From: a virus
IMG/VR virus record: IMGVR_UViG_3300010151_000008
Location: 28,747-92,746 of that record
Direction: 5' to 3' (one strand)
Length of the DNA stretch: 64,000 nucleotides
Shown in pieces: positions 1 to 64,000 of the stretch. Below the pieces are notes generated by a model. That model did no database searches. It was not told where the DNA came from and saw nothing but the letters and a program-made list of their open reading frames with translations. Numbering within the stretch: position 1 is the stretch's first letter; each line of letters opens with the position of its first letter. A program made the position numbers and the translations under genes.

Positions 1-1
1 A

Positions 2-64
2 TTTATTGAAGAATCTCGTAAAGAACTTAAGCAGCAAAAGGAAAGTATGAGCAAAGAACGATGA
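2..64 (+). CDS. 3' end of a hypothetical protein (truncated by window edge)
   Basis: Open frame FIEESRKELKQQKESMSKER* whose stop overlaps the next ATG (ATGA at 61-64). Confidence 0.55.
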   Translation, partial: FIEESRKELKQQKESMSKER

Positions 65-390
65 CAATTTGGATAATAATATTTGTTTTATCGGTTTTGT
101 TAAATATCACCTTGGCGTGGTACGTCTATAAGGTGTTAGCAAAGCTGCTTTACACAGCCGATAATCTTGGCGACCTGTATGTTGCATTTCGTATGTATGA
201 AAGATTTTGTGATTCTCTATATGAAATGGATATGTTCTATGGAGAACCGGTCATTAAAGAGTTAATTGACAAAACAAAGCTTGTGCGCGAGGAGTTGCAA
301 AGGTTTGAGGATATATACGGCTTGACCACCGATGCGGAATTACTTGAGGAGGAAATGGCCGATGACGAAGCCCAAGAAGAAGCGCGCTAA
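61..390 (+). CDS. Hypothetical membrane-anchored protein
   Basis: 109 aa; N-terminal hydrophobic helix (IWIIIFVLSVLLNITLAWYVY), acidic tail. Confidence 0.75.
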   Translation: MTIWIIIFVLSVLLNITLAWYVYKVLAKLLYTADNLGDLYVAFRMYERFCDSLYEMDMFYGEPVIKELIDKTKLVREELQRFEDIYGLTTDAELLEEEMADDEAQEEAR

Positions 391-1063
391 GAGGCGTAAG
401 AATTATTATTTTACACAAGTGCACGAAGATGCCATTGTTGAATATGCCAATACCACAGACCGCGATCGGAGAACTGAGCTATATATTGAATTAATCCAGC
501 CGGCCCTCGATGAAATGGTTAATAAAATCATTTTTACTTATCGATTTACGTCGCTTCCTAATATTGATTATTTACGTCAAGACTGTAAAATATGGTTGAC
601 CACGATTCTTGATAAATTCGACCCTTCCAAAGGGTCAAAAGCCTTTTCTTATTTTAGTGTTGTAACTAAAAATTGGTTTATTCATAAAGTTAAACAAAAC
701 GCTCGCCGCGCGCGCAAAGAAGTTTTCCTAGAGGACATGATAAACGAGCTTGAGGAAGAAGTTGTATCCCAGGAAAAACAATATGATCAGCTGAGAATAG
801 AACGAGAATTTTGGAACAACTTTTACGAAGAACTTTCGAAGTGGGATGCCGACATGCTGAAAGAAAATGAAAAAAAGGTTCTGCAGGCAGTTAAAATCCT
901 TTTTGAATCCTCTGGGGATATTGAAATTTTCAACAAAAAGGCTATTTATTTATACTTGAGAGAGATTACGGGGCTTAATACCAAACAGGTCGTCAATAAC
1001 CTAAATAAACTTCGTAAAAAATATAGGACTTTTAGAGGCAAATGGGAAAGCGGCGAAATTTAG
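362..1063 (+). CDS. T4 gp55-like late-transcription sigma factor
   Basis: N-terminal NYYF and LDKFDPSKGSKAFSYFSVV resemble the gp55 FDPxKxxNxFxYF region; ATG 362 has GAGGAGG at 346-352 (ORF track starts at 332). Confidence 0.7.
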   Translation: MTKPKKKRAKRRKNYYFTQVHEDAIVEYANTTDRDRRTELYIELIQPALDEMVNKIIFTYRFTSLPNIDYLRQDCKIWLTTILDKFDPSKGSKAFSYFSVVTKNWFIHKVKQNARRARKEVFLEDMINELEEEVVSQEKQYDQLRIEREFWNNFYEELSKWDADMLKENEKKVLQAVKILFESSGDIEIFNKKAIYLYLREITGLNTKQVVNNLNKLRKKYRTFRGKWESGEI

Positions 1064-1338
1064 AAGATTACATCAACGAAGCCACGCGCAACATTAGAGA
1101 AGATCGCGCGCTGGCTAAAACGCTTCTTATGGACGCCATGTCTGACATGAAAAGCGGCGACGCTGCACGTCGAGAACTTGGCTCCATTGCCGCTAAATAT
1201 GTCGAAAATCTTCAGCGTTCTAACGAACAAATGGTTAAACTCTCTGCACTCCTTCAGAAGCAGCAATCTGGCGCTGTCGGTCTATCGGAAGAAGACAAAG
1301 AGGACCTATATGATATGCTCAACGAGAACGAGGAATAG
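1042..1338 (+). CDS. Hypothetical helical protein
   Basis: 98 aa ORF overlapping the end of the sigma gene; helical composition, acidic tail. Confidence 0.7.
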   Translation: MGKRRNLEDYINEATRNIREDRALAKTLLMDAMSDMKSGDAARRELGSIAAKYVENLQRSNEQMVKLSALLQKQQSGAVGLSEEDKEDLYDMLNENEE

Positions 1339-1341
1339 CGT

Positions 1342-2556
1342 GTGGCCAAGAAGAAAAAAAGTCGTATCAATCAGATGCGTTATGGGGAGATGAATTTTTT
1401 AGGGTCTGCCTATGGTAAATCAACTTTTGACCCAAGCCGCGTAGATATTATAAGTGTTTTACAGGGAAGCAACACCGATTATTATACTGCCAATGTAATC
1501 GCCGGGAAGCGACGTTGGAATGCTATCGTACTGAGATCCACTCAACAAACGCATGCTACAGTTTCTTCAGAATTCCAGAGATCCTATACCGTTTTTGAGC
1601 GGGGAAATGAAGATGGCGAATTTGTACATTTTACATATAAGATTTATATAGCTGAGCTAGACGGTTTTAAGAAAATCCCTGAAAAGTTCTCGTCTAATTC
1701 AGAGGACGCCGGCCTGGTAAACTTATGCCGAGACGCGCTAGCGCCCCTAGGTCAATCATATGGCAAGATAGATTATGGTACGCCCGTCGAGGTGGTCTTT
1801 GCCGACCAAGAAAAGTTAAGACACCCAACAATTGTAGATGTCCACTGGAATCGAAGGATTTCATTGCAGAGCGGAGTGCAGCCCCTGTGGACCACGTCAG
1901 GCCCCCGAGTGACGGTAGCATCCCCCCACGAGGGCGCCCTACCAGAGGATACCGGACCCCCCATTCCCGGTCGCGCAGGTCAGGTTCGGAACGGAAAGGC
2001 CTTCTACGACGACCTCGGCCGTGCTGGAATAGAGTGTGAGGCGTTGCGCCATGGAATTTTGGTTAACGTTAAAAATGAGTCAAGATTTGATCCTAGCGTC
2101 CCGGGTGACTCCATTCAGCGCTTGGGCGCCCCAGGAAAGCCGGGAGGTATAAAAACAGATTACCCGGGCAACCCCGACGCACCATGGCCAAAACTACCCA
2201 CAAAACTTTATGCTTCCTACGGCCTGTTTCAAATGAACATCGGCCGATCCGACGCCCTGGGCTGGCAGATGTTAGAATATTACAATTTGACCGATGCTGA
2301 CAACGACGCCAAATTGGATATTTTGACCGGCGAAAAGGGATATGATAAGCAAATAGAATTTATGGTTCATAAGCTAGAGACAAATTATCCTTCGGTCCTC
2401 GATTGTTCTAGGTATAAAACTTCACAGCAATATCACGATTTCTGGCTTGAGCAGATCGAAAATCCCTCTAAGACTGAGGCCATCGGTCACCGCAACAGAC
2501 GTAAAGGACTCTTTAAAAGAACCCTTAGAGGACTCGGTTTTGAACCGATCGAATAA
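1342..2556 (+). CDS. gp5-like OB-fold protein with C-terminal phage tail lysozyme-like domain (paralogue 1)
   Basis: Shared N-domain ending GTPVEVVFADQEKLRHPTIVDV; C-domain GILVNVKNESRFDP...YGLFQ...QIEFM...ENP. Confidence 0.65.
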   Translation: MAKKKKSRINQMRYGEMNFLGSAYGKSTFDPSRVDIISVLQGSNTDYYTANVIAGKRRWNAIVLRSTQQTHATVSSEFQRSYTVFERGNEDGEFVHFTYKIYIAELDGFKKIPEKFSSNSEDAGLVNLCRDALAPLGQSYGKIDYGTPVEVVFADQEKLRHPTIVDVHWNRRISLQSGVQPLWTTSGPRVTVASPHEGALPEDTGPPIPGRAGQVRNGKAFYDDLGRAGIECEALRHGILVNVKNESRFDPSVPGDSIQRLGAPGKPGGIKTDYPGNPDAPWPKLPTKLYASYGLFQMNIGRSDALGWQMLEYYNLTDADNDAKLDILTGEKGYDKQIEFMVHKLETNYPSVLDCSRYKTSQQYHDFWLEQIENPSKTEAIGHRNRRKGLFKRTLRGLGFEPIE

Positions 2557-2558
2557 CA

Positions 2559-3755
2559 ATGTCTACTAAAAAAACAGCTCTGAAAGATATCCGCCATGGC
2601 GAAATGAATGCTTTAGAAGCACCTTCAACGCAGCCTAGATTTGATCCCTCCCGTGCGCAGGTTGTTGACGTAATGAGAAACAACATATCAAACCATTATA
2701 CGGCCAACACCATCAAGGGCAAAAGACGATGGAACGCGATTGTTCTTAAGAGCACACAGCAAAAGTATGCGCACGTTGCGTCTGAATTTCAAAGAACCTA
2801 TACGTCCTACGAGAGGGGCAATAGTGATGGTGAATTTACACACTTTACATATAAAATATTTATAGCAGAGCTTGATAGCTTTAAGAAGCTCCCTGAAGAC
2901 TTTAGGAATAGCGGGCCCAGCGCTGGCTTACTTAATTTATGCCGAGATGCCATATCTCCTTTGGGGAAGAGTTGGGGCAAGATAGATTATGGTACCCCGG
3001 TCGAAGTTGTATTTGAAGACCAGGAGAGACTCCGTACTCCAATTATTACAGACGTACATTCTAATCGACGCATTGCTCTTAAGGGTGAAAAAAGCGCACA
3101 AGGACTTTTCCTTACGTCTCCGCGGATCGCGCGCGAATCAGCCGGAGGATCTGCAACTGTTGGTAGCCGTACGGTAACAGACTGCAACGAAACTGATTTT
3201 GGAGCTTTAAAGAATGTTGATACGTGGCCAAAAAGATGGCGCTCAAAGTGGCGTGCAATGGAAAAGGCTTCCCGAGCCACCCGAATGGATACGGCCTATA
3301 ATTATTTTATAAACAAGGATTATAGTGCCGCGGCTAGCGCAGGTATAGTGGGTGGTTTGATACAAGAGTCATCAGTTAGCCCGGACGCTTGCAATAAGAC
3401 CGATAAAGATTATTGCGTGGCATACGGTATTGCGCAGTGGACCTCTGAGCGCCAAAAGAGATTGAAAGAAAAATATCCTAATACCTACAATACACTAAAT
3501 TCTCAACTAGACTGGTTATACTACGAGCTATCCCAAGGGAGGGAACAAAAAGCCGGCAGGCTGTTGTCTGCTGCCACCACGTTAGGAGAGGCTGTATATG
3601 GGGCTGCCAATTTTGAGAGATTTAGTGGCTATAAGAGCGGTCAACAAGGAATTTATACGAACTGTCCTGATTTTGGAAGAGGGCACGAATGGGGCGGCCG
3701 CGCCTATTATTCGGTTGGGGTTTACGAACGACACAATAGTTCCGCGGGAGTTTAA
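2559..3755 (+). CDS. gp5-like OB-fold protein with C-terminal phage tail lysozyme (Phage_lysozyme2-like) domain (paralogue 2)
   Basis: Same N-domain; AGIVGGLIQESSVSPDA...AYGIAQWTSERQKRL...QLDWLYYEL...FER. Confidence 0.75.
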   Translation: MSTKKTALKDIRHGEMNALEAPSTQPRFDPSRAQVVDVMRNNISNHYTANTIKGKRRWNAIVLKSTQQKYAHVASEFQRTYTSYERGNSDGEFTHFTYKIFIAELDSFKKLPEDFRNSGPSAGLLNLCRDAISPLGKSWGKIDYGTPVEVVFEDQERLRTPIITDVHSNRRIALKGEKSAQGLFLTSPRIARESAGGSATVGSRTVTDCNETDFGALKNVDTWPKRWRSKWRAMEKASRATRMDTAYNYFINKDYSAAASAGIVGGLIQESSVSPDACNKTDKDYCVAYGIAQWTSERQKRLKEKYPNTYNTLNSQLDWLYYELSQGREQKAGRLLSAATTLGEAVYGAANFERFSGYKSGQQGIYTNCPDFGRGHEWGGRAYYSVGVYERHNSSAGV

Positions 3756-3815
3756 ATAGGTAATGTCCATCAAAAAGACAGTGGCCACGATGGTGTGGCG
3801 GAGGTACACAAGCTA

Positions 3816-5231
3816 ATGGTTATCAAGCTAGATAAGATTACTCAGATGCGTTATGGCCAGATGAATGAGCTGGTTGACCCCATCGCTCAACGACGATTTG
3901 ATCCGAGCCGAGTGGAGATGGTTAGTGCACTCCGCTCTAACAATATTGATCGCTACGTGGCAGATGTTATAGAGGGAAAGGAACGCTGGAACGCGATTGT
4001 TTTGTCGAGCACGCCACAGAATTATGCACACGTGGCGTCTGAGTTTCAACGAACATATTCTGCTTTTGAAAGACAAGACGGGGAATTTACACACCACACT
4101 TATAAAATTTTTATAGCTGAGCTAGATTCCTTTAAAAAGTTGCCCGACAAGTTTTCTCGTAGCGACAATCCGGATGCAGGACTGCTTAACTTATGTCGGA
4201 CTGCTATCGCGCCTCTTGGCCAAGGGTGGGGCAAGATAGACCACGGAACCCCGGTGGAGGTGGTTTTTGAAGATCAGGAAAGACTAAGAAGTCCAATAAT
4301 TGTAGACGTACACTGGAACAGGAGAATGCCTTTAGAGGCGGGTAAGACGGCGACGTGGTCTGCAGCCGCCCCCCGTGTAACGGTGCCCACTAACGATAAT
4401 TTAAAACAAGCGCCCCCACCGGTGATCGAAGGCTGCGACAACTATTTTATACCATCAAGAGCTGGAGCGAACAAGTCGAGGGTCTTGGCCCTCGGGGCCT
4501 CTTTTGCGTCGGGCAAGCAAACTTGGGCTGGCCATGAGAGATTAAATCGCAAACCTAGTGGAAATTTAGATCTGGACAGGGTGGCAAAGGGGAGTATGCT
4601 ATTGGCCGGAGGGAAGAAATCAATACTTGCTCATCTGCAGGCAAACGTCAATTCGGGATGTATAAAGGCAGAAGACTATGACTCAGTAATAATATTTGGT
4701 GGCGCTAACGGAATGACGGACAGAAAAGAAAATCAATGGGAGATGGGTCTTAAAAAACTTTTAACATACGTACGAGATGAGATGGGGATTCAATACAGAT
4801 ATGTTGTAACCCTCCATGGCTGGTATGGCTGGAGAGACACGAGGAGAAAACTGGCCGATAAGGACAGCGGACTCCCTGATGACCCGAGCACACCAGATGT
4901 TGATGAATCAAAGGAGGAAGTTTGGGCGAGCGGCTGGAAAGAACCTAAAAGAAAAAAAGTAGCGGAGTGGACACTGAAGTATAACAACGACATCATCGCA
5001 GCCGAGGGTGACCTCATTACTGGCGTCTTAAGGTGGAGCAAGGACGCGACCGCCACTAACGAGACTGGAAGCGAAGACATAGGCGAGATTATTCCAATAG
5101 GAGAACCAGGAGGACCTCGCGACTGGTTCCGAAAACCATGGGCCAGCAGCGATGGCTTACATCCCAGTGAGGCAGGCCACAAGGAAATTGCGCGCCGTCT
5201 TCGCGCGATGGGGATCCCAGGTCTAAAGTGA
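3816..5231 (+). CDS. gp5-like OB-fold protein with C-terminal SGNH/GDSL hydrolase domain (paralogue 3)
   Basis: Same N-domain; LGASFA (block I), IFGGANG (block III), DGLHPS (block V); ATG 3816 with GGAGG at 3800-3804 (track start 3795). Confidence 0.7.
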   Translation: MVIKLDKITQMRYGQMNELVDPIAQRRFDPSRVEMVSALRSNNIDRYVADVIEGKERWNAIVLSSTPQNYAHVASEFQRTYSAFERQDGEFTHHTYKIFIAELDSFKKLPDKFSRSDNPDAGLLNLCRTAIAPLGQGWGKIDHGTPVEVVFEDQERLRSPIIVDVHWNRRMPLEAGKTATWSAAAPRVTVPTNDNLKQAPPPVIEGCDNYFIPSRAGANKSRVLALGASFASGKQTWAGHERLNRKPSGNLDLDRVAKGSMLLAGGKKSILAHLQANVNSGCIKAEDYDSVIIFGGANGMTDRKENQWEMGLKKLLTYVRDEMGIQYRYVVTLHGWYGWRDTRRKLADKDSGLPDDPSTPDVDESKEEVWASGWKEPKRKKVAEWTLKYNNDIIAAEGDLITGVLRWSKDATATNETGSEDIGEIIPIGEPGGPRDWFRKPWASSDGLHPSEAGHKEIARRLRAMGIPGLK

Positions 5232-5334
5232 TAGAAGAAGAGCAGATGATGACCTCGCGTTAAAAGTTCAACAAGAAGATAATTATATATGATGCCAACG
5301 TTAAAAGAATATTATAGACAGAAAGAGGATAGAA

Positions 5335-6651
5335 ATGGCCGACGACCCCACTAGAACATCAGCCGAGATAGCACAATCTCTAGCTTATTATGACCCTACT
5401 TCGGGCCCCCCGATTATTCCCCCCGATCCATCTTCTCCCGATGGTGAGATTCTTTATGGCGAACTGGGAGATGAGCGTAGAGAAAGTTATAATAACTACG
5501 CCATGGATCTCGATCAATATGATCGGCAGCTGGAACAGTACGAGGAATATTTAACCTCTCAGCAAGATCCTGGTTCTGCTAATCCTGCGATGTCACCCGG
5601 GGCGATTACCGCCGCAGCCGGTGCGCTTGGTCTGCCCGACCCTCCAGGCCTCCCCAGTTCGGGCCCCCCCGCCCCCGGCGCGTCGTCCTTGGGGCCCGTG
5701 CAACAAAAACCAGCTGTAGATTTGGGAGACCCCCTTGAGGCCGAGTCATTTGAGAAGATGTCTTTGCCGGATCAGATTGCTTTTTCGGGTATTGGAGGTT
5801 CCAAGCGCCGCGGCGTAGACGTCCCCAAATTTATTAAGACGCCTGCAGAAAAAGTTTTAGACAATGGAAATGCTTTTATTGTTTTGGGGGTCGACCGAAG
5901 TGGTAATCCGTTTGAGGGCTATGGTGGACTGGGAAACACTCATTGTGCGGCGATTGATATTGTTGCCGGCCGCATGGGCGCCCGCGCTAGAAGCAGAGAT
6001 GATAGCAAACCTTTTCCGAAGCCGGTGTGGACCAACGTTGGTTTTATTGCCGACGCTGCGCGCGTATATATTTCTCAAAAGTCAAATGTGGATGCATATT
6101 TTGGCCTGGCAGCCGGCACAGTAGGGAATACATCATATGAATCGCCTCGGTCCACTGTCGCTCTCAAAGCCGACACTATTCGAATCATTGGCCGAGAAGG
6201 GATCAAGCTGGTGACCAATACGGATACTCAAAATTCTCAAGGCGGTGTTGTACATGGCTCTCCCGGTATTGACTTGATAGCAAATAACAATGATGAGGAC
6301 ATGCAGCCGCTTGTGAAGGGTAACAATTTGATAGAGGCACTTAAAGAAATATTAAAACTAATTGACGATCTTCGCGACCTATTTAATAACTTTGTTAGCT
6401 ATCAAAAAGATCTGAATCGAACGTTAATGACGCATAGCCACTATTCTCCATTTTACGGAGCGGCTACGAGCCCGGATCCACAAGTGATTCGACAGGCTAC
6501 CCAATTTTTGATCGATACTGTTAGAAACGTAGAACTGGGCGCCCAGAACCACATGATGAATTCAGTTGGAATTTCAATGAATTATTTAGAACTTCCTCTG
6601 CCAGGAAAAGACAGCACTTACATAAATAGTACCAACAACCACACGAATTAA
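5335..6651 (+). CDS. Baseplate central spike protein (gp5 C-terminal/gpV-like)
   Basis: Pro/Ser-rich N-terminus, short beta-strand repeats (IVLGVDR, IDIVAGR, LKADTIRIIGREGIKLV), QPLVKGNNL, HxH motif THSH near the C-terminus; lies upstream of gp25/gp6. Confidence 0.6.
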   Translation: MADDPTRTSAEIAQSLAYYDPTSGPPIIPPDPSSPDGEILYGELGDERRESYNNYAMDLDQYDRQLEQYEEYLTSQQDPGSANPAMSPGAITAAAGALGLPDPPGLPSSGPPAPGASSLGPVQQKPAVDLGDPLEAESFEKMSLPDQIAFSGIGGSKRRGVDVPKFIKTPAEKVLDNGNAFIVLGVDRSGNPFEGYGGLGNTHCAAIDIVAGRMGARARSRDDSKPFPKPVWTNVGFIADAARVYISQKSNVDAYFGLAAGTVGNTSYESPRSTVALKADTIRIIGREGIKLVTNTDTQNSQGGVVHGSPGIDLIANNNDEDMQPLVKGNNLIEALKEILKLIDDLRDLFNNFVSYQKDLNRTLMTHSHYSPFYGAATSPDPQVIRQATQFLIDTVRNVELGAQNHMMNSVGISMNYLELPLPGKDSTYINSTNNHTN

Positions 6652-6655
6652 TATT

Positions 6656-9600
6656 ATGGCACGCACACCCAAGATAATAAGCAAATGGACGAGCAAAGAA
6701 ACTGGTGTTGCTTATACGCAGTTTAATAAATCAAAAGTAGCAGTACAGACACAGTATACCACAGCAGATGAAATTGAACAAAACACTGAGGCGATTCTTG
6801 AACTGGGCGCCCTTGCTCTTATGCGCTATTATTTCCCCGGCTCTTGGTATCAGGTAGCTGCAGGGGTCCAGGGTGACACATATGGAAGTCTACTTTTTAG
6901 TAATTTATTAGACAAGCTTACGGTCTCGGCTACCGATTTTAATAGCCGGCCTAAGATGGGGCTTCGTGTTTTGGTGGCGTGCTCTATTGATTTGACAGAT
7001 GAGGAAGAGACTGCCGAGATAATTCCTCCCGAGAGTGGCCCGCCAGCTGATTTAGAGTTAGCATTGGATTATTATCTTTCTACTGGGTCGACTGATATCA
7101 AAAAAGTTTCGAGTACCGGCCGATCTATGACATTTTCAGCGGACACCCTCAACGAAAACCTGAAATTGATTGGCGCCGCTTTTACTAAATATCATAAACA
7201 ACATCGTTTTTTTAATGGGCAGATTAAGCCTTCAATAAATTTTTTAAAGGAATTTGATCTTATATCAAGTTCAATTCATGCCATTCTGCGTCTGGCTGCC
7301 CAGAACTATATTGACACAGGTATTCACTCAGGTACAACATTTAAAGTTGATTTTAATGGTGATTATTCTATTGTAAATATAAAAGCCATAACTCCTGAAG
7401 GGCGCTACCTATCTCTTCCTGTGGGGTTGCTGCCGTCTTTGGGCGCCGCAGCGTTGTCTTCAAGACAAACTAATGTTTATCTGGCGTCTTTTAAAGATAT
7501 ATTAATCAAGTTAAGAACTCGGGGCCCGACTCAAGATTCTTATGCCAACTTTATTAATTTTATAAAACAAGTATCCTCCCTCGGCCCGACTAAATACAAA
7601 ATTAATTATTCGGGGCCGTCCCGAACCGCCGATGCCGGCGCTACCGCGGCTGCTACCGCCACCCAAGGAACGGCAGCCGCAACCGGCACTGCTACTGGGG
7701 TGGATCCAGATGGCCCCCCAAACGCAGAACTTGGTCTGACTCCGGAGGAGAAAGAGAAACAAGAAAAGGTTATAACTCCCAAAGAGGCGGCAGAAATTCT
7801 CGAACAACAGATGAAAAAGGTCGACAAGGCCGCCCAAGAGGTCTCTAAAGAAGTTGGCAAGAAGTTGCGCGAGTTACAGGGTACCGAAGGTTTTCAAATA
7901 TTCACGATGATCATCAATCGGATAGGGATTGATTCTCTTGTAAAGGAGGGGCTCCTTTGTATGCTCTTCGGAGTTGATTTTAGTATACCCGATCTTTATT
8001 CTGACATAAGAGATATGCTTTCCGCTGGCGATGGACTTTTTAGTAAGCCAAAGACAGGCGCCCTTGTGGGCTTTGATATTCCTAAAGTGGACATGAAGTG
8101 GGAAATTTTTAAGATTACGGGAAACATTCAGCCGATGATCAAGAAGGCTCTTTTGGATGCCGTCTTCGGCGCAGTACGAGGGATCCTTGAAGCCGTTACA
8201 GAATTAATTCGCGAACAATGTGAAGCTCGCGATACCGGCAATTTTGGCGACATAGACCTTGCTAGCCTATTACAAGATAAGCCGGCCGGCGGTACTGGAC
8301 TACTTGGTGATGGTTCTGGGCCTAATGGTTGTTTTTCTGAATTCGGCTTACCTCCAACGTCAGGGAACAATTTTCTTTCCCAGGTATCTCAAATCTTGAC
8401 CCCGATCGAGGCATGCCAGCTTTTGACGGGGTCAGCCTCGGCCGCTGTTATGTCCGCGGTCCAAAATTTCATTCAAAATTATTCTAGCGCTACAATACAA
8501 AACGCTCTTGGGTCGCCCTCTGAAATAGCCGCCTTCTTTTTATGTATAGGGGACCAACTCGATGTAAACGATCTTTGTCGGGAAGCTGCCGAGCGCGATA
8601 TAATCCCCAACGCAGAGGAAATTTGTATTACAGGTGGGGACATTTTAGATGCTGTGGGTCAACATAATGTTAACACTCTTCTCGATATGCTTAAGGATGG
8701 CATCGCGGTGGAAATGCCAGAGATCAACTTACAGTGCCCCGACTCCGAGAACTATATTCCCAACCCCTTTGTTGATCGATCGATCCCACAGTTAATGAGC
8801 GCTCTAATAGAGTCAATAGCCGCCAGCTTTTATTTCGCGGCCGACGGCACGAAGGCGGTTCTTTTGAGATCGCAGTTGGGACAGAATGCTACAGCAAATG
8901 CTTTGTTAGAGGCTTGCTTAAGCGAGTCAGGTTCAATGCCGGCCTCCGAGGCTCGCGGCGGAGCTGGCGCCACTCCCGGTGATATTATTGCTATGATCAG
9001 TGAGGGCATCCAGGAAGTAGTGTCAACAGACCTTAACGCTGCGTCCGATGCATGCGGTATCACCTTGGGAGAAATATTCCGAGGAACAGACGATCTAGCC
9101 GAGGTATTGGCAACATTTCAAGATGTCATAGAAAACTTTGATTTCTCGGCTTTGGGAGACATGTCCGCACAGTTGGGCTCGAACGCAAGCGATTTGGCCG
9201 CGGCGCAGTTGAGACTCGACTTTCCAGAGGGTTATAAAGAGGATTTCTTAGAATTTATTCCTACGGCTATCAAGACTGAACTCTATAATGGCAACTATTT
9301 GTACAATTTCAACACAGCCTATCAATCTCCAGCTTTTCATGTAGAAGCGGAGGGACCGCCATTCACGTATACGCTCGACGATGGAGACGACGACGGCGAC
9401 GGCACCCCTAACTACGACGACCGCGACGAAGGCGGCACCGGCGAACCGCACGAGAACTACGATATGCACGCTCTGCAGAATGCTGCCGACGCCGCGCAGC
9501 ACGCCGCCATGGCCCGGACTCGATACACGACCACCTTCGCACTCCCAGCTGAGGGATATCAGGCCAATGCAAATGCAGCTCAGATGCAAGAAGAGTTAGA

Positions 9601-12600
9601 AGCCATAGAGGAATGGGAATTCAATCATGGTAACTCTAATATGATAGGACAATCGAGGCACTTTGAAGAGTGGCTGAAGGGAAACCGGCAAGGTGACCTT
9701 TGGTGGGAGGAAGGCCAGCAGGACTGGTGGTCTCCCGAGGGCTATTCGTGGTATCAGTGGTTTAAGCTTTGGGCCGAGCAAAGAATTGAGCGCGATGAGG
9801 AACAAGGGCCTGATTGGTGGATGCGGTCGACCTTAGCCCTCCCGGCTGATACGCGTGGCGCGCTCCCCGGGTTTGGCAATAAACAGCTATTAGGTCCGGG
9901 GTATGGGCCCGAAGATCCGCAGCCGGAGGTGGATGGCTACCAGCAAGGCTGGTGGGATATGTACCGTGCCCCAGAGCGCTGGGCCACAGCGACGCAAGCA
10001 GAAATACGCGCAGACGAGAGAGTGTGGAAAATATATCAAACGCTGTTCTCGCCATGGCTCCGTGCCAATCCAGACGACTCCATTTTGGCCGGCGAATGGG
10101 ACTACGGCGAGGTCTGGTGGATCGCAAATATTCCATTTGAGTATGTCCCCCGACCTCCCGGCCCGGGTGGCGGTGGCCCTCAGCCAATTGCTCACATCGG
10201 GCGGTCTACGATGTTCGGTGCACCCGAAGGGATAGGTGGCCGCTCTGCCGGCTTCTCTGCTGGAACTGGAATAAAATTCCTGTTCCGGAAAGAATATGCG
10301 ATTCAAAAGTATGAGAGCATTCATTTCCCGAGTTTTCAAGAAGTAACAGAAGATAACCAGAATATATTTGTTGCCAGCGCCCCTGTGGCCTTTCGTGGAG
10401 AGATTCCTTTTATAGAGGGGCGTCAGGGACTGCAGACGACTACTGCAACAGAATTGTATGCCGTGAACCAATCCGCGCACGGATCGGTAATTTCTCCAGA
10501 TAGAATCGCAGAACGCGACGCCAATCCAGCGCGCGGCCTTTTTGCTGACATAATCCACTCAGCATTCGCGAAAAATCTGCTAGAACACGGGAATAGTGAC
10601 CTAGCCGCGGCCGCGAGGGTCACAGCCGCCGGCGGCGAATACACCTCCGGCATCTTGGCCGAATTCTATAACAACCTAGAACACCAATATTATTATGCAG
10701 CCATGGCCGGAACTATGAAGCAAATGAGTGCTTACATAGTGAAAAATGGTGCATTTACACTTGATAGAGTACTTAAGATCCTGGTGGTTCCGGAGAGTGC
10801 TAACGATGCTACAGAACAGTTGGGAGATCTACTAGATTTCAAAAAGCTTGTTCGTGAAGTGCAGGATGAATATGTAGATGCTATTTGCTACGACGGTCTT
10901 AGTCAAGACGAGGTTTTGATTAATTCGCTTGTGTACGGAGCTATAGAACTATTTTTACAAGTGCATCTGGTTGAGTTTTATTTACAAAATGTGTTTGTTT
11001 TGTCGGCATTTGATTTAGACGGGCTGTACGAACTAGAATTGGTGATGGCATATATTTCTTCCTCCATACAAAATACGATTGCTACTTTTTTGCAGGGGAT
11101 AAGTGCCTCAGGGGCCCAGTATAATTTGTTTGAAACGAATTTTCAAGATGCGGTAGTGGAGCATGTTAGCAGAAAAATTATACGCGACGGCGGCGCTCCT
11201 ATCGATGGTGAGATTCTGTCATCTTTGGGAATGTCAGAAGGCGATTTGGGAACCTACGAAGCTAGCATTAGATATCTTCTGGCTAAAAGGATGAAGGAAT
11301 CCGCCCCAGCTGTATCTAAAATTATCTCCCAATGTTCACTTGGGTCTGTCGACGAAGTCTTCTTGAAGGCGGGAATTGGCATTTCTAAACCATTTTTGAA
11401 AGGCCTAGGAGCCGATTGGGGACTTAGTTCTACTAGTCGATATCTAGTAGCATCGCCAGGTGATCGGGATCTTGGGTTTACCGAGGAAGATGCTCAAATT
11501 ATTGCCTATGGTGGATTTAGATTTGAGAAAATAATTAGATTCACACCGCATACATCCGGATATTACGGAGGCTCTGAGGAAAATCCAGATGTACACCTAA
11601 GGGTGGACAAGGAGCTGGGAACCATTGCAGGGGGCAATTGGGTAGCTAACGACACCTTTAAGATCGGCTCGGCCTATCACACCGATTCACCAATAACACA
11701 AAACTTTGTTTCATTGGACAAGCTAATTAGAGTTTTAGACGACCCCGCGGTTACGGATAACATGACCATTCTGGGTAATCCAACGTTATATTATCGATTG
11801 GTATATTATGTTCCGATGCAAACTCGATCCGAGTATTCCGCCAACTCCTCCGGCGAAATAATTTTCGCGGACTCGGCAACTAAAAACCAAGAAATAATGG
11901 ACACGATCGAGGCGTACTTCCTCGATGCTCGTGACGGAGATGACGCCATAGTGAGAGACACGCTCGATACCCTTATCAACGACCAAGCTTCATTTGTTCC
12001 GTTCTTGGTGGGCCCCGGCGGAGGGGACGCATCGATGTCGCACGCCGTCGCCGCGCCCGCATCGAGACAGAACATGACGATAGGAATTCCCATTTTAGAA
12101 GTTGAGTCGGGGGTAAATCTACCCAACAGTATGCGTCTTGATACTGATTCGAGCGCTCCCAAGCGGTACTGGGGCGCCCCCACAACGGGTGGATTATCGT
12201 TGATAAGGTCTTTGGCAGAAAAGGATTTCTTAGATGGAGATGTCGAGATCATCATGAATGACGAGGTTGTGAAAGCACTGTTTAATAAGAGTCTGAGCAA
12301 AGATGTTATTCTGTCTACCCTCTTGTTTAATAATTTTTATCTAACAAAATCACACTTTAGGGGAATCGATACGATCTTTAAGTCCTGCAAGGAATCGGTG
12401 GCCGCACTAATGATGCAAATACAGCAAGGCCGCGGCCTCCAGCCAGACGCTGGTGCAGCCGGCATCGCTCAAATACAGAATGCTTTAGCTAATCAAGGTC
12501 AGGGGGGAGGTAGTGACGATCCCAACGTGGCGGCCTATATCATAAAAGCTATAATCCAAACTCCTTTTGATATCCTTAAGGGCTTAGCCGAGATAATGGA

Positions 12601-13090
12601 TCCACATGTTGTTATAACCAAAATGATAAAAGATATAAGTGGTATGGTGATAACACAGTTTATTGAGGTTTTAGAGTCAGCATTTGGCGCCGTCCCGGGC
12701 CTAGCACAGCTTGACATTGATGTGGAGAAACTAGTAGAAGTTCTTTTCTGTACCATGAATGAAGAAATAAAGAAGAACGGGCCCATGTCAAACGCCGCGG
12801 CAGAAATATCAGAGATGTTGTGTCAAGACATCAATCCGTGGCCCACCTTTACGACAAAAGGAATCCAGTTTACTGGGACCATTCCCGGCATGTTTATGGC
12901 CCCTCCGGGCCCTCTGGGAATTTTCTATCTTATATATGGATTACTTAAAAACGAGATTGACAGAGGTATTGACGATGCCTTCGCCGCCCCAGCCGGCGAA
13001 ACAGACGAATTCTGTATTGATGTAGAAGCTGTTGTCGAAGGCGAAGAAGATACTGGCTGCGTACCGTTCACTGCGCAGCGCGACGACTAA
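6656..13090 (+). CDS. Large hypothetical virion protein (2144 aa)
   Basis: Long ORF between spike and gp25; mostly helical, with Cys residues and an acidic/Trp-rich insert. Confidence 0.75.
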   Translation: MARTPKIISKWTSKETGVAYTQFNKSKVAVQTQYTTADEIEQNTEAILELGALALMRYYFPGSWYQVAAGVQGDTYGSLLFSNLLDKLTVSATDFNSRPKMGLRVLVACSIDLTDEEETAEIIPPESGPPADLELALDYYLSTGSTDIKKVSSTGRSMTFSADTLNENLKLIGAAFTKYHKQHRFFNGQIKPSINFLKEFDLISSSIHAILRLAAQNYIDTGIHSGTTFKVDFNGDYSIVNIKAITPEGRYLSLPVGLLPSLGAAALSSRQTNVYLASFKDILIKLRTRGPTQDSYANFINFIKQVSSLGPTKYKINYSGPSRTADAGATAAATATQGTAAATGTATGVDPDGPPNAELGLTPEEKEKQEKVITPKEAAEILEQQMKKVDKAAQEVSKEVGKKLRELQGTEGFQIFTMIINRIGIDSLVKEGLLCMLFGVDFSIPDLYSDIRDMLSAGDGLFSKPKTGALVGFDIPKVDMKWEIFKITGNIQPMIKKALLDAVFGAVRGILEAVTELIREQCEARDTGNFGDIDLASLLQDKPAGGTGLLGDGSGPNGCFSEFGLPPTSGNNFLSQVSQILTPIEACQLLTGSASAAVMSAVQNFIQNYSSATIQNALGSPSEIAAFFLCIGDQLDVNDLCREAAERDIIPNAEEICITGGDILDAVGQHNVNTLLDMLKDGIAVEMPEINLQCPDSENYIPNPFVDRSIPQLMSALIESIAASFYFAADGTKAVLLRSQLGQNATANALLEACLSESGSMPASEARGGAGATPGDIIAMISEGIQEVVSTDLNAASDACGITLGEIFRGTDDLAEVLATFQDVIENFDFSALGDMSAQLGSNASDLAAAQLRLDFPEGYKEDFLEFIPTAIKTELYNGNYLYNFNTAYQSPAFHVEAEGPPFTYTLDDGDDDGDGTPNYDDRDEGGTGEPHENYDMHALQNAADAAQHAAMARTRYTTTFALPAEGYQANANAAQMQEELEAIEEWEFNHGNSNMIGQSRHFEEWLKGNRQGDLWWEEGQQDWWSPEGYSWYQWFKLWAEQRIERDEEQGPDWWMRSTLALPADTRGALPGFGNKQLLGPGYGPEDPQPEVDGYQQGWWDMYRAPERWATATQAEIRADERVWKIYQTLFSPWLRANPDDSILAGEWDYGEVWWIANIPFEYVPRPPGPGGGGPQPIAHIGRSTMFGAPEGIGGRSAGFSAGTGIKFLFRKEYAIQKYESIHFPSFQEVTEDNQNIFVASAPVAFRGEIPFIEGRQGLQTTTATELYAVNQSAHGSVISPDRIAERDANPARGLFADIIHSAFAKNLLEHGNSDLAAAARVTAAGGEYTSGILAEFYNNLEHQYYYAAMAGTMKQMSAYIVKNGAFTLDRVLKILVVPESANDATEQLGDLLDFKKLVREVQDEYVDAICYDGLSQDEVLINSLVYGAIELFLQVHLVEFYLQNVFVLSAFDLDGLYELELVMAYISSSIQNTIATFLQGISASGAQYNLFETNFQDAVVEHVSRKIIRDGGAPIDGEILSSLGMSEGDLGTYEASIRYLLAKRMKESAPAVSKIISQCSLGSVDEVFLKAGIGISKPFLKGLGADWGLSSTSRYLVASPGDRDLGFTEEDAQIIAYGGFRFEKIIRFTPHTSGYYGGSEENPDVHLRVDKELGTIAGGNWVANDTFKIGSAYHTDSPITQNFVSLDKLIRVLDDPAVTDNMTILGNPTLYYRLVYYVPMQTRSEYSANSSGEIIFADSATKNQEIMDTIEAYFLDARDGDDAIVRDTLDTLINDQASFVPFLVGPGGGDASMSHAVAAPASRQNMTIGIPILEVESGVNLPNSMRLDTDSSAPKRYWGAPTTGGLSLIRSLAEKDFLDGDVEIIMNDEVVKALFNKSLSKDVILSTLLFNNFYLTKSHFRGIDTIFKSCKESVAALMMQIQQGRGLQPDAGAAGIAQIQNALANQGQGGGSDDPNVAAYIIKAIIQTPFDILKGLAEIMDPHVVITKMIKDISGMVITQFIEVLESAFGAVPGLAQLDIDVEKLVEVLFCTMNEEIKKNGPMSNAAAEISEMLCQDINPWPTFTTKGIQFTGTIPGMFMAPPGPLGIFYLIYGLLKNEIDRGIDDAFAAPAGETDEFCIDVEAVVEGEEDTGCVPFTAQRDD

Positions 13091-13119
13091 GATTCTGATG
13101 CCTAATGTTGTTTAAGTCT

Positions 13120-13126
13120 CTAATTA
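13120..13126 (+). promoter_or_regulatory. Putative late promoter motif CTAATTA
   Basis: Intergenic, upstream of gp25; another copy at 13534-13540 before gp6. Confidence 0.55.
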
Positions 13127-13141
13127 TTAAGAGGGTATATA

Positions 13142-13537
13142 ATGGCTAATGGTTTATCGGTGGCTCTTCCGCTTCAACAGAGTCCTATTTTTGGTACGTA
13201 CAGACTAAACACCACGTTTGCAGAGATCGCGCGACAAAACCTGAAGATGCTTTTGTTAACCAATCCGGGCGAGAGAATGATGGATCCGGAGTTTGGTGTT
13301 GGAATGCAGAGATACTTATTTGAAGCGAATACGAAGTTTGTATACTCAGAGATACAAAGTAGAATTGAGCAGCAAGTTAAAAAGTATCTTCCATACATAG
13401 GAATAGATAAAATTGAGTTTTTAACATCCGCTTTGGAGTCAGCCGTTGATCCTCACTATTTGGGAGTCAATGTTTCTTTTATAATACTGCCACTTAACAT
13501 GAGTTCTCTGTTGCAGATTAATGCAAACGGAAACTAA
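13142..13537 (+). CDS. Baseplate wedge subunit, gp25-like
   Basis: QNLKMLLLTNPGERMMDPEFGVG...LFE is the GPW/gp25 signature. Confidence 0.92.
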   Translation: MANGLSVALPLQQSPIFGTYRLNTTFAEIARQNLKMLLLTNPGERMMDPEFGVGMQRYLFEANTKFVYSEIQSRIEQQVKKYLPYIGIDKIEFLTSALESAVDPHYLGVNVSFIILPLNMSSLLQINANGN

Positions 13538-13566
13538 TTATTGAAATTAATTAGGAATTTTAATAG

Positions 13567-15357
13567 ATGCCAAAAAAACTGCAACCGATTAACTACACAA
13601 GTAGAGACTTTGATAGTATCAGGCGTGACTTAGAAAATTACGCTAAGCGCTATTATCCCGATTCGTATCGAGACTTTAATGAAGCCAGTTTTGGCTCTTT
13701 GATGTTGGACACCGTTTCCTATATAGGGGATATTCTTTCCTTTTATATAGATTATCAGACCAATGAAAGCTTTTTAGACAGCGCTATAGAATATAGTAAC
13801 ATAGTACGTCTTGCGAGGCAACTCGGGTTTAAGTTAAACTCCAGCCCCTCGTCTTATGGGGTTCTGACTTTTTATATCAGCGTTCCGGCTTCCACCTCGG
13901 AAGACGGACCAGATTTGGCGTACGCACCCACTCTACAAGCCGGCTCTCAGTTTGGTTCGAGCGGCGGTGGCCTTTTCACCCTTCTTGAAGATATTACTTT
14001 TTCCAACCCCGCTAATCAGATGGTGGCCGGCGTGATAGTTAATGAAGCGCCCGCATCTTATGTTATACGTGCCCAGGGGCGCGCGGTTTCTGGACGGCTA
14101 GCACGAGAAACCAAAATTGTTGGAACCTATGAGCGTTTTAGAAAAGTATTTCTTTCATCTGACCAGGTCGCAGAGATTATATCAGTAACTGATTCCGAGG
14201 GTCATGAGTACGTAGAGGTTAATAATCTCTCTCAGAACGTAGTTTATAAGGCAATTCGGAATACTCAAGCGTTTAGTGATACGGTACCCTCCATACTGAA
14301 AGCGGTGCCGGTCGCCCGCCGATTTACAGTTGAGAGGAGCAAGCGCGCCACTTACTTGCAGTTTGGGTACGGATCTGACTCAGAGCTGCTTGCGGAATCG
14401 ATAGCTGATCCATCTAATGTGGTTTTAAAGCTTCATGGAAAAGATTATATTACTGAAGATGATTTTGATCCAACGAGATTAATAGAAAGTGATAAATTTG
14501 GAATTGCTCCGGCTGATACCACATTAACGATCTCCTACAGAGTTAATACAACTCGCGATGTTAATGCGGCGGTGGACACTGTTGTACAGGTCTTATCCCC
14601 GCAGATAAAATTTTCAAACCAGGGCGCCTTGAATTCCACTACCAGACGAGAGGTGGCTGCGAGCCTTGAGGTAACCAACGAAAACCTAATTACAGGGGAT
14701 ATATCTTTGCCATCCTCTGATGAAATCCGCCAACGGGTAATTTCTCATTATTCGGCACAAAACCGCGCGGTAACAGCACAGGATTATCAGGCTGTCATTT
14801 ATGGCATGCCCGTCTATTTCGGATCTGTAAAACGGTGTTCTGTGGCGAGGGACTTTACGGAGTTTAAAAGAAACGTCAACATGTATGTTATTTCTGAAGA
14901 TACAACGACCGGTCGACTTACCACTACCAACTCCATTATCAAAACCAACCTTAGTACGTGGTTGGCCCAATACAAAATGATAAATGATACACTTGATATA
15001 TTAGATGCCATCATAGTCAACTTTGGCGTGGAGTATCGGCTAATATCAGACTATGACTCAAATAAATATACAGTGCTAAAAAATGCCAATTCTGCCCTAA
15101 CTGCACACTTTTCCAGAACTCGTGATATCGGTGAGCCGGTATATATTACAGATATTTATAAGGTATTGAATGGCGTTAAAGGAGTAGTAGACGTGTTGGA
15201 TGTTCAGATAGTTAGCAAAACGGGCGGCATTTATTCATCGACTGGATACGATTTCGAAGCAAAACTATCTAACGACGGTCGTTATATAGTTGGAGATCCG
15301 TCGGTTATATTTGAGTTGAAATACCCCAATGTAGATATTCAGGGATCAATCACATAA
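13567..15357 (+). CDS. Baseplate wedge subunit, gp6-like (baseplate J-like)
   Basis: YTSRDFDSIR, DFNEAS, NESFLDSA, LQFG, QNRAVTAQDY; follows gp25. Confidence 0.9.
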   Translation: MPKKLQPINYTSRDFDSIRRDLENYAKRYYPDSYRDFNEASFGSLMLDTVSYIGDILSFYIDYQTNESFLDSAIEYSNIVRLARQLGFKLNSSPSSYGVLTFYISVPASTSEDGPDLAYAPTLQAGSQFGSSGGGLFTLLEDITFSNPANQMVAGVIVNEAPASYVIRAQGRAVSGRLARETKIVGTYERFRKVFLSSDQVAEIISVTDSEGHEYVEVNNLSQNVVYKAIRNTQAFSDTVPSILKAVPVARRFTVERSKRATYLQFGYGSDSELLAESIADPSNVVLKLHGKDYITEDDFDPTRLIESDKFGIAPADTTLTISYRVNTTRDVNAAVDTVVQVLSPQIKFSNQGALNSTTRREVAASLEVTNENLITGDISLPSSDEIRQRVISHYSAQNRAVTAQDYQAVIYGMPVYFGSVKRCSVARDFTEFKRNVNMYVISEDTTTGRLTTTNSIIKTNLSTWLAQYKMINDTLDILDAIIVNFGVEYRLISDYDSNKYTVLKNANSALTAHFSRTRDIGEPVYITDIYKVLNGVKGVVDVLDVQIVSKTGGIYSSTGYDFEAKLSNDGRYIVGDPSVIFELKYPNVDIQGSIT

Positions 15358-16811
15358 TGGCCATTAAAAGATATACAGCGGATGCCGACACCACCATAAC
15401 AAATGCCTTTGAGGCCAATTTGGTTTTAAGGGGGACCGGATCTAATATGGGAGCGGCCGATAGTTTGGCGGTGTTTTCTATTTATGGCCAGACGTCCTCA
15501 AGCGCCGGACAAAGTTCCGAAGAATCAAGAATTTTAATACAATTTCCTGTACAAGATATTATAGCCGATAGGGCTGCTAATATTCTCCCGGATCCCGGCT
15601 CTGTTAGCTTCTATCTTAAAATGTTTAATGCGAAACACCCATTCACTTTGGCAAGAGACTTCACACTTACGGTATCACCCATTTCTCAATCTTGGCAAGA
15701 GGGCAGCGGTCTAGACATGGATGAATATAAAGACCTTACATACAATGGTATTGGCTCTAATTGGATTCGTCATGGTTCTACAGGCCCATGGACTGCTGCC
15801 GGCGGTGATTATTTGTCTACCCCTTCATATGATGTGGATTTCCCCAACGGCTGGGAAGATTTAACACTTGATATCTCGACTGTTGTAGAAGACTGGATAG
15901 CTGGGACCTATACTAGCGGAAATTGTGGTGTAGGGGTGCAGCTGTCGTCTTCGCTTGCGGGAGCTTCTCAGTCTTATTATCTCAAGAAGTTCTTCGCCAG
16001 GTCTTCGGAATTTTTTTATAAGCGTCCAGTAATAGAGGCTCGATGGGACTCGCGAGTACAGGATGATCGATGCGCCTTTTACTATAGTAGTTCTCTGGCG
16101 CCAGCTGCGGATAACTTAAACACTTTGTATTTTTACAATTATATTCGCGGCCGCCTTGTGGACTACGGCGGGAACCTGGGAGTTAGCTTTTATTCTAGCT
16201 CGGCTGGTGCCCCCGCGGGTTCTGCTCTCCTTACTGCGTTTCCTGGCGCCACAACGGTTAATGCGGCGCATATTTCTACCGGCATATACGGAGTTACGAT
16301 GGCCCTAACAGCGGCCGCCACACCCCTTGCTGCCATTAATGACGTTTGGAGAGACGTTGATAGCGGCGAGGAGTTGATTACAGGATCCTTTTCTCCAGAA
16401 ATATTTCCCGTATATCAGAGTGCGCCAACCTTTAATTATGTAACAGCGCTAACCAATCTAAAGGCGAACTACTCCAGAGAAGAGACTGCCCGCTTCAGAT
16501 TCTTCATACGACAGAGGAATTGGGATCCCAACATGTATGTTGTTGCGACGAACACAATTCCAAATGAATGTATAGCTAGCGCATCTTATAAAATAATGAG
16601 ATTAACAGACGAGCTGGATGTGGTATCATATGGAACAGGAAGTGACTTGAGCACTTATATGTCTTATGATGTAGACGGAAATTATTTTGATTTAGACATG
16701 TCGCTGCTAGAAGCGGATTATATGTATGGGATTAAACTTGCTTACTATAATGATAGCATTGGCTCGTGGGTCGAGCAACCGGAAATATTTAAATTCAGAA
16801 TAGAAGAGTAA
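15357..16811 (+). CDS. Baseplate-associated protein with DNRLRE-like domain
   Basis: DTTITN...SRILIQF...WQEG...W..AGGDY...LDIS..VEDW...RP pattern. Confidence 0.55.
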   Translation: MAIKRYTADADTTITNAFEANLVLRGTGSNMGAADSLAVFSIYGQTSSSAGQSSEESRILIQFPVQDIIADRAANILPDPGSVSFYLKMFNAKHPFTLARDFTLTVSPISQSWQEGSGLDMDEYKDLTYNGIGSNWIRHGSTGPWTAAGGDYLSTPSYDVDFPNGWEDLTLDISTVVEDWIAGTYTSGNCGVGVQLSSSLAGASQSYYLKKFFARSSEFFYKRPVIEARWDSRVQDDRCAFYYSSSLAPAADNLNTLYFYNYIRGRLVDYGGNLGVSFYSSSAGAPAGSALLTAFPGATTVNAAHISTGIYGVTMALTAAATPLAAINDVWRDVDSGEELITGSFSPEIFPVYQSAPTFNYVTALTNLKANYSREETARFRFFIRQRNWDPNMYVVATNTIPNECIASASYKIMRLTDELDVVSYGTGSDLSTYMSYDVDGNYFDLDMSLLEADYMYGIKLAYYNDSIGSWVEQPEIFKFRIEE

Positions 16812-16818
16812 AACAACT

Positions 16819-19800
16819 ATGAGCTTAAAGGATACATACAGACGCCAGTTAGAAAATCTTCAAAATATTTCTAACAAGAGCGAAGAGCAAATAGCTGCGG
16901 AAGTAGAGTCTGTAGGGTATCACGAACAGGACATAATCAAAGAAGAGAGGTTTATTCCTCGCACCGATTATTCGAGACCAAGCGCGTTTGCTCGCTACGG
17001 ATCAGCTACCGAGTATTATCAACAGTCTATAAAAAGAGTTTACAGTACATACCCCTACGACGGCTCACTCAAAGAGAGGTTAGAGTGGGAAAATGATTCC
17101 AATTACTTAGATCTATATCTTTTTGAGCAGCGCTATCCTCGCACGAACGGGTACGTAATTTTATCAGCCGACGGTTGGGGCACCCAGACTGCCACGACAG
17201 GCGGCTACGGGATGCCCTCCTCTCAAGAGTACATATCATTTATTGGCGGGCCCAATGTAAATCCGGGAGGAATGAGCCCCATAGCGCTTCAGTTTACTGG
17301 ATCAAACTATTGGGACCCAGATAAAAATAGAGTTTCGAACCTGCAGTTCGATCTGGAAAACAATGGAGCTACGGTTGAGTTTTGGCTCAAAAAAGACAGC
17401 TTTGACGCAAGCTTAACAGAGAAGGAGGTTGTTTTTGACCTCTGGAATAATGAGCTATCTTCTAGCGATTCATACGGCCGTTTTAGATTAGAGTTGTCCT
17501 CTTCCACAACACCTGGAGGCGAGGGGCCGCTCTTACTCACAGTGATGTCTGGTGCAACCGGGTTCCAGTGGGAACCTGTTGTCGTTGGCTCCGCTTTCAC
17601 GACTGCCTCTATAGCAGATGGCAATTGGCACCACTATGCGGTAACTGTAAAATCTGCTAGCGCAGGGGTGCTAACAAAATTCTATGTCGACGGCGCCCTA
17701 CACGCGGAAAATACGCTTGGTGTCGCCGGTATAAATAATATTGGGGGTGCCCTCAAGGGACATATCGGTGCACTAATTATTGGCCCCTCGGGGACCGTGG
17801 GCCCCGGTACGCCCGAAGAATCGGCCTTCGCTTGGACCGGCGCCGGGAAACTCTCCGCATCCATGGATGAGTTCAGGTACTGGAAAACTCAGAGAAGTTC
17901 TAAGGACATAGGAAGATATTGGATATCGCAGGTTGGGGGTGGTACCAACACAGATCCAGCCCCCGATTCGCACGAAACTAACCTAGTGAACACAGATCTT
18001 GGAGTTTACTTTAAGTTCAATGAAGGAATCACCGGGGTCGAATCCGCGGATAGTACCGTCTTGGACTACGCAGGCCGAGTTTCCAATGGCGCTTGGACGG
18101 GCTACGGTGAAAATTCCAGGAATACGGATTCTGCTATAGTAATTTCTAAAGCGGCTGTAAAAGAATTTAAAGATCCTATTATATACTCCTTCCATCCTGA
18201 AGTTGTATCGCTGAAGACACAGCTAGAAGCTACTGGATCCTATCATGATGTTCGCAACAATACGTCCATCTACAATTCTATTCCCGGATGGGTTCAAGAG
18301 GAAGATGACGAGAGTGCTGGAGAACTTAGGAAGTTAACTCAAATATTGGCTAGCTACTTTGATACGTTACAACTTCAGATTGATTCTGTCAATTCACTCA
18401 AAGATGTGGTTTATTACGGAGATAGTCAGAAACCTCTTCCGTTCGCCAACAAATTATTAGAATCTATGGGTCTTATGACTCCTGAAATGTTCCTAGATGC
18501 AGATGTGCTAGAGAAGCTGGCAGATCGCAGCGAGAAGCATCTGTATGAAAAGTCACTTAATGATATTAAGAATACAATCTATCAGAACATTTATAATAAT
18601 CTAACTTATATTTATAAATCCAAAGGAACTGAAAAAGCTTTTCGTAATTTAATTCGCTGCTACGGAATTGACGACGAGCTAATCAAATTAAGCCTATATG
18701 CTAACAACATAGAGTATGAACTTCTAGATAACTCACGAAATGTTGTTACTTCGAAGAGATTCGTCAACTTTAATACAAAAGATAATCTAGGCGCCACCAT
18801 CTACCAGAGTTCGGCTTCTAGTGATGCCAATTCCGTAGCGTTTATAGCCGGTTCTACTAATCTGACTGGTGGTTTTGCTTTTACCACGGAAGTTGATGTG
18901 TTGTTCCCCCGAAAAGCGCCCCCAGGTCAAGAAAACTACATCGATACCAATTTCATAACAGCCTCTGTCTTCGGAATTCACGGTGACGCTTCCGGCAGTG
19001 AAGACACCACATGGGCAACTCCAGATGCGGTAAATTTCCAGGTTTTTGCAGTCCGAGATGAATTAAGATCTCCAAATGTTCGATTTGTGCTGACGGGAAC
19101 AGCCGGGGGCTTCATGCCGCCCACCCTGGTTAGTGATTTATACGAGGATACCTACAACAATACTAAGTGGAACTTGGCTGTACGTATTAAGCCTGAAAAA
19201 TATCCTTACGAAAACTGGATTACTAGTTCGGTGAACGGCGATTATATCGTCGAATTACGAGGTACCAACACTCAAGATGGGGTTGTACTCAATACGTTTA
19301 CGCTCAGCTCTTCGATTTCATCGCCACCGCCGGCGTTCGTTAGCGGCTCCCGGCGCCTCTTCGTCGGCGCCCATCGACAAGACTTTACCGGCTCACTCCT
19401 ACAGCGTTCTGATGTTAAGGTGGGCACCGCGCGCAGCTGGTTAACATATCTAGATAATAAAACTCTTCTAGAACACGCCCAAGACATTCACAACTACGGA
19501 ACACCGAATCCGCAGTGGTACGCGTTTCCATTTCACCCCAGCGCCTCATTCGGAGAAATCCCACAACTTGATACGTTAGTATTAAATTGGAACTTTAATC
19601 AGAATACGGGCTCGAACGCATCTGGCCAGTTCGGGGTAGCCGACTTCTCGTCCGGCTCTACTCAGTTAGCCACATCCCAGTACGATTGGCTCGGCCCTAT
19701 TCTTCTTAATCAACACCCAGGTCGAGGAGACTTCTTTCCGGCGAACTCTATCAAGGCAATAGATAAAGATTATATTACCAACACGAAGCAAAACTTACCC

Positions 19801-22800
19801 GAGAACTTACAGTCCAAGGACATGATTTCGGTTCTTTCACAAGAGGAACAAGAGGCTTTTGGGCGTACAACTAGACCTGTTACATTCTATTTTGCATTTG
19901 AGAAGAGCCCCTATCAGGTTATTTCTGAAGAGATGATAAATTATTTTGCGTCTATGCGGGACATGCACACCCTAATAGGTGAACCAGTTAATCGATATAG
20001 AATAGAATATAAGGCTCTCGGCAAGATGCGTCACGCCTTCTTCTTGAATGTAGAGAACGATAGAATTGATTTTGATAAATTTTATGAGTTTTATAAGTGG
20101 TTCGACAGTTCTCTTTCTTTAATGTTACAACAGCTTGTTCCGATTTCAGCCGACGTGGCCGGAAACATCCGAACCATTATTGAAAGCCATATCTTTGAAA
20201 GAAACAAATATCAATCCAAGTTCCCGACCATAGACACTATGGACGCAGATATAGAGGGATCTTTTAATACGATTTTGAATGCTTCTCCCGGCTGGCGCTA
20301 TAATCACCACCCTATTGATGGAGCGGAGAATAAAAACGCCCACTGGTGGAAGACGAGAGCTAGCCGAGAAAAAACCAAGCTTCGCACTGGAAATTACGAA
20401 CTAGACTGGAGAAGGCAGAGAATCTTTGAGGATAGTGATTATGAATATGAACGAGAAATAAAGGTTCCTTATAGATTTGAAGCACGTGCTGGAATACAAC
20501 AGCTATCTCCGCCTCATATTATACATAGCGGCCCTAATTATCACCCCAACAAGAAGTACAATTACGTATTTACAGCCACACGGCCTGCAGGCCCTCTCGT
20601 AGAGGGAACAAATCTGCCGGCCAACATTATGCTCGCATTCGATGAGGATGTAGAACGGTTTGTGGATGTGGTGGATGATTTAGAGTTAACCCCTAAGCGC
20701 CGCATCGGGTGGGGGATCAACGCTAGAATCAACAAGGACTTGTCTGGCAGCGCTACTTACGAATTTGCGAAGGGAAGCCTGCTGGCGCCGTTTAGTTTGT
20801 ACAGTAGCTCCGTTACGACGGGTTATAACAAGCAGGTTGTGGAGAAGTTCACACCCGGCGTAATGATTACCAATTTACATCATGATGTATATGGTGTGAC
20901 TCACGAAGTCCCGCTCCAGGGCCCCTTCCCCGAAACGTATGTTGGCGGCCGAGAACATCGCCATGTTCCTATTAACAAATTCGATTCCTCCAAAACGGGA
21001 CCAAACAATCTAGATTCTCCTGCCGACCGGCCCGAAGGGTTTAAGATCTTGTTAGGCAGCTGCGACGGAATCACTACCACCTCCGGCGCCTTAGGTATCG
21101 TAGATCCTCAGTATCCAGATCCAGATTCGCCAGCAGTTTCTCCGCCTTATCTCTTCGACCGACCTAAGGGCAATATGTCACGTAATGTGGGTACCAAGCG
21201 TCCAGTTAATATACGCAACATTCGGAAGAACTCCCCGGGGAACTATAGCCAGAACTACGATGTTGTGTCGACCAATGCACGATCATCAAATGATCTCTTC
21301 TTTAGAAAGCAGACATTCGATTTCTCTCTTTATCCTCAAAGCCCATACCCTCGGCTGCCGATTGTAGATCGTCACGCAGTACAAAACATCAGAGTTAGAA
21401 ACACAAAAGCCATCTCGATTGACGATAGTCTTAATTATTATGTTTTTACTGCTCCGGCGGCAATGAACACAAATAAGAAAGAAACGTGGTCTTGTTGGCT
21501 GAATTGTACCAATCCCGGTGAGCTTAATTACTTTATATTGGATGTATCTGATCGTTACTTTGTGATCAATGCCGATAACACCTTCACTTTTGCCGCTTAT
21601 TGGACGGGGCCTGTTGATGGGATTTGGCAGACTGATGCGGCGATTACAACCGGCAACGAGTGGGTGCATGTGGCTATAACCTACGATGGTAATTCCAGTA
21701 CAAACCATCCTGTCGTCTATATTAATGGCGAAGCGGTAGCAATAACCCGAACATCCGCGGAGCCAACTGGCGATTTAGAACCCTACTTCGGCGGTATCGG
21801 CATCGGCTATGCCGGCGCCCATGCTTTTGAGGGCTATATATCTGATCTGGCATTTTATAATACTAACTTGCTTGCCGATGAAATTAAGGCGATTTATGGC
21901 AATTCAACGTTAGACCTGATTAATTATGGTCCACCCCGCGTTGCATCCAACCTTATAATGTGGTGGAGAATGGGCGACGGCCCGGGCGATACGGTTGGCA
22001 CCATCATCGACCAGATGGGCACTGTAAATTTGGCTGCCGGAGGTTCTCCTTCTATCGTTAATATAAGCGCTGGCGATTGTTTGGTTACCGCCAACGAAAA
22101 CAACTTCGCTCTGCCTGACAGATCTGGCAAGAACTCTAACCAAACCGTTTTTGTAAATCGTTTTGCCGGCTCGGGCTATGAGGTGATGTCGAGAGGCTAT
22201 ATGGATCCAGCTCATGAAGAGAAGTCTGTATATAACGTTTTGCCGTATCACAACTTATCGATTCTAAACTATGGTTTTCCTGAATCAGCATCAGCAGACC
22301 CCTCCATCGCCACCGCAATAGTGGTTGTAGATCAGATAGGCAAGAACAGAGGAAGAAACCAACGGCTTACTTTACACTGTGGCCAGTTTGGTCACGATGC
22401 GGCATATGGAACAATTCCCGCGGACACCTATGTTACTGTTCCTTCATACCAGAAAACAAACCGAAACCCCCGGTCTCGGATAAAGCAGCTAGCCGACGGC
22501 TCTTATGTGACAGGGGTGGTGTACGATAACGGATGGGTAACCCACCCAATTCCGCGTTCGGCGCGGCAGTATTCTTGGATTACGGCTAGCCTTTCTCCGG
22601 ATGTTGGCACCGAGCTGTTTGGCTATTCGGCCCTAAGCGGCGGATTTGCTCAGAGTTTGCCTTTAATTAGCGCAAGCCAGTTTGGATCTGTCCATTGGGC
22701 CTCGGGGTCGACAGTCCTCCCTAGAACCTTGGGGTATGATCAAAACATCGTGGGCCAAGGCGCCGTACTCTTCGGCGCCCCAGTCACCGCATCTGACTTT

Positions 22801-25800
22801 TATCCCACCACATTTGCCGGCATTAACGGGAATATTTCCGAACCGGTGGACATTTCCTCTCACAATCTGGGGTATCCTCTCGGCACCCCTCTCGTCCCGA
22901 CGGACTTCTCCTCGAAGGAACCCCAATATCGGAATCGTTCTTTTTGTTCGGTCACCAACCTCGCTAGTCTCGCCGGCGCCCCGGTCTTTAACTCCCTCAT
23001 GCTTCACCGCAACGGGCCCTATGGTTGGCCCACGTGGAAACAAATTCGAGCCGGCCAGACTCCGGTTGCAAGACGTCTGAGAAAAAAGAATTTAGTCGTC
23101 GTTAGAAATGAGCCAGAACCATTTACCTACGTATATCCTCAATATTCCTCGGGCGGCGTAACGCTGCCCCGCAACCAAGTTCGAGTGTATCCACTCAAAG
23201 GCAATACCTTCACTTCATACATCGAACAGCCAATAAGCAGTCGACACAAAGCACTAGAGTTTGTATACAATAATCACTCTCGTAGTGCTCCGGGGGTGGA
23301 TAATAATGTTATTGCTAGGGTGTCATGGGCAAACAATTTAGACTATTTCTCCAACGAGGGGCTTAATAATCGACTTAACAAGATCCCAAATGTTACGCTC
23401 AACCAGCCTTATAAGACTCTCGTTAACTTTACTCTAGACGCAGACAAAAACAATTCTGATACATTAGTTCAATATACAGAAAGAATTTATCCTCGCGAGG
23501 TTAACGCCTATCAGAATAGGGTTCGAACCCGAACAGACTATAGCATCTCGGATATATGGGATGATTCCCGGCCCCTTCGCTCGAAAGACGCGGGGGTAGT
23601 AAACTCTCTGGGGTACCCAATCTATTCGGCCAGTGTATGGCATCTAGATGCTCACAATAATTTTACCACTCGTCCAGCATATCCAGAGTACATAAATTCG
23701 GTCTTCGTTGATTCTGCGGGAGAGCTGCAAAATGATTATTGTCGATTTATCAAACATACTCTTCAAGGCTCGGACCAGAGCCAGTGGGCGCGCACATCTC
23801 CAGCGCCGGCTGCCCTATATGCCATGCGTATCCCTATGGGCTCGTCTTCCGGCGGGGAACTGCCGGTCGGTGTTGTCATGCCGGTGTGGGGAGGAGATAC
23901 GTATTGGGATGCTCCCGAGCAAGCTGGGAAGAAACCATATCAAGTATATGAAGAATATGCAGAGTTTATACGCCTAAAGGGCAAAGACCACTCACTGGTG
24001 CCGGAATTTAGAATAAGCGAGCATATTGAAAAATATATTGAAGACGGATCTGACTGGCTTAAAGATATTGATGACTCCTCTCCGGGAATGTTTGAAATAA
24101 CGGGCGCTGCCATCTCTGATAGCGCTCAAACCAATTTCTATAAAGTATATGGCCACACTGACTTCTTAAAATATTTTAAAGTAATAGATGATGATCTCGA
24201 CAATAAAAATATTGGCCAAGGCCTCTCACTTAATCGTCGAGCAATAGAGATAGAGTGCTCAGCTTATCTTAAGTTCCTCCCCTATAAGGGATTTTACCCC
24301 GCAGAGCGGACTAGAGAGTTGGCAAAAATCTTTAACGATTCTTGTGATGATTTTGTTAACAAAGCCGGCTATCCGTCTCCGACCTATGCAGCAGCCGTCG
24401 GCAGCTCCTGCTCCCTCACCCCCCTCACCGAGACTCAAAAAATACTTAAGCGCGCCATTATAGAGCCCCTCTTTGCTCCGGGAATTGTGCATAACACGGT
24501 AAAGTCGGGAATTGCCGTGAGTAGCTTTGTTATAACCAACAGTGCTTCGTGTCCAACCATTGATCTTACTGCTTCATGGCTAGCTAAGCCATTTTCAATC
24601 CTTACCGAATTACCTGAGGGAAATGTTGATTTTGGCGCAGGAGCGAATGGGTGTCTAAACCCTGTTGAAATTCAGACCGGCGGCGGATACGAAGACCAGA
24701 GAGGGTATAAATTTAGACGAATTCCTTTTGAGGCCGCTCTTCGGCCGGGAGAATATCTGAGCAAGTACAATATTTATGATAATGGGCTTCCTCCCTCCGC
24801 GAGTCTTTTAGATCCAGCTGTCATCGGCGCCGCTCTCACCTACAATCGCCTTCATGTTAACTGGAGCGGCGGTGGCTCGGATCTCTATAGATTGGCCTCG
24901 GACAATTATCACTGCGAGGTGGTTAACTTCTTTTCTCCAGGGCTTACAAGTTTTGTTTCAGCTCGCGAAGATGAGTTTTCTGCTATGCAGTCGGGGTCGC
25001 TCTATGCCATGACGCTAAGACTGGGGCGCCCACTCAATGCTGACTTGGTTCCCAATAGATCTTTGTTCGAAATGTACGAGAGGGCTTCCGCTTTTGGCCC
25101 CCCGTTTGCAGGAACTGCTGATACCATTTTATCCTGGGCCGTGTATTCAGCTAGTTTTGATCCGCTAACTCCTCCATACTTTAATGGAGTCGGGGAAGTA
25201 ACAATTTTATATCAAGCAAAATACGATGGAAAACCGGAGCTTGATGATATCTTATCAACTTCGGAATTTATCTATGACCGGTCCCGGGACAATGTGCCTA
25301 TCGTCCCCCCCGGCTTCGAGCCCATCCTCACTGCCGGCTATATATACGGAATGCAGATGGATCAAAGTTATAATTTGGTTGATAAGATAATAGAGGTGCC
25401 GCCCGGAACAGACAGTAATAGGGAGCGTTGGCTTATTCAGAGTAAATTTGAGACTCCGGTGTTAAATTTTGCTGGCGTAAGCCCTCTTACCATCACACAG
25501 CCTGCCACGGGATCTGTTAACCCCGGCGTCACACCTGATGTTATATCCAAGGGTATGTGGCACCAGTATGGCTCAATTCCATCTGGGCGAGAGGCTGTTG
25601 TATCTTCTATCAAGGTTCCCAATTCGCTAGTATCTCCTACTTTCGGCGCGCTCTCTGCTAGCACCCCGGCGGGGCCCGAGTATCATTCGTTGGCCAGCGT
25701 GGTCGGCTTCGACACGACAAATTCTAAGCAATTGGGCCCCCTGCGTACCATGCAGAGAATGGAAGAAGCAATAATAGCTGTACCGTTCACCGTTAAAAGA

Positions 25801-26364
25801 AATCGGCGGAAGTTCTTCCACCCCCGAAAGAGATCGAGCGATTACAAAGAGATTTTAAAAATTCTTGACAAGTATCTGTTACCACCCAAGTTAGACTTTG
25901 TGACCAACGAGGGACTAAAGCCGATACTGTTTTATGCCTTTGAATTCGGGGCGGATCTGTCTCAACAGGACCTAGCGGATATTTGGCAGAATTTGCCTCC
26001 CGATATTGGTCTAAATTTTGAAAGTTCTAAGGCAATTATTCGCGAAGAGAAGATAATTAAAGAGATGTATAATTCTATCGATACACTGCAATGGCTTGTT
26101 TTTAAGGTTAAGAAAAAGGCCGCAAAGGATTATAATAGGTTTGTTAAACAGAACCTGACTGACGATTTAGATTCTGTTACGCCAAATATTGTTTCCAAGT
26201 ACTCCTATAACTGGCCCTACGATTACTGCTCTTTGGTGGAATTAATTAAACTAGATGCCACGGCACAGTATGAAACAGAAACAGAGGGAACATCAGAAGT
26301 GGATCTTTTGATTAGAGCCCACAATCCGGTGATTCCTCCCATAGAACCTCCGGAGATGGGATAA
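16819..26364 (+). CDS. Giant baseplate/tail protein (3181 aa) with LamG/concanavalin-like domains
   Basis: TVEFWLK...WHHYAVT...FYVDG...MDEFRYW; KSKGTEKAFRNLIRCYG (gp7/P2 gpI-like KGT motif); second LamG TWSCWL...WVHVAITYDG...VYING...FEGYISDLAFYN. Confidence 0.75.
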   Translation: MSLKDTYRRQLENLQNISNKSEEQIAAEVESVGYHEQDIIKEERFIPRTDYSRPSAFARYGSATEYYQQSIKRVYSTYPYDGSLKERLEWENDSNYLDLYLFEQRYPRTNGYVILSADGWGTQTATTGGYGMPSSQEYISFIGGPNVNPGGMSPIALQFTGSNYWDPDKNRVSNLQFDLENNGATVEFWLKKDSFDASLTEKEVVFDLWNNELSSSDSYGRFRLELSSSTTPGGEGPLLLTVMSGATGFQWEPVVVGSAFTTASIADGNWHHYAVTVKSASAGVLTKFYVDGALHAENTLGVAGINNIGGALKGHIGALIIGPSGTVGPGTPEESAFAWTGAGKLSASMDEFRYWKTQRSSKDIGRYWISQVGGGTNTDPAPDSHETNLVNTDLGVYFKFNEGITGVESADSTVLDYAGRVSNGAWTGYGENSRNTDSAIVISKAAVKEFKDPIIYSFHPEVVSLKTQLEATGSYHDVRNNTSIYNSIPGWVQEEDDESAGELRKLTQILASYFDTLQLQIDSVNSLKDVVYYGDSQKPLPFANKLLESMGLMTPEMFLDADVLEKLADRSEKHLYEKSLNDIKNTIYQNIYNNLTYIYKSKGTEKAFRNLIRCYGIDDELIKLSLYANNIEYELLDNSRNVVTSKRFVNFNTKDNLGATIYQSSASSDANSVAFIAGSTNLTGGFAFTTEVDVLFPRKAPPGQENYIDTNFITASVFGIHGDASGSEDTTWATPDAVNFQVFAVRDELRSPNVRFVLTGTAGGFMPPTLVSDLYEDTYNNTKWNLAVRIKPEKYPYENWITSSVNGDYIVELRGTNTQDGVVLNTFTLSSSISSPPPAFVSGSRRLFVGAHRQDFTGSLLQRSDVKVGTARSWLTYLDNKTLLEHAQDIHNYGTPNPQWYAFPFHPSASFGEIPQLDTLVLNWNFNQNTGSNASGQFGVADFSSGSTQLATSQYDWLGPILLNQHPGRGDFFPANSIKAIDKDYITNTKQNLPENLQSKDMISVLSQEEQEAFGRTTRPVTFYFAFEKSPYQVISEEMINYFASMRDMHTLIGEPVNRYRIEYKALGKMRHAFFLNVENDRIDFDKFYEFYKWFDSSLSLMLQQLVPISADVAGNIRTIIESHIFERNKYQSKFPTIDTMDADIEGSFNTILNASPGWRYNHHPIDGAENKNAHWWKTRASREKTKLRTGNYELDWRRQRIFEDSDYEYEREIKVPYRFEARAGIQQLSPPHIIHSGPNYHPNKKYNYVFTATRPAGPLVEGTNLPANIMLAFDEDVERFVDVVDDLELTPKRRIGWGINARINKDLSGSATYEFAKGSLLAPFSLYSSSVTTGYNKQVVEKFTPGVMITNLHHDVYGVTHEVPLQGPFPETYVGGREHRHVPINKFDSSKTGPNNLDSPADRPEGFKILLGSCDGITTTSGALGIVDPQYPDPDSPAVSPPYLFDRPKGNMSRNVGTKRPVNIRNIRKNSPGNYSQNYDVVSTNARSSNDLFFRKQTFDFSLYPQSPYPRLPIVDRHAVQNIRVRNTKAISIDDSLNYYVFTAPAAMNTNKKETWSCWLNCTNPGELNYFILDVSDRYFVINADNTFTFAAYWTGPVDGIWQTDAAITTGNEWVHVAITYDGNSSTNHPVVYINGEAVAITRTSAEPTGDLEPYFGGIGIGYAGAHAFEGYISDLAFYNTNLLADEIKAIYGNSTLDLINYGPPRVASNLIMWWRMGDGPGDTVGTIIDQMGTVNLAAGGSPSIVNISAGDCLVTANENNFALPDRSGKNSNQTVFVNRFAGSGYEVMSRGYMDPAHEEKSVYNVLPYHNLSILNYGFPESASADPSIATAIVVVDQIGKNRGRNQRLTLHCGQFGHDAAYGTIPADTYVTVPSYQKTNRNPRSRIKQLADGSYVTGVVYDNGWVTHPIPRSARQYSWITASLSPDVGTELFGYSALSGGFAQSLPLISASQFGSVHWASGSTVLPRTLGYDQNIVGQGAVLFGAPVTASDFYPTTFAGINGNISEPVDISSHNLGYPLGTPLVPTDFSSKEPQYRNRSFCSVTNLASLAGAPVFNSLMLHRNGPYGWPTWKQIRAGQTPVARRLRKKNLVVVRNEPEPFTYVYPQYSSGGVTLPRNQVRVYPLKGNTFTSYIEQPISSRHKALEFVYNNHSRSAPGVDNNVIARVSWANNLDYFSNEGLNNRLNKIPNVTLNQPYKTLVNFTLDADKNNSDTLVQYTERIYPREVNAYQNRVRTRTDYSISDIWDDSRPLRSKDAGVVNSLGYPIYSASVWHLDAHNNFTTRPAYPEYINSVFVDSAGELQNDYCRFIKHTLQGSDQSQWARTSPAPAALYAMRIPMGSSSGGELPVGVVMPVWGGDTYWDAPEQAGKKPYQVYEEYAEFIRLKGKDHSLVPEFRISEHIEKYIEDGSDWLKDIDDSSPGMFEITGAAISDSAQTNFYKVYGHTDFLKYFKVIDDDLDNKNIGQGLSLNRRAIEIECSAYLKFLPYKGFYPAERTRELAKIFNDSCDDFVNKAGYPSPTYAAAVGSSCSLTPLTETQKILKRAIIEPLFAPGIVHNTVKSGIAVSSFVITNSASCPTIDLTASWLAKPFSILTELPEGNVDFGAGANGCLNPVEIQTGGGYEDQRGYKFRRIPFEAALRPGEYLSKYNIYDNGLPPSASLLDPAVIGAALTYNRLHVNWSGGGSDLYRLASDNYHCEVVNFFSPGLTSFVSAREDEFSAMQSGSLYAMTLRLGRPLNADLVPNRSLFEMYERASAFGPPFAGTADTILSWAVYSASFDPLTPPYFNGVGEVTILYQAKYDGKPELDDILSTSEFIYDRSRDNVPIVPPGFEPILTAGYIYGMQMDQSYNLVDKIIEVPPGTDSNRERWLIQSKFETPVLNFAGVSPLTITQPATGSVNPGVTPDVISKGMWHQYGSIPSGREAVVSSIKVPNSLVSPTFGALSASTPAGPEYHSLASVVGFDTTNSKQLGPLRTMQRMEEAIIAVPFTVKRNRRKFFHPRKRSSDYKEILKILDKYLLPPKLDFVTNEGLKPILFYAFEFGADLSQQDLADIWQNLPPDIGLNFESSKAIIREEKIIKEMYNSIDTLQWLVFKVKKKAAKDYNRFVKQNLTDDLDSVTPNIVSKYSYNWPYDYCSLVELIKLDATAQYETETEGTSEVDLLIRAHNPVIPPIEPPEMG

Positions 26365-26366
26365 AG

Positions 26367-27341
26367 ATGGTAGCTTTTTTTAACAAGAAAGAGGATGTAA
26401 TTGATCTCCAACTCACCGGGTACGGGAAGCTTCTTTTGGCTCAGGGTACATTTAAACCTTCGTATTATGCTTTCTTTGACGATGATATATTGTATGATTC
26501 AGAGTGCGGAGGGTTTGCGGAGATTCAAAATAATGCAGAAGTGAGAATCCAAGAAGAGACTCCATCCTGCAAGGTGGTGGCCAACATCGTAGGCGCCGAA
26601 ACTCGTGTGAATGCTTTCGTTGAGGGGGTTGCTTCGAATTTAAACATTATTAACACTGTGCCATCCGATGACCCCAATATAGCCTTTGCTTTTAATCAGC
26701 AGCAGCTGTTCGAAGAAAAAGTAGATCTTTTATACGATCCTCTCGGGAATAGCGCGCTATCGTCCGATAAAGCCCCCGCCTGGAAAGTGACGGCGCTCCA
26801 TAACGAGATCGACAGTACTACGGTTACAACGCTAAGCACTGCCGGCCGTCTCCCGGACCATTCTGGGCGTGGCATAGTACAAAATATACCTCAAATTAAT
26901 ATAGAAATAGATTATGAAACTTTTTTCAGTGAGGGTCCCCCGACTGTCGCCACAGTTAGCCCTCTTCTTAACGATACTTTATATCTGTCGGTCAATAGAG
27001 ACTATTTAGTAATAGAGGTGTTGGAAGAAAATACTGATTTCCTTAAAGAGAACTTCGATATAGAGGTGTTTTATTCTGGAACCTTGGCCACGACCCTAAC
27101 ACCACCAACGTCAGAGAATATTCAAATGTCATTTATGGAAGCATACAGCGAGGCCTTCCCGCAGCCGGTGACCGCCGAAGTTCAAACTCCGAATGTGGAA
27201 TATTATATGGATGTCCTTTTAGATGATGAATTGCCTTCGGGGGTGGTAAACGAGCTGAATCTGCCAAACACTCGTACTTCGTCCGGACGCCTCCGGCTCA
27301 ATATGAATCTTTACAAGACTCCCGATGAGGGGTGCTGTTAA
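26367..27341 (+). CDS. Baseplate/tail-collar-like protein
   Basis: N-terminal LTGYGKLLLAQG...YAFFDDDILYD, paralogous to 34245. Confidence 0.55.
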   Translation: MVAFFNKKEDVIDLQLTGYGKLLLAQGTFKPSYYAFFDDDILYDSECGGFAEIQNNAEVRIQEETPSCKVVANIVGAETRVNAFVEGVASNLNIINTVPSDDPNIAFAFNQQQLFEEKVDLLYDPLGNSALSSDKAPAWKVTALHNEIDSTTVTTLSTAGRLPDHSGRGIVQNIPQINIEIDYETFFSEGPPTVATVSPLLNDTLYLSVNRDYLVIEVLEENTDFLKENFDIEVFYSGTLATTLTPPTSENIQMSFMEAYSEAFPQPVTAEVQTPNVEYYMDVLLDDELPSGVVNELNLPNTRTSSGRLRLNMNLYKTPDEGCC

Positions 27342-30256
27342 TGGTGGCCATAAGCCCATATTCCCTAAACGGTATCTTTCCTGAAATTTTCGTAGAGAAA
27401 ATATTTTTAGAGCCTCCCTCCGACAATCTGGAGAGCGCTAAATTAGATATTCGAATTAATTTTTCTTTACAAAGAGCGAAACAGAAGACCCCATGGTATT
27501 TGGATGATGGATTAAAGGGTCGCCTTAAAATATTTGTATGCTTCGTAGCGGATGAAAAGCTGGCGAGGAAGCTGACTGTTCCGAGAAGGCTCCGTCGCGA
27601 AATGCTAAGTACAAAATTTAATCCGGCCTTAATCAAAACTCATATTGGCATGGAAAAAGCTATCGTACCCCCCTATGCGGAAGTTTCGAGCGACTCCACT
27701 CAGATTTTAGATTCGAAGAATGCCTATGCGGTTGAAAGTTTACGCTATAGTATTAAAACATCTATAAAGAAGAACGCCAACTATCTCTCTTGCATACTAA
27801 TACCTTATCTGACATCGCCGCAGTCTTCGGTCCCCTCGGGTGTGTCCCCCGATGCTCCAATCCAAATGGGCAATATGTGTATCGAGGGAATTTTTAATCA
27901 GAAAGAGGTTCTATCGAATAGTTTTATTTTTACACTTACTGAGGGGATGGATAACTTTGGCAAAGCGGGCGAAGTATGGATCGGCCCCGTGCATTATAAT
28001 CACACCATGGGTTTTATGGCCGGCCCATCTCATACCGAGACGAGCCACCCTTCTTTAAAAGCACAGCTGGTAGCCAATAAAAAAATTCTAGACTTAAGAT
28101 TCCAAAAACACTTTAGAGGATCTCTGATCAATGCTCAAAACAATGAGATAGCAGGCGCCATCAACGAGGCGATTTCATCGAAGCTGCTTAAGCGAGAAAA
28201 AGACAGCAACATAAACTATTTTTCACCACTGTGTATGTCCCGCAATAAAAACAATACCACAGATTTAATACTGGGGTTTAATATAGTCCAGGCAGTTGAA
28301 AACTTAACTAGATATCCGTATCTGTATCATACAGCCGCAGAACTTAGATCTGCCATCATTTTAAATGACGTCGAAGTTTATCGCAAGAGGGTTACAAACC
28401 CATCTGTGGGGAATCGCCTGACACCTTCTCCAATTTTTAATCGGCCTATAGAAACAGATCAGCCCGACGAACTGGTTGGCAGTATATCGAACGGCAAATT
28501 AAAAGTTTTGAATTATTCAGTAGACGAAAAAATAATGCATTTTGTAGTACGTGATGAAGGGATGCAAGCTATAGCTGAGGGTGAATATCAATATGGTATC
28601 AGTATTAAGTTTACCGACAATACGACTGTCAAGTTAAGGTCCGCACTGAAGGCTATGAGAAGGAGCCTACAAGGATATAAAAAATATGTACAGTTGGCCC
28701 AAGACCCCAACGTTTATGATTTTCCTACCAATCAGTTTAAGCAAAGGTATATAACAAAGTTATACAGTGACTCTAAAGCGTGGTCGGATTTAGTAAATAA
28801 ATACATTGCCATAGTTTTGTTGGTCTTCGGTAGATCGGCTTTTGTTCAGTATAGTATTCCGAGATGGCAAAGAAATCTACTCAACATGACTGATCCTCGA
28901 TCAGCTAGTATCGAATCTATTCTAGAGTTTGAGGGGTTTGCTATAAGCTTGGTAGAGAAGCTGTCATCCATCACGGGGAAAGCGGCCATAAGTAATGCGG
29001 ACGAACAGCCAGACGTTGGTTCCAGGGTGAGGTCTAGTGGACCTTCTGGAGCGCTATTGGAAATTAAGCACGATTTTATGACCCCGTATGAAGCAAAAGA
29101 TAAAAACGATCGCGGCGTGAGATACTTCAACTCCAGAGAGAACTCATCCGAACTTCTAAATATCAGTTATTCAGACTGGGCCCGAAGAGTACAGCGTGAG
29201 TCGACAATGTTTTCTTCTACTTCCCCCCAGGCTAGGTCAATACAGAGGAACGGCTTTTTAACCCCCTATGCACTAGAAACACCAAATCAGAGTATCGGCG
29301 TACGTCAAAACATGAATTCTGAAGATTCGTTGGCGATCCTGAATGCTAAATTAAACCCATACAGAGAAGATTTCGGGCCTAGAAATTTAGGACCCAGCGT
29401 AATCATGGCTCTGAAACAACAGCTGATGGGGTATAGAGGAGTAAGTATTGAGGGTCTTAAACAAAATATAGCAGAATATAAGGATCGATCTAGCAAAAAA
29501 ATTGATTTATATGATAGTGCAAATGTGGTGGGAGAAAGATCTCATTTTGTTCCAGACGAAGACCACATGGACAGTGTTAGCGGAAGTCATATAGCAGTGT
29601 GGACGGGTACGAATAGTATAGAAGAATCTGTTCTTAATTCAGATTTAGCTACTGATATATTAAATGAAATTAGTTTAAATTTTATGCCTCTAGAAGCTAC
29701 GTCATTAGACCAGATAGCGGGTTCGTATGCGGCACAAAAACTAAGACAGGCGCCTGAAATTGTACAAGAGTCTAACGCATTCGAATTCAATGTAAATTAT
29801 AACACAGAAGCGGTAGTTCAAGTTTTGAGTGGTTACCGGGAGATTGACGGCGAATCATATGTAATAGCTCCACAGTGGACATCTTTGGGGACCACCTCTT
29901 TGGAATCGTTAGCGAAGGGCGGTTTTTTGGTGTGCCGGCTGCGCCGCGTGAACACTATCACCGGTCAACAAAATGCTTATGAGTTGCCGGTGTATAATGA
30001 ATATTTTATTTTAGGAGAGCCGCCGTCTCTTTCATCTAATTTGCCATCACCAGGATTTTCTACCAATATCCATTCTTACGCGACCGTTCTGCAAGACGAG
30101 ATGAGCCGAGCAACTATTAATCGAGGTAATCAAGAATTACCAATTGCATACTTAAAATCGACCGCAATGATTAGTTTGAACGCTCCGGCAATAAAGCGCC
30201 GAGCTAAAGCCAGATCTCTTCAAAAAACATCTCGGGGAGTAGTTACTAGAAAATGA
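27341..30256 (+). CDS. Hypothetical virion protein
   Basis: Long ORF in the structural operon; TAATG coupling at 27339-27343 (track start 27332). Confidence 0.7.
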   Translation: MVAISPYSLNGIFPEIFVEKIFLEPPSDNLESAKLDIRINFSLQRAKQKTPWYLDDGLKGRLKIFVCFVADEKLARKLTVPRRLRREMLSTKFNPALIKTHIGMEKAIVPPYAEVSSDSTQILDSKNAYAVESLRYSIKTSIKKNANYLSCILIPYLTSPQSSVPSGVSPDAPIQMGNMCIEGIFNQKEVLSNSFIFTLTEGMDNFGKAGEVWIGPVHYNHTMGFMAGPSHTETSHPSLKAQLVANKKILDLRFQKHFRGSLINAQNNEIAGAINEAISSKLLKREKDSNINYFSPLCMSRNKNNTTDLILGFNIVQAVENLTRYPYLYHTAAELRSAIILNDVEVYRKRVTNPSVGNRLTPSPIFNRPIETDQPDELVGSISNGKLKVLNYSVDEKIMHFVVRDEGMQAIAEGEYQYGISIKFTDNTTVKLRSALKAMRRSLQGYKKYVQLAQDPNVYDFPTNQFKQRYITKLYSDSKAWSDLVNKYIAIVLLVFGRSAFVQYSIPRWQRNLLNMTDPRSASIESILEFEGFAISLVEKLSSITGKAAISNADEQPDVGSRVRSSGPSGALLEIKHDFMTPYEAKDKNDRGVRYFNSRENSSELLNISYSDWARRVQRESTMFSSTSPQARSIQRNGFLTPYALETPNQSIGVRQNMNSEDSLAILNAKLNPYREDFGPRNLGPSVIMALKQQLMGYRGVSIEGLKQNIAEYKDRSSKKIDLYDSANVVGERSHFVPDEDHMDSVSGSHIAVWTGTNSIEESVLNSDLATDILNEISLNFMPLEATSLDQIAGSYAAQKLRQAPEIVQESNAFEFNVNYNTEAVVQVLSGYREIDGESYVIAPQWTSLGTTSLESLAKGGFLVCRLRRVNTITGQQNAYELPVYNEYFILGEPPSLSSNLPSPGFSTNIHSYATVLQDEMSRATINRGNQELPIAYLKSTAMISLNAPAIKRRAKARSLQKTSRGVVTRK

Positions 30257-32889
30257 CTGGTTTACTTGATAAGTTAATTATAGTTCAGCCGTCCTCGGTT
30301 GGAAGAAATTGGAAATATGTGGTCACCACTGGCCTTCGCCACCCATTCATTAAGACTGCCGCGCAGTGGCAGCTGCCCGATAAATTCTTGGCCTCTCTCG
30401 GAAAGTACTGGACCACAACCCTTACTGGAAAATTCGAAAGGATGGCTGCGCCAGGGCTCCGTTCTATGCAGTATTTTGATCCGGGCGCTACACTCGATAT
30501 CGAGGAAAATCCTGATTATGGAAATGTCCTTGATGTGGAGCGCATTGGTGACGGCTCCCCCAGCGCCTCGGGGCCCCCCTCTGGCCTCGCAGATTTTTTT
30601 GAGTGGGCTCGATACGAAATTACATATAATAACCAAATCTGGAATTTATATAATAGCTACTATGAAGCCGATCCCGACATGGTTGATCTACTCGACAAAA
30701 TTTTAGCCGGGGATCCGTTTTATATAGACTATCTCCAGAATGGGATCGTGTCCTCGCAGTTGCCGGGCGCTCCATCGTTGCTGCTTTGGAAAGGAGCCTC
30801 CGCTAGTCCCAACATTCCTGCGCTGGTGGACACCCAACCACAATATTCTCAAAGAATGTTTGAACTTAACCTTCCGGCCCAAAACGACATGAACGCTAGC
30901 GCGCTGAATGTTCAGGCAATTCCAATGTATAATTATTATGTAGGCGCAGATCGGGTGAATTCATATGAGTCAGCGGTTGCAGATCTTCCCGAATCCGTTA
31001 TTCCAAATTTCTATATGCTTCACTATAGTGTGGCGCCCTCCGGAGATATAATTCCTAGGTATCAAAATCAAATTACTTTTAATAGTAATGTGGGGTCTTT
31101 CGATGATCCGATAGAGGATAGGGGACAGTTTTTTTCTTCGTACGCTACGACCTTAAAAGCTCTTAAAACTGCGCGCGATGAAAACATAGTGCCGAAAGAT
31201 CACCCCGACTATGCACCAAGCGACTGGTCCGTCGCCGTCGACACCCTTCGAACGCTGGGATTCAATATTGGAATATATTCTGAAAATTTATCTATTTTGG
31301 AAGGTCTTTCAACAATACCTGCAGAAGAGCGCGTCGAGTCCTCTATTACTGATATGCCCATGTATGTAGACTTAAAGATCGATCACAACCAAAGTCTTGA
31401 TATAGTATACCCCGCCTCGGTCACGCCCCAGGCAACGGATCCGACTGTGGCCCAGCTTTTAACTGAGCAAGGTCTTTATGATATGGTACTGAGTATGATA
31501 GTACAGCAAGACGTAGCACGGACCGATTATCTAGAGTGCACCATGGCGATTGAAAGATCCACGAGGACCACAACTACCGAGGGGGAAATAATTACCGATC
31601 TTCCTACTCAAATAATAAATCAGTCCCTGCACCACAATATCTTCCCCTCCTGGCAAGGCGCCCTCATGGGCGGCGATTATTGGCTCTACAGCGGACTGGA
31701 CTTGGACAGCATGCTTGCCAATCCGTGGACCCTCGGGCCTTCGATCGGCAAAGGCACAAACCTAATTGATCCAGTTAATTTGGAAGCCCCGGGCATGTCT
31801 GTACCATCCGGTACCGGATCGATCACACAAGCCACCGTGAATGGTTCCTTTAACGATTTCTATTTTTCTTCCGCCAGCCCCCTGACGGCCGGCCAACTCT
31901 TTAATAGCCTTCGCAAAAGCGACATAGGAATTATGAATCTAGACTCCGGGTACTCAGAAACATTTATGTATAAAGTTGAAAAAAGAGTTGTTGAGTCGGG
32001 TGCTTTTATCCCGCTTGATCAATTAAATGATGCCGATGGCCCGAACGGCGCGCCCTTATACCCCGTGGTACAAACCTTTTATATAGCAGTAGATCCCGAT
32101 CAGGTAGAAAAGACTATAAGATATATTGACACTCAAGTTAAGTACGGGGTAGTATATCAATATAATTTTACACAAATTCGTTTTATTCTCTCGACCCTGT
32201 ACGACTACGACGATTTACAAGTTCAGACAGATTACGACGGCATGGGTCGCGCCCTCGGAAATGCCCTCGGATTTTATGTCGACGAGCAAATCGACAACCC
32301 CCCGGAAATAGATCAGTGGGACTATGTGCCGTGGGGCCAGGATACCCCGGTGGCCCTTGAGCAAGTGGGGCATCTTGTTTTGCCTTACTCGGATAATCAA
32401 GGCCCGGGCCCGAACGATCCAGATTTAAGCAATCACATGATACAACTTAAGCCTGGTTATGGTTTTAATAGTAATAACCTAGGCGGAGCCGTCACAACGG
32501 GGCCAGGTCTTAACCTCGCAGGCGCCAACGCGTCGGCCGCGGCAGACCTCTTCAAAGCCCGCGGCAATGAAGGTGTCGACCAGTTCGGGCCCGATCACTG
32601 GAAGACTGTCGAGCCCACGGAAAAACAAGAAGAAATGCTCAACCTCCTAGATAGGCTAGCCCCTGTCGGTGAGATGCATGGAGAAAAGTTACTGGAAGAA
32701 ATGTTGGCCGGCCCTCTTCGTGGCCCCGGCGGAGGATTCAATTTTGGAGACCTAAACCCTAGTGTCCACCTTAGCGAGACCGACGAGATGTATGGAGAAG
32801 CGATGTCGCCAGGAGAGGTTGCCGAGGGCGGCCCCTACGAAGAAAAGGACTGGGGTCGAAGCCCGCTGTTTGACGAGGGGATTATATAA
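30253..32889 (+). CDS. Hypothetical virion protein with Fn3-like segment
   Basis: 878 aa; YIDTQVKYGVVYQY motif; acidic Gly-rich tail. Confidence 0.65.
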   Translation: MTGLLDKLIIVQPSSVGRNWKYVVTTGLRHPFIKTAAQWQLPDKFLASLGKYWTTTLTGKFERMAAPGLRSMQYFDPGATLDIEENPDYGNVLDVERIGDGSPSASGPPSGLADFFEWARYEITYNNQIWNLYNSYYEADPDMVDLLDKILAGDPFYIDYLQNGIVSSQLPGAPSLLLWKGASASPNIPALVDTQPQYSQRMFELNLPAQNDMNASALNVQAIPMYNYYVGADRVNSYESAVADLPESVIPNFYMLHYSVAPSGDIIPRYQNQITFNSNVGSFDDPIEDRGQFFSSYATTLKALKTARDENIVPKDHPDYAPSDWSVAVDTLRTLGFNIGIYSENLSILEGLSTIPAEERVESSITDMPMYVDLKIDHNQSLDIVYPASVTPQATDPTVAQLLTEQGLYDMVLSMIVQQDVARTDYLECTMAIERSTRTTTTEGEIITDLPTQIINQSLHHNIFPSWQGALMGGDYWLYSGLDLDSMLANPWTLGPSIGKGTNLIDPVNLEAPGMSVPSGTGSITQATVNGSFNDFYFSSASPLTAGQLFNSLRKSDIGIMNLDSGYSETFMYKVEKRVVESGAFIPLDQLNDADGPNGAPLYPVVQTFYIAVDPDQVEKTIRYIDTQVKYGVVYQYNFTQIRFILSTLYDYDDLQVQTDYDGMGRALGNALGFYVDEQIDNPPEIDQWDYVPWGQDTPVALEQVGHLVLPYSDNQGPGPNDPDLSNHMIQLKPGYGFNSNNLGGAVTTGPGLNLAGANASAAADLFKARGNEGVDQFGPDHWKTVEPTEKQEEMLNLLDRLAPVGEMHGEKLLEEMLAGPLRGPGGGFNFGDLNPSVHLSETDEMYGEAMSPGEVAEGGPYEEKDWGRSPLFDEGII

Positions 32890-34196
32890 TGTCCGGCTTT
32901 TCAAACGGCTTCTACGGCTCCTCGCCTCAACCCGGCCTCGACGGCCTCGACCGCCCCACGGGACCTTCTTTAAATTGGTGGTTTGATATCGATGAGTATG
33001 ACGAGGATATGAACTTTTTGCGCACTGTGTCTATCCCCCTCAACTTCGTTGTAAACGAAACCCTCAGCGTTCAAGAATTTCTAAGTATAGTCCAGAACAC
33101 TTTTGATGCCCATGCACTCCCCATTATCTCGGGCCGTCGCCAATATATGATTACTGCTATAGCGGGACAACCGGCCAGCACCAACGCGGCGGTCCGCTTC
33201 AAAAACCGCGACACCACCATTCAATATAGAATCTGGAACGAGGATGAATTACCTTTTCAACTAAGATTTATGACAGGCCCTCATGGCTCCGTACCCGGGG
33301 GCGCCCCGGATAATGCTCGTGTTGATATGCAATCAGGTTATTGGCCTGAAATAATGCAGACTCCCTATTATGCCACCCAGGCGGTAGTAATGGACCGCCC
33401 TCCTGTATCACCTCAGGTGAATATAGTTCCCTTTAAAAATATTAATAATCGGGTATTGATTATGTTGAATAGTTCTACTGGCGAGGTTGCAGAAAAGCCA
33501 TTCCCCATAGAAGACAGCGACCTGGAAGATATTAGGTTACAGTTTTTGGCCCAAGGATTGTTACCCAACAACACTGTGGCCACCAACGAACAAATAATTC
33601 AAATGGCACTTGATTCCGATTTAACATTTCGTAGTGATGACCCTTCTTACCGATATGAAATATACCGGACTAGGGAAGCTCCCATGAGTTATCAAGATTT
33701 CAAAGGAAAAAGAAGGGCCGATATTATAGAACATCTCGGAACTGTCGGCGGCAATCGATATGCTACCTACGCCACCTATCTAGAGGACCTCGTGCCCAAT
33801 ACCAAATATTATTATTGTTTTAGGGTTATAGACGTTCACGGGCACGTTTCCAATCCCACTGTCCCCTATGAGGTGGAAATGGTCGATAATTCGGGTCAAG
33901 TATATTTACTGTATAAAGAATACTATTTTCCAGCAGAGCAAAATCAAAACTTTAGTAAAAATGGTAGACAATATCTTTATATTGCTCCCACGTGGACGCA
34001 ATCACGTTTTGATGATGCCAACACATCGATAGAGACGGTGGGTATCGATGAGGTCCCTCCTCCAAATGTGCTGGGTACTTCCGAAACTGATTCAGTTTGG
34101 AACAAAGTATTTAAGGTTCGCCTTACCAGTAAGAAGACGGGGAAGAAGATAGATCTTAATTTAACATTTAAAAACACAGGAGTAGTTAATCCTTAG
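32889..34196 (+). CDS. Hypothetical virion protein with Fn3-like segment
   Basis: YLEDLVPNTKYYYCFRVIDVHGHVSNP; TAATG-coupled to the upstream gene. Confidence 0.65.
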   Translation: MSGFSNGFYGSSPQPGLDGLDRPTGPSLNWWFDIDEYDEDMNFLRTVSIPLNFVVNETLSVQEFLSIVQNTFDAHALPIISGRRQYMITAIAGQPASTNAAVRFKNRDTTIQYRIWNEDELPFQLRFMTGPHGSVPGGAPDNARVDMQSGYWPEIMQTPYYATQAVVMDRPPVSPQVNIVPFKNINNRVLIMLNSSTGEVAEKPFPIEDSDLEDIRLQFLAQGLLPNNTVATNEQIIQMALDSDLTFRSDDPSYRYEIYRTREAPMSYQDFKGKRRADIIEHLGTVGGNRYATYATYLEDLVPNTKYYYCFRVIDVHGHVSNPTVPYEVEMVDNSGQVYLLYKEYYFPAEQNQNFSKNGRQYLYIAPTWTQSRFDDANTSIETVGIDEVPPPNVLGTSETDSVWNKVFKVRLTSKKTGKKIDLNLTFKNTGVVNP

Positions 34197-34217
34197 GGCA
34201 TGATATTGATTTAATTA

Positions 34218-34224
34218 CTATTTA
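34218..34224 (+). promoter_or_regulatory. Putative late promoter motif CTATTTA
   Basis: Intergenic, upstream of 34245. Confidence 0.6.
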
Positions 34225-34244
34225 TAGAGAGAGAGGTTGATTTT

Positions 34245-35207
34245 ATGGCATTTTTAGACAATTCAGGAGATATTATATTGGACGCGGTTTTAACAGACAC
34301 GGGTCGAATGCGTCTTGCTCGCGGCGATGGAAGTTTCCGAATCGCAAAATTTGCATTAGGAGATGACGAAATAGATTATGGTTTATTTGATAAACTTAAC
34401 GTCAACGGGTCAGAATACTATGACCTTCAGTGCTTACAAACTCCAGTTCTAGAAGCGTTTACAAACAACACTTCTCTCCTCAATTCTAAATTAATTACAA
34501 TTAGCAACAACATGACATGGTATTTACCAATCATTAAGTTGTTTAATCAGGGTTCCTCAACGCTTTATAATGGCACACATTTTATTGTATTGGCTGATCA
34601 AACGACGGTAGATCAGATCACCCTTGCGGGGACAGTTCAGCTGGTGGCCGATGGAATACTCAATGGCGCCACCGTCGGCGGTTCTCAAATGCAAATCACA
34701 ACAGATCAAGGATTGGATACTGCCAATATTACACCAGATACTCCGCTGAATCCGGAGTTGGTGGAAACTGCCTATATTGTTGAAATGGATAATCGTCTAG
34801 GAAAACTATTTCCGGGCATCACTGGCCAGGGCACCAATCCGGCTGCAGCCTCGCTGAGTCCTCTTTCTTATTCTTTCATAGATGATGATTCTGTGGCTAG
34901 CTATTATATCTCAATGCGACGAGCTGGCCTTATAAGTACGATTGCGACCGGTCTCGGAATTAATTCATCGATTCTCGGGCCCCGCGGAACTAGGCTTTCG
35001 TTCAGAATAGGGTCTTCTTTAGAAAATAGATCGGGGTACTACTTGTTTGACACCTTTGGTAACGTGGGAACAACCACCATTACCAATGACACCGTCAACC
35101 TCGTCGCCGGGACATATAAATACATTGACTCAACCATACGTGTTTCGGGAGTATCTACTGGATATAGAATAGATATACCTGTAAGATACGTGAAATATAT
35201 ATTATAA
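34245..35207 (+). CDS. Baseplate/tail-collar-like structural protein
   Basis: LDAVLTDTGRMRLARG...FALGDDEIDY; late motif and GAGG upstream. Confidence 0.65.
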   Translation: MAFLDNSGDIILDAVLTDTGRMRLARGDGSFRIAKFALGDDEIDYGLFDKLNVNGSEYYDLQCLQTPVLEAFTNNTSLLNSKLITISNNMTWYLPIIKLFNQGSSTLYNGTHFIVLADQTTVDQITLAGTVQLVADGILNGATVGGSQMQITTDQGLDTANITPDTPLNPELVETAYIVEMDNRLGKLFPGITGQGTNPAAASLSPLSYSFIDDDSVASYYISMRRAGLISTIATGLGINSSILGPRGTRLSFRIGSSLENRSGYYLFDTFGNVGTTTITNDTVNLVAGTYKYIDSTIRVSGVSTGYRIDIPVRYVKYIL

Positions 35208-35220
35208 TAGGGTATAAAAG

Positions 35221-36255
35221 ATGGCAACGACATTTAAAACACTAACCAACAAAGACGTAGCTTCCAATTCGGACTTGCTCCATGAGGCTATCCCAATTAC
35301 GGGAACGATCGTTTCGGGAACCTACGAACCTGATCTAAACATTAAAAACTATGTACATGGGATGTTTCAGTCAGTATATGACTATCCTTATCTAAGTTCT
35401 TCAGCAAATCATATATTTGATATAACGGCTGGATTCTCTTCTAATTCGCTTCTTTCGGGATCCACGGCTTCCAGCGTGCAGCGCGCCAAAAAGATCAACA
35501 TGTACAACATGCTCGCACAGACACATGTTGGGTTTGGCGATAATGGGCAGATTTTAGAGTTTGATCAAGACGGAGATCTTACAGGTGGTGCTAAAATTAA
35601 AGAAGCCATCTTTGTAAATCTTACAAGGTTGATCACCAAAGACGAGATTAAGAAGGGTACCTTCCAGGCCACCTTCTTGGTGGGCGGCGACGTACATGCA
35701 CCCACCACTCCACTTACGGTATATGACGCCAGCGCGACGGAATACCTAGTTAACTCTCCGGTGGGAGAATATACTGTATTACACACAGCTTCCGGCGGAA
35801 CTGGAACGCCCGTTGGCTTACTATATTATCAAGCAAAACTCTTAGTGCTCACGGCGTCCATATTTGATGGAAACACACCGGATTATTTTGGCGATGGAGC
35901 CTCTAGTTACTCTACGATTACTGGTTCTCTTGTGTCGGCATCGATTTCTGGCAATTGCGATGGACTGCGCAACAGATTCCAAAATATGCAGTTTAATAAT
36001 ACTACGGAATTGAATTCTACAATCTATTTCTGTCGAGCGAACCACAATGAGTTCAATTTTAGTTCAAACCCAACTTATTTAAGCAGCAGTCAAATCGTGG
36101 TTAAATCTATTGCGCGAGAAAACCCCTGCTCCTTTATTACATCGGTCGGACTATATTCCCCGGATAATGAACTTCTAGCTGTTGCAAAACTTTCAGAGCC
36201 ACTCAAGAAGGATCCCGCTAACGAATTCACTTTGAGAGTGAGATTGGACTATTAA
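35221..36255 (+). CDS. Baseplate/tail-collar-like structural protein
   Basis: C-terminal NPTY...ITSVGLYSPDNELLAVAKLSEPLKK...RLDY. Confidence 0.65.
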   Translation: MATTFKTLTNKDVASNSDLLHEAIPITGTIVSGTYEPDLNIKNYVHGMFQSVYDYPYLSSSANHIFDITAGFSSNSLLSGSTASSVQRAKKINMYNMLAQTHVGFGDNGQILEFDQDGDLTGGAKIKEAIFVNLTRLITKDEIKKGTFQATFLVGGDVHAPTTPLTVYDASATEYLVNSPVGEYTVLHTASGGTGTPVGLLYYQAKLLVLTASIFDGNTPDYFGDGASSYSTITGSLVSASISGNCDGLRNRFQNMQFNNTTELNSTIYFCRANHNEFNFSSNPTYLSSSQIVVKSIARENPCSFITSVGLYSPDNELLAVAKLSEPLKKDPANEFTLRVRLDY

Positions 36256-36263
36256 GGGATGCA

Positions 36264-37535
36264 ATGGCAATCTATAAGTTTCAAGAAGATGATGTCTTCG
36301 TCAACACGGTTACAACTTATCCGCAAGTAGAATTTGTAATATATAGCGGAAGCGCTTATTACAACAATGAAGCGAACATTTCCGGCGCGAACATTTCGTC
36401 TATAAGACAGGTACCTCCGGGATATATTAATCTTTACGAATACAATGTTGATAGGGCTGGCTATAGTGGCGCAGATATAGGACAGGCCACAAATACGGGT
36501 CTGATCCACCCCTTCTTGGTTAAGAATGACACCAGGGTTGCTTTTAGAACCACAACAAATTTAGCATATAATAGCGCCTCTATCGGAGCGGTTATGGAGG
36601 GAGTCTACCCCCTATCGGCCACGATTACAAAAGAATTTTATCCAGCTGCTGTGGCGCGCCAAACCCCATCTAGTCAAGACCTCGTCGACCCGGAGTATTT
36701 TGTAACAGGGGACGTGACTCACCTGTATGCGCTGAAAAATACTTTAAATTATAATGCATATCTAAGTCCTCATTATGCTTATTCTTCTTCGTTGGGAGAT
36801 TTAGATACACAGGATGTTGGATTAATATCGATACCGTCTATTTTCTACGGATCGGAAATTAAAAAGGGCTCTGTAGATTTAAGATTTTATATCACGGGTA
36901 CCCTAGCGGGAAGGCTACAGGACAAGAACCGCAATGGGGAATTGATCGAAACGGTGGGCACATCGGAGGGTAGTGTGGCCGGCGTCGTACTGTATACCGA
37001 GGGGTTTGTGGTCCTAACTGGGAGCTGGAGCTTAAACAACGCAGTTACAGATAAATACATAGACGCGGCGATTTCCGATAACCCCAGGTGGGTTTATTTT
37101 GCGCAGTCTATTGCCTGCTCGACAGGCAATGGCAATTGTTCCGGGATTCCATCGCCTGTTCAATATCCAGCGGTGTCATCTTCGTTTGTAATGAATATGT
37201 CGGGCACGACTAAAGTACAGACTGTAACGATGTTTGCTACTGCTCCGAAGGGGCAATTAAATCATTCCAATAATCCGACCTATCTGTCCTTTACCACTGG
37301 AAGTTCAGCGCAGACGGGCTCTCTAGCTTACATAGAAAATCCCAAACGTTCTATTAAAAATATTGTAAAATCGATATATAATGATCCTGCAGGAACGTTT
37401 GAAAAGACGACTTATATTTCCAAGGTGGGGATTTATGATGATAATCAAAATTTGATTGCCGTGGCTAAGTTGGCAAATCCCGTGAAGAAGGTTCCAGGTA
37501 GAGACTTTACTTTTAAATTTAAATTGGATATTTAA
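36264..37535 (+). CDS. Baseplate/tail-collar-like structural protein, paralogue of 35221
   Basis: IKKGS; C-terminal NPTY...ISKVGIYDDNQNLIAVAKLANPVKK...KLDI. Confidence 0.65.
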   Translation: MAIYKFQEDDVFVNTVTTYPQVEFVIYSGSAYYNNEANISGANISSIRQVPPGYINLYEYNVDRAGYSGADIGQATNTGLIHPFLVKNDTRVAFRTTTNLAYNSASIGAVMEGVYPLSATITKEFYPAAVARQTPSSQDLVDPEYFVTGDVTHLYALKNTLNYNAYLSPHYAYSSSLGDLDTQDVGLISIPSIFYGSEIKKGSVDLRFYITGTLAGRLQDKNRNGELIETVGTSEGSVAGVVLYTEGFVVLTGSWSLNNAVTDKYIDAAISDNPRWVYFAQSIACSTGNGNCSGIPSPVQYPAVSSSFVMNMSGTTKVQTVTMFATAPKGQLNHSNNPTYLSFTTGSSAQTGSLAYIENPKRSIKNIVKSIYNDPAGTFEKTTYISKVGIYDDNQNLIAVAKLANPVKKVPGRDFTFKFKLDI

Positions 37536-38068
37536 TGTTTTTAGGGCTTGATGTTAGCACCAGCATAGTTGGTGTGACTTGTATAAATAAGAGCGGTGAT
37601 ATAATTTTTTGCGATCACTGTGATCTCCGGAAGAGCAAGGGGCTATTCGAAAAAGCAAAAGTATTAAAAAAGTTTCTCACTGACCGAAGATACTTGCAGG
37701 CCATAGTCCAAGAGATTTGGATTGAGCAGCCATTTACTTTTTTTAAAAGTGGGCGCTCGACTGCTAAAACAATGGCCACGTTGCAACGGTTTAACGGCAT
37801 GGCGTCGTTAATTGTTAGTGATGTATTTGGGATAGAGCCTGAATACGTTGGAGCTAACGAAGCACGCAAACTGGTTGGTATCAGGATGCCGCGAGGATCC
37901 AAAGCAAAAGAAGAAGTTTTAAAGTTTGTGCTTGACAAAGTACCCCAGTTTGATGTAGAATATACTAAGCATGGGAATCCTAAAGCCGGCTATGGCGATA
38001 GAGCCGATAGTCTTGTGGTTGCCATGGCTGGGTGTAATTTATGGAAGCAGAAAAACTTAGAATCTTAA
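37535..38068 (+). CDS. RuvC-like Holliday junction resolvase
   Basis: LGLDVSTSIVG, IEQP, DRADS acidic catalytic motifs. Confidence 0.8.
   Translation: MFLGLDVSTSIVGVTCINKSGDIIFCDHCDLRKSKGLFEKAKVLKKFLTDRRYLQAIVQEIWIEQPFTFFKSGRSTAKTMATLQRFNGMASLIVSDVFGIEPEYVGANEARKLVGIRMPRGSKAKEEVLKFVLDKVPQFDVEYTKHGNPKAGYGDRADSLVVAMAGCNLWKQKNLES
37932..37961 (+). promoter_or_regulatory. Sigma70-type promoter upstream of primase
   Basis: TTGACA (37932-37937), 18-nt spacer, TAGAAT (37956-37961), 80 nt before the primase ATG. Confidence 0.55.
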
Positions 38069-38967
38069 GAGAGATTCTCGGACCTAATCATAAGTCAAAT
38101 GAAGAGAGGCTATTTCGTTGTCCTTATTGCGAACATCATAAACCGAAGCTCTCAGTTAATATAGGGAAAAACGTTTATAAGTGCTGGGTGTGCGATACGC
38201 GCGGCCAAAACATTTATCATCTGGTAAGGAGATTCGGAGCCTACAAGCATCGGCAGGACTGGCTTCAATTTGAAGAGGAGGTAGATTATTCAGCCTTCGA
38301 AGAGTTATTTGGGAAGAGGGAGGAGCCCGATCAGGTCGTACCACTTCCAAAAGAATATATTTCTTTAGCCAATAAGAAGTTACCGCCCACTGGTTTTATG
38401 GCGAGGAAATACTTAAAAGAGAGGGGCATCACCAAAAAAGATATAATTTGGTGGAAGATTGGCTATTGCTCCTCTGGAGAATATGAAAATCGTATTATTA
38501 TTCCTTCGTTTAATGAAGGGGGAGATGTTAACTATTTTATTTCGCGCACCTATAATGGAAGTTATCCAAAATATAAAAATCCACCTGTCGATAGAGATGT
38601 GGTGTTTAATGATCTTTTTATTGATTGGACATCGAACATAGCTTTAGTGGAGGGTGTATTTGATGCCATTGTGGCAGGCAGCAATTCTATTCCTTTGTTG
38701 GGGTCTACTCTGCGGGTGGATTCTCAGCTATTCGAGAAAATAGTAAAGAACGACGCATCCGTGTATATTGCATTGGATCCGGACGCAGAAAAAAAATCAT
38801 TAGAAATTATTAAAAACTTCTTGACATATGACGTCGAGTTGTATAAAGTGGATATATATCCCTTCAAGGATGTTGGAGAAATGACAAGAGCTGAATTCCA
38901 AGAAAGAAAGAAGAATGCAGTTCGTATGAACTTCGATAAGCTCTTACAACATTCTATTTTAGCTTAA
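38041..38967 (+). CDS. DNA primase (Zn ribbon + TOPRIM)
   Basis: CPYC...CWVC, RIIIP, KYKNP, LVEGVFDA, LDPDA, KDVG. Confidence 0.9.
   Translation: MEAEKLRILREILGPNHKSNEERLFRCPYCEHHKPKLSVNIGKNVYKCWVCDTRGQNIYHLVRRFGAYKHRQDWLQFEEEVDYSAFEELFGKREEPDQVVPLPKEYISLANKKLPPTGFMARKYLKERGITKKDIIWWKIGYCSSGEYENRIIIPSFNEGGDVNYFISRTYNGSYPKYKNPPVDRDVVFNDLFIDWTSNIALVEGVFDAIVAGSNSIPLLGSTLRVDSQLFEKIVKNDASVYIALDPDAEKKSLEIIKNFLTYDVELYKVDIYPFKDVGEMTRAEFQERKKNAVRMNFDKLLQHSILA
38821..38849 (+). promoter_or_regulatory. Sigma70-type promoter upstream of the SbcCD fusion
   Basis: TTGACA (38821-38826), 17-nt spacer, TAAAGT (38844-38849). Confidence 0.45.
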
Positions 38968-38974
38968 AAAAAAT

Positions 38975-41900
38975 ATGTATAAAATCGCTCATTGTGCCGA
39001 CGTGCACATTAAAAACTTGAAATATCATTATGAATACCGCAAGGTATTTGAATCTATGTACGAAAGCCTTAGAGAGGAGGAGGTGGACTTTATCTATGTC
39101 GGCGGCGACATAGCGCACACCAAGACACAGATCTCACCAGAATTTGTAGAGCTGTGTTCCGAATTCTTATCTACGTTGGCAGACATTGCACCCACGTATG
39201 TAATCCTTGGCAACCACGATGGAAATCTTAGAAACTCTTCCAGACAAGATGCTATCACGCCCATTGTTAATGCTCTCGACCATCCGCACCTTCATCTGTT
39301 AAAAAACTCTGGTGAGGTAGAAATGGCGCCAGGTTTGGTGATGAATGTTTTGTCTGTGTTCGATGAGGAGAACTGGGTAAAGCCTACTGATTCAGACAAG
39401 ATTAATATTGCTGTCTATCATGGGTCTATTGCTGGGGTGAAAACAGACATTGGGTGGATTATGGATCATGGAGATCATGACGTCTCGATATTTGCAGACC
39501 ACGACTATGCAATGCTTGGGGATATCCATAAAACCAACCAAATTTTAGACACCGAAGGTCGCGTACGCTACTCAGGATCTATTGTCCAGCAAAACCACGG
39601 AGAGACCAACGACAAGGGGTTTTTGATTTGGGAAATCGAAAATAAGGACGTTTTCAAGGTAAAACATATAAAATTGCTCAACCCGCGCCCGTTTGTGACG
39701 ATTGAGCTGACTCCGAGGGGTAGGATGCCAAAAGGGACCCAAATCGCTCCAGGGGCGCGCCTGCGGCTCGTAAGCAACAATAACCTCCCTTTGAACGTTA
39801 TGAAGCGCGCTGTAGAGGTGGCCAAACACCGATTTAAGCCCGAAAGCATCACTTTTTTGAATAGAGCAGCTGGGGAAAGAGGCACTATAGATATAAATGG
39901 CCATGGCTTCTTTAAAGAGAATCTGCGAGACATATCTGTACAGGAAAAGTTAATGAGAGAATATCTCAAAGACTACGAGGCTTCCGATGAAATGATGGAG
40001 CGAGTCTTTGCCTTAAATCAGAAATATAATTCTATAGCCGAGGCTGCAGAAGACGTTGCGCGAAATGTTAATTGGAAACTGAACAGCTTTGAGTGGGACA
40101 ATCTTTTCAATTATGGAAAAAACAATAAGATAGATTTTGAGAAACTGAATGGGATTGTTGGCATCTTCGGGAAGAACTATTCCGGGAAGTCGAGCATCAT
40201 CGACGGTCTTCTTTATACTTTATTCAACACGACGTCTAAGAACGAGCGCAAGAATTTAAATGTAATTAACCAGAACAGAGATTCGTGTCGTGGCAAATTA
40301 ACGCTTCAAATAGGGGAGAAAGCCTATACCATTTCTCGCAAGTCAGAAAAATATATTAAGAGGCTAAAGGGGGAAGAGTCTTTAGAGGCAAAAACTGATT
40401 TAGACTTCGATTATTATGATCCCGTCGTGGATGAAACTCACAGCCTTAATGATACGTCTCGTATCAAGACAGACGCTGCCATTCGTAAGCACTTTGGCAC
40501 GATAGAAGATTTTCTGTTAACATCTATGGCGTCACAACTAGACTCTCTTTCTTTTATCAAAGAGGGTTCAACTCGTCGCAAAGAAATTTTAGCCAAGTTC
40601 TTAGATCTAGAAGTTTTTGAGAAAAAGTTTAGGCTAGCCAAAGAAGATAGTTCAGATTTAAAGGGGGTCTTACGCCGGATAGGGGACAAGAATTTCGAGG
40701 AAGAAGTGACCAGAGCTACGGAAGAAATTGAAGCTACGCAGATTGAGTTGGCTAATCACGAACGAGAGTGTGATGTGATGGTGGAAAAGATATCTCTGCT
40801 GGAGGTTGACCTTGCAACAGCTAACGAGGTGATGGAGTCTATCCCCAGCGGTATAATAGATATTCTAGATGCGCAGCAAAAAAAGATAACATTGACACAG
40901 AAGCTAGCAAACGCCAAAGAGACAAACAAGGTCAGAAAGAAGGGTATAGCAAAAACAAAAAGCCGCCTTACAAGATTGCGGCACTTCCTGGGTGAGTTTG
41001 ATATTGATGAGTTAGAACGTAAACAAGAGCAAGTAGAGATGAAACAAAAGCTTTTGGATGCGACAGTAAATAAGGCCAAGCTTCTTCAAAAGGATTTCAA
41101 TTCTAGAAATATCAAATTAAAACTTCTTGATGAAGTTCCGTGCGGCGACGGCTTTCCAATGTGTAAGTTTATACACGATGCGCACGAGGCTAAAAAGGGA
41201 ATCAGAAAGATACAAGAAGATGCCCTGTCACATGTCGACACGATTAAAAACTTAAGACAGAGTCTCGCGATTTTAGAACCCGCTGCAGTCTCCGAAAGCC
41301 GACGCAAGTATAATGATGTTTTGGCGGTGCGGACTAGAGAAGAACTCTCTCTTAAAGACGAACAGGTTCTCTACGAGAGGTCCAATGCGGAGATTCTTTC
41401 GTATGAGAATGACTTAGCTTCTTTGCAAAGCAAAATTGAAGAGTACGAGGAAAATCGAGACACAATAGAAAATTTCGAACACTTGACCAAGCAACGCCGG
41501 AGGATCATAGCTGAGGTAGAAGAAAGCAAGAAAGAGCACGCTGCTTGCAGAAAGCTTATACTCCAGCACTACAGCAAGAAGGGCTCTTTAGACCAAAAGC
41601 TGAAGAACTTGACCGAGCAGCAAAAGGAAATGAGAGACATACAGCAAGAGTATGCTGCTTACGATCTTTATCTGCAATGTATGCATTCTAACGGAATAGC
41701 ATATGATATAATCAAAAAGCAGTTACCAGCGATCAACAACGAGGTTGCCAAAGTTCTAGCCAACATAGTTTCGTTTGAAGTGTTTTTCGAGGACGACGGC
41801 GCTCGTCTTAATATTTTCATTAAGCATCCTAAGCACGATCCTCGCCCCATTGAAATGGGTTCCGGAGCTGAAAAAACAATTGCCGCCATGGCTATTCGTT

Positions 41901-42130
41901 TGGCGCTCTTGTCGGTGTCAAATTTGCCCAAGGGAGACATCTTTATTCTTGATGAGCCTGGTACCGCACTTGATGCCGATAACATGGAAGGCTTCGTGCG
42001 AATTCTCGAACTAATTAAATCTTATTTTAAGACTGTCGTTTTGATCTCGCATCTGGATAACCTCAAGGACTGTGTTGATACACAGATTATAATCGAGAAG
42101 CCGGCGAACTACGCCAAAGTCGTACAATAA
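38975..42130 (+). CDS. Fused SbcD-SbcC (Mre11-Rad50; T4 gp47-gp46-like) nuclease/ATPase
   Basis: Metallophosphoesterase motifs ADVH, GGDIAH, GNHD, GDIH; Walker A GKNYSGKSS; coiled coil; GSGAE signature; ILDEP Walker B; ISH. Confidence 0.92.
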   Translation: MYKIAHCADVHIKNLKYHYEYRKVFESMYESLREEEVDFIYVGGDIAHTKTQISPEFVELCSEFLSTLADIAPTYVILGNHDGNLRNSSRQDAITPIVNALDHPHLHLLKNSGEVEMAPGLVMNVLSVFDEENWVKPTDSDKINIAVYHGSIAGVKTDIGWIMDHGDHDVSIFADHDYAMLGDIHKTNQILDTEGRVRYSGSIVQQNHGETNDKGFLIWEIENKDVFKVKHIKLLNPRPFVTIELTPRGRMPKGTQIAPGARLRLVSNNNLPLNVMKRAVEVAKHRFKPESITFLNRAAGERGTIDINGHGFFKENLRDISVQEKLMREYLKDYEASDEMMERVFALNQKYNSIAEAAEDVARNVNWKLNSFEWDNLFNYGKNNKIDFEKLNGIVGIFGKNYSGKSSIIDGLLYTLFNTTSKNERKNLNVINQNRDSCRGKLTLQIGEKAYTISRKSEKYIKRLKGEESLEAKTDLDFDYYDPVVDETHSLNDTSRIKTDAAIRKHFGTIEDFLLTSMASQLDSLSFIKEGSTRRKEILAKFLDLEVFEKKFRLAKEDSSDLKGVLRRIGDKNFEEEVTRATEEIEATQIELANHERECDVMVEKISLLEVDLATANEVMESIPSGIIDILDAQQKKITLTQKLANAKETNKVRKKGIAKTKSRLTRLRHFLGEFDIDELERKQEQVEMKQKLLDATVNKAKLLQKDFNSRNIKLKLLDEVPCGDGFPMCKFIHDAHEAKKGIRKIQEDALSHVDTIKNLRQSLAILEPAAVSESRRKYNDVLAVRTREELSLKDEQVLYERSNAEILSYENDLASLQSKIEEYEENRDTIENFEHLTKQRRRIIAEVEESKKEHAACRKLILQHYSKKGSLDQKLKNLTEQQKEMRDIQQEYAAYDLYLQCMHSNGIAYDIIKKQLPAINNEVAKVLANIVSFEVFFEDDGARLNIFIKHPKHDPRPIEMGSGAEKTIAAMAIRLALLSVSNLPKGDIFILDEPGTALDADNMEGFVRILELIKSYFKTVVLISHLDNLKDCVDTQIIIEKPANYAKVVQ

Positions 42131-42158
42131 ATAATCTCACTTGGTTTGTCTCTTAGAA

Positions 42159-42165
42159 CTAATTA
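42159..42165 (+). promoter_or_regulatory. Putative late promoter motif CTAATTA
   Basis: Intergenic, upstream of the holin-like gene. Confidence 0.6.
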
Positions 42166-42186
42166 TAGTAGAGGAGAGATAGTACA

Positions 42187-42372
42187 ATGAGACACCTTTT
42201 AGACAAAGGACTACAAAAGCTAGTTTCGCGTAAGCTTTTAGCGTGGGGAACGGCAACAGCGTTGCTGTTGTTTGCAGGCTTGACTTCGAGCGACTGGGTC
42301 ATTATAACTACGGTTTATATTGGAGGCCAAACTGTGGTTGATGCGGTGGCGCGCCTTAAAGGGGTTGCGTGA
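42187..42372 (+). CDS. Small two-TM membrane protein, putative holin
   Basis: 61 aa; SRKLL followed by two hydrophobic segments; late motif and GAGGAG upstream. Confidence 0.55.
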   Translation: MRHLLDKGLQKLVSRKLLAWGTATALLLFAGLTSSDWVIITTVYIGGQTVVDAVARLKGVA

Positions 42373-42785
42373 GCCTCCTGCTATTAAAAAGTAGAATTAA
42401 GAAAGTTGGGTCGTGGCTTAAGCACCGTTGGTATGTACCGTTGCTTATTCTTGCTTTGATAGTTGCTGTTTTGATATGGACGGTGACGAGGAACGGCGCC
42501 TATATAGCAACGCTTCTTGATGTTTTGGAAAACTCGCGAGAGTCATATAGAAAAGAAGTAGAGAAACTAAATGAAATTCGTCGTCGAGAAGACGAGGAAA
42601 AGCGCCGCGTTTTATCCGAATACAACAAAAACATTGAGAAGTTAGAGAAAGAGTATGTCGGTAACAACGAAGAGTTAAATGCAGCCAAAAAGAAAGAAAT
42701 TAAAAAATTAGTTGAAGAGGGGTATAATGATCCTGAGAGGCTCTCCCGAGAGCTAGCTAGATTATATGGACTGGAGCATGGCTAA
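42369..42785 (+). CDS. N-anchored coiled-coil membrane protein (i-spanin-like)
   Basis: Basic N-terminus, one TM helix, long E/K-rich coiled coil. Confidence 0.55.
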   Translation: MSLLLLKSRIKKVGSWLKHRWYVPLLILALIVAVLIWTVTRNGAYIATLLDVLENSRESYRKEVEKLNEIRRREDEEKRRVLSEYNKNIEKLEKEYVGNNEELNAAKKKEIKKLVEEGYNDPERLSRELARLYGLEHG

Positions 42786-43239
42786 AAAGATAATATCTCT
42801 ATTCTTGGCCTCCTTTTTCGTTTTTCCGCCGATTGCAATTGCCGACGAACTCGAAGAGCCAACCTACGATATTGTATCGCTAAAGGTCGGTGATCCCGCA
42901 CCCTTCGACGGCGTCCTTTTAACTACAGACGCGGCAGCTCAAATTGCGGTAGATAAGAAGTTTGAAGACGCAGAGTGTGAACTGCGAATTGCGTATGAAC
43001 TTCAGATTCAACAACAACACTACGAACTACAGCTCTCATATAAAGAAATTGAAATTATGTCTTGGAAAGACAGGTATGAGTCCATGATGATTTTAAAGAC
43101 CACTGAGATCGAAAGACTCCAGGATTTAGTTATAAAGCAAGATCCTTCTAAAGAACCCTGGATGGTTGCTTTGGGCTTCGGAATCGGTACGCTCTCTTCT
43201 ATTGGTATCTTTGCCATTTCAACGGAGATTGTTAATTGA
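42766..43239 (+). CDS. Signal-peptide, coiled-coil protein with C-terminal TM segment (spanin-like partner?)
   Basis: MAKKIISLFLASFFVFPPIAIA signal peptide; APFDGVLL; C-terminal WMVALGFGIGTLSSIGIFAI; start may be 42778. Confidence 0.55.
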   Translation: MDWSMAKKIISLFLASFFVFPPIAIADELEEPTYDIVSLKVGDPAPFDGVLLTTDAAAQIAVDKKFEDAECELRIAYELQIQQQHYELQLSYKEIEIMSWKDRYESMMILKTTEIERLQDLVIKQDPSKEPWMVALGFGIGTLSSIGIFAISTEIVN

Positions 43240-43327
43240 GCACCGCGCCGATCTCAGAGGTATCCGACGCATGGCCTCAATTTACGATGCGCGCAATAGC
43301 TGCAGCATCGAATGCGATGACTGTCTA

Positions 43328-43717
43328 ATGAGCAAACACAAAGAGCGCGTCGCAAAGTATGAAAAAGCCATATCAAAAAAATATGGTACCGAAGCAATTG
43401 ATAACCCGCGACGATTTTGGACCGATGAGAAAGAGAAAGAATATCTTGAGCAGTCTATCCAAGAACGACAAAAGTTTGCCAAGCTATCTGAAAAGCAGGA
43501 CAAAGTGGAACAAGATGGTTTTTTAATCAACCAAAAACTACTTAATAAGAATACAAATAGGGTTTGCCCCGTTTGTGAAAAATATTCGTTTGATGGACGC
43601 GACGGTATGTATATGAATAGGTTTTCAACGTGCTATATGTGCTATATCCAATGGATAGATGGTAGAGAAGAAAGATGGTTATCCGGATGGCGACCAAATA
43701 AAGAGGGGGTGATATAA
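43328..43717 (+). CDS. Hypothetical zinc-finger protein
   Basis: CPVC...CYMC and GWRP; ATG 43328 preferred over track start 43166. Confidence 0.65.
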   Translation: MSKHKERVAKYEKAISKKYGTEAIDNPRRFWTDEKEKEYLEQSIQERQKFAKLSEKQDKVEQDGFLINQKLLNKNTNRVCPVCEKYSFDGRDGMYMNRFSTCYMCYIQWIDGREERWLSGWRPNKEGVI

Positions 43718-44260
43718 ATGGCTACAACACTAGAAATTATTCAAGGAATTTCACAGGCAGCGGCTAACGCCTATGACGGCGCTCATGACGAGTCTTTAAT
43801 TGCAGACGAAGAACCGCGCAAAGTGGGACTCCGACGAGAAGAGGGAGACTTTATCCGAGACAAGCGTATCAACGACGGGTTTAAGGTGAAGTTTAAAGGA
43901 CCGCTTTTAACTATTTTATATCAATCTGAGATAAGACTAAAAGATGTGGCACAAAAGGGTTTCGAGAACGAAACTGCTGGAATGATAAACAAAGTTGCAT
44001 CCTTCCTTAAGAAGGAATATAAAAAAGTCACCGGAGACACCCTTACCTTAACCAGGGTGGGCGAGCCTGATATATTAGTGCAAAAGCTTTCCAACTATAG
44101 AACCGACGTCCGCGCCACTTGCGACTACAAAATTGGCGGTATAGGTGATGTTAAGGAAGTTAACCCGGATAAAAAAGACGGCCTAGATAAAGCAGTTCGA
44201 GACTGGCTTGCTCTAGGTCCCAAGAACAAGCGCCCCTCTAACGATACGCGCAAGGGATAA
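43718..44260 (+). CDS. Hypothetical protein upstream of terminase
   Basis: 180 aa ORF with GAGGGGG upstream. Confidence 0.75.
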   Translation: MATTLEIIQGISQAAANAYDGAHDESLIADEEPRKVGLRREEGDFIRDKRINDGFKVKFKGPLLTILYQSEIRLKDVAQKGFENETAGMINKVASFLKKEYKKVTGDTLTLTRVGEPDILVQKLSNYRTDVRATCDYKIGGIGDVKEVNPDKKDGLDKAVRDWLALGPKNKRPSNDTRKG

Positions 44261-44273
44261 ACAACAAAGTGTT

Positions 44274-45860
44274 ATGGGGTACAAGCTTACTAAGCAGGAG
44301 ATTGTAAAAGAAGTAGTAAAAGCCGGCAAAGATCCGATTCATTTTATTACAAATTATTGCAAGATATCTCACCCTCAACGAGGAATAATCCCCTTTAAAA
44401 CCTATAATTTCCAAGAAGATTTGTTAAAAGATTTTAATGACTATCGTTTTAATGTTATTCTGAAGGCCAGACAACTAGGAATATCTACTGTTACTGCGGC
44501 ATATACGGTTTGGCTTATGCTGTTTCACCGTGATAAAAATATTTTAGTTGTAGCTACGAAGCTTCAAACTGCAACCAACTTGGTGCGCAAGGTAAAGAAG
44601 ATAATGAAAACTCTGCCGGAGTGGATGAGAATATCTAATATATCGATAGACAACAGAACATCTTTTGAACTTAGTAATGGATCTCAAATTAAAGCCAGTA
44701 GCACTTCCTCAGATGTTGGACGTTCCGAGGCCTTGTCGTTGTTGATAGTTGATGAGGCCGCTCACGTAGAAAAGCTGGAAGATTTGTGGGCCGCTCTTTA
44801 TCCCACCCTATCGACGGGGGGACGTTGTATCGCTCTTTCTACCCCCAATGGAGTGGGGAACTGGTTTCATAAAACCTGTGTTGAGGCCGAATCCGGTACA
44901 AACAATTTCAATTTAACAACCCTACTATGGGATGTTCACCCTGACCGTGACAAGCTTTGGTTTGAAAAAGAAACCAAAAATATGTCTAAGCGTCAAATTG
45001 CACAAGAGCTGGAATGCAGTTTTAATGTATCTGGTGAGACGGTTATACATCCGGACGACATACTTCATTTTATAGAAATAGCCACAGAACCCAAATATCG
45101 CACCGGCTTCGATAGAAACTATTGGATATGGGAGGAATACCAGGAAGGAGTCCCCTATTTTATTTCTGCAGACATCGCTCGGGGCGACGGTAAAGACAAT
45201 TCCGCCTTCCATGTTTTTAAATCCGACCCTTTAGAAATTGTTGCCGAGTATATAGGCAAGCCAAATCCGGATGATTATGCTGATATTTTATTTGATGTTG
45301 GGAAAGAGTACGGCAATTGCATGATTGTTGGCGAGAATAATAATATAGGATTTGCGGTACTTAATAAACTTGTCGATAAGGGTTATAATAATATATACTA
45401 TTCTACTAAAACTTCCCACGACTATGTTGATTCCGCTACGGCGCAGTGGCAATCTAATGTTGTTCCCGGGTTTACCACGTCACTTAAGACGAGACCTTTG
45501 GTGATAGCTAAGATGGAAGAGTTCATGAGGAACAAACTAATTAAAATAAATTCTAATCGTCTGCTTAGTGAAATGAAAACTTTTATCTGGCAGAACGGTA
45601 AGGCCCAAGCTATGAGATCTTATAATGATGATTTAGTAATGTCTTTCGCAATTGGCTGTTGGGTAAGGGATACGGTTTTGGTTGAAAATAGCAGGGCCCT
45701 GGAGTATAGTAAACATTCACTGTCGTCCATTTCCACATCCAATCGCTCTTTTAGTACGACCATTCCGGGGATGCTCGGCCATAGAATCAGCACCGAAGAC
45801 GAACGCATGCAGACGGCCAGAGAATTTAATAAAAAATATCTAGGAATCATCAAGGGATAA
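44274..45860 (+). CDS. Terminase large subunit (gp17-like)
   Basis: YNFQ, KARQLGIST, IVDEAA, STPNG, QELEC, ADIARG.GKDNSA, DDLVMS. Confidence 0.95.
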   Translation: MGYKLTKQEIVKEVVKAGKDPIHFITNYCKISHPQRGIIPFKTYNFQEDLLKDFNDYRFNVILKARQLGISTVTAAYTVWLMLFHRDKNILVVATKLQTATNLVRKVKKIMKTLPEWMRISNISIDNRTSFELSNGSQIKASSTSSDVGRSEALSLLIVDEAAHVEKLEDLWAALYPTLSTGGRCIALSTPNGVGNWFHKTCVEAESGTNNFNLTTLLWDVHPDRDKLWFEKETKNMSKRQIAQELECSFNVSGETVIHPDDILHFIEIATEPKYRTGFDRNYWIWEEYQEGVPYFISADIARGDGKDNSAFHVFKSDPLEIVAEYIGKPNPDDYADILFDVGKEYGNCMIVGENNNIGFAVLNKLVDKGYNNIYYSTKTSHDYVDSATAQWQSNVVPGFTTSLKTRPLVIAKMEEFMRNKLIKINSNRLLSEMKTFIWQNGKAQAMRSYNDDLVMSFAIGCWVRDTVLVENSRALEYSKHSLSSISTSNRSFSTTIPGMLGHRISTEDERMQTAREFNKKYLGIIKG

Positions 45861-45864
45861 ATAA

Positions 45865-47856
45865 ATGGCAGACAATAAAAATAATCCACGCAATCCCGCA
45901 TCTCCTCTCTTTAAGAGATTAACGCGAATATTTTCTGGCCCGCTTATAAATTATCGTGCTCAGTTTACCCGCGAAGAGCGTCGTTCAGCTCTTGACAAAT
46001 ATCAGACTCGATTCAGAAGCCTAAGCGGCCACCAGTTCAAGCGCACCTCAGACAACCTATCTCGCAACTACAACATGATGACCTCCGCAGCAATGCGGAA
46101 CCAAAATCGCAATGAGCGCTATATTGACTTTGATCAAATGGAGTACATGCCAGAGATTGCGTCAGCGTTAGACATCTATGCTGACGAAATGACAACCTCT
46201 AACGAGTACAATAAGCTTCTTAAGATAGAGTGCCGCAACGAAGAGATTAAAGAAATCCTTGAGTCGCTATTCTATGATATGCTAAACATTGAATTCAATG
46301 CGTTTGGGTGGGCTCGGACGATGTGTAAGTTCGGAGACTTCTTTCTCTATTTGGATATCGATGAGGTCCTGGGGGTAAAAAGTGTCATCGGCCTTCCTTC
46401 TGGAGAAGTTGAAAGACTAGAAGGTCAGGATCCAACCAATCCCAATTATGTACAGTTCCAATGGAACACCGCCAATATGACTTTCGAGAATTGGCAGGTT
46501 GCTCATTTTAGAGTTCTGGGCAACGACAAACATGCTCCGTACGGAACCTCTGTTTTAGATCCGGCCCGCCGTATCTGGCGCCAATTAGTTTTAATAGAAG
46601 ACGCCATGCTAGCTTATCGTGTTGTGCGAGCACCCGAACGACGGATGTTTAAAATCGATGTGGGTAATATACCCCCTCAGGACGTGGAACAATATATGGA
46701 GAAGGTTAAGACCTCCCTGAAAAGAAATTCTATAGTTGATCCTACCACAGGTCGCGTTGATTTGAGATATAACCCGCTCTCGGTGGAGGAAGATTATTTT
46801 ATTCCTATTCGCGGAGGAGTTGGATCGGACATTACCACCCTTAAAGGCGCCGATTCACTAAATGATATTGATGATGTCAAATATATCCGTGACAAACTCT
46901 TCTCTGCTATTAAAATTCCTCACTCATATCTCATGATGGTTGAAGGCGGTTCAGAGGACAAAACGACTTTGGCCCAGAAGGACATTCGTTTTGCCAGAAC
47001 AATTCAAAGACTTCAGCGAGTACTTATTTCAGAGTTTGAGAAAATTGCTGTTGTTCATTTGTTTACGCTAGGCTTCAGAGGCGAAGACTTAATTTCGTTT
47101 AAAATAGCTTTGAATAATCCGTCACGACTAGCCGAACTTCAAGAAATTGAACACATTCGAACCAAATTTGATCTTGCGAATAATGTTGTAGAGGGTATGT
47201 TTAGCAAGCACTGGATAGCAAAAAACATTTTGCACCTCACGGACGAAGAATTCTTACGGAACCAAAGAGAAGCATTTTACGATAGGAAATATCAAGCATC
47301 TCTTGACGCCGTTACAGAGTTGGCAGCTCAAGAAATTGCTGGCGGTGGTGGCCTGGGCGGAGAACTGGGTGGCGCCGGAGAAGAGCTTGGTGGAGGCGAA
47401 CTAGGTGATGAGCTGCCTGCCCCGGGCGACGAACTTGGCGGTGGTGATCTAGGCGCCGAGGAAGGCGGTGATCTGGGCGGAGAAGCCGGCGGCGGAGAAA
47501 GCTCTCTATTGGCCGCGCCGGCCCGTAGAGAAGATAACCCCACCGCTCAAAGCTTAGAGCCTCAATCAAAGGGTAAGAAATATTATAAAAAGAAAGACGA
47601 CACTAGAAAAACTAATAAGCAGGGACCCACTACTAGAAAATTGCGTCCCAGCCACGGATCGTCTAGGCGAGATATATTTCCAGGGCATCAACTATTGAAT
47701 GTCAATGCACTTTACGAGGAACTTCAACCTAATTACAATAACGACGATACCGAAGAAATTAACTTGTTAGAGAACACTAAAGGAATCAGAAAACTAATTA
47801 TGGAGCTTGAAACCAAAGAGGCGGAGACCAAGGTAAGTGAGAAAAAAGCACAATAA
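45865..47856 (+). CDS. Portal protein (gp20-like)
   Basis: EIASALD, LIEDAMLAYRVVRAPERRMFKIDVGNIP, EDYFIP, DDVKY. Confidence 0.95.
   Translation: MADNKNNPRNPASPLFKRLTRIFSGPLINYRAQFTREERRSALDKYQTRFRSLSGHQFKRTSDNLSRNYNMMTSAAMRNQNRNERYIDFDQMEYMPEIASALDIYADEMTTSNEYNKLLKIECRNEEIKEILESLFYDMLNIEFNAFGWARTMCKFGDFFLYLDIDEVLGVKSVIGLPSGEVERLEGQDPTNPNYVQFQWNTANMTFENWQVAHFRVLGNDKHAPYGTSVLDPARRIWRQLVLIEDAMLAYRVVRAPERRMFKIDVGNIPPQDVEQYMEKVKTSLKRNSIVDPTTGRVDLRYNPLSVEEDYFIPIRGGVGSDITTLKGADSLNDIDDVKYIRDKLFSAIKIPHSYLMMVEGGSEDKTTLAQKDIRFARTIQRLQRVLISEFEKIAVVHLFTLGFRGEDLISFKIALNNPSRLAELQEIEHIRTKFDLANNVVEGMFSKHWIAKNILHLTDEEFLRNQREAFYDRKYQASLDAVTELAAQEIAGGGGLGGELGGAGEELGGGELGDELPAPGDELGGGDLGAEEGGDLGGEAGGGESSLLAAPARREDNPTAQSLEPQSKGKKYYKKKDDTRKTNKQGPTTRKLRPSHGSSRRDIFPGHQLLNVNALYEELQPNYNNDDTEEINLLENTKGIRKLIMELETKEAETKVSEKKAQ
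47337..47500 (+). repeat. Gly-rich (GG/GD)E/D-L low-complexity repeats in the portal C-terminus
   Basis: GGELGG-AGEELGG-GELGDEL...GDELGG-GDLG...GGDLGG. Confidence 0.8.
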
Positions 47857-48661
47857 AAAACGAAATACAGCCTTCTTGTATGATGTGTTAGTTAAGGAAT
47901 TAACTAAGACTATCATCGATAAGGATTTTAAACAAAAAAATGTTATTTCCACCATTATAAAAGAACACTTTGGGGGCGCTACCGCTCTCGGCAAAGAGTT
48001 GCTTCTTTATAAAACACTATTAGAGACTACCGATCTTGAGCCGCGGCTGGCTGAAAAGCTTTTAAACGAGACCAAGATAGCTCGGTCTCAGCTAGACAGC
48101 AAAGATATATTCGATAGTCAAACTGCAGTCATTAACAAAATTAATAAGACTCTTTCAAAAGAATCATGGAACACATTTGTTCCAAATTTCAAGTCATTGG
48201 CTTCAATTTCTGCTATCTTTAACGGATCCTCCACCATTAAGCAGCGAGTTTTGTATGAAGATGCGGTGGTCAATACAATGAGCAACTCCGCCGAGACCAA
48301 AGAAAATCATATGAAGCCTATTGATAATATTGTTTATCGTTCCTTTGTTAAAAACTATAACGAACAGTATGCGACCCTTATGAAAGAACAAAAAGAGTTG
48401 TTAAGCAAATATATTGCTTCTTTTGCAGACAATGGATTGCAATTAAAAGTATATTTAAATGAAGAGATCGGGCGCCTAAGGGAAGTAGTCGAGGAATCCC
48501 TTACCCTTGAAGAGGTTTTTGTCGACGAACAGATGGTTCTAAAAACGAAAGAAGTTTTAGATATTCTAGAGGGCTTTAAAGAATCCGACCCCTCAGAGGA
48601 AACAATTTCCCAGGTGCTGAAGATACAAGAGCTGGTCCGGGAAATTCAGTCAAATGATTAA
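47837..48661 (+). CDS. Hypothetical head-assembly protein
   Basis: KHNKKRNTAFLY N-terminus; helical; directly follows portal. Confidence 0.65.
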   Translation: MRKKHNKKRNTAFLYDVLVKELTKTIIDKDFKQKNVISTIIKEHFGGATALGKELLLYKTLLETTDLEPRLAEKLLNETKIARSQLDSKDIFDSQTAVINKINKTLSKESWNTFVPNFKSLASISAIFNGSSTIKQRVLYEDAVVNTMSNSAETKENHMKPIDNIVYRSFVKNYNEQYATLMKEQKELLSKYIASFADNGLQLKVYLNEEIGRLREVVEESLTLEEVFVDEQMVLKTKEVLDILEGFKESDPSEETISQVLKIQELVREIQSND

Positions 48662-49160
48662 GATAACCGTAGGTGGACCTCAGGCTACTGTAGAATTAAA
48701 TGCCAGGAAAACATTAGAAGGAAATCTTTTAATAATGGATCATGATATTATTGATATTGTTTTATTACCAGAAGGCAATAAAGTAATAACCTTTCCAAAA
48801 AGCAAGGGAATAGAAGATGCTTACGGAACTCAATCAAGATTTTTCGAGTTCTTGGCTGACAAGGGAGTCATAGCCAGAGATAGCATTCAGGGCGGCAATA
48901 TATTTAACTCGCTAGAAGGGCAAATCCCGATAAGTGAGGGTGCCAATTCTTTGCAAGCGGCGGTGTATGTTATATCCGAGTTTGTTATTGAAGAGGCCGA
49001 TGCTAAACTAACGGCCGAAGAATACGAGAAAGATCTGGAACAGTACTATGTCCACCCGGGCGACCGCGACACAACGGAACTTGGCGAGGTCCCGCAAGAA
49101 GCCCAGAAGGGCGCCATGGTTCCGGGGTATTACTACATTCCGCTACGCTACAAGATGTAG
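48654..49160 (+). CDS. Hypothetical protein
   Basis: 168 aa ORF coupled to both neighbours; TELGEVP near the C-terminus. Confidence 0.7.
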   Translation: MIKITVGGPQATVELNARKTLEGNLLIMDHDIIDIVLLPEGNKVITFPKSKGIEDAYGTQSRFFEFLADKGVIARDSIQGGNIFNSLEGQIPISEGANSLQAAVYVISEFVIEEADAKLTAEEYEKDLEQYYVHPGDRDTTELGEVPQEAQKGAMVPGYYYIPLRYKM

Positions 49161-49162
49161 AA

Positions 49163-49459
49163 ATGTCTCTAGTTTATTTCATCTTAATCGCCTATGGTCT
49201 CACCCAACTTCTTTGTTTTTCAAAGATACTAGATCGCATTCGGCCCTCACATTATTTCTTTTCTTGTCCTATGTGCATAGGATTCTGGGTGGGCGTCTTT
49301 CTTTGGGGAGTTAACCCGATGACAGAACTATTTACCTTTAGTAATAGTCCGGTAACTGGTTTGTTATTGGGCTGCTTGAGTTCAGGTACTTCATATGCCT
49401 TAAATATGATTATCTGCGACGATGGAATACAGATAGGAAAAGGAGAAAAACATGGCTAA
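49163..49459 (+). CDS. Membrane protein, DUF1360-like
   Basis: Three hydrophobic segments; FSCPMCIGFWVG. Confidence 0.6.
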   Translation: MSLVYFILIAYGLTQLLCFSKILDRIRPSHYFFSCPMCIGFWVGVFLWGVNPMTELFTFSNSPVTGLLLGCLSSGTSYALNMIICDDGIQIGKGEKHG

Positions 49460-49502
49460 ATGGATGTTACAACCAGTACGACGCTGCTGCAAAGGCAGTT
49501 GA
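49452..49502 (+). CDS. Putative 16-aa micropeptide MAKWMLQPVRRCCKGS
   Basis: AGGAG at 49441-49445, ATG 49452, TGA 49500-49502. Confidence 0.4.
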   Translation: MAKWMLQPVRRCCKGS

Positions 49503-49529
49503 CTACTTTCGATTTAAAGGAATAAAACA

Positions 49530-50561
49530 ATGGCACGCAGAAAAAATGTAAAAAGAATCGATCCGAGATACTTCTTGGATGAGACAGTGAATCGCAACGA
49601 TGATGGTTCTCGCTTGGAGGAGATCTTTGGTTTTTCTAAGGCAGAGAAGCTAGAAAAACTCTGGAACCCAGAACACGGCGGCCATGGCGGAGATCTCGCC
49701 CAGCATTACGTGGCCAAATTTCTGGACAAAGAGAACATCTCCGGAGATGTTTATCCCGAAGACGTTATTGAGAAGGCGAGGGAAATTTGGCTGTCCTCGG
49801 ACCCTCCCCATACCGGCGACGGTTGGACCGCCGCTGTCGTTGCCGCGGCCAAATCAGCCGTCCAACCCGAAGCCGAAAGGGTCCATGGCAACCGCGCAGA
49901 ACGTCGCGCGTCAGACAAGGCCCGTGAGGCCGCCACCGCAAAGGAGCGCGCCGCAGAAGCCCGCAAGCGAGCAGCCTACGAGAAAGAACGGGACGCTGAG
50001 ATCCAGAAGAAAATTGATCGCGAGAACCGCGAGGCTGACCTTGGCACCGGCGGATGGCAGGATGTGTTTGATTTCAGCCATCAGCTAGAAGAAGGATATA
50101 TGTCAAATCGCATGGGGGGTGACACGACGCAGGGACACATGTCAGATATGTTTAACAGTGATGATCCTCAATATCCTGGACGTCCATTTGTATCCGCCAT
50201 GGGCGCCGCCCTAGATTTCGGATCCGCTGAAGCACTTAATGCCGTCTGGGCGTTTAAGGGTGACGACGGCCGGGTTGTGGCCGGTTGGCTGCGTGATGGT
50301 CTTATTGACATTGCCCGGGCAGATAGAGGCTCTGGGTGGCAGGGTGACCACGAAGACGCAAATCGCGAAGCCGGATACGCGTTCGGCCAAGATCGAATGG
50401 TAACGAGCGAGTACCTAGCCGGAAAAGAAATTTCGCCGCGGGATATTCAAGGGATGGATTTTGATAAAGTTATGAAGGCAATTAAATTCAAACCCCTTAA
50501 ATGGGATCCCGACGCCTATGCCGAGCGGTATGATGGCCTGGTGCGCTACGAGAGACGATAA
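49530..50561 (+). CDS. Putative internal head protein / protease-processed polyprotein
   Basis: Next to the prohead protease; LxE sites FLDE, RLEE, QLEE separate distinct segments. Confidence 0.5.
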   Translation: MARRKNVKRIDPRYFLDETVNRNDDGSRLEEIFGFSKAEKLEKLWNPEHGGHGGDLAQHYVAKFLDKENISGDVYPEDVIEKAREIWLSSDPPHTGDGWTAAVVAAAKSAVQPEAERVHGNRAERRASDKAREAATAKERAAEARKRAAYEKERDAEIQKKIDRENREADLGTGGWQDVFDFSHQLEEGYMSNRMGGDTTQGHMSDMFNSDDPQYPGRPFVSAMGAALDFGSAEALNAVWAFKGDDGRVVAGWLRDGLIDIARADRGSGWQGDHEDANREAGYAFGQDRMVTSEYLAGKEISPRDIQGMDFDKVMKAIKFKPLKWDPDAYAERYDGLVRYERR

Positions 50562-50563
50562 CT

Positions 50564-51178
50564 ATGGCCAAACAACTTCTCCGAGAATATTATGAACTGT
50601 GCGACGGCGGCGCTTGCCAAGATCTTCTAACTGAAGACGAAAAACGCTTCGTAAAAGACGGCGGCATGATGCTATCGGGTATGATGCAGATGGCTGAGAC
50701 CAAAAACGGCAATGGCCGCGTGTATCCTCAAGGAATTCTTGAGAGAGAAGTCAAGAACTATAAGAAACTCGTTAACGACAACCGAGCCCTTGGAGAACTG
50801 GACCATCCCGAAGATTCTGTTATAAATCTCAAGAATGTTTCTCACCAGATTACTGATATATGGATGGACGACAGCAAGGTCATGGGGAAAATGAAGGTTT
50901 TGGACACACCGTCAGGTGGAATCCTGCGCTCTTTGGTAGATTCGGGAGTGTCCATTGGAATCTCTTCCCGCGGTCTGGGGTCTGTCACGGAAAGTGCCGG
51001 CAAAACCATTGTGGAAGACGATTTCCAACTAATTTGTTTTGATATGGTATCAGAACCGTCGACTCCGGGTGCTTTTATGATGCGAGAGAACAAAAACAAG
51101 TTAAACGAGGTGTTTACAAAAGCCGATAGAATTAATAGAGCACTGAATAATATACTCACAGAGGGCAAAGAATCATGA
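50564..51178 (+). CDS. Prohead core protease (gp21-like)
   Basis: NGNGRVYP, ALGELDHP, SH, GISSRGLGS, DMVSEPS. Confidence 0.93.
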   Translation: MAKQLLREYYELCDGGACQDLLTEDEKRFVKDGGMMLSGMMQMAETKNGNGRVYPQGILEREVKNYKKLVNDNRALGELDHPEDSVINLKNVSHQITDIWMDDSKVMGKMKVLDTPSGGILRSLVDSGVSIGISSRGLGSVTESAGKTIVEDDFQLICFDMVSEPSTPGAFMMRENKNKLNEVFTKADRINRALNNILTEGKES

Positions 51179-51915
51179 GATTAGCCGAGGCAGAGTTAAA
51201 ACAGATTGTTCAAGAAGAAATTGAACAAGCCATCGAAGAGGGATATCTCGATCGACTGGTGGCAAAAGCCAAGGGCTTCGGAACCAAAACTAAAGCGCAT
51301 GCTCAAAGCCTCGGCCAACGTGCTGGTACCTGGGCCCGGGAGAAGTCCGGCGCCGACCCAGAAACGGTGGCCGGAGAGCGAGCTGCCGCCGCAGCTACTA
51401 AAAAGGCCGGCGCCGAAAGTGCGCGACGCACACGGGCTCTCCATATTATTAAAAAATCGTGGGATAGATTTCATGATGATTTGAAAGCTGTAGGGGCCTA
51501 CGAGGTTCCTGAGATAGTGGTGGCGAGAGATGCCATGATGAACGCAATCGAGAAGCTTACACCCGACCAGGCAGCGCCTGCGCCCGAACAGGCAGAAGAT
51601 GTTGTAGTTGCCGCTGTTAATTCAAATAATTTAGCCACACGAGATGCAGATAATTTTGGGGATGATGGGAAGCTTAACGCTCAGGGTCTTAAGCTTGCCA
51701 AAGCTCAAATCGATTTCCTGAAGAAAAAGGGGAAGGCGGTTCCTGGGCTACTTTCTCAACATGTTGCTGCAGCAGGCGCGCCTGATCCGGCCGATGCGGA
51801 GACCATTCAGGTGGCCCCGGTTACCGATATTGAGAGTGCGCGCCCGCGAAAGAAGGATACTGACGATGAATATAGGGATAAGTGGGCGAAGCGCGCCGGG
51901 ATTAGAGAAGAGTAG
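51175..51915 (+). CDS. Putative internal head protein
   Basis: N-terminal ELKQIVQEEIEQAIEEG leader, Ala-rich body. Confidence 0.55.
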   Translation: MRLAEAELKQIVQEEIEQAIEEGYLDRLVAKAKGFGTKTKAHAQSLGQRAGTWAREKSGADPETVAGERAAAAATKKAGAESARRTRALHIIKKSWDRFHDDLKAVGAYEVPEIVVARDAMMNAIEKLTPDQAAPAPEQAEDVVVAAVNSNNLATRDADNFGDDGKLNAQGLKLAKAQIDFLKKKGKAVPGLLSQHVAAAGAPDPADAETIQVAPVTDIESARPRKKDTDDEYRDKWAKRAGIREE

Positions 51916-51936
51916 AATTTCTCTTGCGAGGTTTAT

Positions 51937-52401
51937 ATGAAACGTAGTGAACTTAAAAAACTTTTAAAGCCGCTGATCAAAGAATGCATAAAGGAGGTGA
52001 TGCTTGAAGATGGTATTCTTTCAGGAATTGTATCAGAGGTGGCTACCGGAATGGGTAGAGTTCAAATTGTTGAAGCTGGACCTAGAGAAAAAGCAGCAGC
52101 AAGACCCCCCAACGACGAAAAGTTCGCAGAGATGCGTCAAGAATCGGCGCGAGAACAAAAAACCAAACTAAATGAACAGAAACAGAAACTCTTAGACGCT
52201 ATAGGTAGAGACGCCTATAACGGGATAGATCTGTTTGAGGGCACAAGCGCACTAAAGTCAGCCGGCCCAGCACCCGGAGCAGGGCCCTCCCCTCAAGGAC
52301 CCTTGGCGAACGTGGACCCCGAAGATTCTGGGGTTGACATATCCAACTTGTTTGGGAGCGTTGGAAGAAGCTGGCAAGCTCATATGAATTCAACTAAATA
52401 A
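51937..52401 (+). CDS. Hypothetical head-associated protein
   Basis: N-terminal SELKKLLKPLIKECIKEVMLE; IVE and LNE sites. Confidence 0.6.
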   Translation: MKRSELKKLLKPLIKECIKEVMLEDGILSGIVSEVATGMGRVQIVEAGPREKAAARPPNDEKFAEMRQESAREQKTKLNEQKQKLLDAIGRDAYNGIDLFEGTSALKSAGPAPGAGPSPQGPLANVDPEDSGVDISNLFGSVGRSWQAHMNSTK

Positions 52402-52410
52402 GGGACTCTC

Positions 52411-52626
52411 GTGGCAGTAAATGTATCAGTGGTAAAAAGACCTCACGAGAGTCCCGAACGGCTAATCAGAAGGTTTATCAAGAAGGTGAAAAAAGATAGA
52501 GTACTCGAAACCTATCGAGAACGCTGCTCATATCATGTAAAACCTTCGGTTAAAAAAAAGCTAAAACGAAAAAAGGCGCGCCGCGAAAGAGAACGTTTAG
52601 AAAGAAAACTTAATAAAAGGAAATAG
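52411..52626 (+). CDS. rpsU: Phage-encoded ribosomal protein bS21
   Basis: 71 aa; ESPERLIRRFIKKV...RER..YHVKPSVKKKLKRKKARR matches the bS21 pattern. Confidence 0.85.
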   Translation: MAVNVSVVKRPHESPERLIRRFIKKVKKDRVLETYRERCSYHVKPSVKKKLKRKKARRERERLERKLNKRK

Positions 52627-52639
52627 TAATCAGTGATGA

Positions 52640-52646
52640 CTAATTA
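52640..52646 (+). promoter_or_regulatory. Putative late promoter motif CTAATTA
   Basis: Intergenic, upstream of 52668. Confidence 0.6.
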
Positions 52647-52667
52647 TAACAGTTTGGAGAAGAAAAA

Positions 52668-53069
52668 ATGACATTTAACCACATGAAGCCGGGCCTTTTT
52701 AATGTGGGCTCATATCAAGTATCGGGCGCACCCTGGATAACAGGTTCAAACACGATAGCGGCCGGAACAGAGGACCATATTGTATTTCCTAGGACAGCTA
52801 AGGCGGTGACCGTTATTAATACCGACGCCGTCGGATCCGACGACCTTCGAGTTCATTTTAATTCTACAAGCTCAGGAAATGTTGTTGGTGGTCTCCATTT
52901 TGTACAGCTTAATAGCGCTACCGATAGTATAGCCTTTAATGTTAAGTGCAAAGAAATATTTGTTTCCAATGCGGGTCCCGGTGTTGGCGCCTATACTGTT
53001 ATTGCGGAGTTAACAAGCATCCCGTCGGATCAAATGTTTGAACTAACGGGCTCTGGTTTAACTCAATAG
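52668..53069 (+). CDS. Hypothetical beta-rich virion protein
   Basis: GSYQVSGAPWITGS; late motif and GGAG upstream. Confidence 0.65.
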   Translation: MTFNHMKPGLFNVGSYQVSGAPWITGSNTIAAGTEDHIVFPRTAKAVTVINTDAVGSDDLRVHFNSTSSGNVVGGLHFVQLNSATDSIAFNVKCKEIFVSNAGPGVGAYTVIAELTSIPSDQMFELTGSGLTQ

Positions 53070-53082
53070 GAGAACAAGATCA

Positions 53083-54849
53083 GTGCCTACCACGTTTAAT
53101 CCATCTAGAAATATAACCGATGGCGACACAATCGCAGCCGGGAATACTACCGGCTCTCTTCATCAGGTAACAGGCAGCTTAAGAATTACAGGCAGCCTGT
53201 TTGTCAATGGTGTCCTACTCACCGGCTCCGGTGGCGGAGGAGGCGGAGGTTCCCCGGGCGCCCCGAACGATTCGGTACAGCGTAATGATGGCGCCGGCGG
53301 ATTTGCCGGCAACAGCGCTTTCACTATCGATGTTTCAACGAGCCCGCCGGCCCTAAGCGCATCCACAATCAAGATGAGCGGCGCGCTCGACATCCCCGAT
53401 GCTCTAGTAATAGGCCCCACTTTTGATTTTACGCCTTTTGGCATGGGTATGGTGCATGCTCCGGGATTAATTTCGGTTCCCTCATCTAGCCACCCGCTCG
53501 GCATGGCTGGTTTTATGGCTTGGGGCCCCGACGGCCCCGGCGCCAGTCAGCCAGTAACCAGCCTTAGCGCAGATGGCCTCTCCTTTCAATCAAGTTCTAC
53601 CTCCTGGCCCGTGGGAGGAGGATTTGTCGACCCACCTGTAGGTATATACCATAAGGGCATCCTCTTCAGCGGAACTGCAGGGCCCGGGGGAAGTGGTCCG
53701 ACCCTCATGACCGCTCCAGAGGGTAACGGCATAATGCTTGCTCCAACCTTCCCTCCAAACTCTATAGGGGGCCCCGGCTCGCCCTCGTTCTACGCTCCGG
53801 GTCTTATTACAATTGCTTCTAGCAGCGCGCTGTGCGGGCTGTGGATCATGGCTGATGGTCCTCCCGTAATGCAGCTGACCCCGGGCCAGTTGACCTTTAG
53901 CGGCTCCAATACCACCTCCTCGACTGATATTCACCCCCTTGTGAGCGCCGACATGTTTCAGACAAGCGATGGTGCCATTCAGATTGGCCAGATCGGAGAT
54001 CCTGATGGCCCAGGCGGATTGGGAAATATATATCAATCCGGTACACTGATGATCAGATCGGGTACTCACAATAAGTTTGTAATGCAGGGTTCCAGCGGCG
54101 CTCCTGTTGTCATGATAGCCCCCGATGGACTTATGTTCTCCGCTTCCGCCGAGGGGGGAGCGCTCAGCATCATGAATGGTCCCCTAAAGTTTAGCCACCC
54201 CGCTCGGGCCTCGATTGATTTCAGCGACACCGGGGAAGGTGCAGCAGCTCTTGAGATGCCGGATAATATGAACGAGGGCTTTATGTTCCGAGTACAGGGC
54301 TCGCCCCCAGGAGAAAGTAATTTCTTGACCTTCAAGACTACTACCGGTACAGAATCGGTGGTTTCCAACAAGCCATTGGGAATCGGTCTTCCCGAGGGAG
54401 GCGCCAGCCCCAACATCACTCTTGATGTGCATTATACCGGCTCTGGTAATCCATTAAACCTTGGCCACACTCAAGGTGGCGGTGAGGTTGTATTTTTTGG
54501 TACAGGGTCCACTTCGATAGGTTCATTACACTATCTCAAGTCGGATGGTAACTGGGCTAAGACAGATGCGAGCGCCACCGGGAGCGGCCACAACCAGCTA
54601 TTGGGTATCGCTCTTGGAGCGAGTGCGACCGGCAGCGGGATGCTTGTTAAGGGATACTTCAATGCTATCCCATCATACTCAGGATCCTTCACTGCCGGTG
54701 GTCCGGTGTATGTTGGTCTAGACGCCGGAGCCATGAGCGGCACCGCGCCCGCATCGTCTAATGAATTCGTACGAGTGGTCGGCTACGGCACAGATAAGTC
54801 CAACATCATTTATTTCAACCCGGATAGTACATATATCGAGATAGCATGA
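53083..54849 (+). CDS. Fibre/decoration-like protein with internal repeats
   Basis: VTGSLRITGSL, poly-Gly hinge, SVQRNDGAGGFAG, three imperfect repeats, C-terminal LGIAL...GGPVYV...VRVVGY...YFNPD. Confidence 0.6.
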   Translation: MPTTFNPSRNITDGDTIAAGNTTGSLHQVTGSLRITGSLFVNGVLLTGSGGGGGGGSPGAPNDSVQRNDGAGGFAGNSAFTIDVSTSPPALSASTIKMSGALDIPDALVIGPTFDFTPFGMGMVHAPGLISVPSSSHPLGMAGFMAWGPDGPGASQPVTSLSADGLSFQSSSTSWPVGGGFVDPPVGIYHKGILFSGTAGPGGSGPTLMTAPEGNGIMLAPTFPPNSIGGPGSPSFYAPGLITIASSSALCGLWIMADGPPVMQLTPGQLTFSGSNTTSSTDIHPLVSADMFQTSDGAIQIGQIGDPDGPGGLGNIYQSGTLMIRSGTHNKFVMQGSSGAPVVMIAPDGLMFSASAEGGALSIMNGPLKFSHPARASIDFSDTGEGAAALEMPDNMNEGFMFRVQGSPPGESNFLTFKTTTGTESVVSNKPLGIGLPEGGASPNITLDVHYTGSGNPLNLGHTQGGGEVVFFGTGSTSIGSLHYLKSDGNWAKTDASATGSGHNQLLGIALGASATGSGMLVKGYFNAIPSYSGSFTAGGPVYVGLDAGAMSGTAPASSNEFVRVVGYGTDKSNIIYFNPDSTYIEIA

Positions 54850-54903
54850 TATGTCAGCATCAAGTGTGTACTGTGAGAGAATAATTAATGTTGAGGAAGA
54901 ATA

Positions 54904-55764
54904 ATGGACGTAAAAAATATCCAGGGAGTGGAGATGGCCAATATTAAAACAATCAGCACAGTCGACGCCCAGGAGTGGGAAGTGGTCTATGAAGTAGACT
55001 TCACTGGGCTAGCCACTAGTGCCATCCTTAATACCAACCCGGGAACTGACAGCTCTGTGTCTATTTCGGGCCCGCATGCTGTGACCTGGATCTGTAAGTT
55101 CGGCTCGGACACCAGCTACGTCAACCGGGTACAAATAGTTGGCGGAACCGGCCTTCAATTTGAGCATCTTGTCGGTGAAACCCAATCACATCTTTATCAA
55201 AATCTGAACACAGCACCGAGACTCATGGCTCTTGCATCGAATATTGTTCCCGGCCTCAGCGCCGACGACGTAATCGAATTTCAGGTCCTCCAAGAATCCG
55301 ACGGCCTTTCCGGCGACTGGCAATTCTATGGGCTTCATATGAATGACGGGAATATGGCGAGCGCTGGCAACTGGGCTCACAACTCGACAATAGACGTTGG
55401 TGCTGCTATATATGATCAGCTGCGCACCGGAAATGGAGACATCCAGTCTTCTTATGTAGTTGCCACCGGAGGAACACCAGAACCCGGATTCCGCGCATTA
55501 AGATGGAATGCTGGGGCGGGGGGCTTTGAGGGCACCTCAAAATTCACTGACAAATTTATTTCGCCCGCTACGACGACAGACTTTAATAGCACCGGCGTGG
55601 TGTCTGCTGCTTGCTCGAATGTTTCCACCGCGGCACCGGTCATCAGTATAGCGAACGGCTATATTGCTCTTCATGCGGCTTATCCGACCCCCGCCGGGGC
55701 GCCGACCGCTGCCGCTTATACGGCTACATTTACTAAGTTCCGAGCACTTAAAAGAAGCAATTAA
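54904..55764 (+). CDS. Hypothetical beta-rich protein (receptor-binding/lectin-like?)
   Basis: Short N-terminal V-x4-IK-x-I repeat followed by a beta-rich domain. Confidence 0.55.
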   Translation: MDVKNIQGVEMANIKTISTVDAQEWEVVYEVDFTGLATSAILNTNPGTDSSVSISGPHAVTWICKFGSDTSYVNRVQIVGGTGLQFEHLVGETQSHLYQNLNTAPRLMALASNIVPGLSADDVIEFQVLQESDGLSGDWQFYGLHMNDGNMASAGNWAHNSTIDVGAAIYDQLRTGNGDIQSSYVVATGGTPEPGFRALRWNAGAGGFEGTSKFTDKFISPATTTDFNSTGVVSAACSNVSTAAPVISIANGYIALHAAYPTPAGAPTAAAYTATFTKFRALKRSN

Positions 55765-55803
55765 GGTCACGTCCAAATCTATGTGCCTAGGGAGTAGAAA
55801 CGG

Positions 55804-56586
55804 ATGACAGACTATAAAGTTATTAACACTGTAGCGGCCGCCGATATTAAAATCATATCGAATACTGCTATAGCAGATATTCGTTCAGTTACTGGAGATG
55901 TCAAGCAACCTAGCAGCGGCTTTGAGGGCGAGTACGATTTAGACAGTATTGATAAATTTACTAGTATCAACAATATGAGCTACGGATCGAGGACGAGCGG
56001 GTGGAAGGGGCCTTGGGTCGGAATCGGCAAGACTGCTCTCGATCCGACCTACTCATGGAAGTCTGCTTGCAGGTCGGTTGCCGAAATATCAGGCGAGGTC
56101 GGCGGTACCGCTTACGTTGAATGGAAAAACGACCTAGGCTACAACACCGCTTGGAATATACTGGTCGGCTTAGGCTACGTCGACGATGATAATTGCGGCG
56201 GCGTGGATCCACGCGATTGGTTAACGTGGACATGGGAGCTCATTGCCGGTGGGACCAAAGCATGGTGCGGTACGTGCGTAGGCCCCGTCCCACCGGCGGG
56301 AGCAACCGCCGGGTACGAGATGGTTGATAATTTTCAAAATTGGACCAATGGAGTCACCGCGAACTTCACAAACTATCGAACATGTAGGCTTGAGGTTAAC
56401 AGCGGCGTCGTGAGTTGGAAGTACAAGGATGGGGCGGGAAGTTGGACGACAATATATTCTTCTCCCAGAACTGTTGATATAGCGGGGAACAGTAATCTAG
56501 TTGCATGCGTCTTAGTAAAATCACCTCATGGATCGGGCGCAACCCCCGAGAATCTCAAGCTCTACGGAAATTTAGTTAATACATAA
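55804..56586 (+). CDS. Hypothetical Trp/Cys-rich beta protein (receptor-binding/lectin-like?)
   Basis: N-terminal repeat similar to 54904; unrelated C-terminal domain. Confidence 0.55.
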   Translation: MTDYKVINTVAAADIKIISNTAIADIRSVTGDVKQPSSGFEGEYDLDSIDKFTSINNMSYGSRTSGWKGPWVGIGKTALDPTYSWKSACRSVAEISGEVGGTAYVEWKNDLGYNTAWNILVGLGYVDDDNCGGVDPRDWLTWTWELIAGGTKAWCGTCVGPVPPAGATAGYEMVDNFQNWTNGVTANFTNYRTCRLEVNSGVVSWKYKDGAGSWTTIYSSPRTVDIAGNSNLVACVLVKSPHGSGATPENLKLYGNLVNT

Positions 56587-56652
56587 ATAAGTAATTTACA
56601 CAACCTTCATGAAGATTTAATCTATCAGTGCTACTAATACTATAGTTCGCAA

Positions 56653-56659
56653 CTATTTA
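56653..56659 (+). promoter_or_regulatory. Putative late promoter motif CTATTTA
   Basis: Intergenic, upstream of 56721. Confidence 0.55.
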
Positions 56660-56720
56660 ATTTAAAGTGTGGTTTTGTGTCGATCGAAGTAAGTTGCCAC
56701 AGGGAGTGAAATATTAAATT

Positions 56721-57569
56721 ATGAGTGGTTGGGCGTTTATAGGGTGTGGTTCTGGAAGTGTGGCACCAGATTACTGTACAGAACCTCTTTCAGCTAGTGT
56801 CATAGTCGGTTGCTCTCCTCTCTCTATTTCTGCCTCCCAAGTTGACGTGACCAGCAGCATACGTATATCTGGATCTAAGCAGATAATGTTTGGCGCGCTT
56901 GGCAGCAGCCAATATATTCACGGGGATGAAGCTGGTAATACACTGACCATGCATGCTGACGGCGATTTACAATTCGACTGCGGCGGCGATCGTATTAGTT
57001 GGAGGAACTCTGGAGGAACATCCGTAGGAGAGATGAACACCCTCACCCCTGGCGCGTGGATATTCAATGATTCTACGTCGACCGAGGTCATGCGAATAAA
57101 CAGTAGCAGACACTCACTATTTGTAACAGGCCCGTCGATCTTGGGCAACGAAGTCCACTTGGGCGCCGGAAACCCGGGCAACGAAGTCACAACGAACGGC
57201 TTGCTACAAGTCTCCGGAGGGATGCAGTTTGGAATTAGCTCCTCTCTTGCTAGCGGCGGAGGTATCGACCTTGTTTATCAGCCGTTTGTTACGACGGCGA
57301 GTATAAATGTTACAAATGTGGGTCGCACCTATGTTGTTTTCAGCGGATCGTCGCCCTTAACGGCTACGTTGGGGCCCATTATGCCAGGACGCCTTGTTAA
57401 TATCAAGCGTCACTGGGCTATGGGCCATGGCGTAGAAATCGAGACCGCCGGCGGAAATCAAATAGATGGAGCAGCCAGCCTAACGCTAACAAGCGCCGGC
57501 GATTCTGTTACATTGCTTAACTTGACAGAGACAACCGCCAGCATAGCATCACATTGGCATATATTTTAG
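56721..57569 (+). CDS. Fibre-like protein
   Basis: C-terminal GRLVNIKR...NQIDGAASLTL...SVTL...W domain typical of phage fibres. Confidence 0.6.
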   Translation: MSGWAFIGCGSGSVAPDYCTEPLSASVIVGCSPLSISASQVDVTSSIRISGSKQIMFGALGSSQYIHGDEAGNTLTMHADGDLQFDCGGDRISWRNSGGTSVGEMNTLTPGAWIFNDSTSTEVMRINSSRHSLFVTGPSILGNEVHLGAGNPGNEVTTNGLLQVSGGMQFGISSSLASGGGIDLVYQPFVTTASINVTNVGRTYVVFSGSSPLTATLGPIMPGRLVNIKRHWAMGHGVEIETAGGNQIDGAASLTLTSAGDSVTLLNLTETTASIASHWHIF

Positions 57570-57578
57570 GAGAAATTG

Positions 57579-58022
57579 ATGGCATATAAATTCATGAGAG
57601 GTAACATAGTCATTGGTGGAAATCTGGGAGTTGATACGAAGCACCCTCTAGCTAAATTAGACGTTAACGGATCTTTAAGTGTAGCTACGCGGTACCTAGG
57701 TGATGCCGGCGATCCGCCGGTCTTCACTCGCGACGCGGACACAGAGGACTTTCACTTCGACATGGAGCCTACGACGACGCCCGTCTCTGTACAACTCCCC
57801 ACTCTAGCTTCGAGTGTTGGGACCATATATAGTTTTAAGAAAGTCATTGCCGGCGGGAACACAGCCACCGTATATGCGCAGGCCGGCGAATGCATCGATG
57901 ATGACTGTACAGCGGCTCCCTCGAAAGCTAACGTTACTTTAAGCTCGAATGGAGAGGCTATTATTCTAATTAATGCTGGAGGCCGATGGCGATCGATCGC
58001 GCATATGACATCAAATCCATAG
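57579..58022 (+). CDS. Fibre-like protein, paralogous domain to 56721
   Basis: LGVDTKHPLAKLDVNG; LP...GTIYSFKK...ID...L...W. Confidence 0.6.
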   Translation: MAYKFMRGNIVIGGNLGVDTKHPLAKLDVNGSLSVATRYLGDAGDPPVFTRDADTEDFHFDMEPTTTPVSVQLPTLASSVGTIYSFKKVIAGGNTATVYAQAGECIDDDCTAAPSKANVTLSSNGEAIILINAGGRWRSIAHMTSNP

Positions 58023-58096
58023 AAAAACTCCCAGCAACGTAAGGACGCGAGAGCGACCAAAAAGTAATTCAAATCGTCTTTTCTTTGTCTTAATAA

Positions 58097-58103
58097 CTAA
58101 TTA
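58097..58103 (+). promoter_or_regulatory. Putative late promoter motif CTAATTA
   Basis: Intergenic, upstream of scaffold and MCP. Confidence 0.6.
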
Positions 58104-58135
58104 AAAATGTAAAGATGTACTGTAGGAGTTAATTT

Positions 58136-59158
58136 ATGTCTTCATTATTGGAACAGGCCATTGTAGATGCGACCGCACTAAAAGAGGCCGCATTAAAAAA
58201 TGCCGAAAACGCAGTTTTAGAGAAGTATTCTCTAGAAGTAAAAACTGCCTTAGACACCCTCTTGGAGCAAGATGAAGCTCCTGCGGTGGATTCTTCTTTT
58301 TTGGATGAAGTGCCACTCGCCCATGAGGATGTGGACATAGAAGGGCTCGAAGATGATGAAACCATTGAAATTGACTTTGATGACCTCCGAGCGCGCCTGC
58401 ACGCCGAAGAAGAGGCTGGCGTTGAGCCAGAGGCCGACGAGCTTATGAGTTCGGAAGAAACGGCCGAAGAGATCTTTGGGGCCGGCGAAGAAGACCTAGG
58501 CGCAGAGGCTCCCGAAGATGACCTAGATATGGATATGGGAGGCCTAGCTGAAGAAATAGAAATTTCTGATGAGCTAGTAGATGCCCTCGCAGAAGAATTA
58601 ACGGTTGATGTGGCTGCCCGCCTTGGAGGCTGGGCCCCCGTTGCTAGCGGTGAAACGTCAGAACATGTTGCGGAGATGGAAGCAGAAGAAGAAGCTGCAG
58701 CCGCCCAATCACAAGAAGTTACTGACGAGCAAGAAAAATATAGATCCGCAGAACTTTATGAAGCACTAAAAGAACATAAAAATGAAATTAAAGATTTACG
58801 GTCTTTGCTCGGTGAAGCAAAGACTCAATTGAATATTTTGATTTTGGAGAACGCCAAACTCCTTTATCAGAATAAGGCTTTGAATAGCACCTCCTTGAAT
58901 GAGCGACAACGCGAAAGAATTGTCGAGGCTGTTCGAAATGCCAGTTCGGTAGAAGAAGCAAAGGTCTTGTTTGAGACTCTTCAAAGCGCAGTGGGTGAAC
59001 GTAAAGTTCGCCGCTCAGAATCACTTCGCGAAGTAGTAAGCAAGCCTACCGCCTCAATGTTATTATCATCGAATGATTACAAGAGCGGACCGTCTTCTAC
59101 AGCAGTCGATCCTACCATGGATCGAATGTTACGTTTGGCAGGTTTGAAACAACAATAA
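58136..59158 (+). CDS. Prohead scaffolding/core protein
   Basis: Very acidic; AIVDA..LKEAA, coiled coil NAKLLYQN, terminal RMLRLAGL; directly before the MCP. Confidence 0.8.
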   Translation: MSSLLEQAIVDATALKEAALKNAENAVLEKYSLEVKTALDTLLEQDEAPAVDSSFLDEVPLAHEDVDIEGLEDDETIEIDFDDLRARLHAEEEAGVEPEADELMSSEETAEEIFGAGEEDLGAEAPEDDLDMDMGGLAEEIEISDELVDALAEELTVDVAARLGGWAPVASGETSEHVAEMEAEEEAAAAQSQEVTDEQEKYRSAELYEALKEHKNEIKDLRSLLGEAKTQLNILILENAKLLYQNKALNSTSLNERQRERIVEAVRNASSVEEAKVLFETLQSAVGERKVRRSESLREVVSKPTASMLLSSNDYKSGPSSTAVDPTMDRMLRLAGLKQQ

Positions 59159-59178
59159 TAAAGGAGGATTTTTAAAAA

Positions 59179-60993
59179 ATGTCTATTGTTCAGAAACTAA
59201 CTGAAGGCATCATTAATCGAGATCTCTCAAAAGAGGGCGCGGCTCTTATCTCTAAGTGGGAAAAGACCGGACTTCTAGAGGGCCTTGAAAGTGATCACCT
59301 TCGAAATGGAATGGCCTCTTTGCTTGAAAACCAGGCAAAAGAACTACTCCGTGAGTCATCCGCCATGTCGGCTGGTGACGTTGAGGGCTTTGCAGCTGTT
59401 GCATTCCCCCTCGTTCGCCGTGTATTCGGCAATCTAATCGCTAACGATCTCGTTAGCGTTCAGCCCATGAGCTTGCCTTCTGGTCTGATTTTCTTCCTAG
59501 ACTTCACGGTCTCGGATGAAATTGGTGCAGATAATATCGCGACAACTCGTTTGGGTTACCCCCCAAACACATCGTTCTATGGTGGAGGCGTTGTTGGTGC
59601 TGGTATCACTCAGGGTGTTAACCTCGATGGGGTTAACGCTGAGCGTGGTCCGTATGCACTTAACAACGGCTACTCGTCACCGACTGGTTCTAACACCGCC
59701 GCAGTCACAGCGTGGCCTGTTCTAGTTTCCGGCACCGCCGGCGACCACGATCAGCTACTTGCGGCTGACGGTGTTCAGACCTTGGGTACTTTGACTGGCT
59801 TTGATATGGATCTTATTTCTGGCACAACGACTGTTGCTGTCTTTGATATGCAAATTCAGAGCACGGTCGCGTCTCCCGGTGCTGACGGTGTTATCGGTGG
59901 TACGACCATTGCTGACTTCGGATTTAATTTCGATGATCTGACCGCGATTCAGGTGAATACCGCCGCCGGCTTCGGCGTGTGGAACTCCGGAACGTTGGCT
60001 CGGCGCCTGTGGCGCTTTAGTTCGGCGTCTTTGGCTGGGCCCATTAATGATCGCGCTGCGACCAACTTCTTGATGGTCGTGTGTTCATACGATGGTGCTT
60101 TCTCGGCTAACGACATTGTCGCTAGTGTTCAGGCAGAAGCGGCAACGTGGACGTGGCCGATGGTTGATAACTTCAACAACTCTGCAACGTCTCTCGGAGC
60201 CATTGCTGGCCACCCCGAGTGGGGACTGGAAGGTAATGAGAACATCCCGGAGATTGATATTCAGATTGATTCCGTGGCTGTTACTGCGGTCACCAAGAAG
60301 CTCAAGGCCAAATGGACTCCAGAGTTGGGACAGGATCTTAATGCCTATCACAACTTGGATGCCGAGGTCGAGCTTACTCAGATCCTATCAGAACAGATTG
60401 CTCTAGAGATTGACCGTGAAATTCTTAACGACCTCGTTAAGGGTTCTACGGCTGGTTTGCGATATTGGTCGCGTGCCCCAGGTACGTTCCTCAATCGTGA
60501 GCTTGGTACTCCTCTTAACATTGCCGCTGCTTTCACCGGTAATGTGAGCGAGTGGTATGAAACTCTGGTTGAGACTGTTAACGACGTTTCAGCTCAGATC
60601 CACCGGAAGACTCTCCGTGGTGGTGCCAACTTTATTGTCTGCGGACCTGAAGTTGCCAACATCCTAGAGTTCACCGCTGGCTTCCGAGCCAATGTCGCTG
60701 TTGATAGTGATCGAGGGACTGCCGGCGCTGTTAAGGTCGGTAACCTCTCTAAGAAGTGGGATATCTATGTTGATCCGTACTTCCTCCGAAACGTAGTTTT
60801 GGTTGGACGTCGGGGAGGTAGTTTCCTAGAGTCAGGATATGTGTACGCTCCGTACGTGCCGCTCCAGACGACTCCCACCATCTTTGGTGTCGAAGATTTC
60901 GTGCCCCGCAAGGGTGTCATGACTCGGTACGCCAAGCAGATGGTGCGTCCCGATATGTATGGGCTGGTTGTTATTGCTGATATGGAAGGCTAA
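59179..60993 (+). CDS. Major capsid protein (gp23-like)
   Basis: KWEKTGLLEG, LLENQ, PLVRRVF, VSVQPMSLPSGLIF, KLKAKWTPELGQDL, EIDREI, YAPYVPL, GVMTRY. Confidence 0.96.
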   Translation: MSIVQKLTEGIINRDLSKEGAALISKWEKTGLLEGLESDHLRNGMASLLENQAKELLRESSAMSAGDVEGFAAVAFPLVRRVFGNLIANDLVSVQPMSLPSGLIFFLDFTVSDEIGADNIATTRLGYPPNTSFYGGGVVGAGITQGVNLDGVNAERGPYALNNGYSSPTGSNTAAVTAWPVLVSGTAGDHDQLLAADGVQTLGTLTGFDMDLISGTTTVAVFDMQIQSTVASPGADGVIGGTTIADFGFNFDDLTAIQVNTAAGFGVWNSGTLARRLWRFSSASLAGPINDRAATNFLMVVCSYDGAFSANDIVASVQAEAATWTWPMVDNFNNSATSLGAIAGHPEWGLEGNENIPEIDIQIDSVAVTAVTKKLKAKWTPELGQDLNAYHNLDAEVELTQILSEQIALEIDREILNDLVKGSTAGLRYWSRAPGTFLNRELGTPLNIAAAFTGNVSEWYETLVETVNDVSAQIHRKTLRGGANFIVCGPEVANILEFTAGFRANVAVDSDRGTAGAVKVGNLSKKWDIYVDPYFLRNVVLVGRRGGSFLESGYVYAPYVPLQTTPTIFGVEDFVPRKGVMTRYAKQMVRPDMYGLVVIADMEG

Positions 60994-61022
60994 TAGCTAG
61001 ATCCTTATTTGGATAAATAAGT

Positions 61023-61060
61023 GAAAGCCCCGGCTCATTAGAGCCGGGGCTTTCTATTTA
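61023..61060 (+). terminator. Rho-independent terminator after the MCP
   Basis: Perfect 14-bp stem GAAAGCCCCGGCTC, loop ATTA, GAGCCGGGGCTTTC, then TATTTA. Confidence 0.9.
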
Positions 61061-61071
61061 TGATAGAACCA

Positions 61072-61078
61072 CTATTTA
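61072..61078 (+). promoter_or_regulatory. Putative late promoter motif CTATTTA
   Basis: Intergenic, upstream of gp13; a second copy at 61054-61060 overlaps the terminator. Confidence 0.6.
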
Positions 61079-61093
61079 CCTTGAGGATATTAT

Positions 61094-62359
61094 ATGGCGC
61101 TTCCAGTTTTAAGACCAAAGTCTACAACCAATAAAAACGTTTTGCCAGCGACGGGCTCTGAGTCTAATGTGGCTGCGACGTTGCCATTTGGGATATACGC
61201 CGCTGTTCCTCAGTTCCTATCTGGCGCGGCAGATCAGGTTGCCTATACATATAAAAAATTGGGCGGCGATGTTCTAGATATTGAATTGACACAGGGTAAT
61301 ATTTATGCAGCCTATGAAGAGGCGGTCCTAGAATACTCTTATATAGTTAACGTACACCAATCAAAGAATGCTCTGTCGAGCTTTTTGGGGCATACAACCG
61401 CCTCCTTTGACCAAGACGGCCAGATAGTAGCCGGCGATGGCCTGGCGGGCACGGAGATAGAACTTAAATATCCTAAATTTGATTATGGTTACATGAGGCG
61501 CCTCAGCGACCGTGCAATTACTGAAACGGCACTAGGGGGAACAGATAATATTTATTCCGGGTCGTTCCCGACTCATGCTGGTCAGCAAGATTATAATGTA
61601 CAAAGTATAATATCGGCATCCGCGGCCAACGACGCCTCGGTACCATATTTTGGAAGAGTTGGAAATAGAAAAATTATAATTCGGAGAGTCTATTATAAAA
61701 CCCCGAATGCGATGTGGCGTTTCTATGGCTATTACGGAGGATTTTCTGTAGTGGGGAACCTACGAACCTACGGGCAGTATGCTGATGATTCCACATTTGA
61801 TATTGTGCCCGTTTGGCAAAACAAACTTCAGGCCATGGCGTACGAAGATGCTCTTAATACTCGGGTTTCGCACTGGTCTTACGAAATCAAAAATAATAAT
61901 CTAAGAATATTTCCTCAACCAAATTCCACGTTCCCTGGCAGCCTTTGGTTTAATTTTACCATCCCTCGCGATCCATGGGAGGAATCAGAACCAGACCGCA
62001 CAACTGGCATAGAGGGTATCAACAATATGAATACGCTCCCATTCCAAAATATTGCGTACACTAGCATTAATTCAATTGGCAAGCAGTGGATTAGGCGGTT
62101 TTCTTTAGCTCTGGCAAAAGAAATGTTGGGCCAGGTCCGAGGTAAGTTTAATGTAGTGCCTATTCCGGGTGACAATGTGACCCTAAACCACGCAGATCTC
62201 CTGGGTCAAGCAAAAGCAGAGCAAGACGCTCTAAGGGAAGAACTCAGAACAACTTTTGATGAGCTTACATATGCCAAACTTGCAGAGGTGGACGCCGTAA
62301 TGGGAGATAATACTGAAAAAATGTTGGGCGATATTCCGACCGGCATATTTGTAGGGTAG
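61094..62359 (+). CDS. Neck protein (gp13-like)
   Basis: LGGDVLDIEL...EEAVLEY; WIRRFSLALAKEMLGQVRGKF...PGDNVTLN. Confidence 0.8.
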   Translation: MALPVLRPKSTTNKNVLPATGSESNVAATLPFGIYAAVPQFLSGAADQVAYTYKKLGGDVLDIELTQGNIYAAYEEAVLEYSYIVNVHQSKNALSSFLGHTTASFDQDGQIVAGDGLAGTEIELKYPKFDYGYMRRLSDRAITETALGGTDNIYSGSFPTHAGQQDYNVQSIISASAANDASVPYFGRVGNRKIIIRRVYYKTPNAMWRFYGYYGGFSVVGNLRTYGQYADDSTFDIVPVWQNKLQAMAYEDALNTRVSHWSYEIKNNNLRIFPQPNSTFPGSLWFNFTIPRDPWEESEPDRTTGIEGINNMNTLPFQNIAYTSINSIGKQWIRRFSLALAKEMLGQVRGKFNVVPIPGDNVTLNHADLLGQAKAEQDALREELRTTFDELTYAKLAEVDAVMGDNTEKMLGDIPTGIFVG

Positions 62360-62363
62360 ATAG

Positions 62364-62900
62364 ATGGGAAACCCAGATGACAAATGGACACAACCTGACG
62401 CTCCCCCTCCTCCCATGTTTTTTGGGAAAAAAGAGAGAGATCTGGTTAAGCAAGTCAACGATGAATTGGCCGAACGAGTTATTGGTCAAACGGTCCTCTA
62501 TTATCCCATAGATTTAGACACTACAAATTTTCATCCGTTGTACGGAGAGTCACTCCACAAGACATTCCTGCCACCTGTTCGTGTATACGCGTATGTGGTG
62601 GTTGAGAACGAGCAGAAGAACGATAAATATAGTTATGACTACCAAACAAAACTAACAATTAATTTTCATCGTAAGCGACTTACAGCAGATCAAAACTTGT
62701 ATGTACGAGTGGGAGATTTTGTTCAGTATGGTGACGAATTGTATGAAATAGTTCGCACATACAACGATACGAGATACTATTTTGGCCAAGTGGATCATAA
62801 ATTCCAGATCAGTGCTGAGTGTGTGCGCGCACGGAGAGGAACGTTCAGGGGCATTAACGATGGCGCCAACCAAAATGGTGCACCATCGGGACAGGTATAG
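62364..62900 (+). CDS. Head closure/neck protein (gp14-like)
   Basis: IGQTVLYY...LYGES...VGDFVQY..ELYEI; position after gp13. Confidence 0.7.
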   Translation: MGNPDDKWTQPDAPPPPMFFGKKERDLVKQVNDELAERVIGQTVLYYPIDLDTTNFHPLYGESLHKTFLPPVRVYAYVVVENEQKNDKYSYDYQTKLTINFHRKRLTADQNLYVRVGDFVQYGDELYEIVRTYNDTRYYFGQVDHKFQISAECVRARRGTFRGINDGANQNGAPSGQV

Positions 62901-62909
62901 GAGATTCAA

Positions 62910-63854
62910 GTGCCAGTTAAAAAAACACAAGACGAATTGCAAAACCAGACGGCCAATAGATTTAATTATGTGGGGTCTAAAAACGTACAGGAGAAATTAC
63001 ATGAAATTGTTTTTATGCCCTCCACCCTAGAGACGATTGATTTTGCTTTATATAATTTTGTTAATGATACAATGAATCTTTCTACCACCACTAACGAAGG
63101 ATTTAATAAGGTGCCGGTTATATGGGCTAGCGCTGAAAGATCTTTCCAAATTAAAAATCGAAAAAACATCCGCGATAGAGAAGAATCGCTGATTCTCCCA
63201 CTGATTACGGTGGAACGAAAGACTGTGGTAAAAGATCCACAAAAACGCGGCGTTCCATATGCTAACTTATATCCAGTGAACGATGAAAAAGGTGGAACGA
63301 TTACTATTTCTCGCCGCATAAATCAAAAAAAGACGGCCGAATTCCAAAACAACTTTGCGCGTAGGCGTTATGGCGTAGGCGGAGCTGTCAGATCGGGATT
63401 AGAGAGCACCAATAAAAGAAATATGTCTACGCAGAGAGTAGTATATGAAACAATTACCATTCCTCTCCCTACTTGGATTAATGTAACCTATGAAATTAGC
63501 CTAAGAACTGAATATCAACAGCAACTTAATGATCTTCTCCAGCCGTGGGTGACTGTTTCGGGGAATAGCACGACTCCTCCCAGGATTGAACATGATAATC
63601 ACAAATTTGAAGTGTTTTTGGAAGGAGACTACTCCAACGCGAGCAACGCTGGTAACATGGAGATGGCGCAAAGAAATTACGAGACAGTTATATCCGCTAG
63701 AGTATTAGGATATTTAATTGGCGAAGGGGACAACCAAGAGAGGCCGAAGCTTGTTCGAAGAGAAAACGCCGTTGAATTTAAATTCGCGCGCGAACATGTT
63801 ATTTTAGGTGATATTCCCGAAAATATTGATAGTAGAGGATTTTATAGAGAATAA
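62910..63854 (+). CDS. Tail terminator/sheath stabilizer (gp15-like)
   Basis: KVPVIWASAER, LPLITVER, P.WINVTYEISL...QQLNDL; directly before the sheath. Confidence 0.7.
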   Translation: MPVKKTQDELQNQTANRFNYVGSKNVQEKLHEIVFMPSTLETIDFALYNFVNDTMNLSTTTNEGFNKVPVIWASAERSFQIKNRKNIRDREESLILPLITVERKTVVKDPQKRGVPYANLYPVNDEKGGTITISRRINQKKTAEFQNNFARRRYGVGGAVRSGLESTNKRNMSTQRVVYETITIPLPTWINVTYEISLRTEYQQQLNDLLQPWVTVSGNSTTPPRIEHDNHKFEVFLEGDYSNASNAGNMEMAQRNYETVISARVLGYLIGEGDNQERPKLVRRENAVEFKFAREHVILGDIPENIDSRGFYRE

Positions 63855-63875
63855 TACTGTTAGGTCGCTCTCGTA

Positions 63876-63882
63876 CTATTTA
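63876..63882 (+). promoter_or_regulatory. Putative late promoter motif CTATTTA
   Basis: Intergenic, upstream of the sheath. Confidence 0.6.
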
Positions 63883-63935
63883 ATAATGAATAACATTAGG
63901 TTGTTGATCGAGATTTAAAGAGGAGATCTCCTAGT

Positions 63936-64000
63936 ATGTCAGTTAAGAAGTTTAGGTTTGTATCGCCTGGCGTATTTATTAATGAAATTGATAATTCGCA
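63936..64000 (+). CDS. Tail sheath protein (gp18-like), 5' end
   Basis: MSVKKFRFVSPGVFINEIDNS carries the SPGVxxxExD sheath N-terminal motif; AGGAG upstream. Confidence 0.85.
   Translation, partial: MSVKKFRFVSPGVFINEIDNS

Follow-up and report, generated by a model that had tools for sequence, protein, structure and literature searches.

We lean towards reading four adjacent genes of an uncultured marine T4-like phage as a split and modular counterpart of T4 gp5, in which adaptors and a separate needle are distinct gene products and the three adaptor sites would be filled in a mixed way. The genes lie in a window of 64,000 nucleotides (the whole stretch of DNA analysed, positions 28,747 to 92,746 of IMG/VR record IMGVR_UViG_3300010151_000008; coordinates below are those of the window). 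To our knowledge, the central spikes of contractile tails have been treated as homotrimers with at most one enzyme, and our search of the literature turned up no account of a phage with gp5-like adaptors in several copies. Here, several enzymes could sit together on a single tail tip. In a large uncultured marine clade, gp5 would come as a two-part kit made of a constant needle and an OB adaptor slot, which accepts almost any peptidoglycan hydrolase and which either occurs as parallel paralogues or takes its enzymes in series, on multi-domain carriers. As a natural experiment, the clade would show how phages adapt their passage through the wall to the chemistry of the host; it would also give an example of a docking domain that evolves in concert while its cargos are swapped, and a connection between phage spikes and the effector logic of type VI secretion. 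A further use of the adaptor and needle pair could be as a scaffold for chosen lysins on tail tips or tailocins.

The carriers, their docking domain and their cargos

The three carrier genes are closely packed and all on the + strand. Carrier 1 (P0001, 1342..2556, 404 aa, GTG start) joins an OB docking domain (1342-1899) to a lysozyme- or lytic-transglycosylase-like cargo (about 1900-2553); carrier 2 (P0002, 2559..3755, 398 aa) has its docking domain at 2559-3113 and a Phage_lysozyme2 cargo at residues 243-362 (nucleotides 3285-3644); in carrier 3 (P0003, 3795..5231, 478 aa), the docking domain (3795-4370) precedes a putative SGNH/GDSL esterase cargo (about 4371-5228), and the true start is likely the ATG at 3816, since the homologue P0007 points there. 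The initial annotation had described three tandem genes with a common N-domain of about 180 aa, and this holds: the domain, of about 185 aa, is 58-66% identical in protein and 65-78% in DNA between pairs, and every motif then quoted falls into register in the alignment (RWNAIVL, SEFQR, YKI(F/Y)IAELD, LNLCR, GKID(Y/H)GTPVEVVF.DQE.LR.P.I.DV and PR(V/I)). When one N-domain is compared with the phage's own record the other two are recovered with E values of 3.5e-75 and 1.7e-74, so that the likeness of the three carriers is far beyond chance. In two other studies the three genes are spanned, in unchanged order, by single contigs; the tandem array is thus not an assembly artefact. Homology stops near residue 190, and the divergence noted after PRV/PRI, into two lysozyme-like domains and an SGNH domain, is confirmed by family matches and motifs in the cargos.

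The proposal that the N-domain is an OB fold is likewise upheld. In an AF2 model of P0002 residues 1-187 (pLDDT 79.4) it is a five-strand OB barrel of gp5 type, and its longest match among solved structures is the OB domain of T4 gp5, with the limits that Foldseek gave no match in the PDB at E <= 1e-3 and that structural scores fail to separate spike OB folds from generic ones. The layout of the carriers, an N-terminal helix followed by an OB domain, resembles that of central spikes such as A-1(L) gp25. Among relatives, the lysozyme domain of T4 gp5 aligns behind the OB domain of the carriers of loci L074 and L016 (gp5 residues 161-292 pair with residues 254-407 of L074, at E 6e-7 against a small database). 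Sequence families are silent here: neither N-domain nor needle belongs to a family of Pfam, PHROGs or NCBIfam, the profiles of both find nothing below E 0.2 among all PDB sequences, and hhalign gives nothing significant for the N-domain profile against T4 gp5 and P2 gpV. Gp5_OB (PF06714) has no match in the carriers, and six-frame searches of the record and of five relatives add none at any E up to 10. With PF06714 and PF04717 no other spike OB was detected in the record or in two complete relatives, which have one carrier each. No beta-helix (Gp5_C) was found in the carrier chains, which end with the enzyme.

As for the cargos, that of P0002 is a Phage_lysozyme2 domain (PF18013, E 2.1e-19, 70.5 bits against a cut-off of 28.2), a family founded on the lysozyme domain of phi29 gp13, which it matches weakly (3csr, E 0.036). 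The P0001 cargo stays below the same cut-off (22.4 bits, E 1.5e-4); only the ES and GLFQ sequence motifs mark it as lysozyme-like. P0003 similarly falls short of the GDSL cut-off (PF00657, 21.3 bits against 23.6, E 3.4e-4), and the SGNH blocks can be read in its sequence: the serine in GASF, Gly/Asn in GGANG and Asp-x-x-His in DGLHP. Among related carriers there are matches to GDSL at 3.4e-9, and a homologous carrier of L037 passes PF13472 (37.9 against 32.9).

A separate needle, predicted to be trimeric

Downstream of the carriers, on the same + strand, P0004 (5335..6651, 438 aa) consists of a lineage-specific, proline-rich N-extension (5335-5706) and a conserved core (5707-6648); over 674 homologues, some 328 aa in length, were found, and roughly 480 IMG/VR loci contain the gene. 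A stand-alone spike gene had been suspected at this place, and structure prediction agrees. P0004 is confidently predicted to form a separate homotrimer with an axial HxH (ipSAE 0.90 against 0.03 for the best control, pLDDT 88 with the partner at 87 or more, at least 83% of contacts shared between runs), and of the proteins solved as pairs 20 of 30 reached this mark, as did 1 of 23 solved as single chains. The predicted contacts run through an intertwined beta segment and then a coiled-coil hairpin, with same-residue axial contacts at 208, 215 and 219; a gp5C-type beta-helix is not shown by the model.

The initial annotation also spoke of a beta-repeat protein with a C-terminal HxH. The motif (His367-Ser-His369, 6433..6441, + strand) is invariant in alignments of 78 homologues and lies about 70 residues before the C-terminus. 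In the predicted trimer it sits in the interface, just past the axial coiled coil, and the residues that follow appear to fold back as outer helices. P2 gpV, phi92 gp138 and the R2 pyocin spike are trimeric, membrane-piercing spikes with an HxH iron site, each with its own OB domain and beta-helix. With these P0004 has in common the predicted axial trimer and the invariant HxH; the surroundings of the motif resemble LHTHKHPG of P2 gpV, a match that is not significant, and the site probably binds metal. Unlike them, P0004 continues well beyond HxH and has no match to Phage_base_V (PF04717), or to any other Pfam family; PF04717 was not found in the phage's record either. By hhalign, the needle profile gives nothing significant against T4 gp5 and P2 gpV.

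Related loci and the exchange of cargos

Gene contexts were compared in about 60 related marine phage loci and in one new small locus from a metagenome scan. Of the related loci whose upstream sequence is available, nearly all have one or several carriers immediately before the needle, and this adjacency holds although carriers are only 13-25% identical across loci. In the window, the four genes form part of a late structural block, and a gp6-like wedge gene follows downstream (13567-15357), as one does after gene 5 in T4. A gp27-like gene was not recognised, the gp27 (PF09096) and PAAR (PF05488) models finding no match in the half-genome of the phage; for the T4-type late promoter TATAAATA there is no enrichment, with 8 sites where 3.9 are expected; and neither the region, the N-domain nor the needle matched any of 50,697 GenBank phages in blastn and tblastn searches. 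The profiles had no match in the three cultured phages nearest by capsid, Flavobacterium phage immuto, Microcystis phage Mel-JY01 and Rhodothermus phage RM378, and across these searches the family is absent from cultured relatives.

Carrier copy number varies. Most loci, two complete genomes among them, have a single carrier; L031, L033, L037 and L040 have two; and three copies occur in at least three separate lineages (the window with L001, L069 and L079), with no locus above three, in what is a small sample of multi-copy loci. The suggestion that three paralogues match a three-fold hub is therefore not a rule of the family. Cargos are freely exchanged. In 69 carriers they are all wall enzymes: VanY (16), Amidase_2 (10), M23 (7), Muramidase, Phage_lysozyme2 and SGNH (5 each), SLT (4), and T4-type Phage_lysozyme (PF00959) and GH19 (3 each). 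Where a locus has several carriers their cargos differ in every case, the same cargo never occurring twice in a genome, and one of the copies of L069 is without recognisable cargo. Some carriers bear enzymes in series, as in L011 (Muramidase and SGNH) and L028 (Muramidase, SGNH and M15); the SGNH esterase is never the sole cargo of a locus, and elsewhere it stands in the same chain as a muramidase. In strain variants the cargo segments differ while the docking domains are retained. The idea that the C-terminal domains are interchangeable and effector-like, swapped as on evolved VgrGs, is supported.

Docking domains have had a different history. Carrier N-domains cluster by genome in the tree, the window clade having a support of 95/97, and AU tests reject their positional orthology (p 8e-5, 0.007 and 8e-5). 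Cargos 1 and 3 are nevertheless positional orthologues of those of L001, with 54% identity over 208 aa at position 1 and 55% over 240 aa at position 3. Judged by these sequence comparisons, the docking domains of one genome undergo concerted evolution, while the cargos remain orthologous by position. Long identical DNA tracts were not found between the paralogues of the window, so that there has been no recent gene conversion among them.

Occupancy of the three-fold site

In the cell-puncturing device of T4, (gp27-gp5*-gp5C)3 (PDB 1K28 and 1WTH), gp5 is cleaved at Ser351 into separate gp5* and gp5C chains; gp5C trimerises gp5, the released gp5* is monomeric, and gp27 is joined to the beta-helix through the OB domain as adaptor (PMC3004832). 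The proposal that gp5 is split at our locus is well supported, with carriers that follow the gp5* layout of OB domain then wall enzyme, a needle trimer predicted apart from them, the same wedge gene downstream and, in a few relatives, the same lysozyme family as cargo. The differences are that the split is genetic here and proteolytic in T4, that there are one to three adaptor paralogues, that carriers and needle lack a Pfam match to Gp5_OB or Gp5_C, and that the needle appears in the model to end in the coiled-coil hairpin with HxH, where T4 has a long, PAAR-capped beta-helix.

In the mechanism that we prefer, the three tandem genes would encode gp5*-like adaptors, whose N-terminal helix and OB barrel would dock at the three-fold centre of the baseplate, between hub and needle, and whose C-terminal enzymes would attack peptidoglycan, two as lysozymes or lytic transglycosylases and the third as an esterase that probably unmasks the wall for the glycosidases, or assists them. 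The needle, as an obligate trimer, would take the role of gp5C by means of its intertwined beta segment, axial coiled coil and HxH. The three adaptor sites on each needle or hub would be filled one by one from a pool of co-expressed paralogues, because in T4 trimerisation comes from gp5C and the freed gp5* is monomeric. Most virions would then carry mixed enzymes: assuming equal supply and affinity, we calculate that two kinds or more would be present on 89% and all three on 22%. The locus does not call for an ordered 1:1:1 heterotrimer, and mixed filling is the more likely. We think it unlikely that the paralogues assemble together, all three on one needle, into a regular heteromeric warhead with three enzymes; if they did, a heteromeric central spike complex would be known in a phage for the first time, homogenisation of the docking domains within a genome would be a signature of selection for co-assembly, and the carrier family would serve to load effectors in virions, an evolutionary parallel to the arrays of evolved VgrGs.

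A population of unmixed particles, which we consider quite unlikely, would result if cooperative or co-translational assembly let the three sites of each virion hold one paralogue only. A burst would then release three kinds of particles, a form of bet-hedging against hosts of differing wall chemistry. The one-copy relatives do show that a single carrier type suffices for a working tail tip, and cargo swapping between strains with retained docking domains is what one expects of parts linked to host range. The tight, co-oriented packing of the carrier genes and the monomeric gp5* of T4 point the other way, and an esterase-only particle would probably be a poor penetrator, since SGNH is never found as sole cargo and is elsewhere fused with muramidase.

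Alternatively, and this was the main proposal of the initial annotation, the paralogues might be specialised, one of each at every three-fold site, in a defined three-enzyme device. This too is quite unlikely, even though at least three separate lineages gained or retained three copies, no locus exceeds three, the cargos are complementary, and evolved T6SS spikes such as VgrG1 and VgrG3 of V. cholerae are reported to form heterotrimers (PMC8668125). Two-copy loci exist and one copy is the norm, one L069 copy has no recognisable cargo, the docking domains have been homogenised per genome and not diverged into distinct interfaces, and the multi-copy loci sampled are few. Finally, it is highly improbable that these are not tail-tip parts at all, with soluble lysis or accessory enzymes using the OB domain as a generic module for binding or targeting, and standing next to the HxH trimer through co-regulation only: such a reading accommodates the ambiguous structural scores, cargo families that are the same as in endolysins and the missing link to a sequence family (Pfam and PF06714 searches), and it runs against the strict adjacency to the needle across very divergent carriers, the late structural block with its wedge gene, the spike-like helix and OB layout, and two complete genomes with no other detectable spike OB.

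Two other known systems come close to the locus. Evolved VgrGs are, like the carriers, paralogues with a constant spike module and varied C-terminal effectors, peptidoglycan hydrolases included, and different paralogues can share their three-fold site. A VgrG, however, is a single chain in which a gp27-like part, an OB domain and a beta-helix come first and the effector follows the helix, where the carriers have helix, OB and enzyme only; and the carriers would be parts of a phage virion and not of a secretion system. The tail lysin gp13 of phi29 combines a lysozyme with an M23 domain. The hub protein gp15 of cyanophage A-1(L) comprises lysozyme, endoglucanase and peptidase (PMC10966104). As in both of these phages, several wall-degrading activities would be mounted on the tail tip of ours, and the L028 relative, with its three enzymes in one chain, is built in the same manner; in the window, unlike in these proteins, the enzymes are spread over three paralogous carriers with one common docking domain.

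The carrier array and its shared docking domain

The window covers the second part of a viral record in IMG/VR, 92.7 kb long and about 51% complete according to CheckV, and all of the window's large ORFs lie on the plus strand. The virus is a T4-like myophage, though a distant one: it encodes a terminase of T4 type, a portal of gp20 type and a capsid protein of gp23 type and has a gp6-like wedge gene, and the closest cultured capsids, 42-48% identical, belong to Flavobacterium phage immuto, Microcystis phage Mel-JY01 and Rhodothermus phage RM378. Public runs rich in this stretch come, by their labels, from marine or hydrothermal-vent metagenomes. The four ORFs claimed by the initial annotation are present as described, namely the tandem carriers P0001, P0002 and P0003 (1342-2556, 2559-3755 and 3795-5231, plus strand) and a fourth gene, P0004, which we call the needle (438 aa; 5335-6651, plus strand). 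Alignment places every motif it quoted in some 185 N-terminal residues common to the three tandem proteins (the N-domain), and homology does stop just past PR(V/I), where the C-terminal cargo begins. Searched against the phage's own record, one N-domain matched exactly three copies (E 6e-126, 3.5e-75 and 1.7e-74). Two other marine studies yielded single contigs that bridge all three carrier genes in the same order.

This N-domain has no match in PHROG, NCBIfam, PDB sequences or Pfam, the Gp5_OB and Phage_base_V models included. An AlphaFold2 model built on 68 N-domains from related loci (pLDDT 79.4, pTM 0.72) displays a helix (residues 35-47) and five strands, the last two of which are predicted to be the GTPVEVVF and LRTPIITD motifs singled out at the outset. 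The gp5-type OB fold proposed there fared unevenly in Foldseek against the PDB: an OB fold was matched, if weakly, including the spikes of VgrG1, PVC, AFP, Mu, R2 pyocin, P2 gpV and A-1(L) gp25, but generic OB proteins score equally, so that this result gives the fold and not the family. In a library of viral models, the domain's own unnamed family comes first and is followed for the most part by T4-like proteins named "baseplate hub + tail lysozyme"; the ESM Atlas leads to a Gp5_OB cluster; T4-type lysozyme sits behind the N-domain in some relatives; and the carrier locus lies upstream of the gp6-like gene. Taking these lines together with the structure matches, we read the N-domain as a very divergent gp5-type adaptor OB.

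As for the cargos, that of P0002 is a clear Phage_lysozyme2 (70.5 bits) with weak similarity to the lysozyme domain of phi29 gp13. P0001 stays below threshold for the same model (22.4 bits against 28.2) and has ES and GLFQ motifs, as in lysozyme-like transglycosylases, while P0003 scores under the GDSL threshold, which related carriers pass, and has the Ser, Gly-Asn and Asp-x-x-His blocks. In strain variants on the bridging contigs, cargo segments at 2057-2350, 3199-3270 and 3352-3471 are replaced or strongly diverged and the docking domains are retained, about 96-97% identical, which points to a probably faster turnover of cargo than of slot.

A separate needle and the proposed filling of its sites

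The needle has more than 674 homologues, about 328 aa long, in marine metagenomes, and none in the GenBank phage genomes searched. Its first 124 residues (5335-5706), Pro-rich and probably disordered, are peculiar to the window's lineage and lacking in most homologues; the other three-copy loci also have longer needles (372, 348 and 351 aa), which may reflect shared ancestry rather than function. Modelled as three copies, the core (residues 125-438) reached an ipSAE of 0.90, whereas the best of three controls reached 0.03; partner pLDDT was 87 or higher, and 83% or more of the contacts recurred in separate runs. Of proteins solved as pairs, 20 of 30 attain this mark, as does one of 23 solved as single chains, counts only roughly valid for three copies and for a self-made alignment. 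In the predicted contact list, strands pair between chains at core residues ~148-205; between 208 and 240, the same residue of different chains meets on the axis at intervals of 3-4 residues, a spacing that indicates a coiled coil. The HxH would follow at 243-245 (His367 and His369 of the full protein, invariant in homologue alignments), and after it an outer-packed helix at 252-292. From these contacts we infer a trimeric needle whose end is a helical hairpin bearing an HxH site.

T4 provides the obvious precedent. There, gp5 is cleaved into gp5* (OB and lysozyme) and gp5C; gp5C supplies trimerisation, gp5* is monomeric once released, and the OB domain serves as an adaptor that joins gp27 to the helix (PMC3004832). 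The same two parts that T4 makes by cleavage are encoded here by separate genes, and we therefore propose that monomeric adaptors, drawn from a shared pool, would occupy the three sites that surround a needle. Were supply and affinity equal, two or more kinds of enzyme would be present on 89% of particles and all three kinds on 22%. The three carriers could also form an ordered 1:1:1 heterotrimer, for which type VI secretion sets a precedent in its heterotrimeric spikes containing evolved VgrGs (PMC8668125), but the family does not call for one: a set of three paralogues, which would match a three-fold hub as put forward initially, occurs in L001, L069, L079 and the window, yet one copy is commonest among related loci and two also occur. 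Particles each built of a single carrier type are the other rival.

Our literature search found no paper describing multi-copy gp5-like adaptors. To be sure, a gp5 or VgrG spike carrying enzymes is already known; new are the genetic split of the spike, the adaptor and needle families, both unnamed, parallel and serial enzyme loading as alternatives, and the concerted evolution of the slot.

Copy number, cargo and concerted evolution among relatives

An N-domain HMM was run over 80 IMG/VR loci retrieved via the needle. The loci keep the same succession of genes, which encode a sigma-like protein (~230 aa), a helical protein (~100 aa), the carrier(s), the needle and a giant protein. Once duplicates and loci with less than 4.5 kb of upstream sequence are set aside, 31 loci have one carrier, four have two (L031, L033, L037, L040) and three have three (L001, L069, L079), the window being a fourth such case; none of the loci retrieved has more than three. 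In seven no carrier was detected at first; iteration regained four, and the others gave weak matches. The single-carrier group includes two relatives rated 100% complete (184 and 194 kb), with exactly one carrier each and no second spike OB detectable in either. Directly upstream of the needle in L052 (6363-6947) and L083 (6357-6932), cargo-less proteins of 192-195 aa, weakly matched by the HMM, look like a bare adaptor form of the family.

Cargos are highly variable and almost entirely wall enzymes, with a GDPD and a PTP phosphatase as exceptions, and in every multi-copy locus they differ from one another: lysozyme-like, Phage_lysozyme2 and SGNH in the window; lysozyme-like, unknown and SGNH in L001; SGNH, none and lysozyme-like in L069; Amidase_2, DUF2272 and M15 in L079; M23 and Amidase_2 in L031; M23 and unknown in L040; SGNH and unknown in L033 and L037. 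Elsewhere a single carrier is loaded serially, with Muramidase, SGNH and M15 (L028) or Muramidase and SGNH (L011). SGNH is in no locus the sole cargo, which fits a role as helper of glycosidases, for instance by removing O-acetyl groups, its putative substrate. In L024 (468-2964) a Muramidase, SGNH and M15 carrier appears to be broken into two ORFs inside the muramidase domain, probably by a frameshift or an error in sequencing; in L028 and L030, which are closely related to it, a single gene of 843-868 aa is present. The carriers of L053, L055, L056 and L061 reach 1213-1422 aa, with an N-terminal OB, a single enzyme that can be recognised close to the C-terminus, and some 1000 residues without assignment in between.

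Position by position, the window's cargos 1 and 3 are orthologous to those of L001, with 54% and 55% identity over 208 and 240 aa respectively, and cargo 2 has been replaced. The N-domains, by contrast, share 63-66% identity within the window and only 38-52% with L001. They group by genome in the tree (window clade 95/97; likewise L069, L079 and L040), and the AU test rejects each positional pairing (p 8e-5, 0.007 and 8e-5). The docking domains within a genome are thus kept alike, as expected if paralogues must fit the same partner surfaces, even though no recent conversion tracts are left between the paralogues.

Neighbouring genes

Upstream of the carriers, in the window as in all related loci, lies a possible late-transcription pair of the gp55/gp33 kind: a weakly sigma-like protein of 243 aa (332-1063; phrog_234 late sigma, E 4e-4; TIGR02937, E 1e-3) and, overlapping it, a 98-aa helical, acidic-tailed protein (1042-1338), 90% identical to its L001 counterpart where neighbouring proteins are at about 50%. 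Giant ORFs at 6656-13090 (2144 aa, no Pfam match) and 16819-26364 (3181 aa, Laminin_G_3 domains only) flank the gp6-like wedge gene, and L001 also has a giant ORF after the needle. Farther on, a 1051-aa protein (38975-42130) appears to be a fused Mre11-Rad50-type nuclease, with a calcineurin-like phosphoesterase (SbcD/gp47-like) N-terminus and an SMC/SbcC (gp46-like) ATPase.
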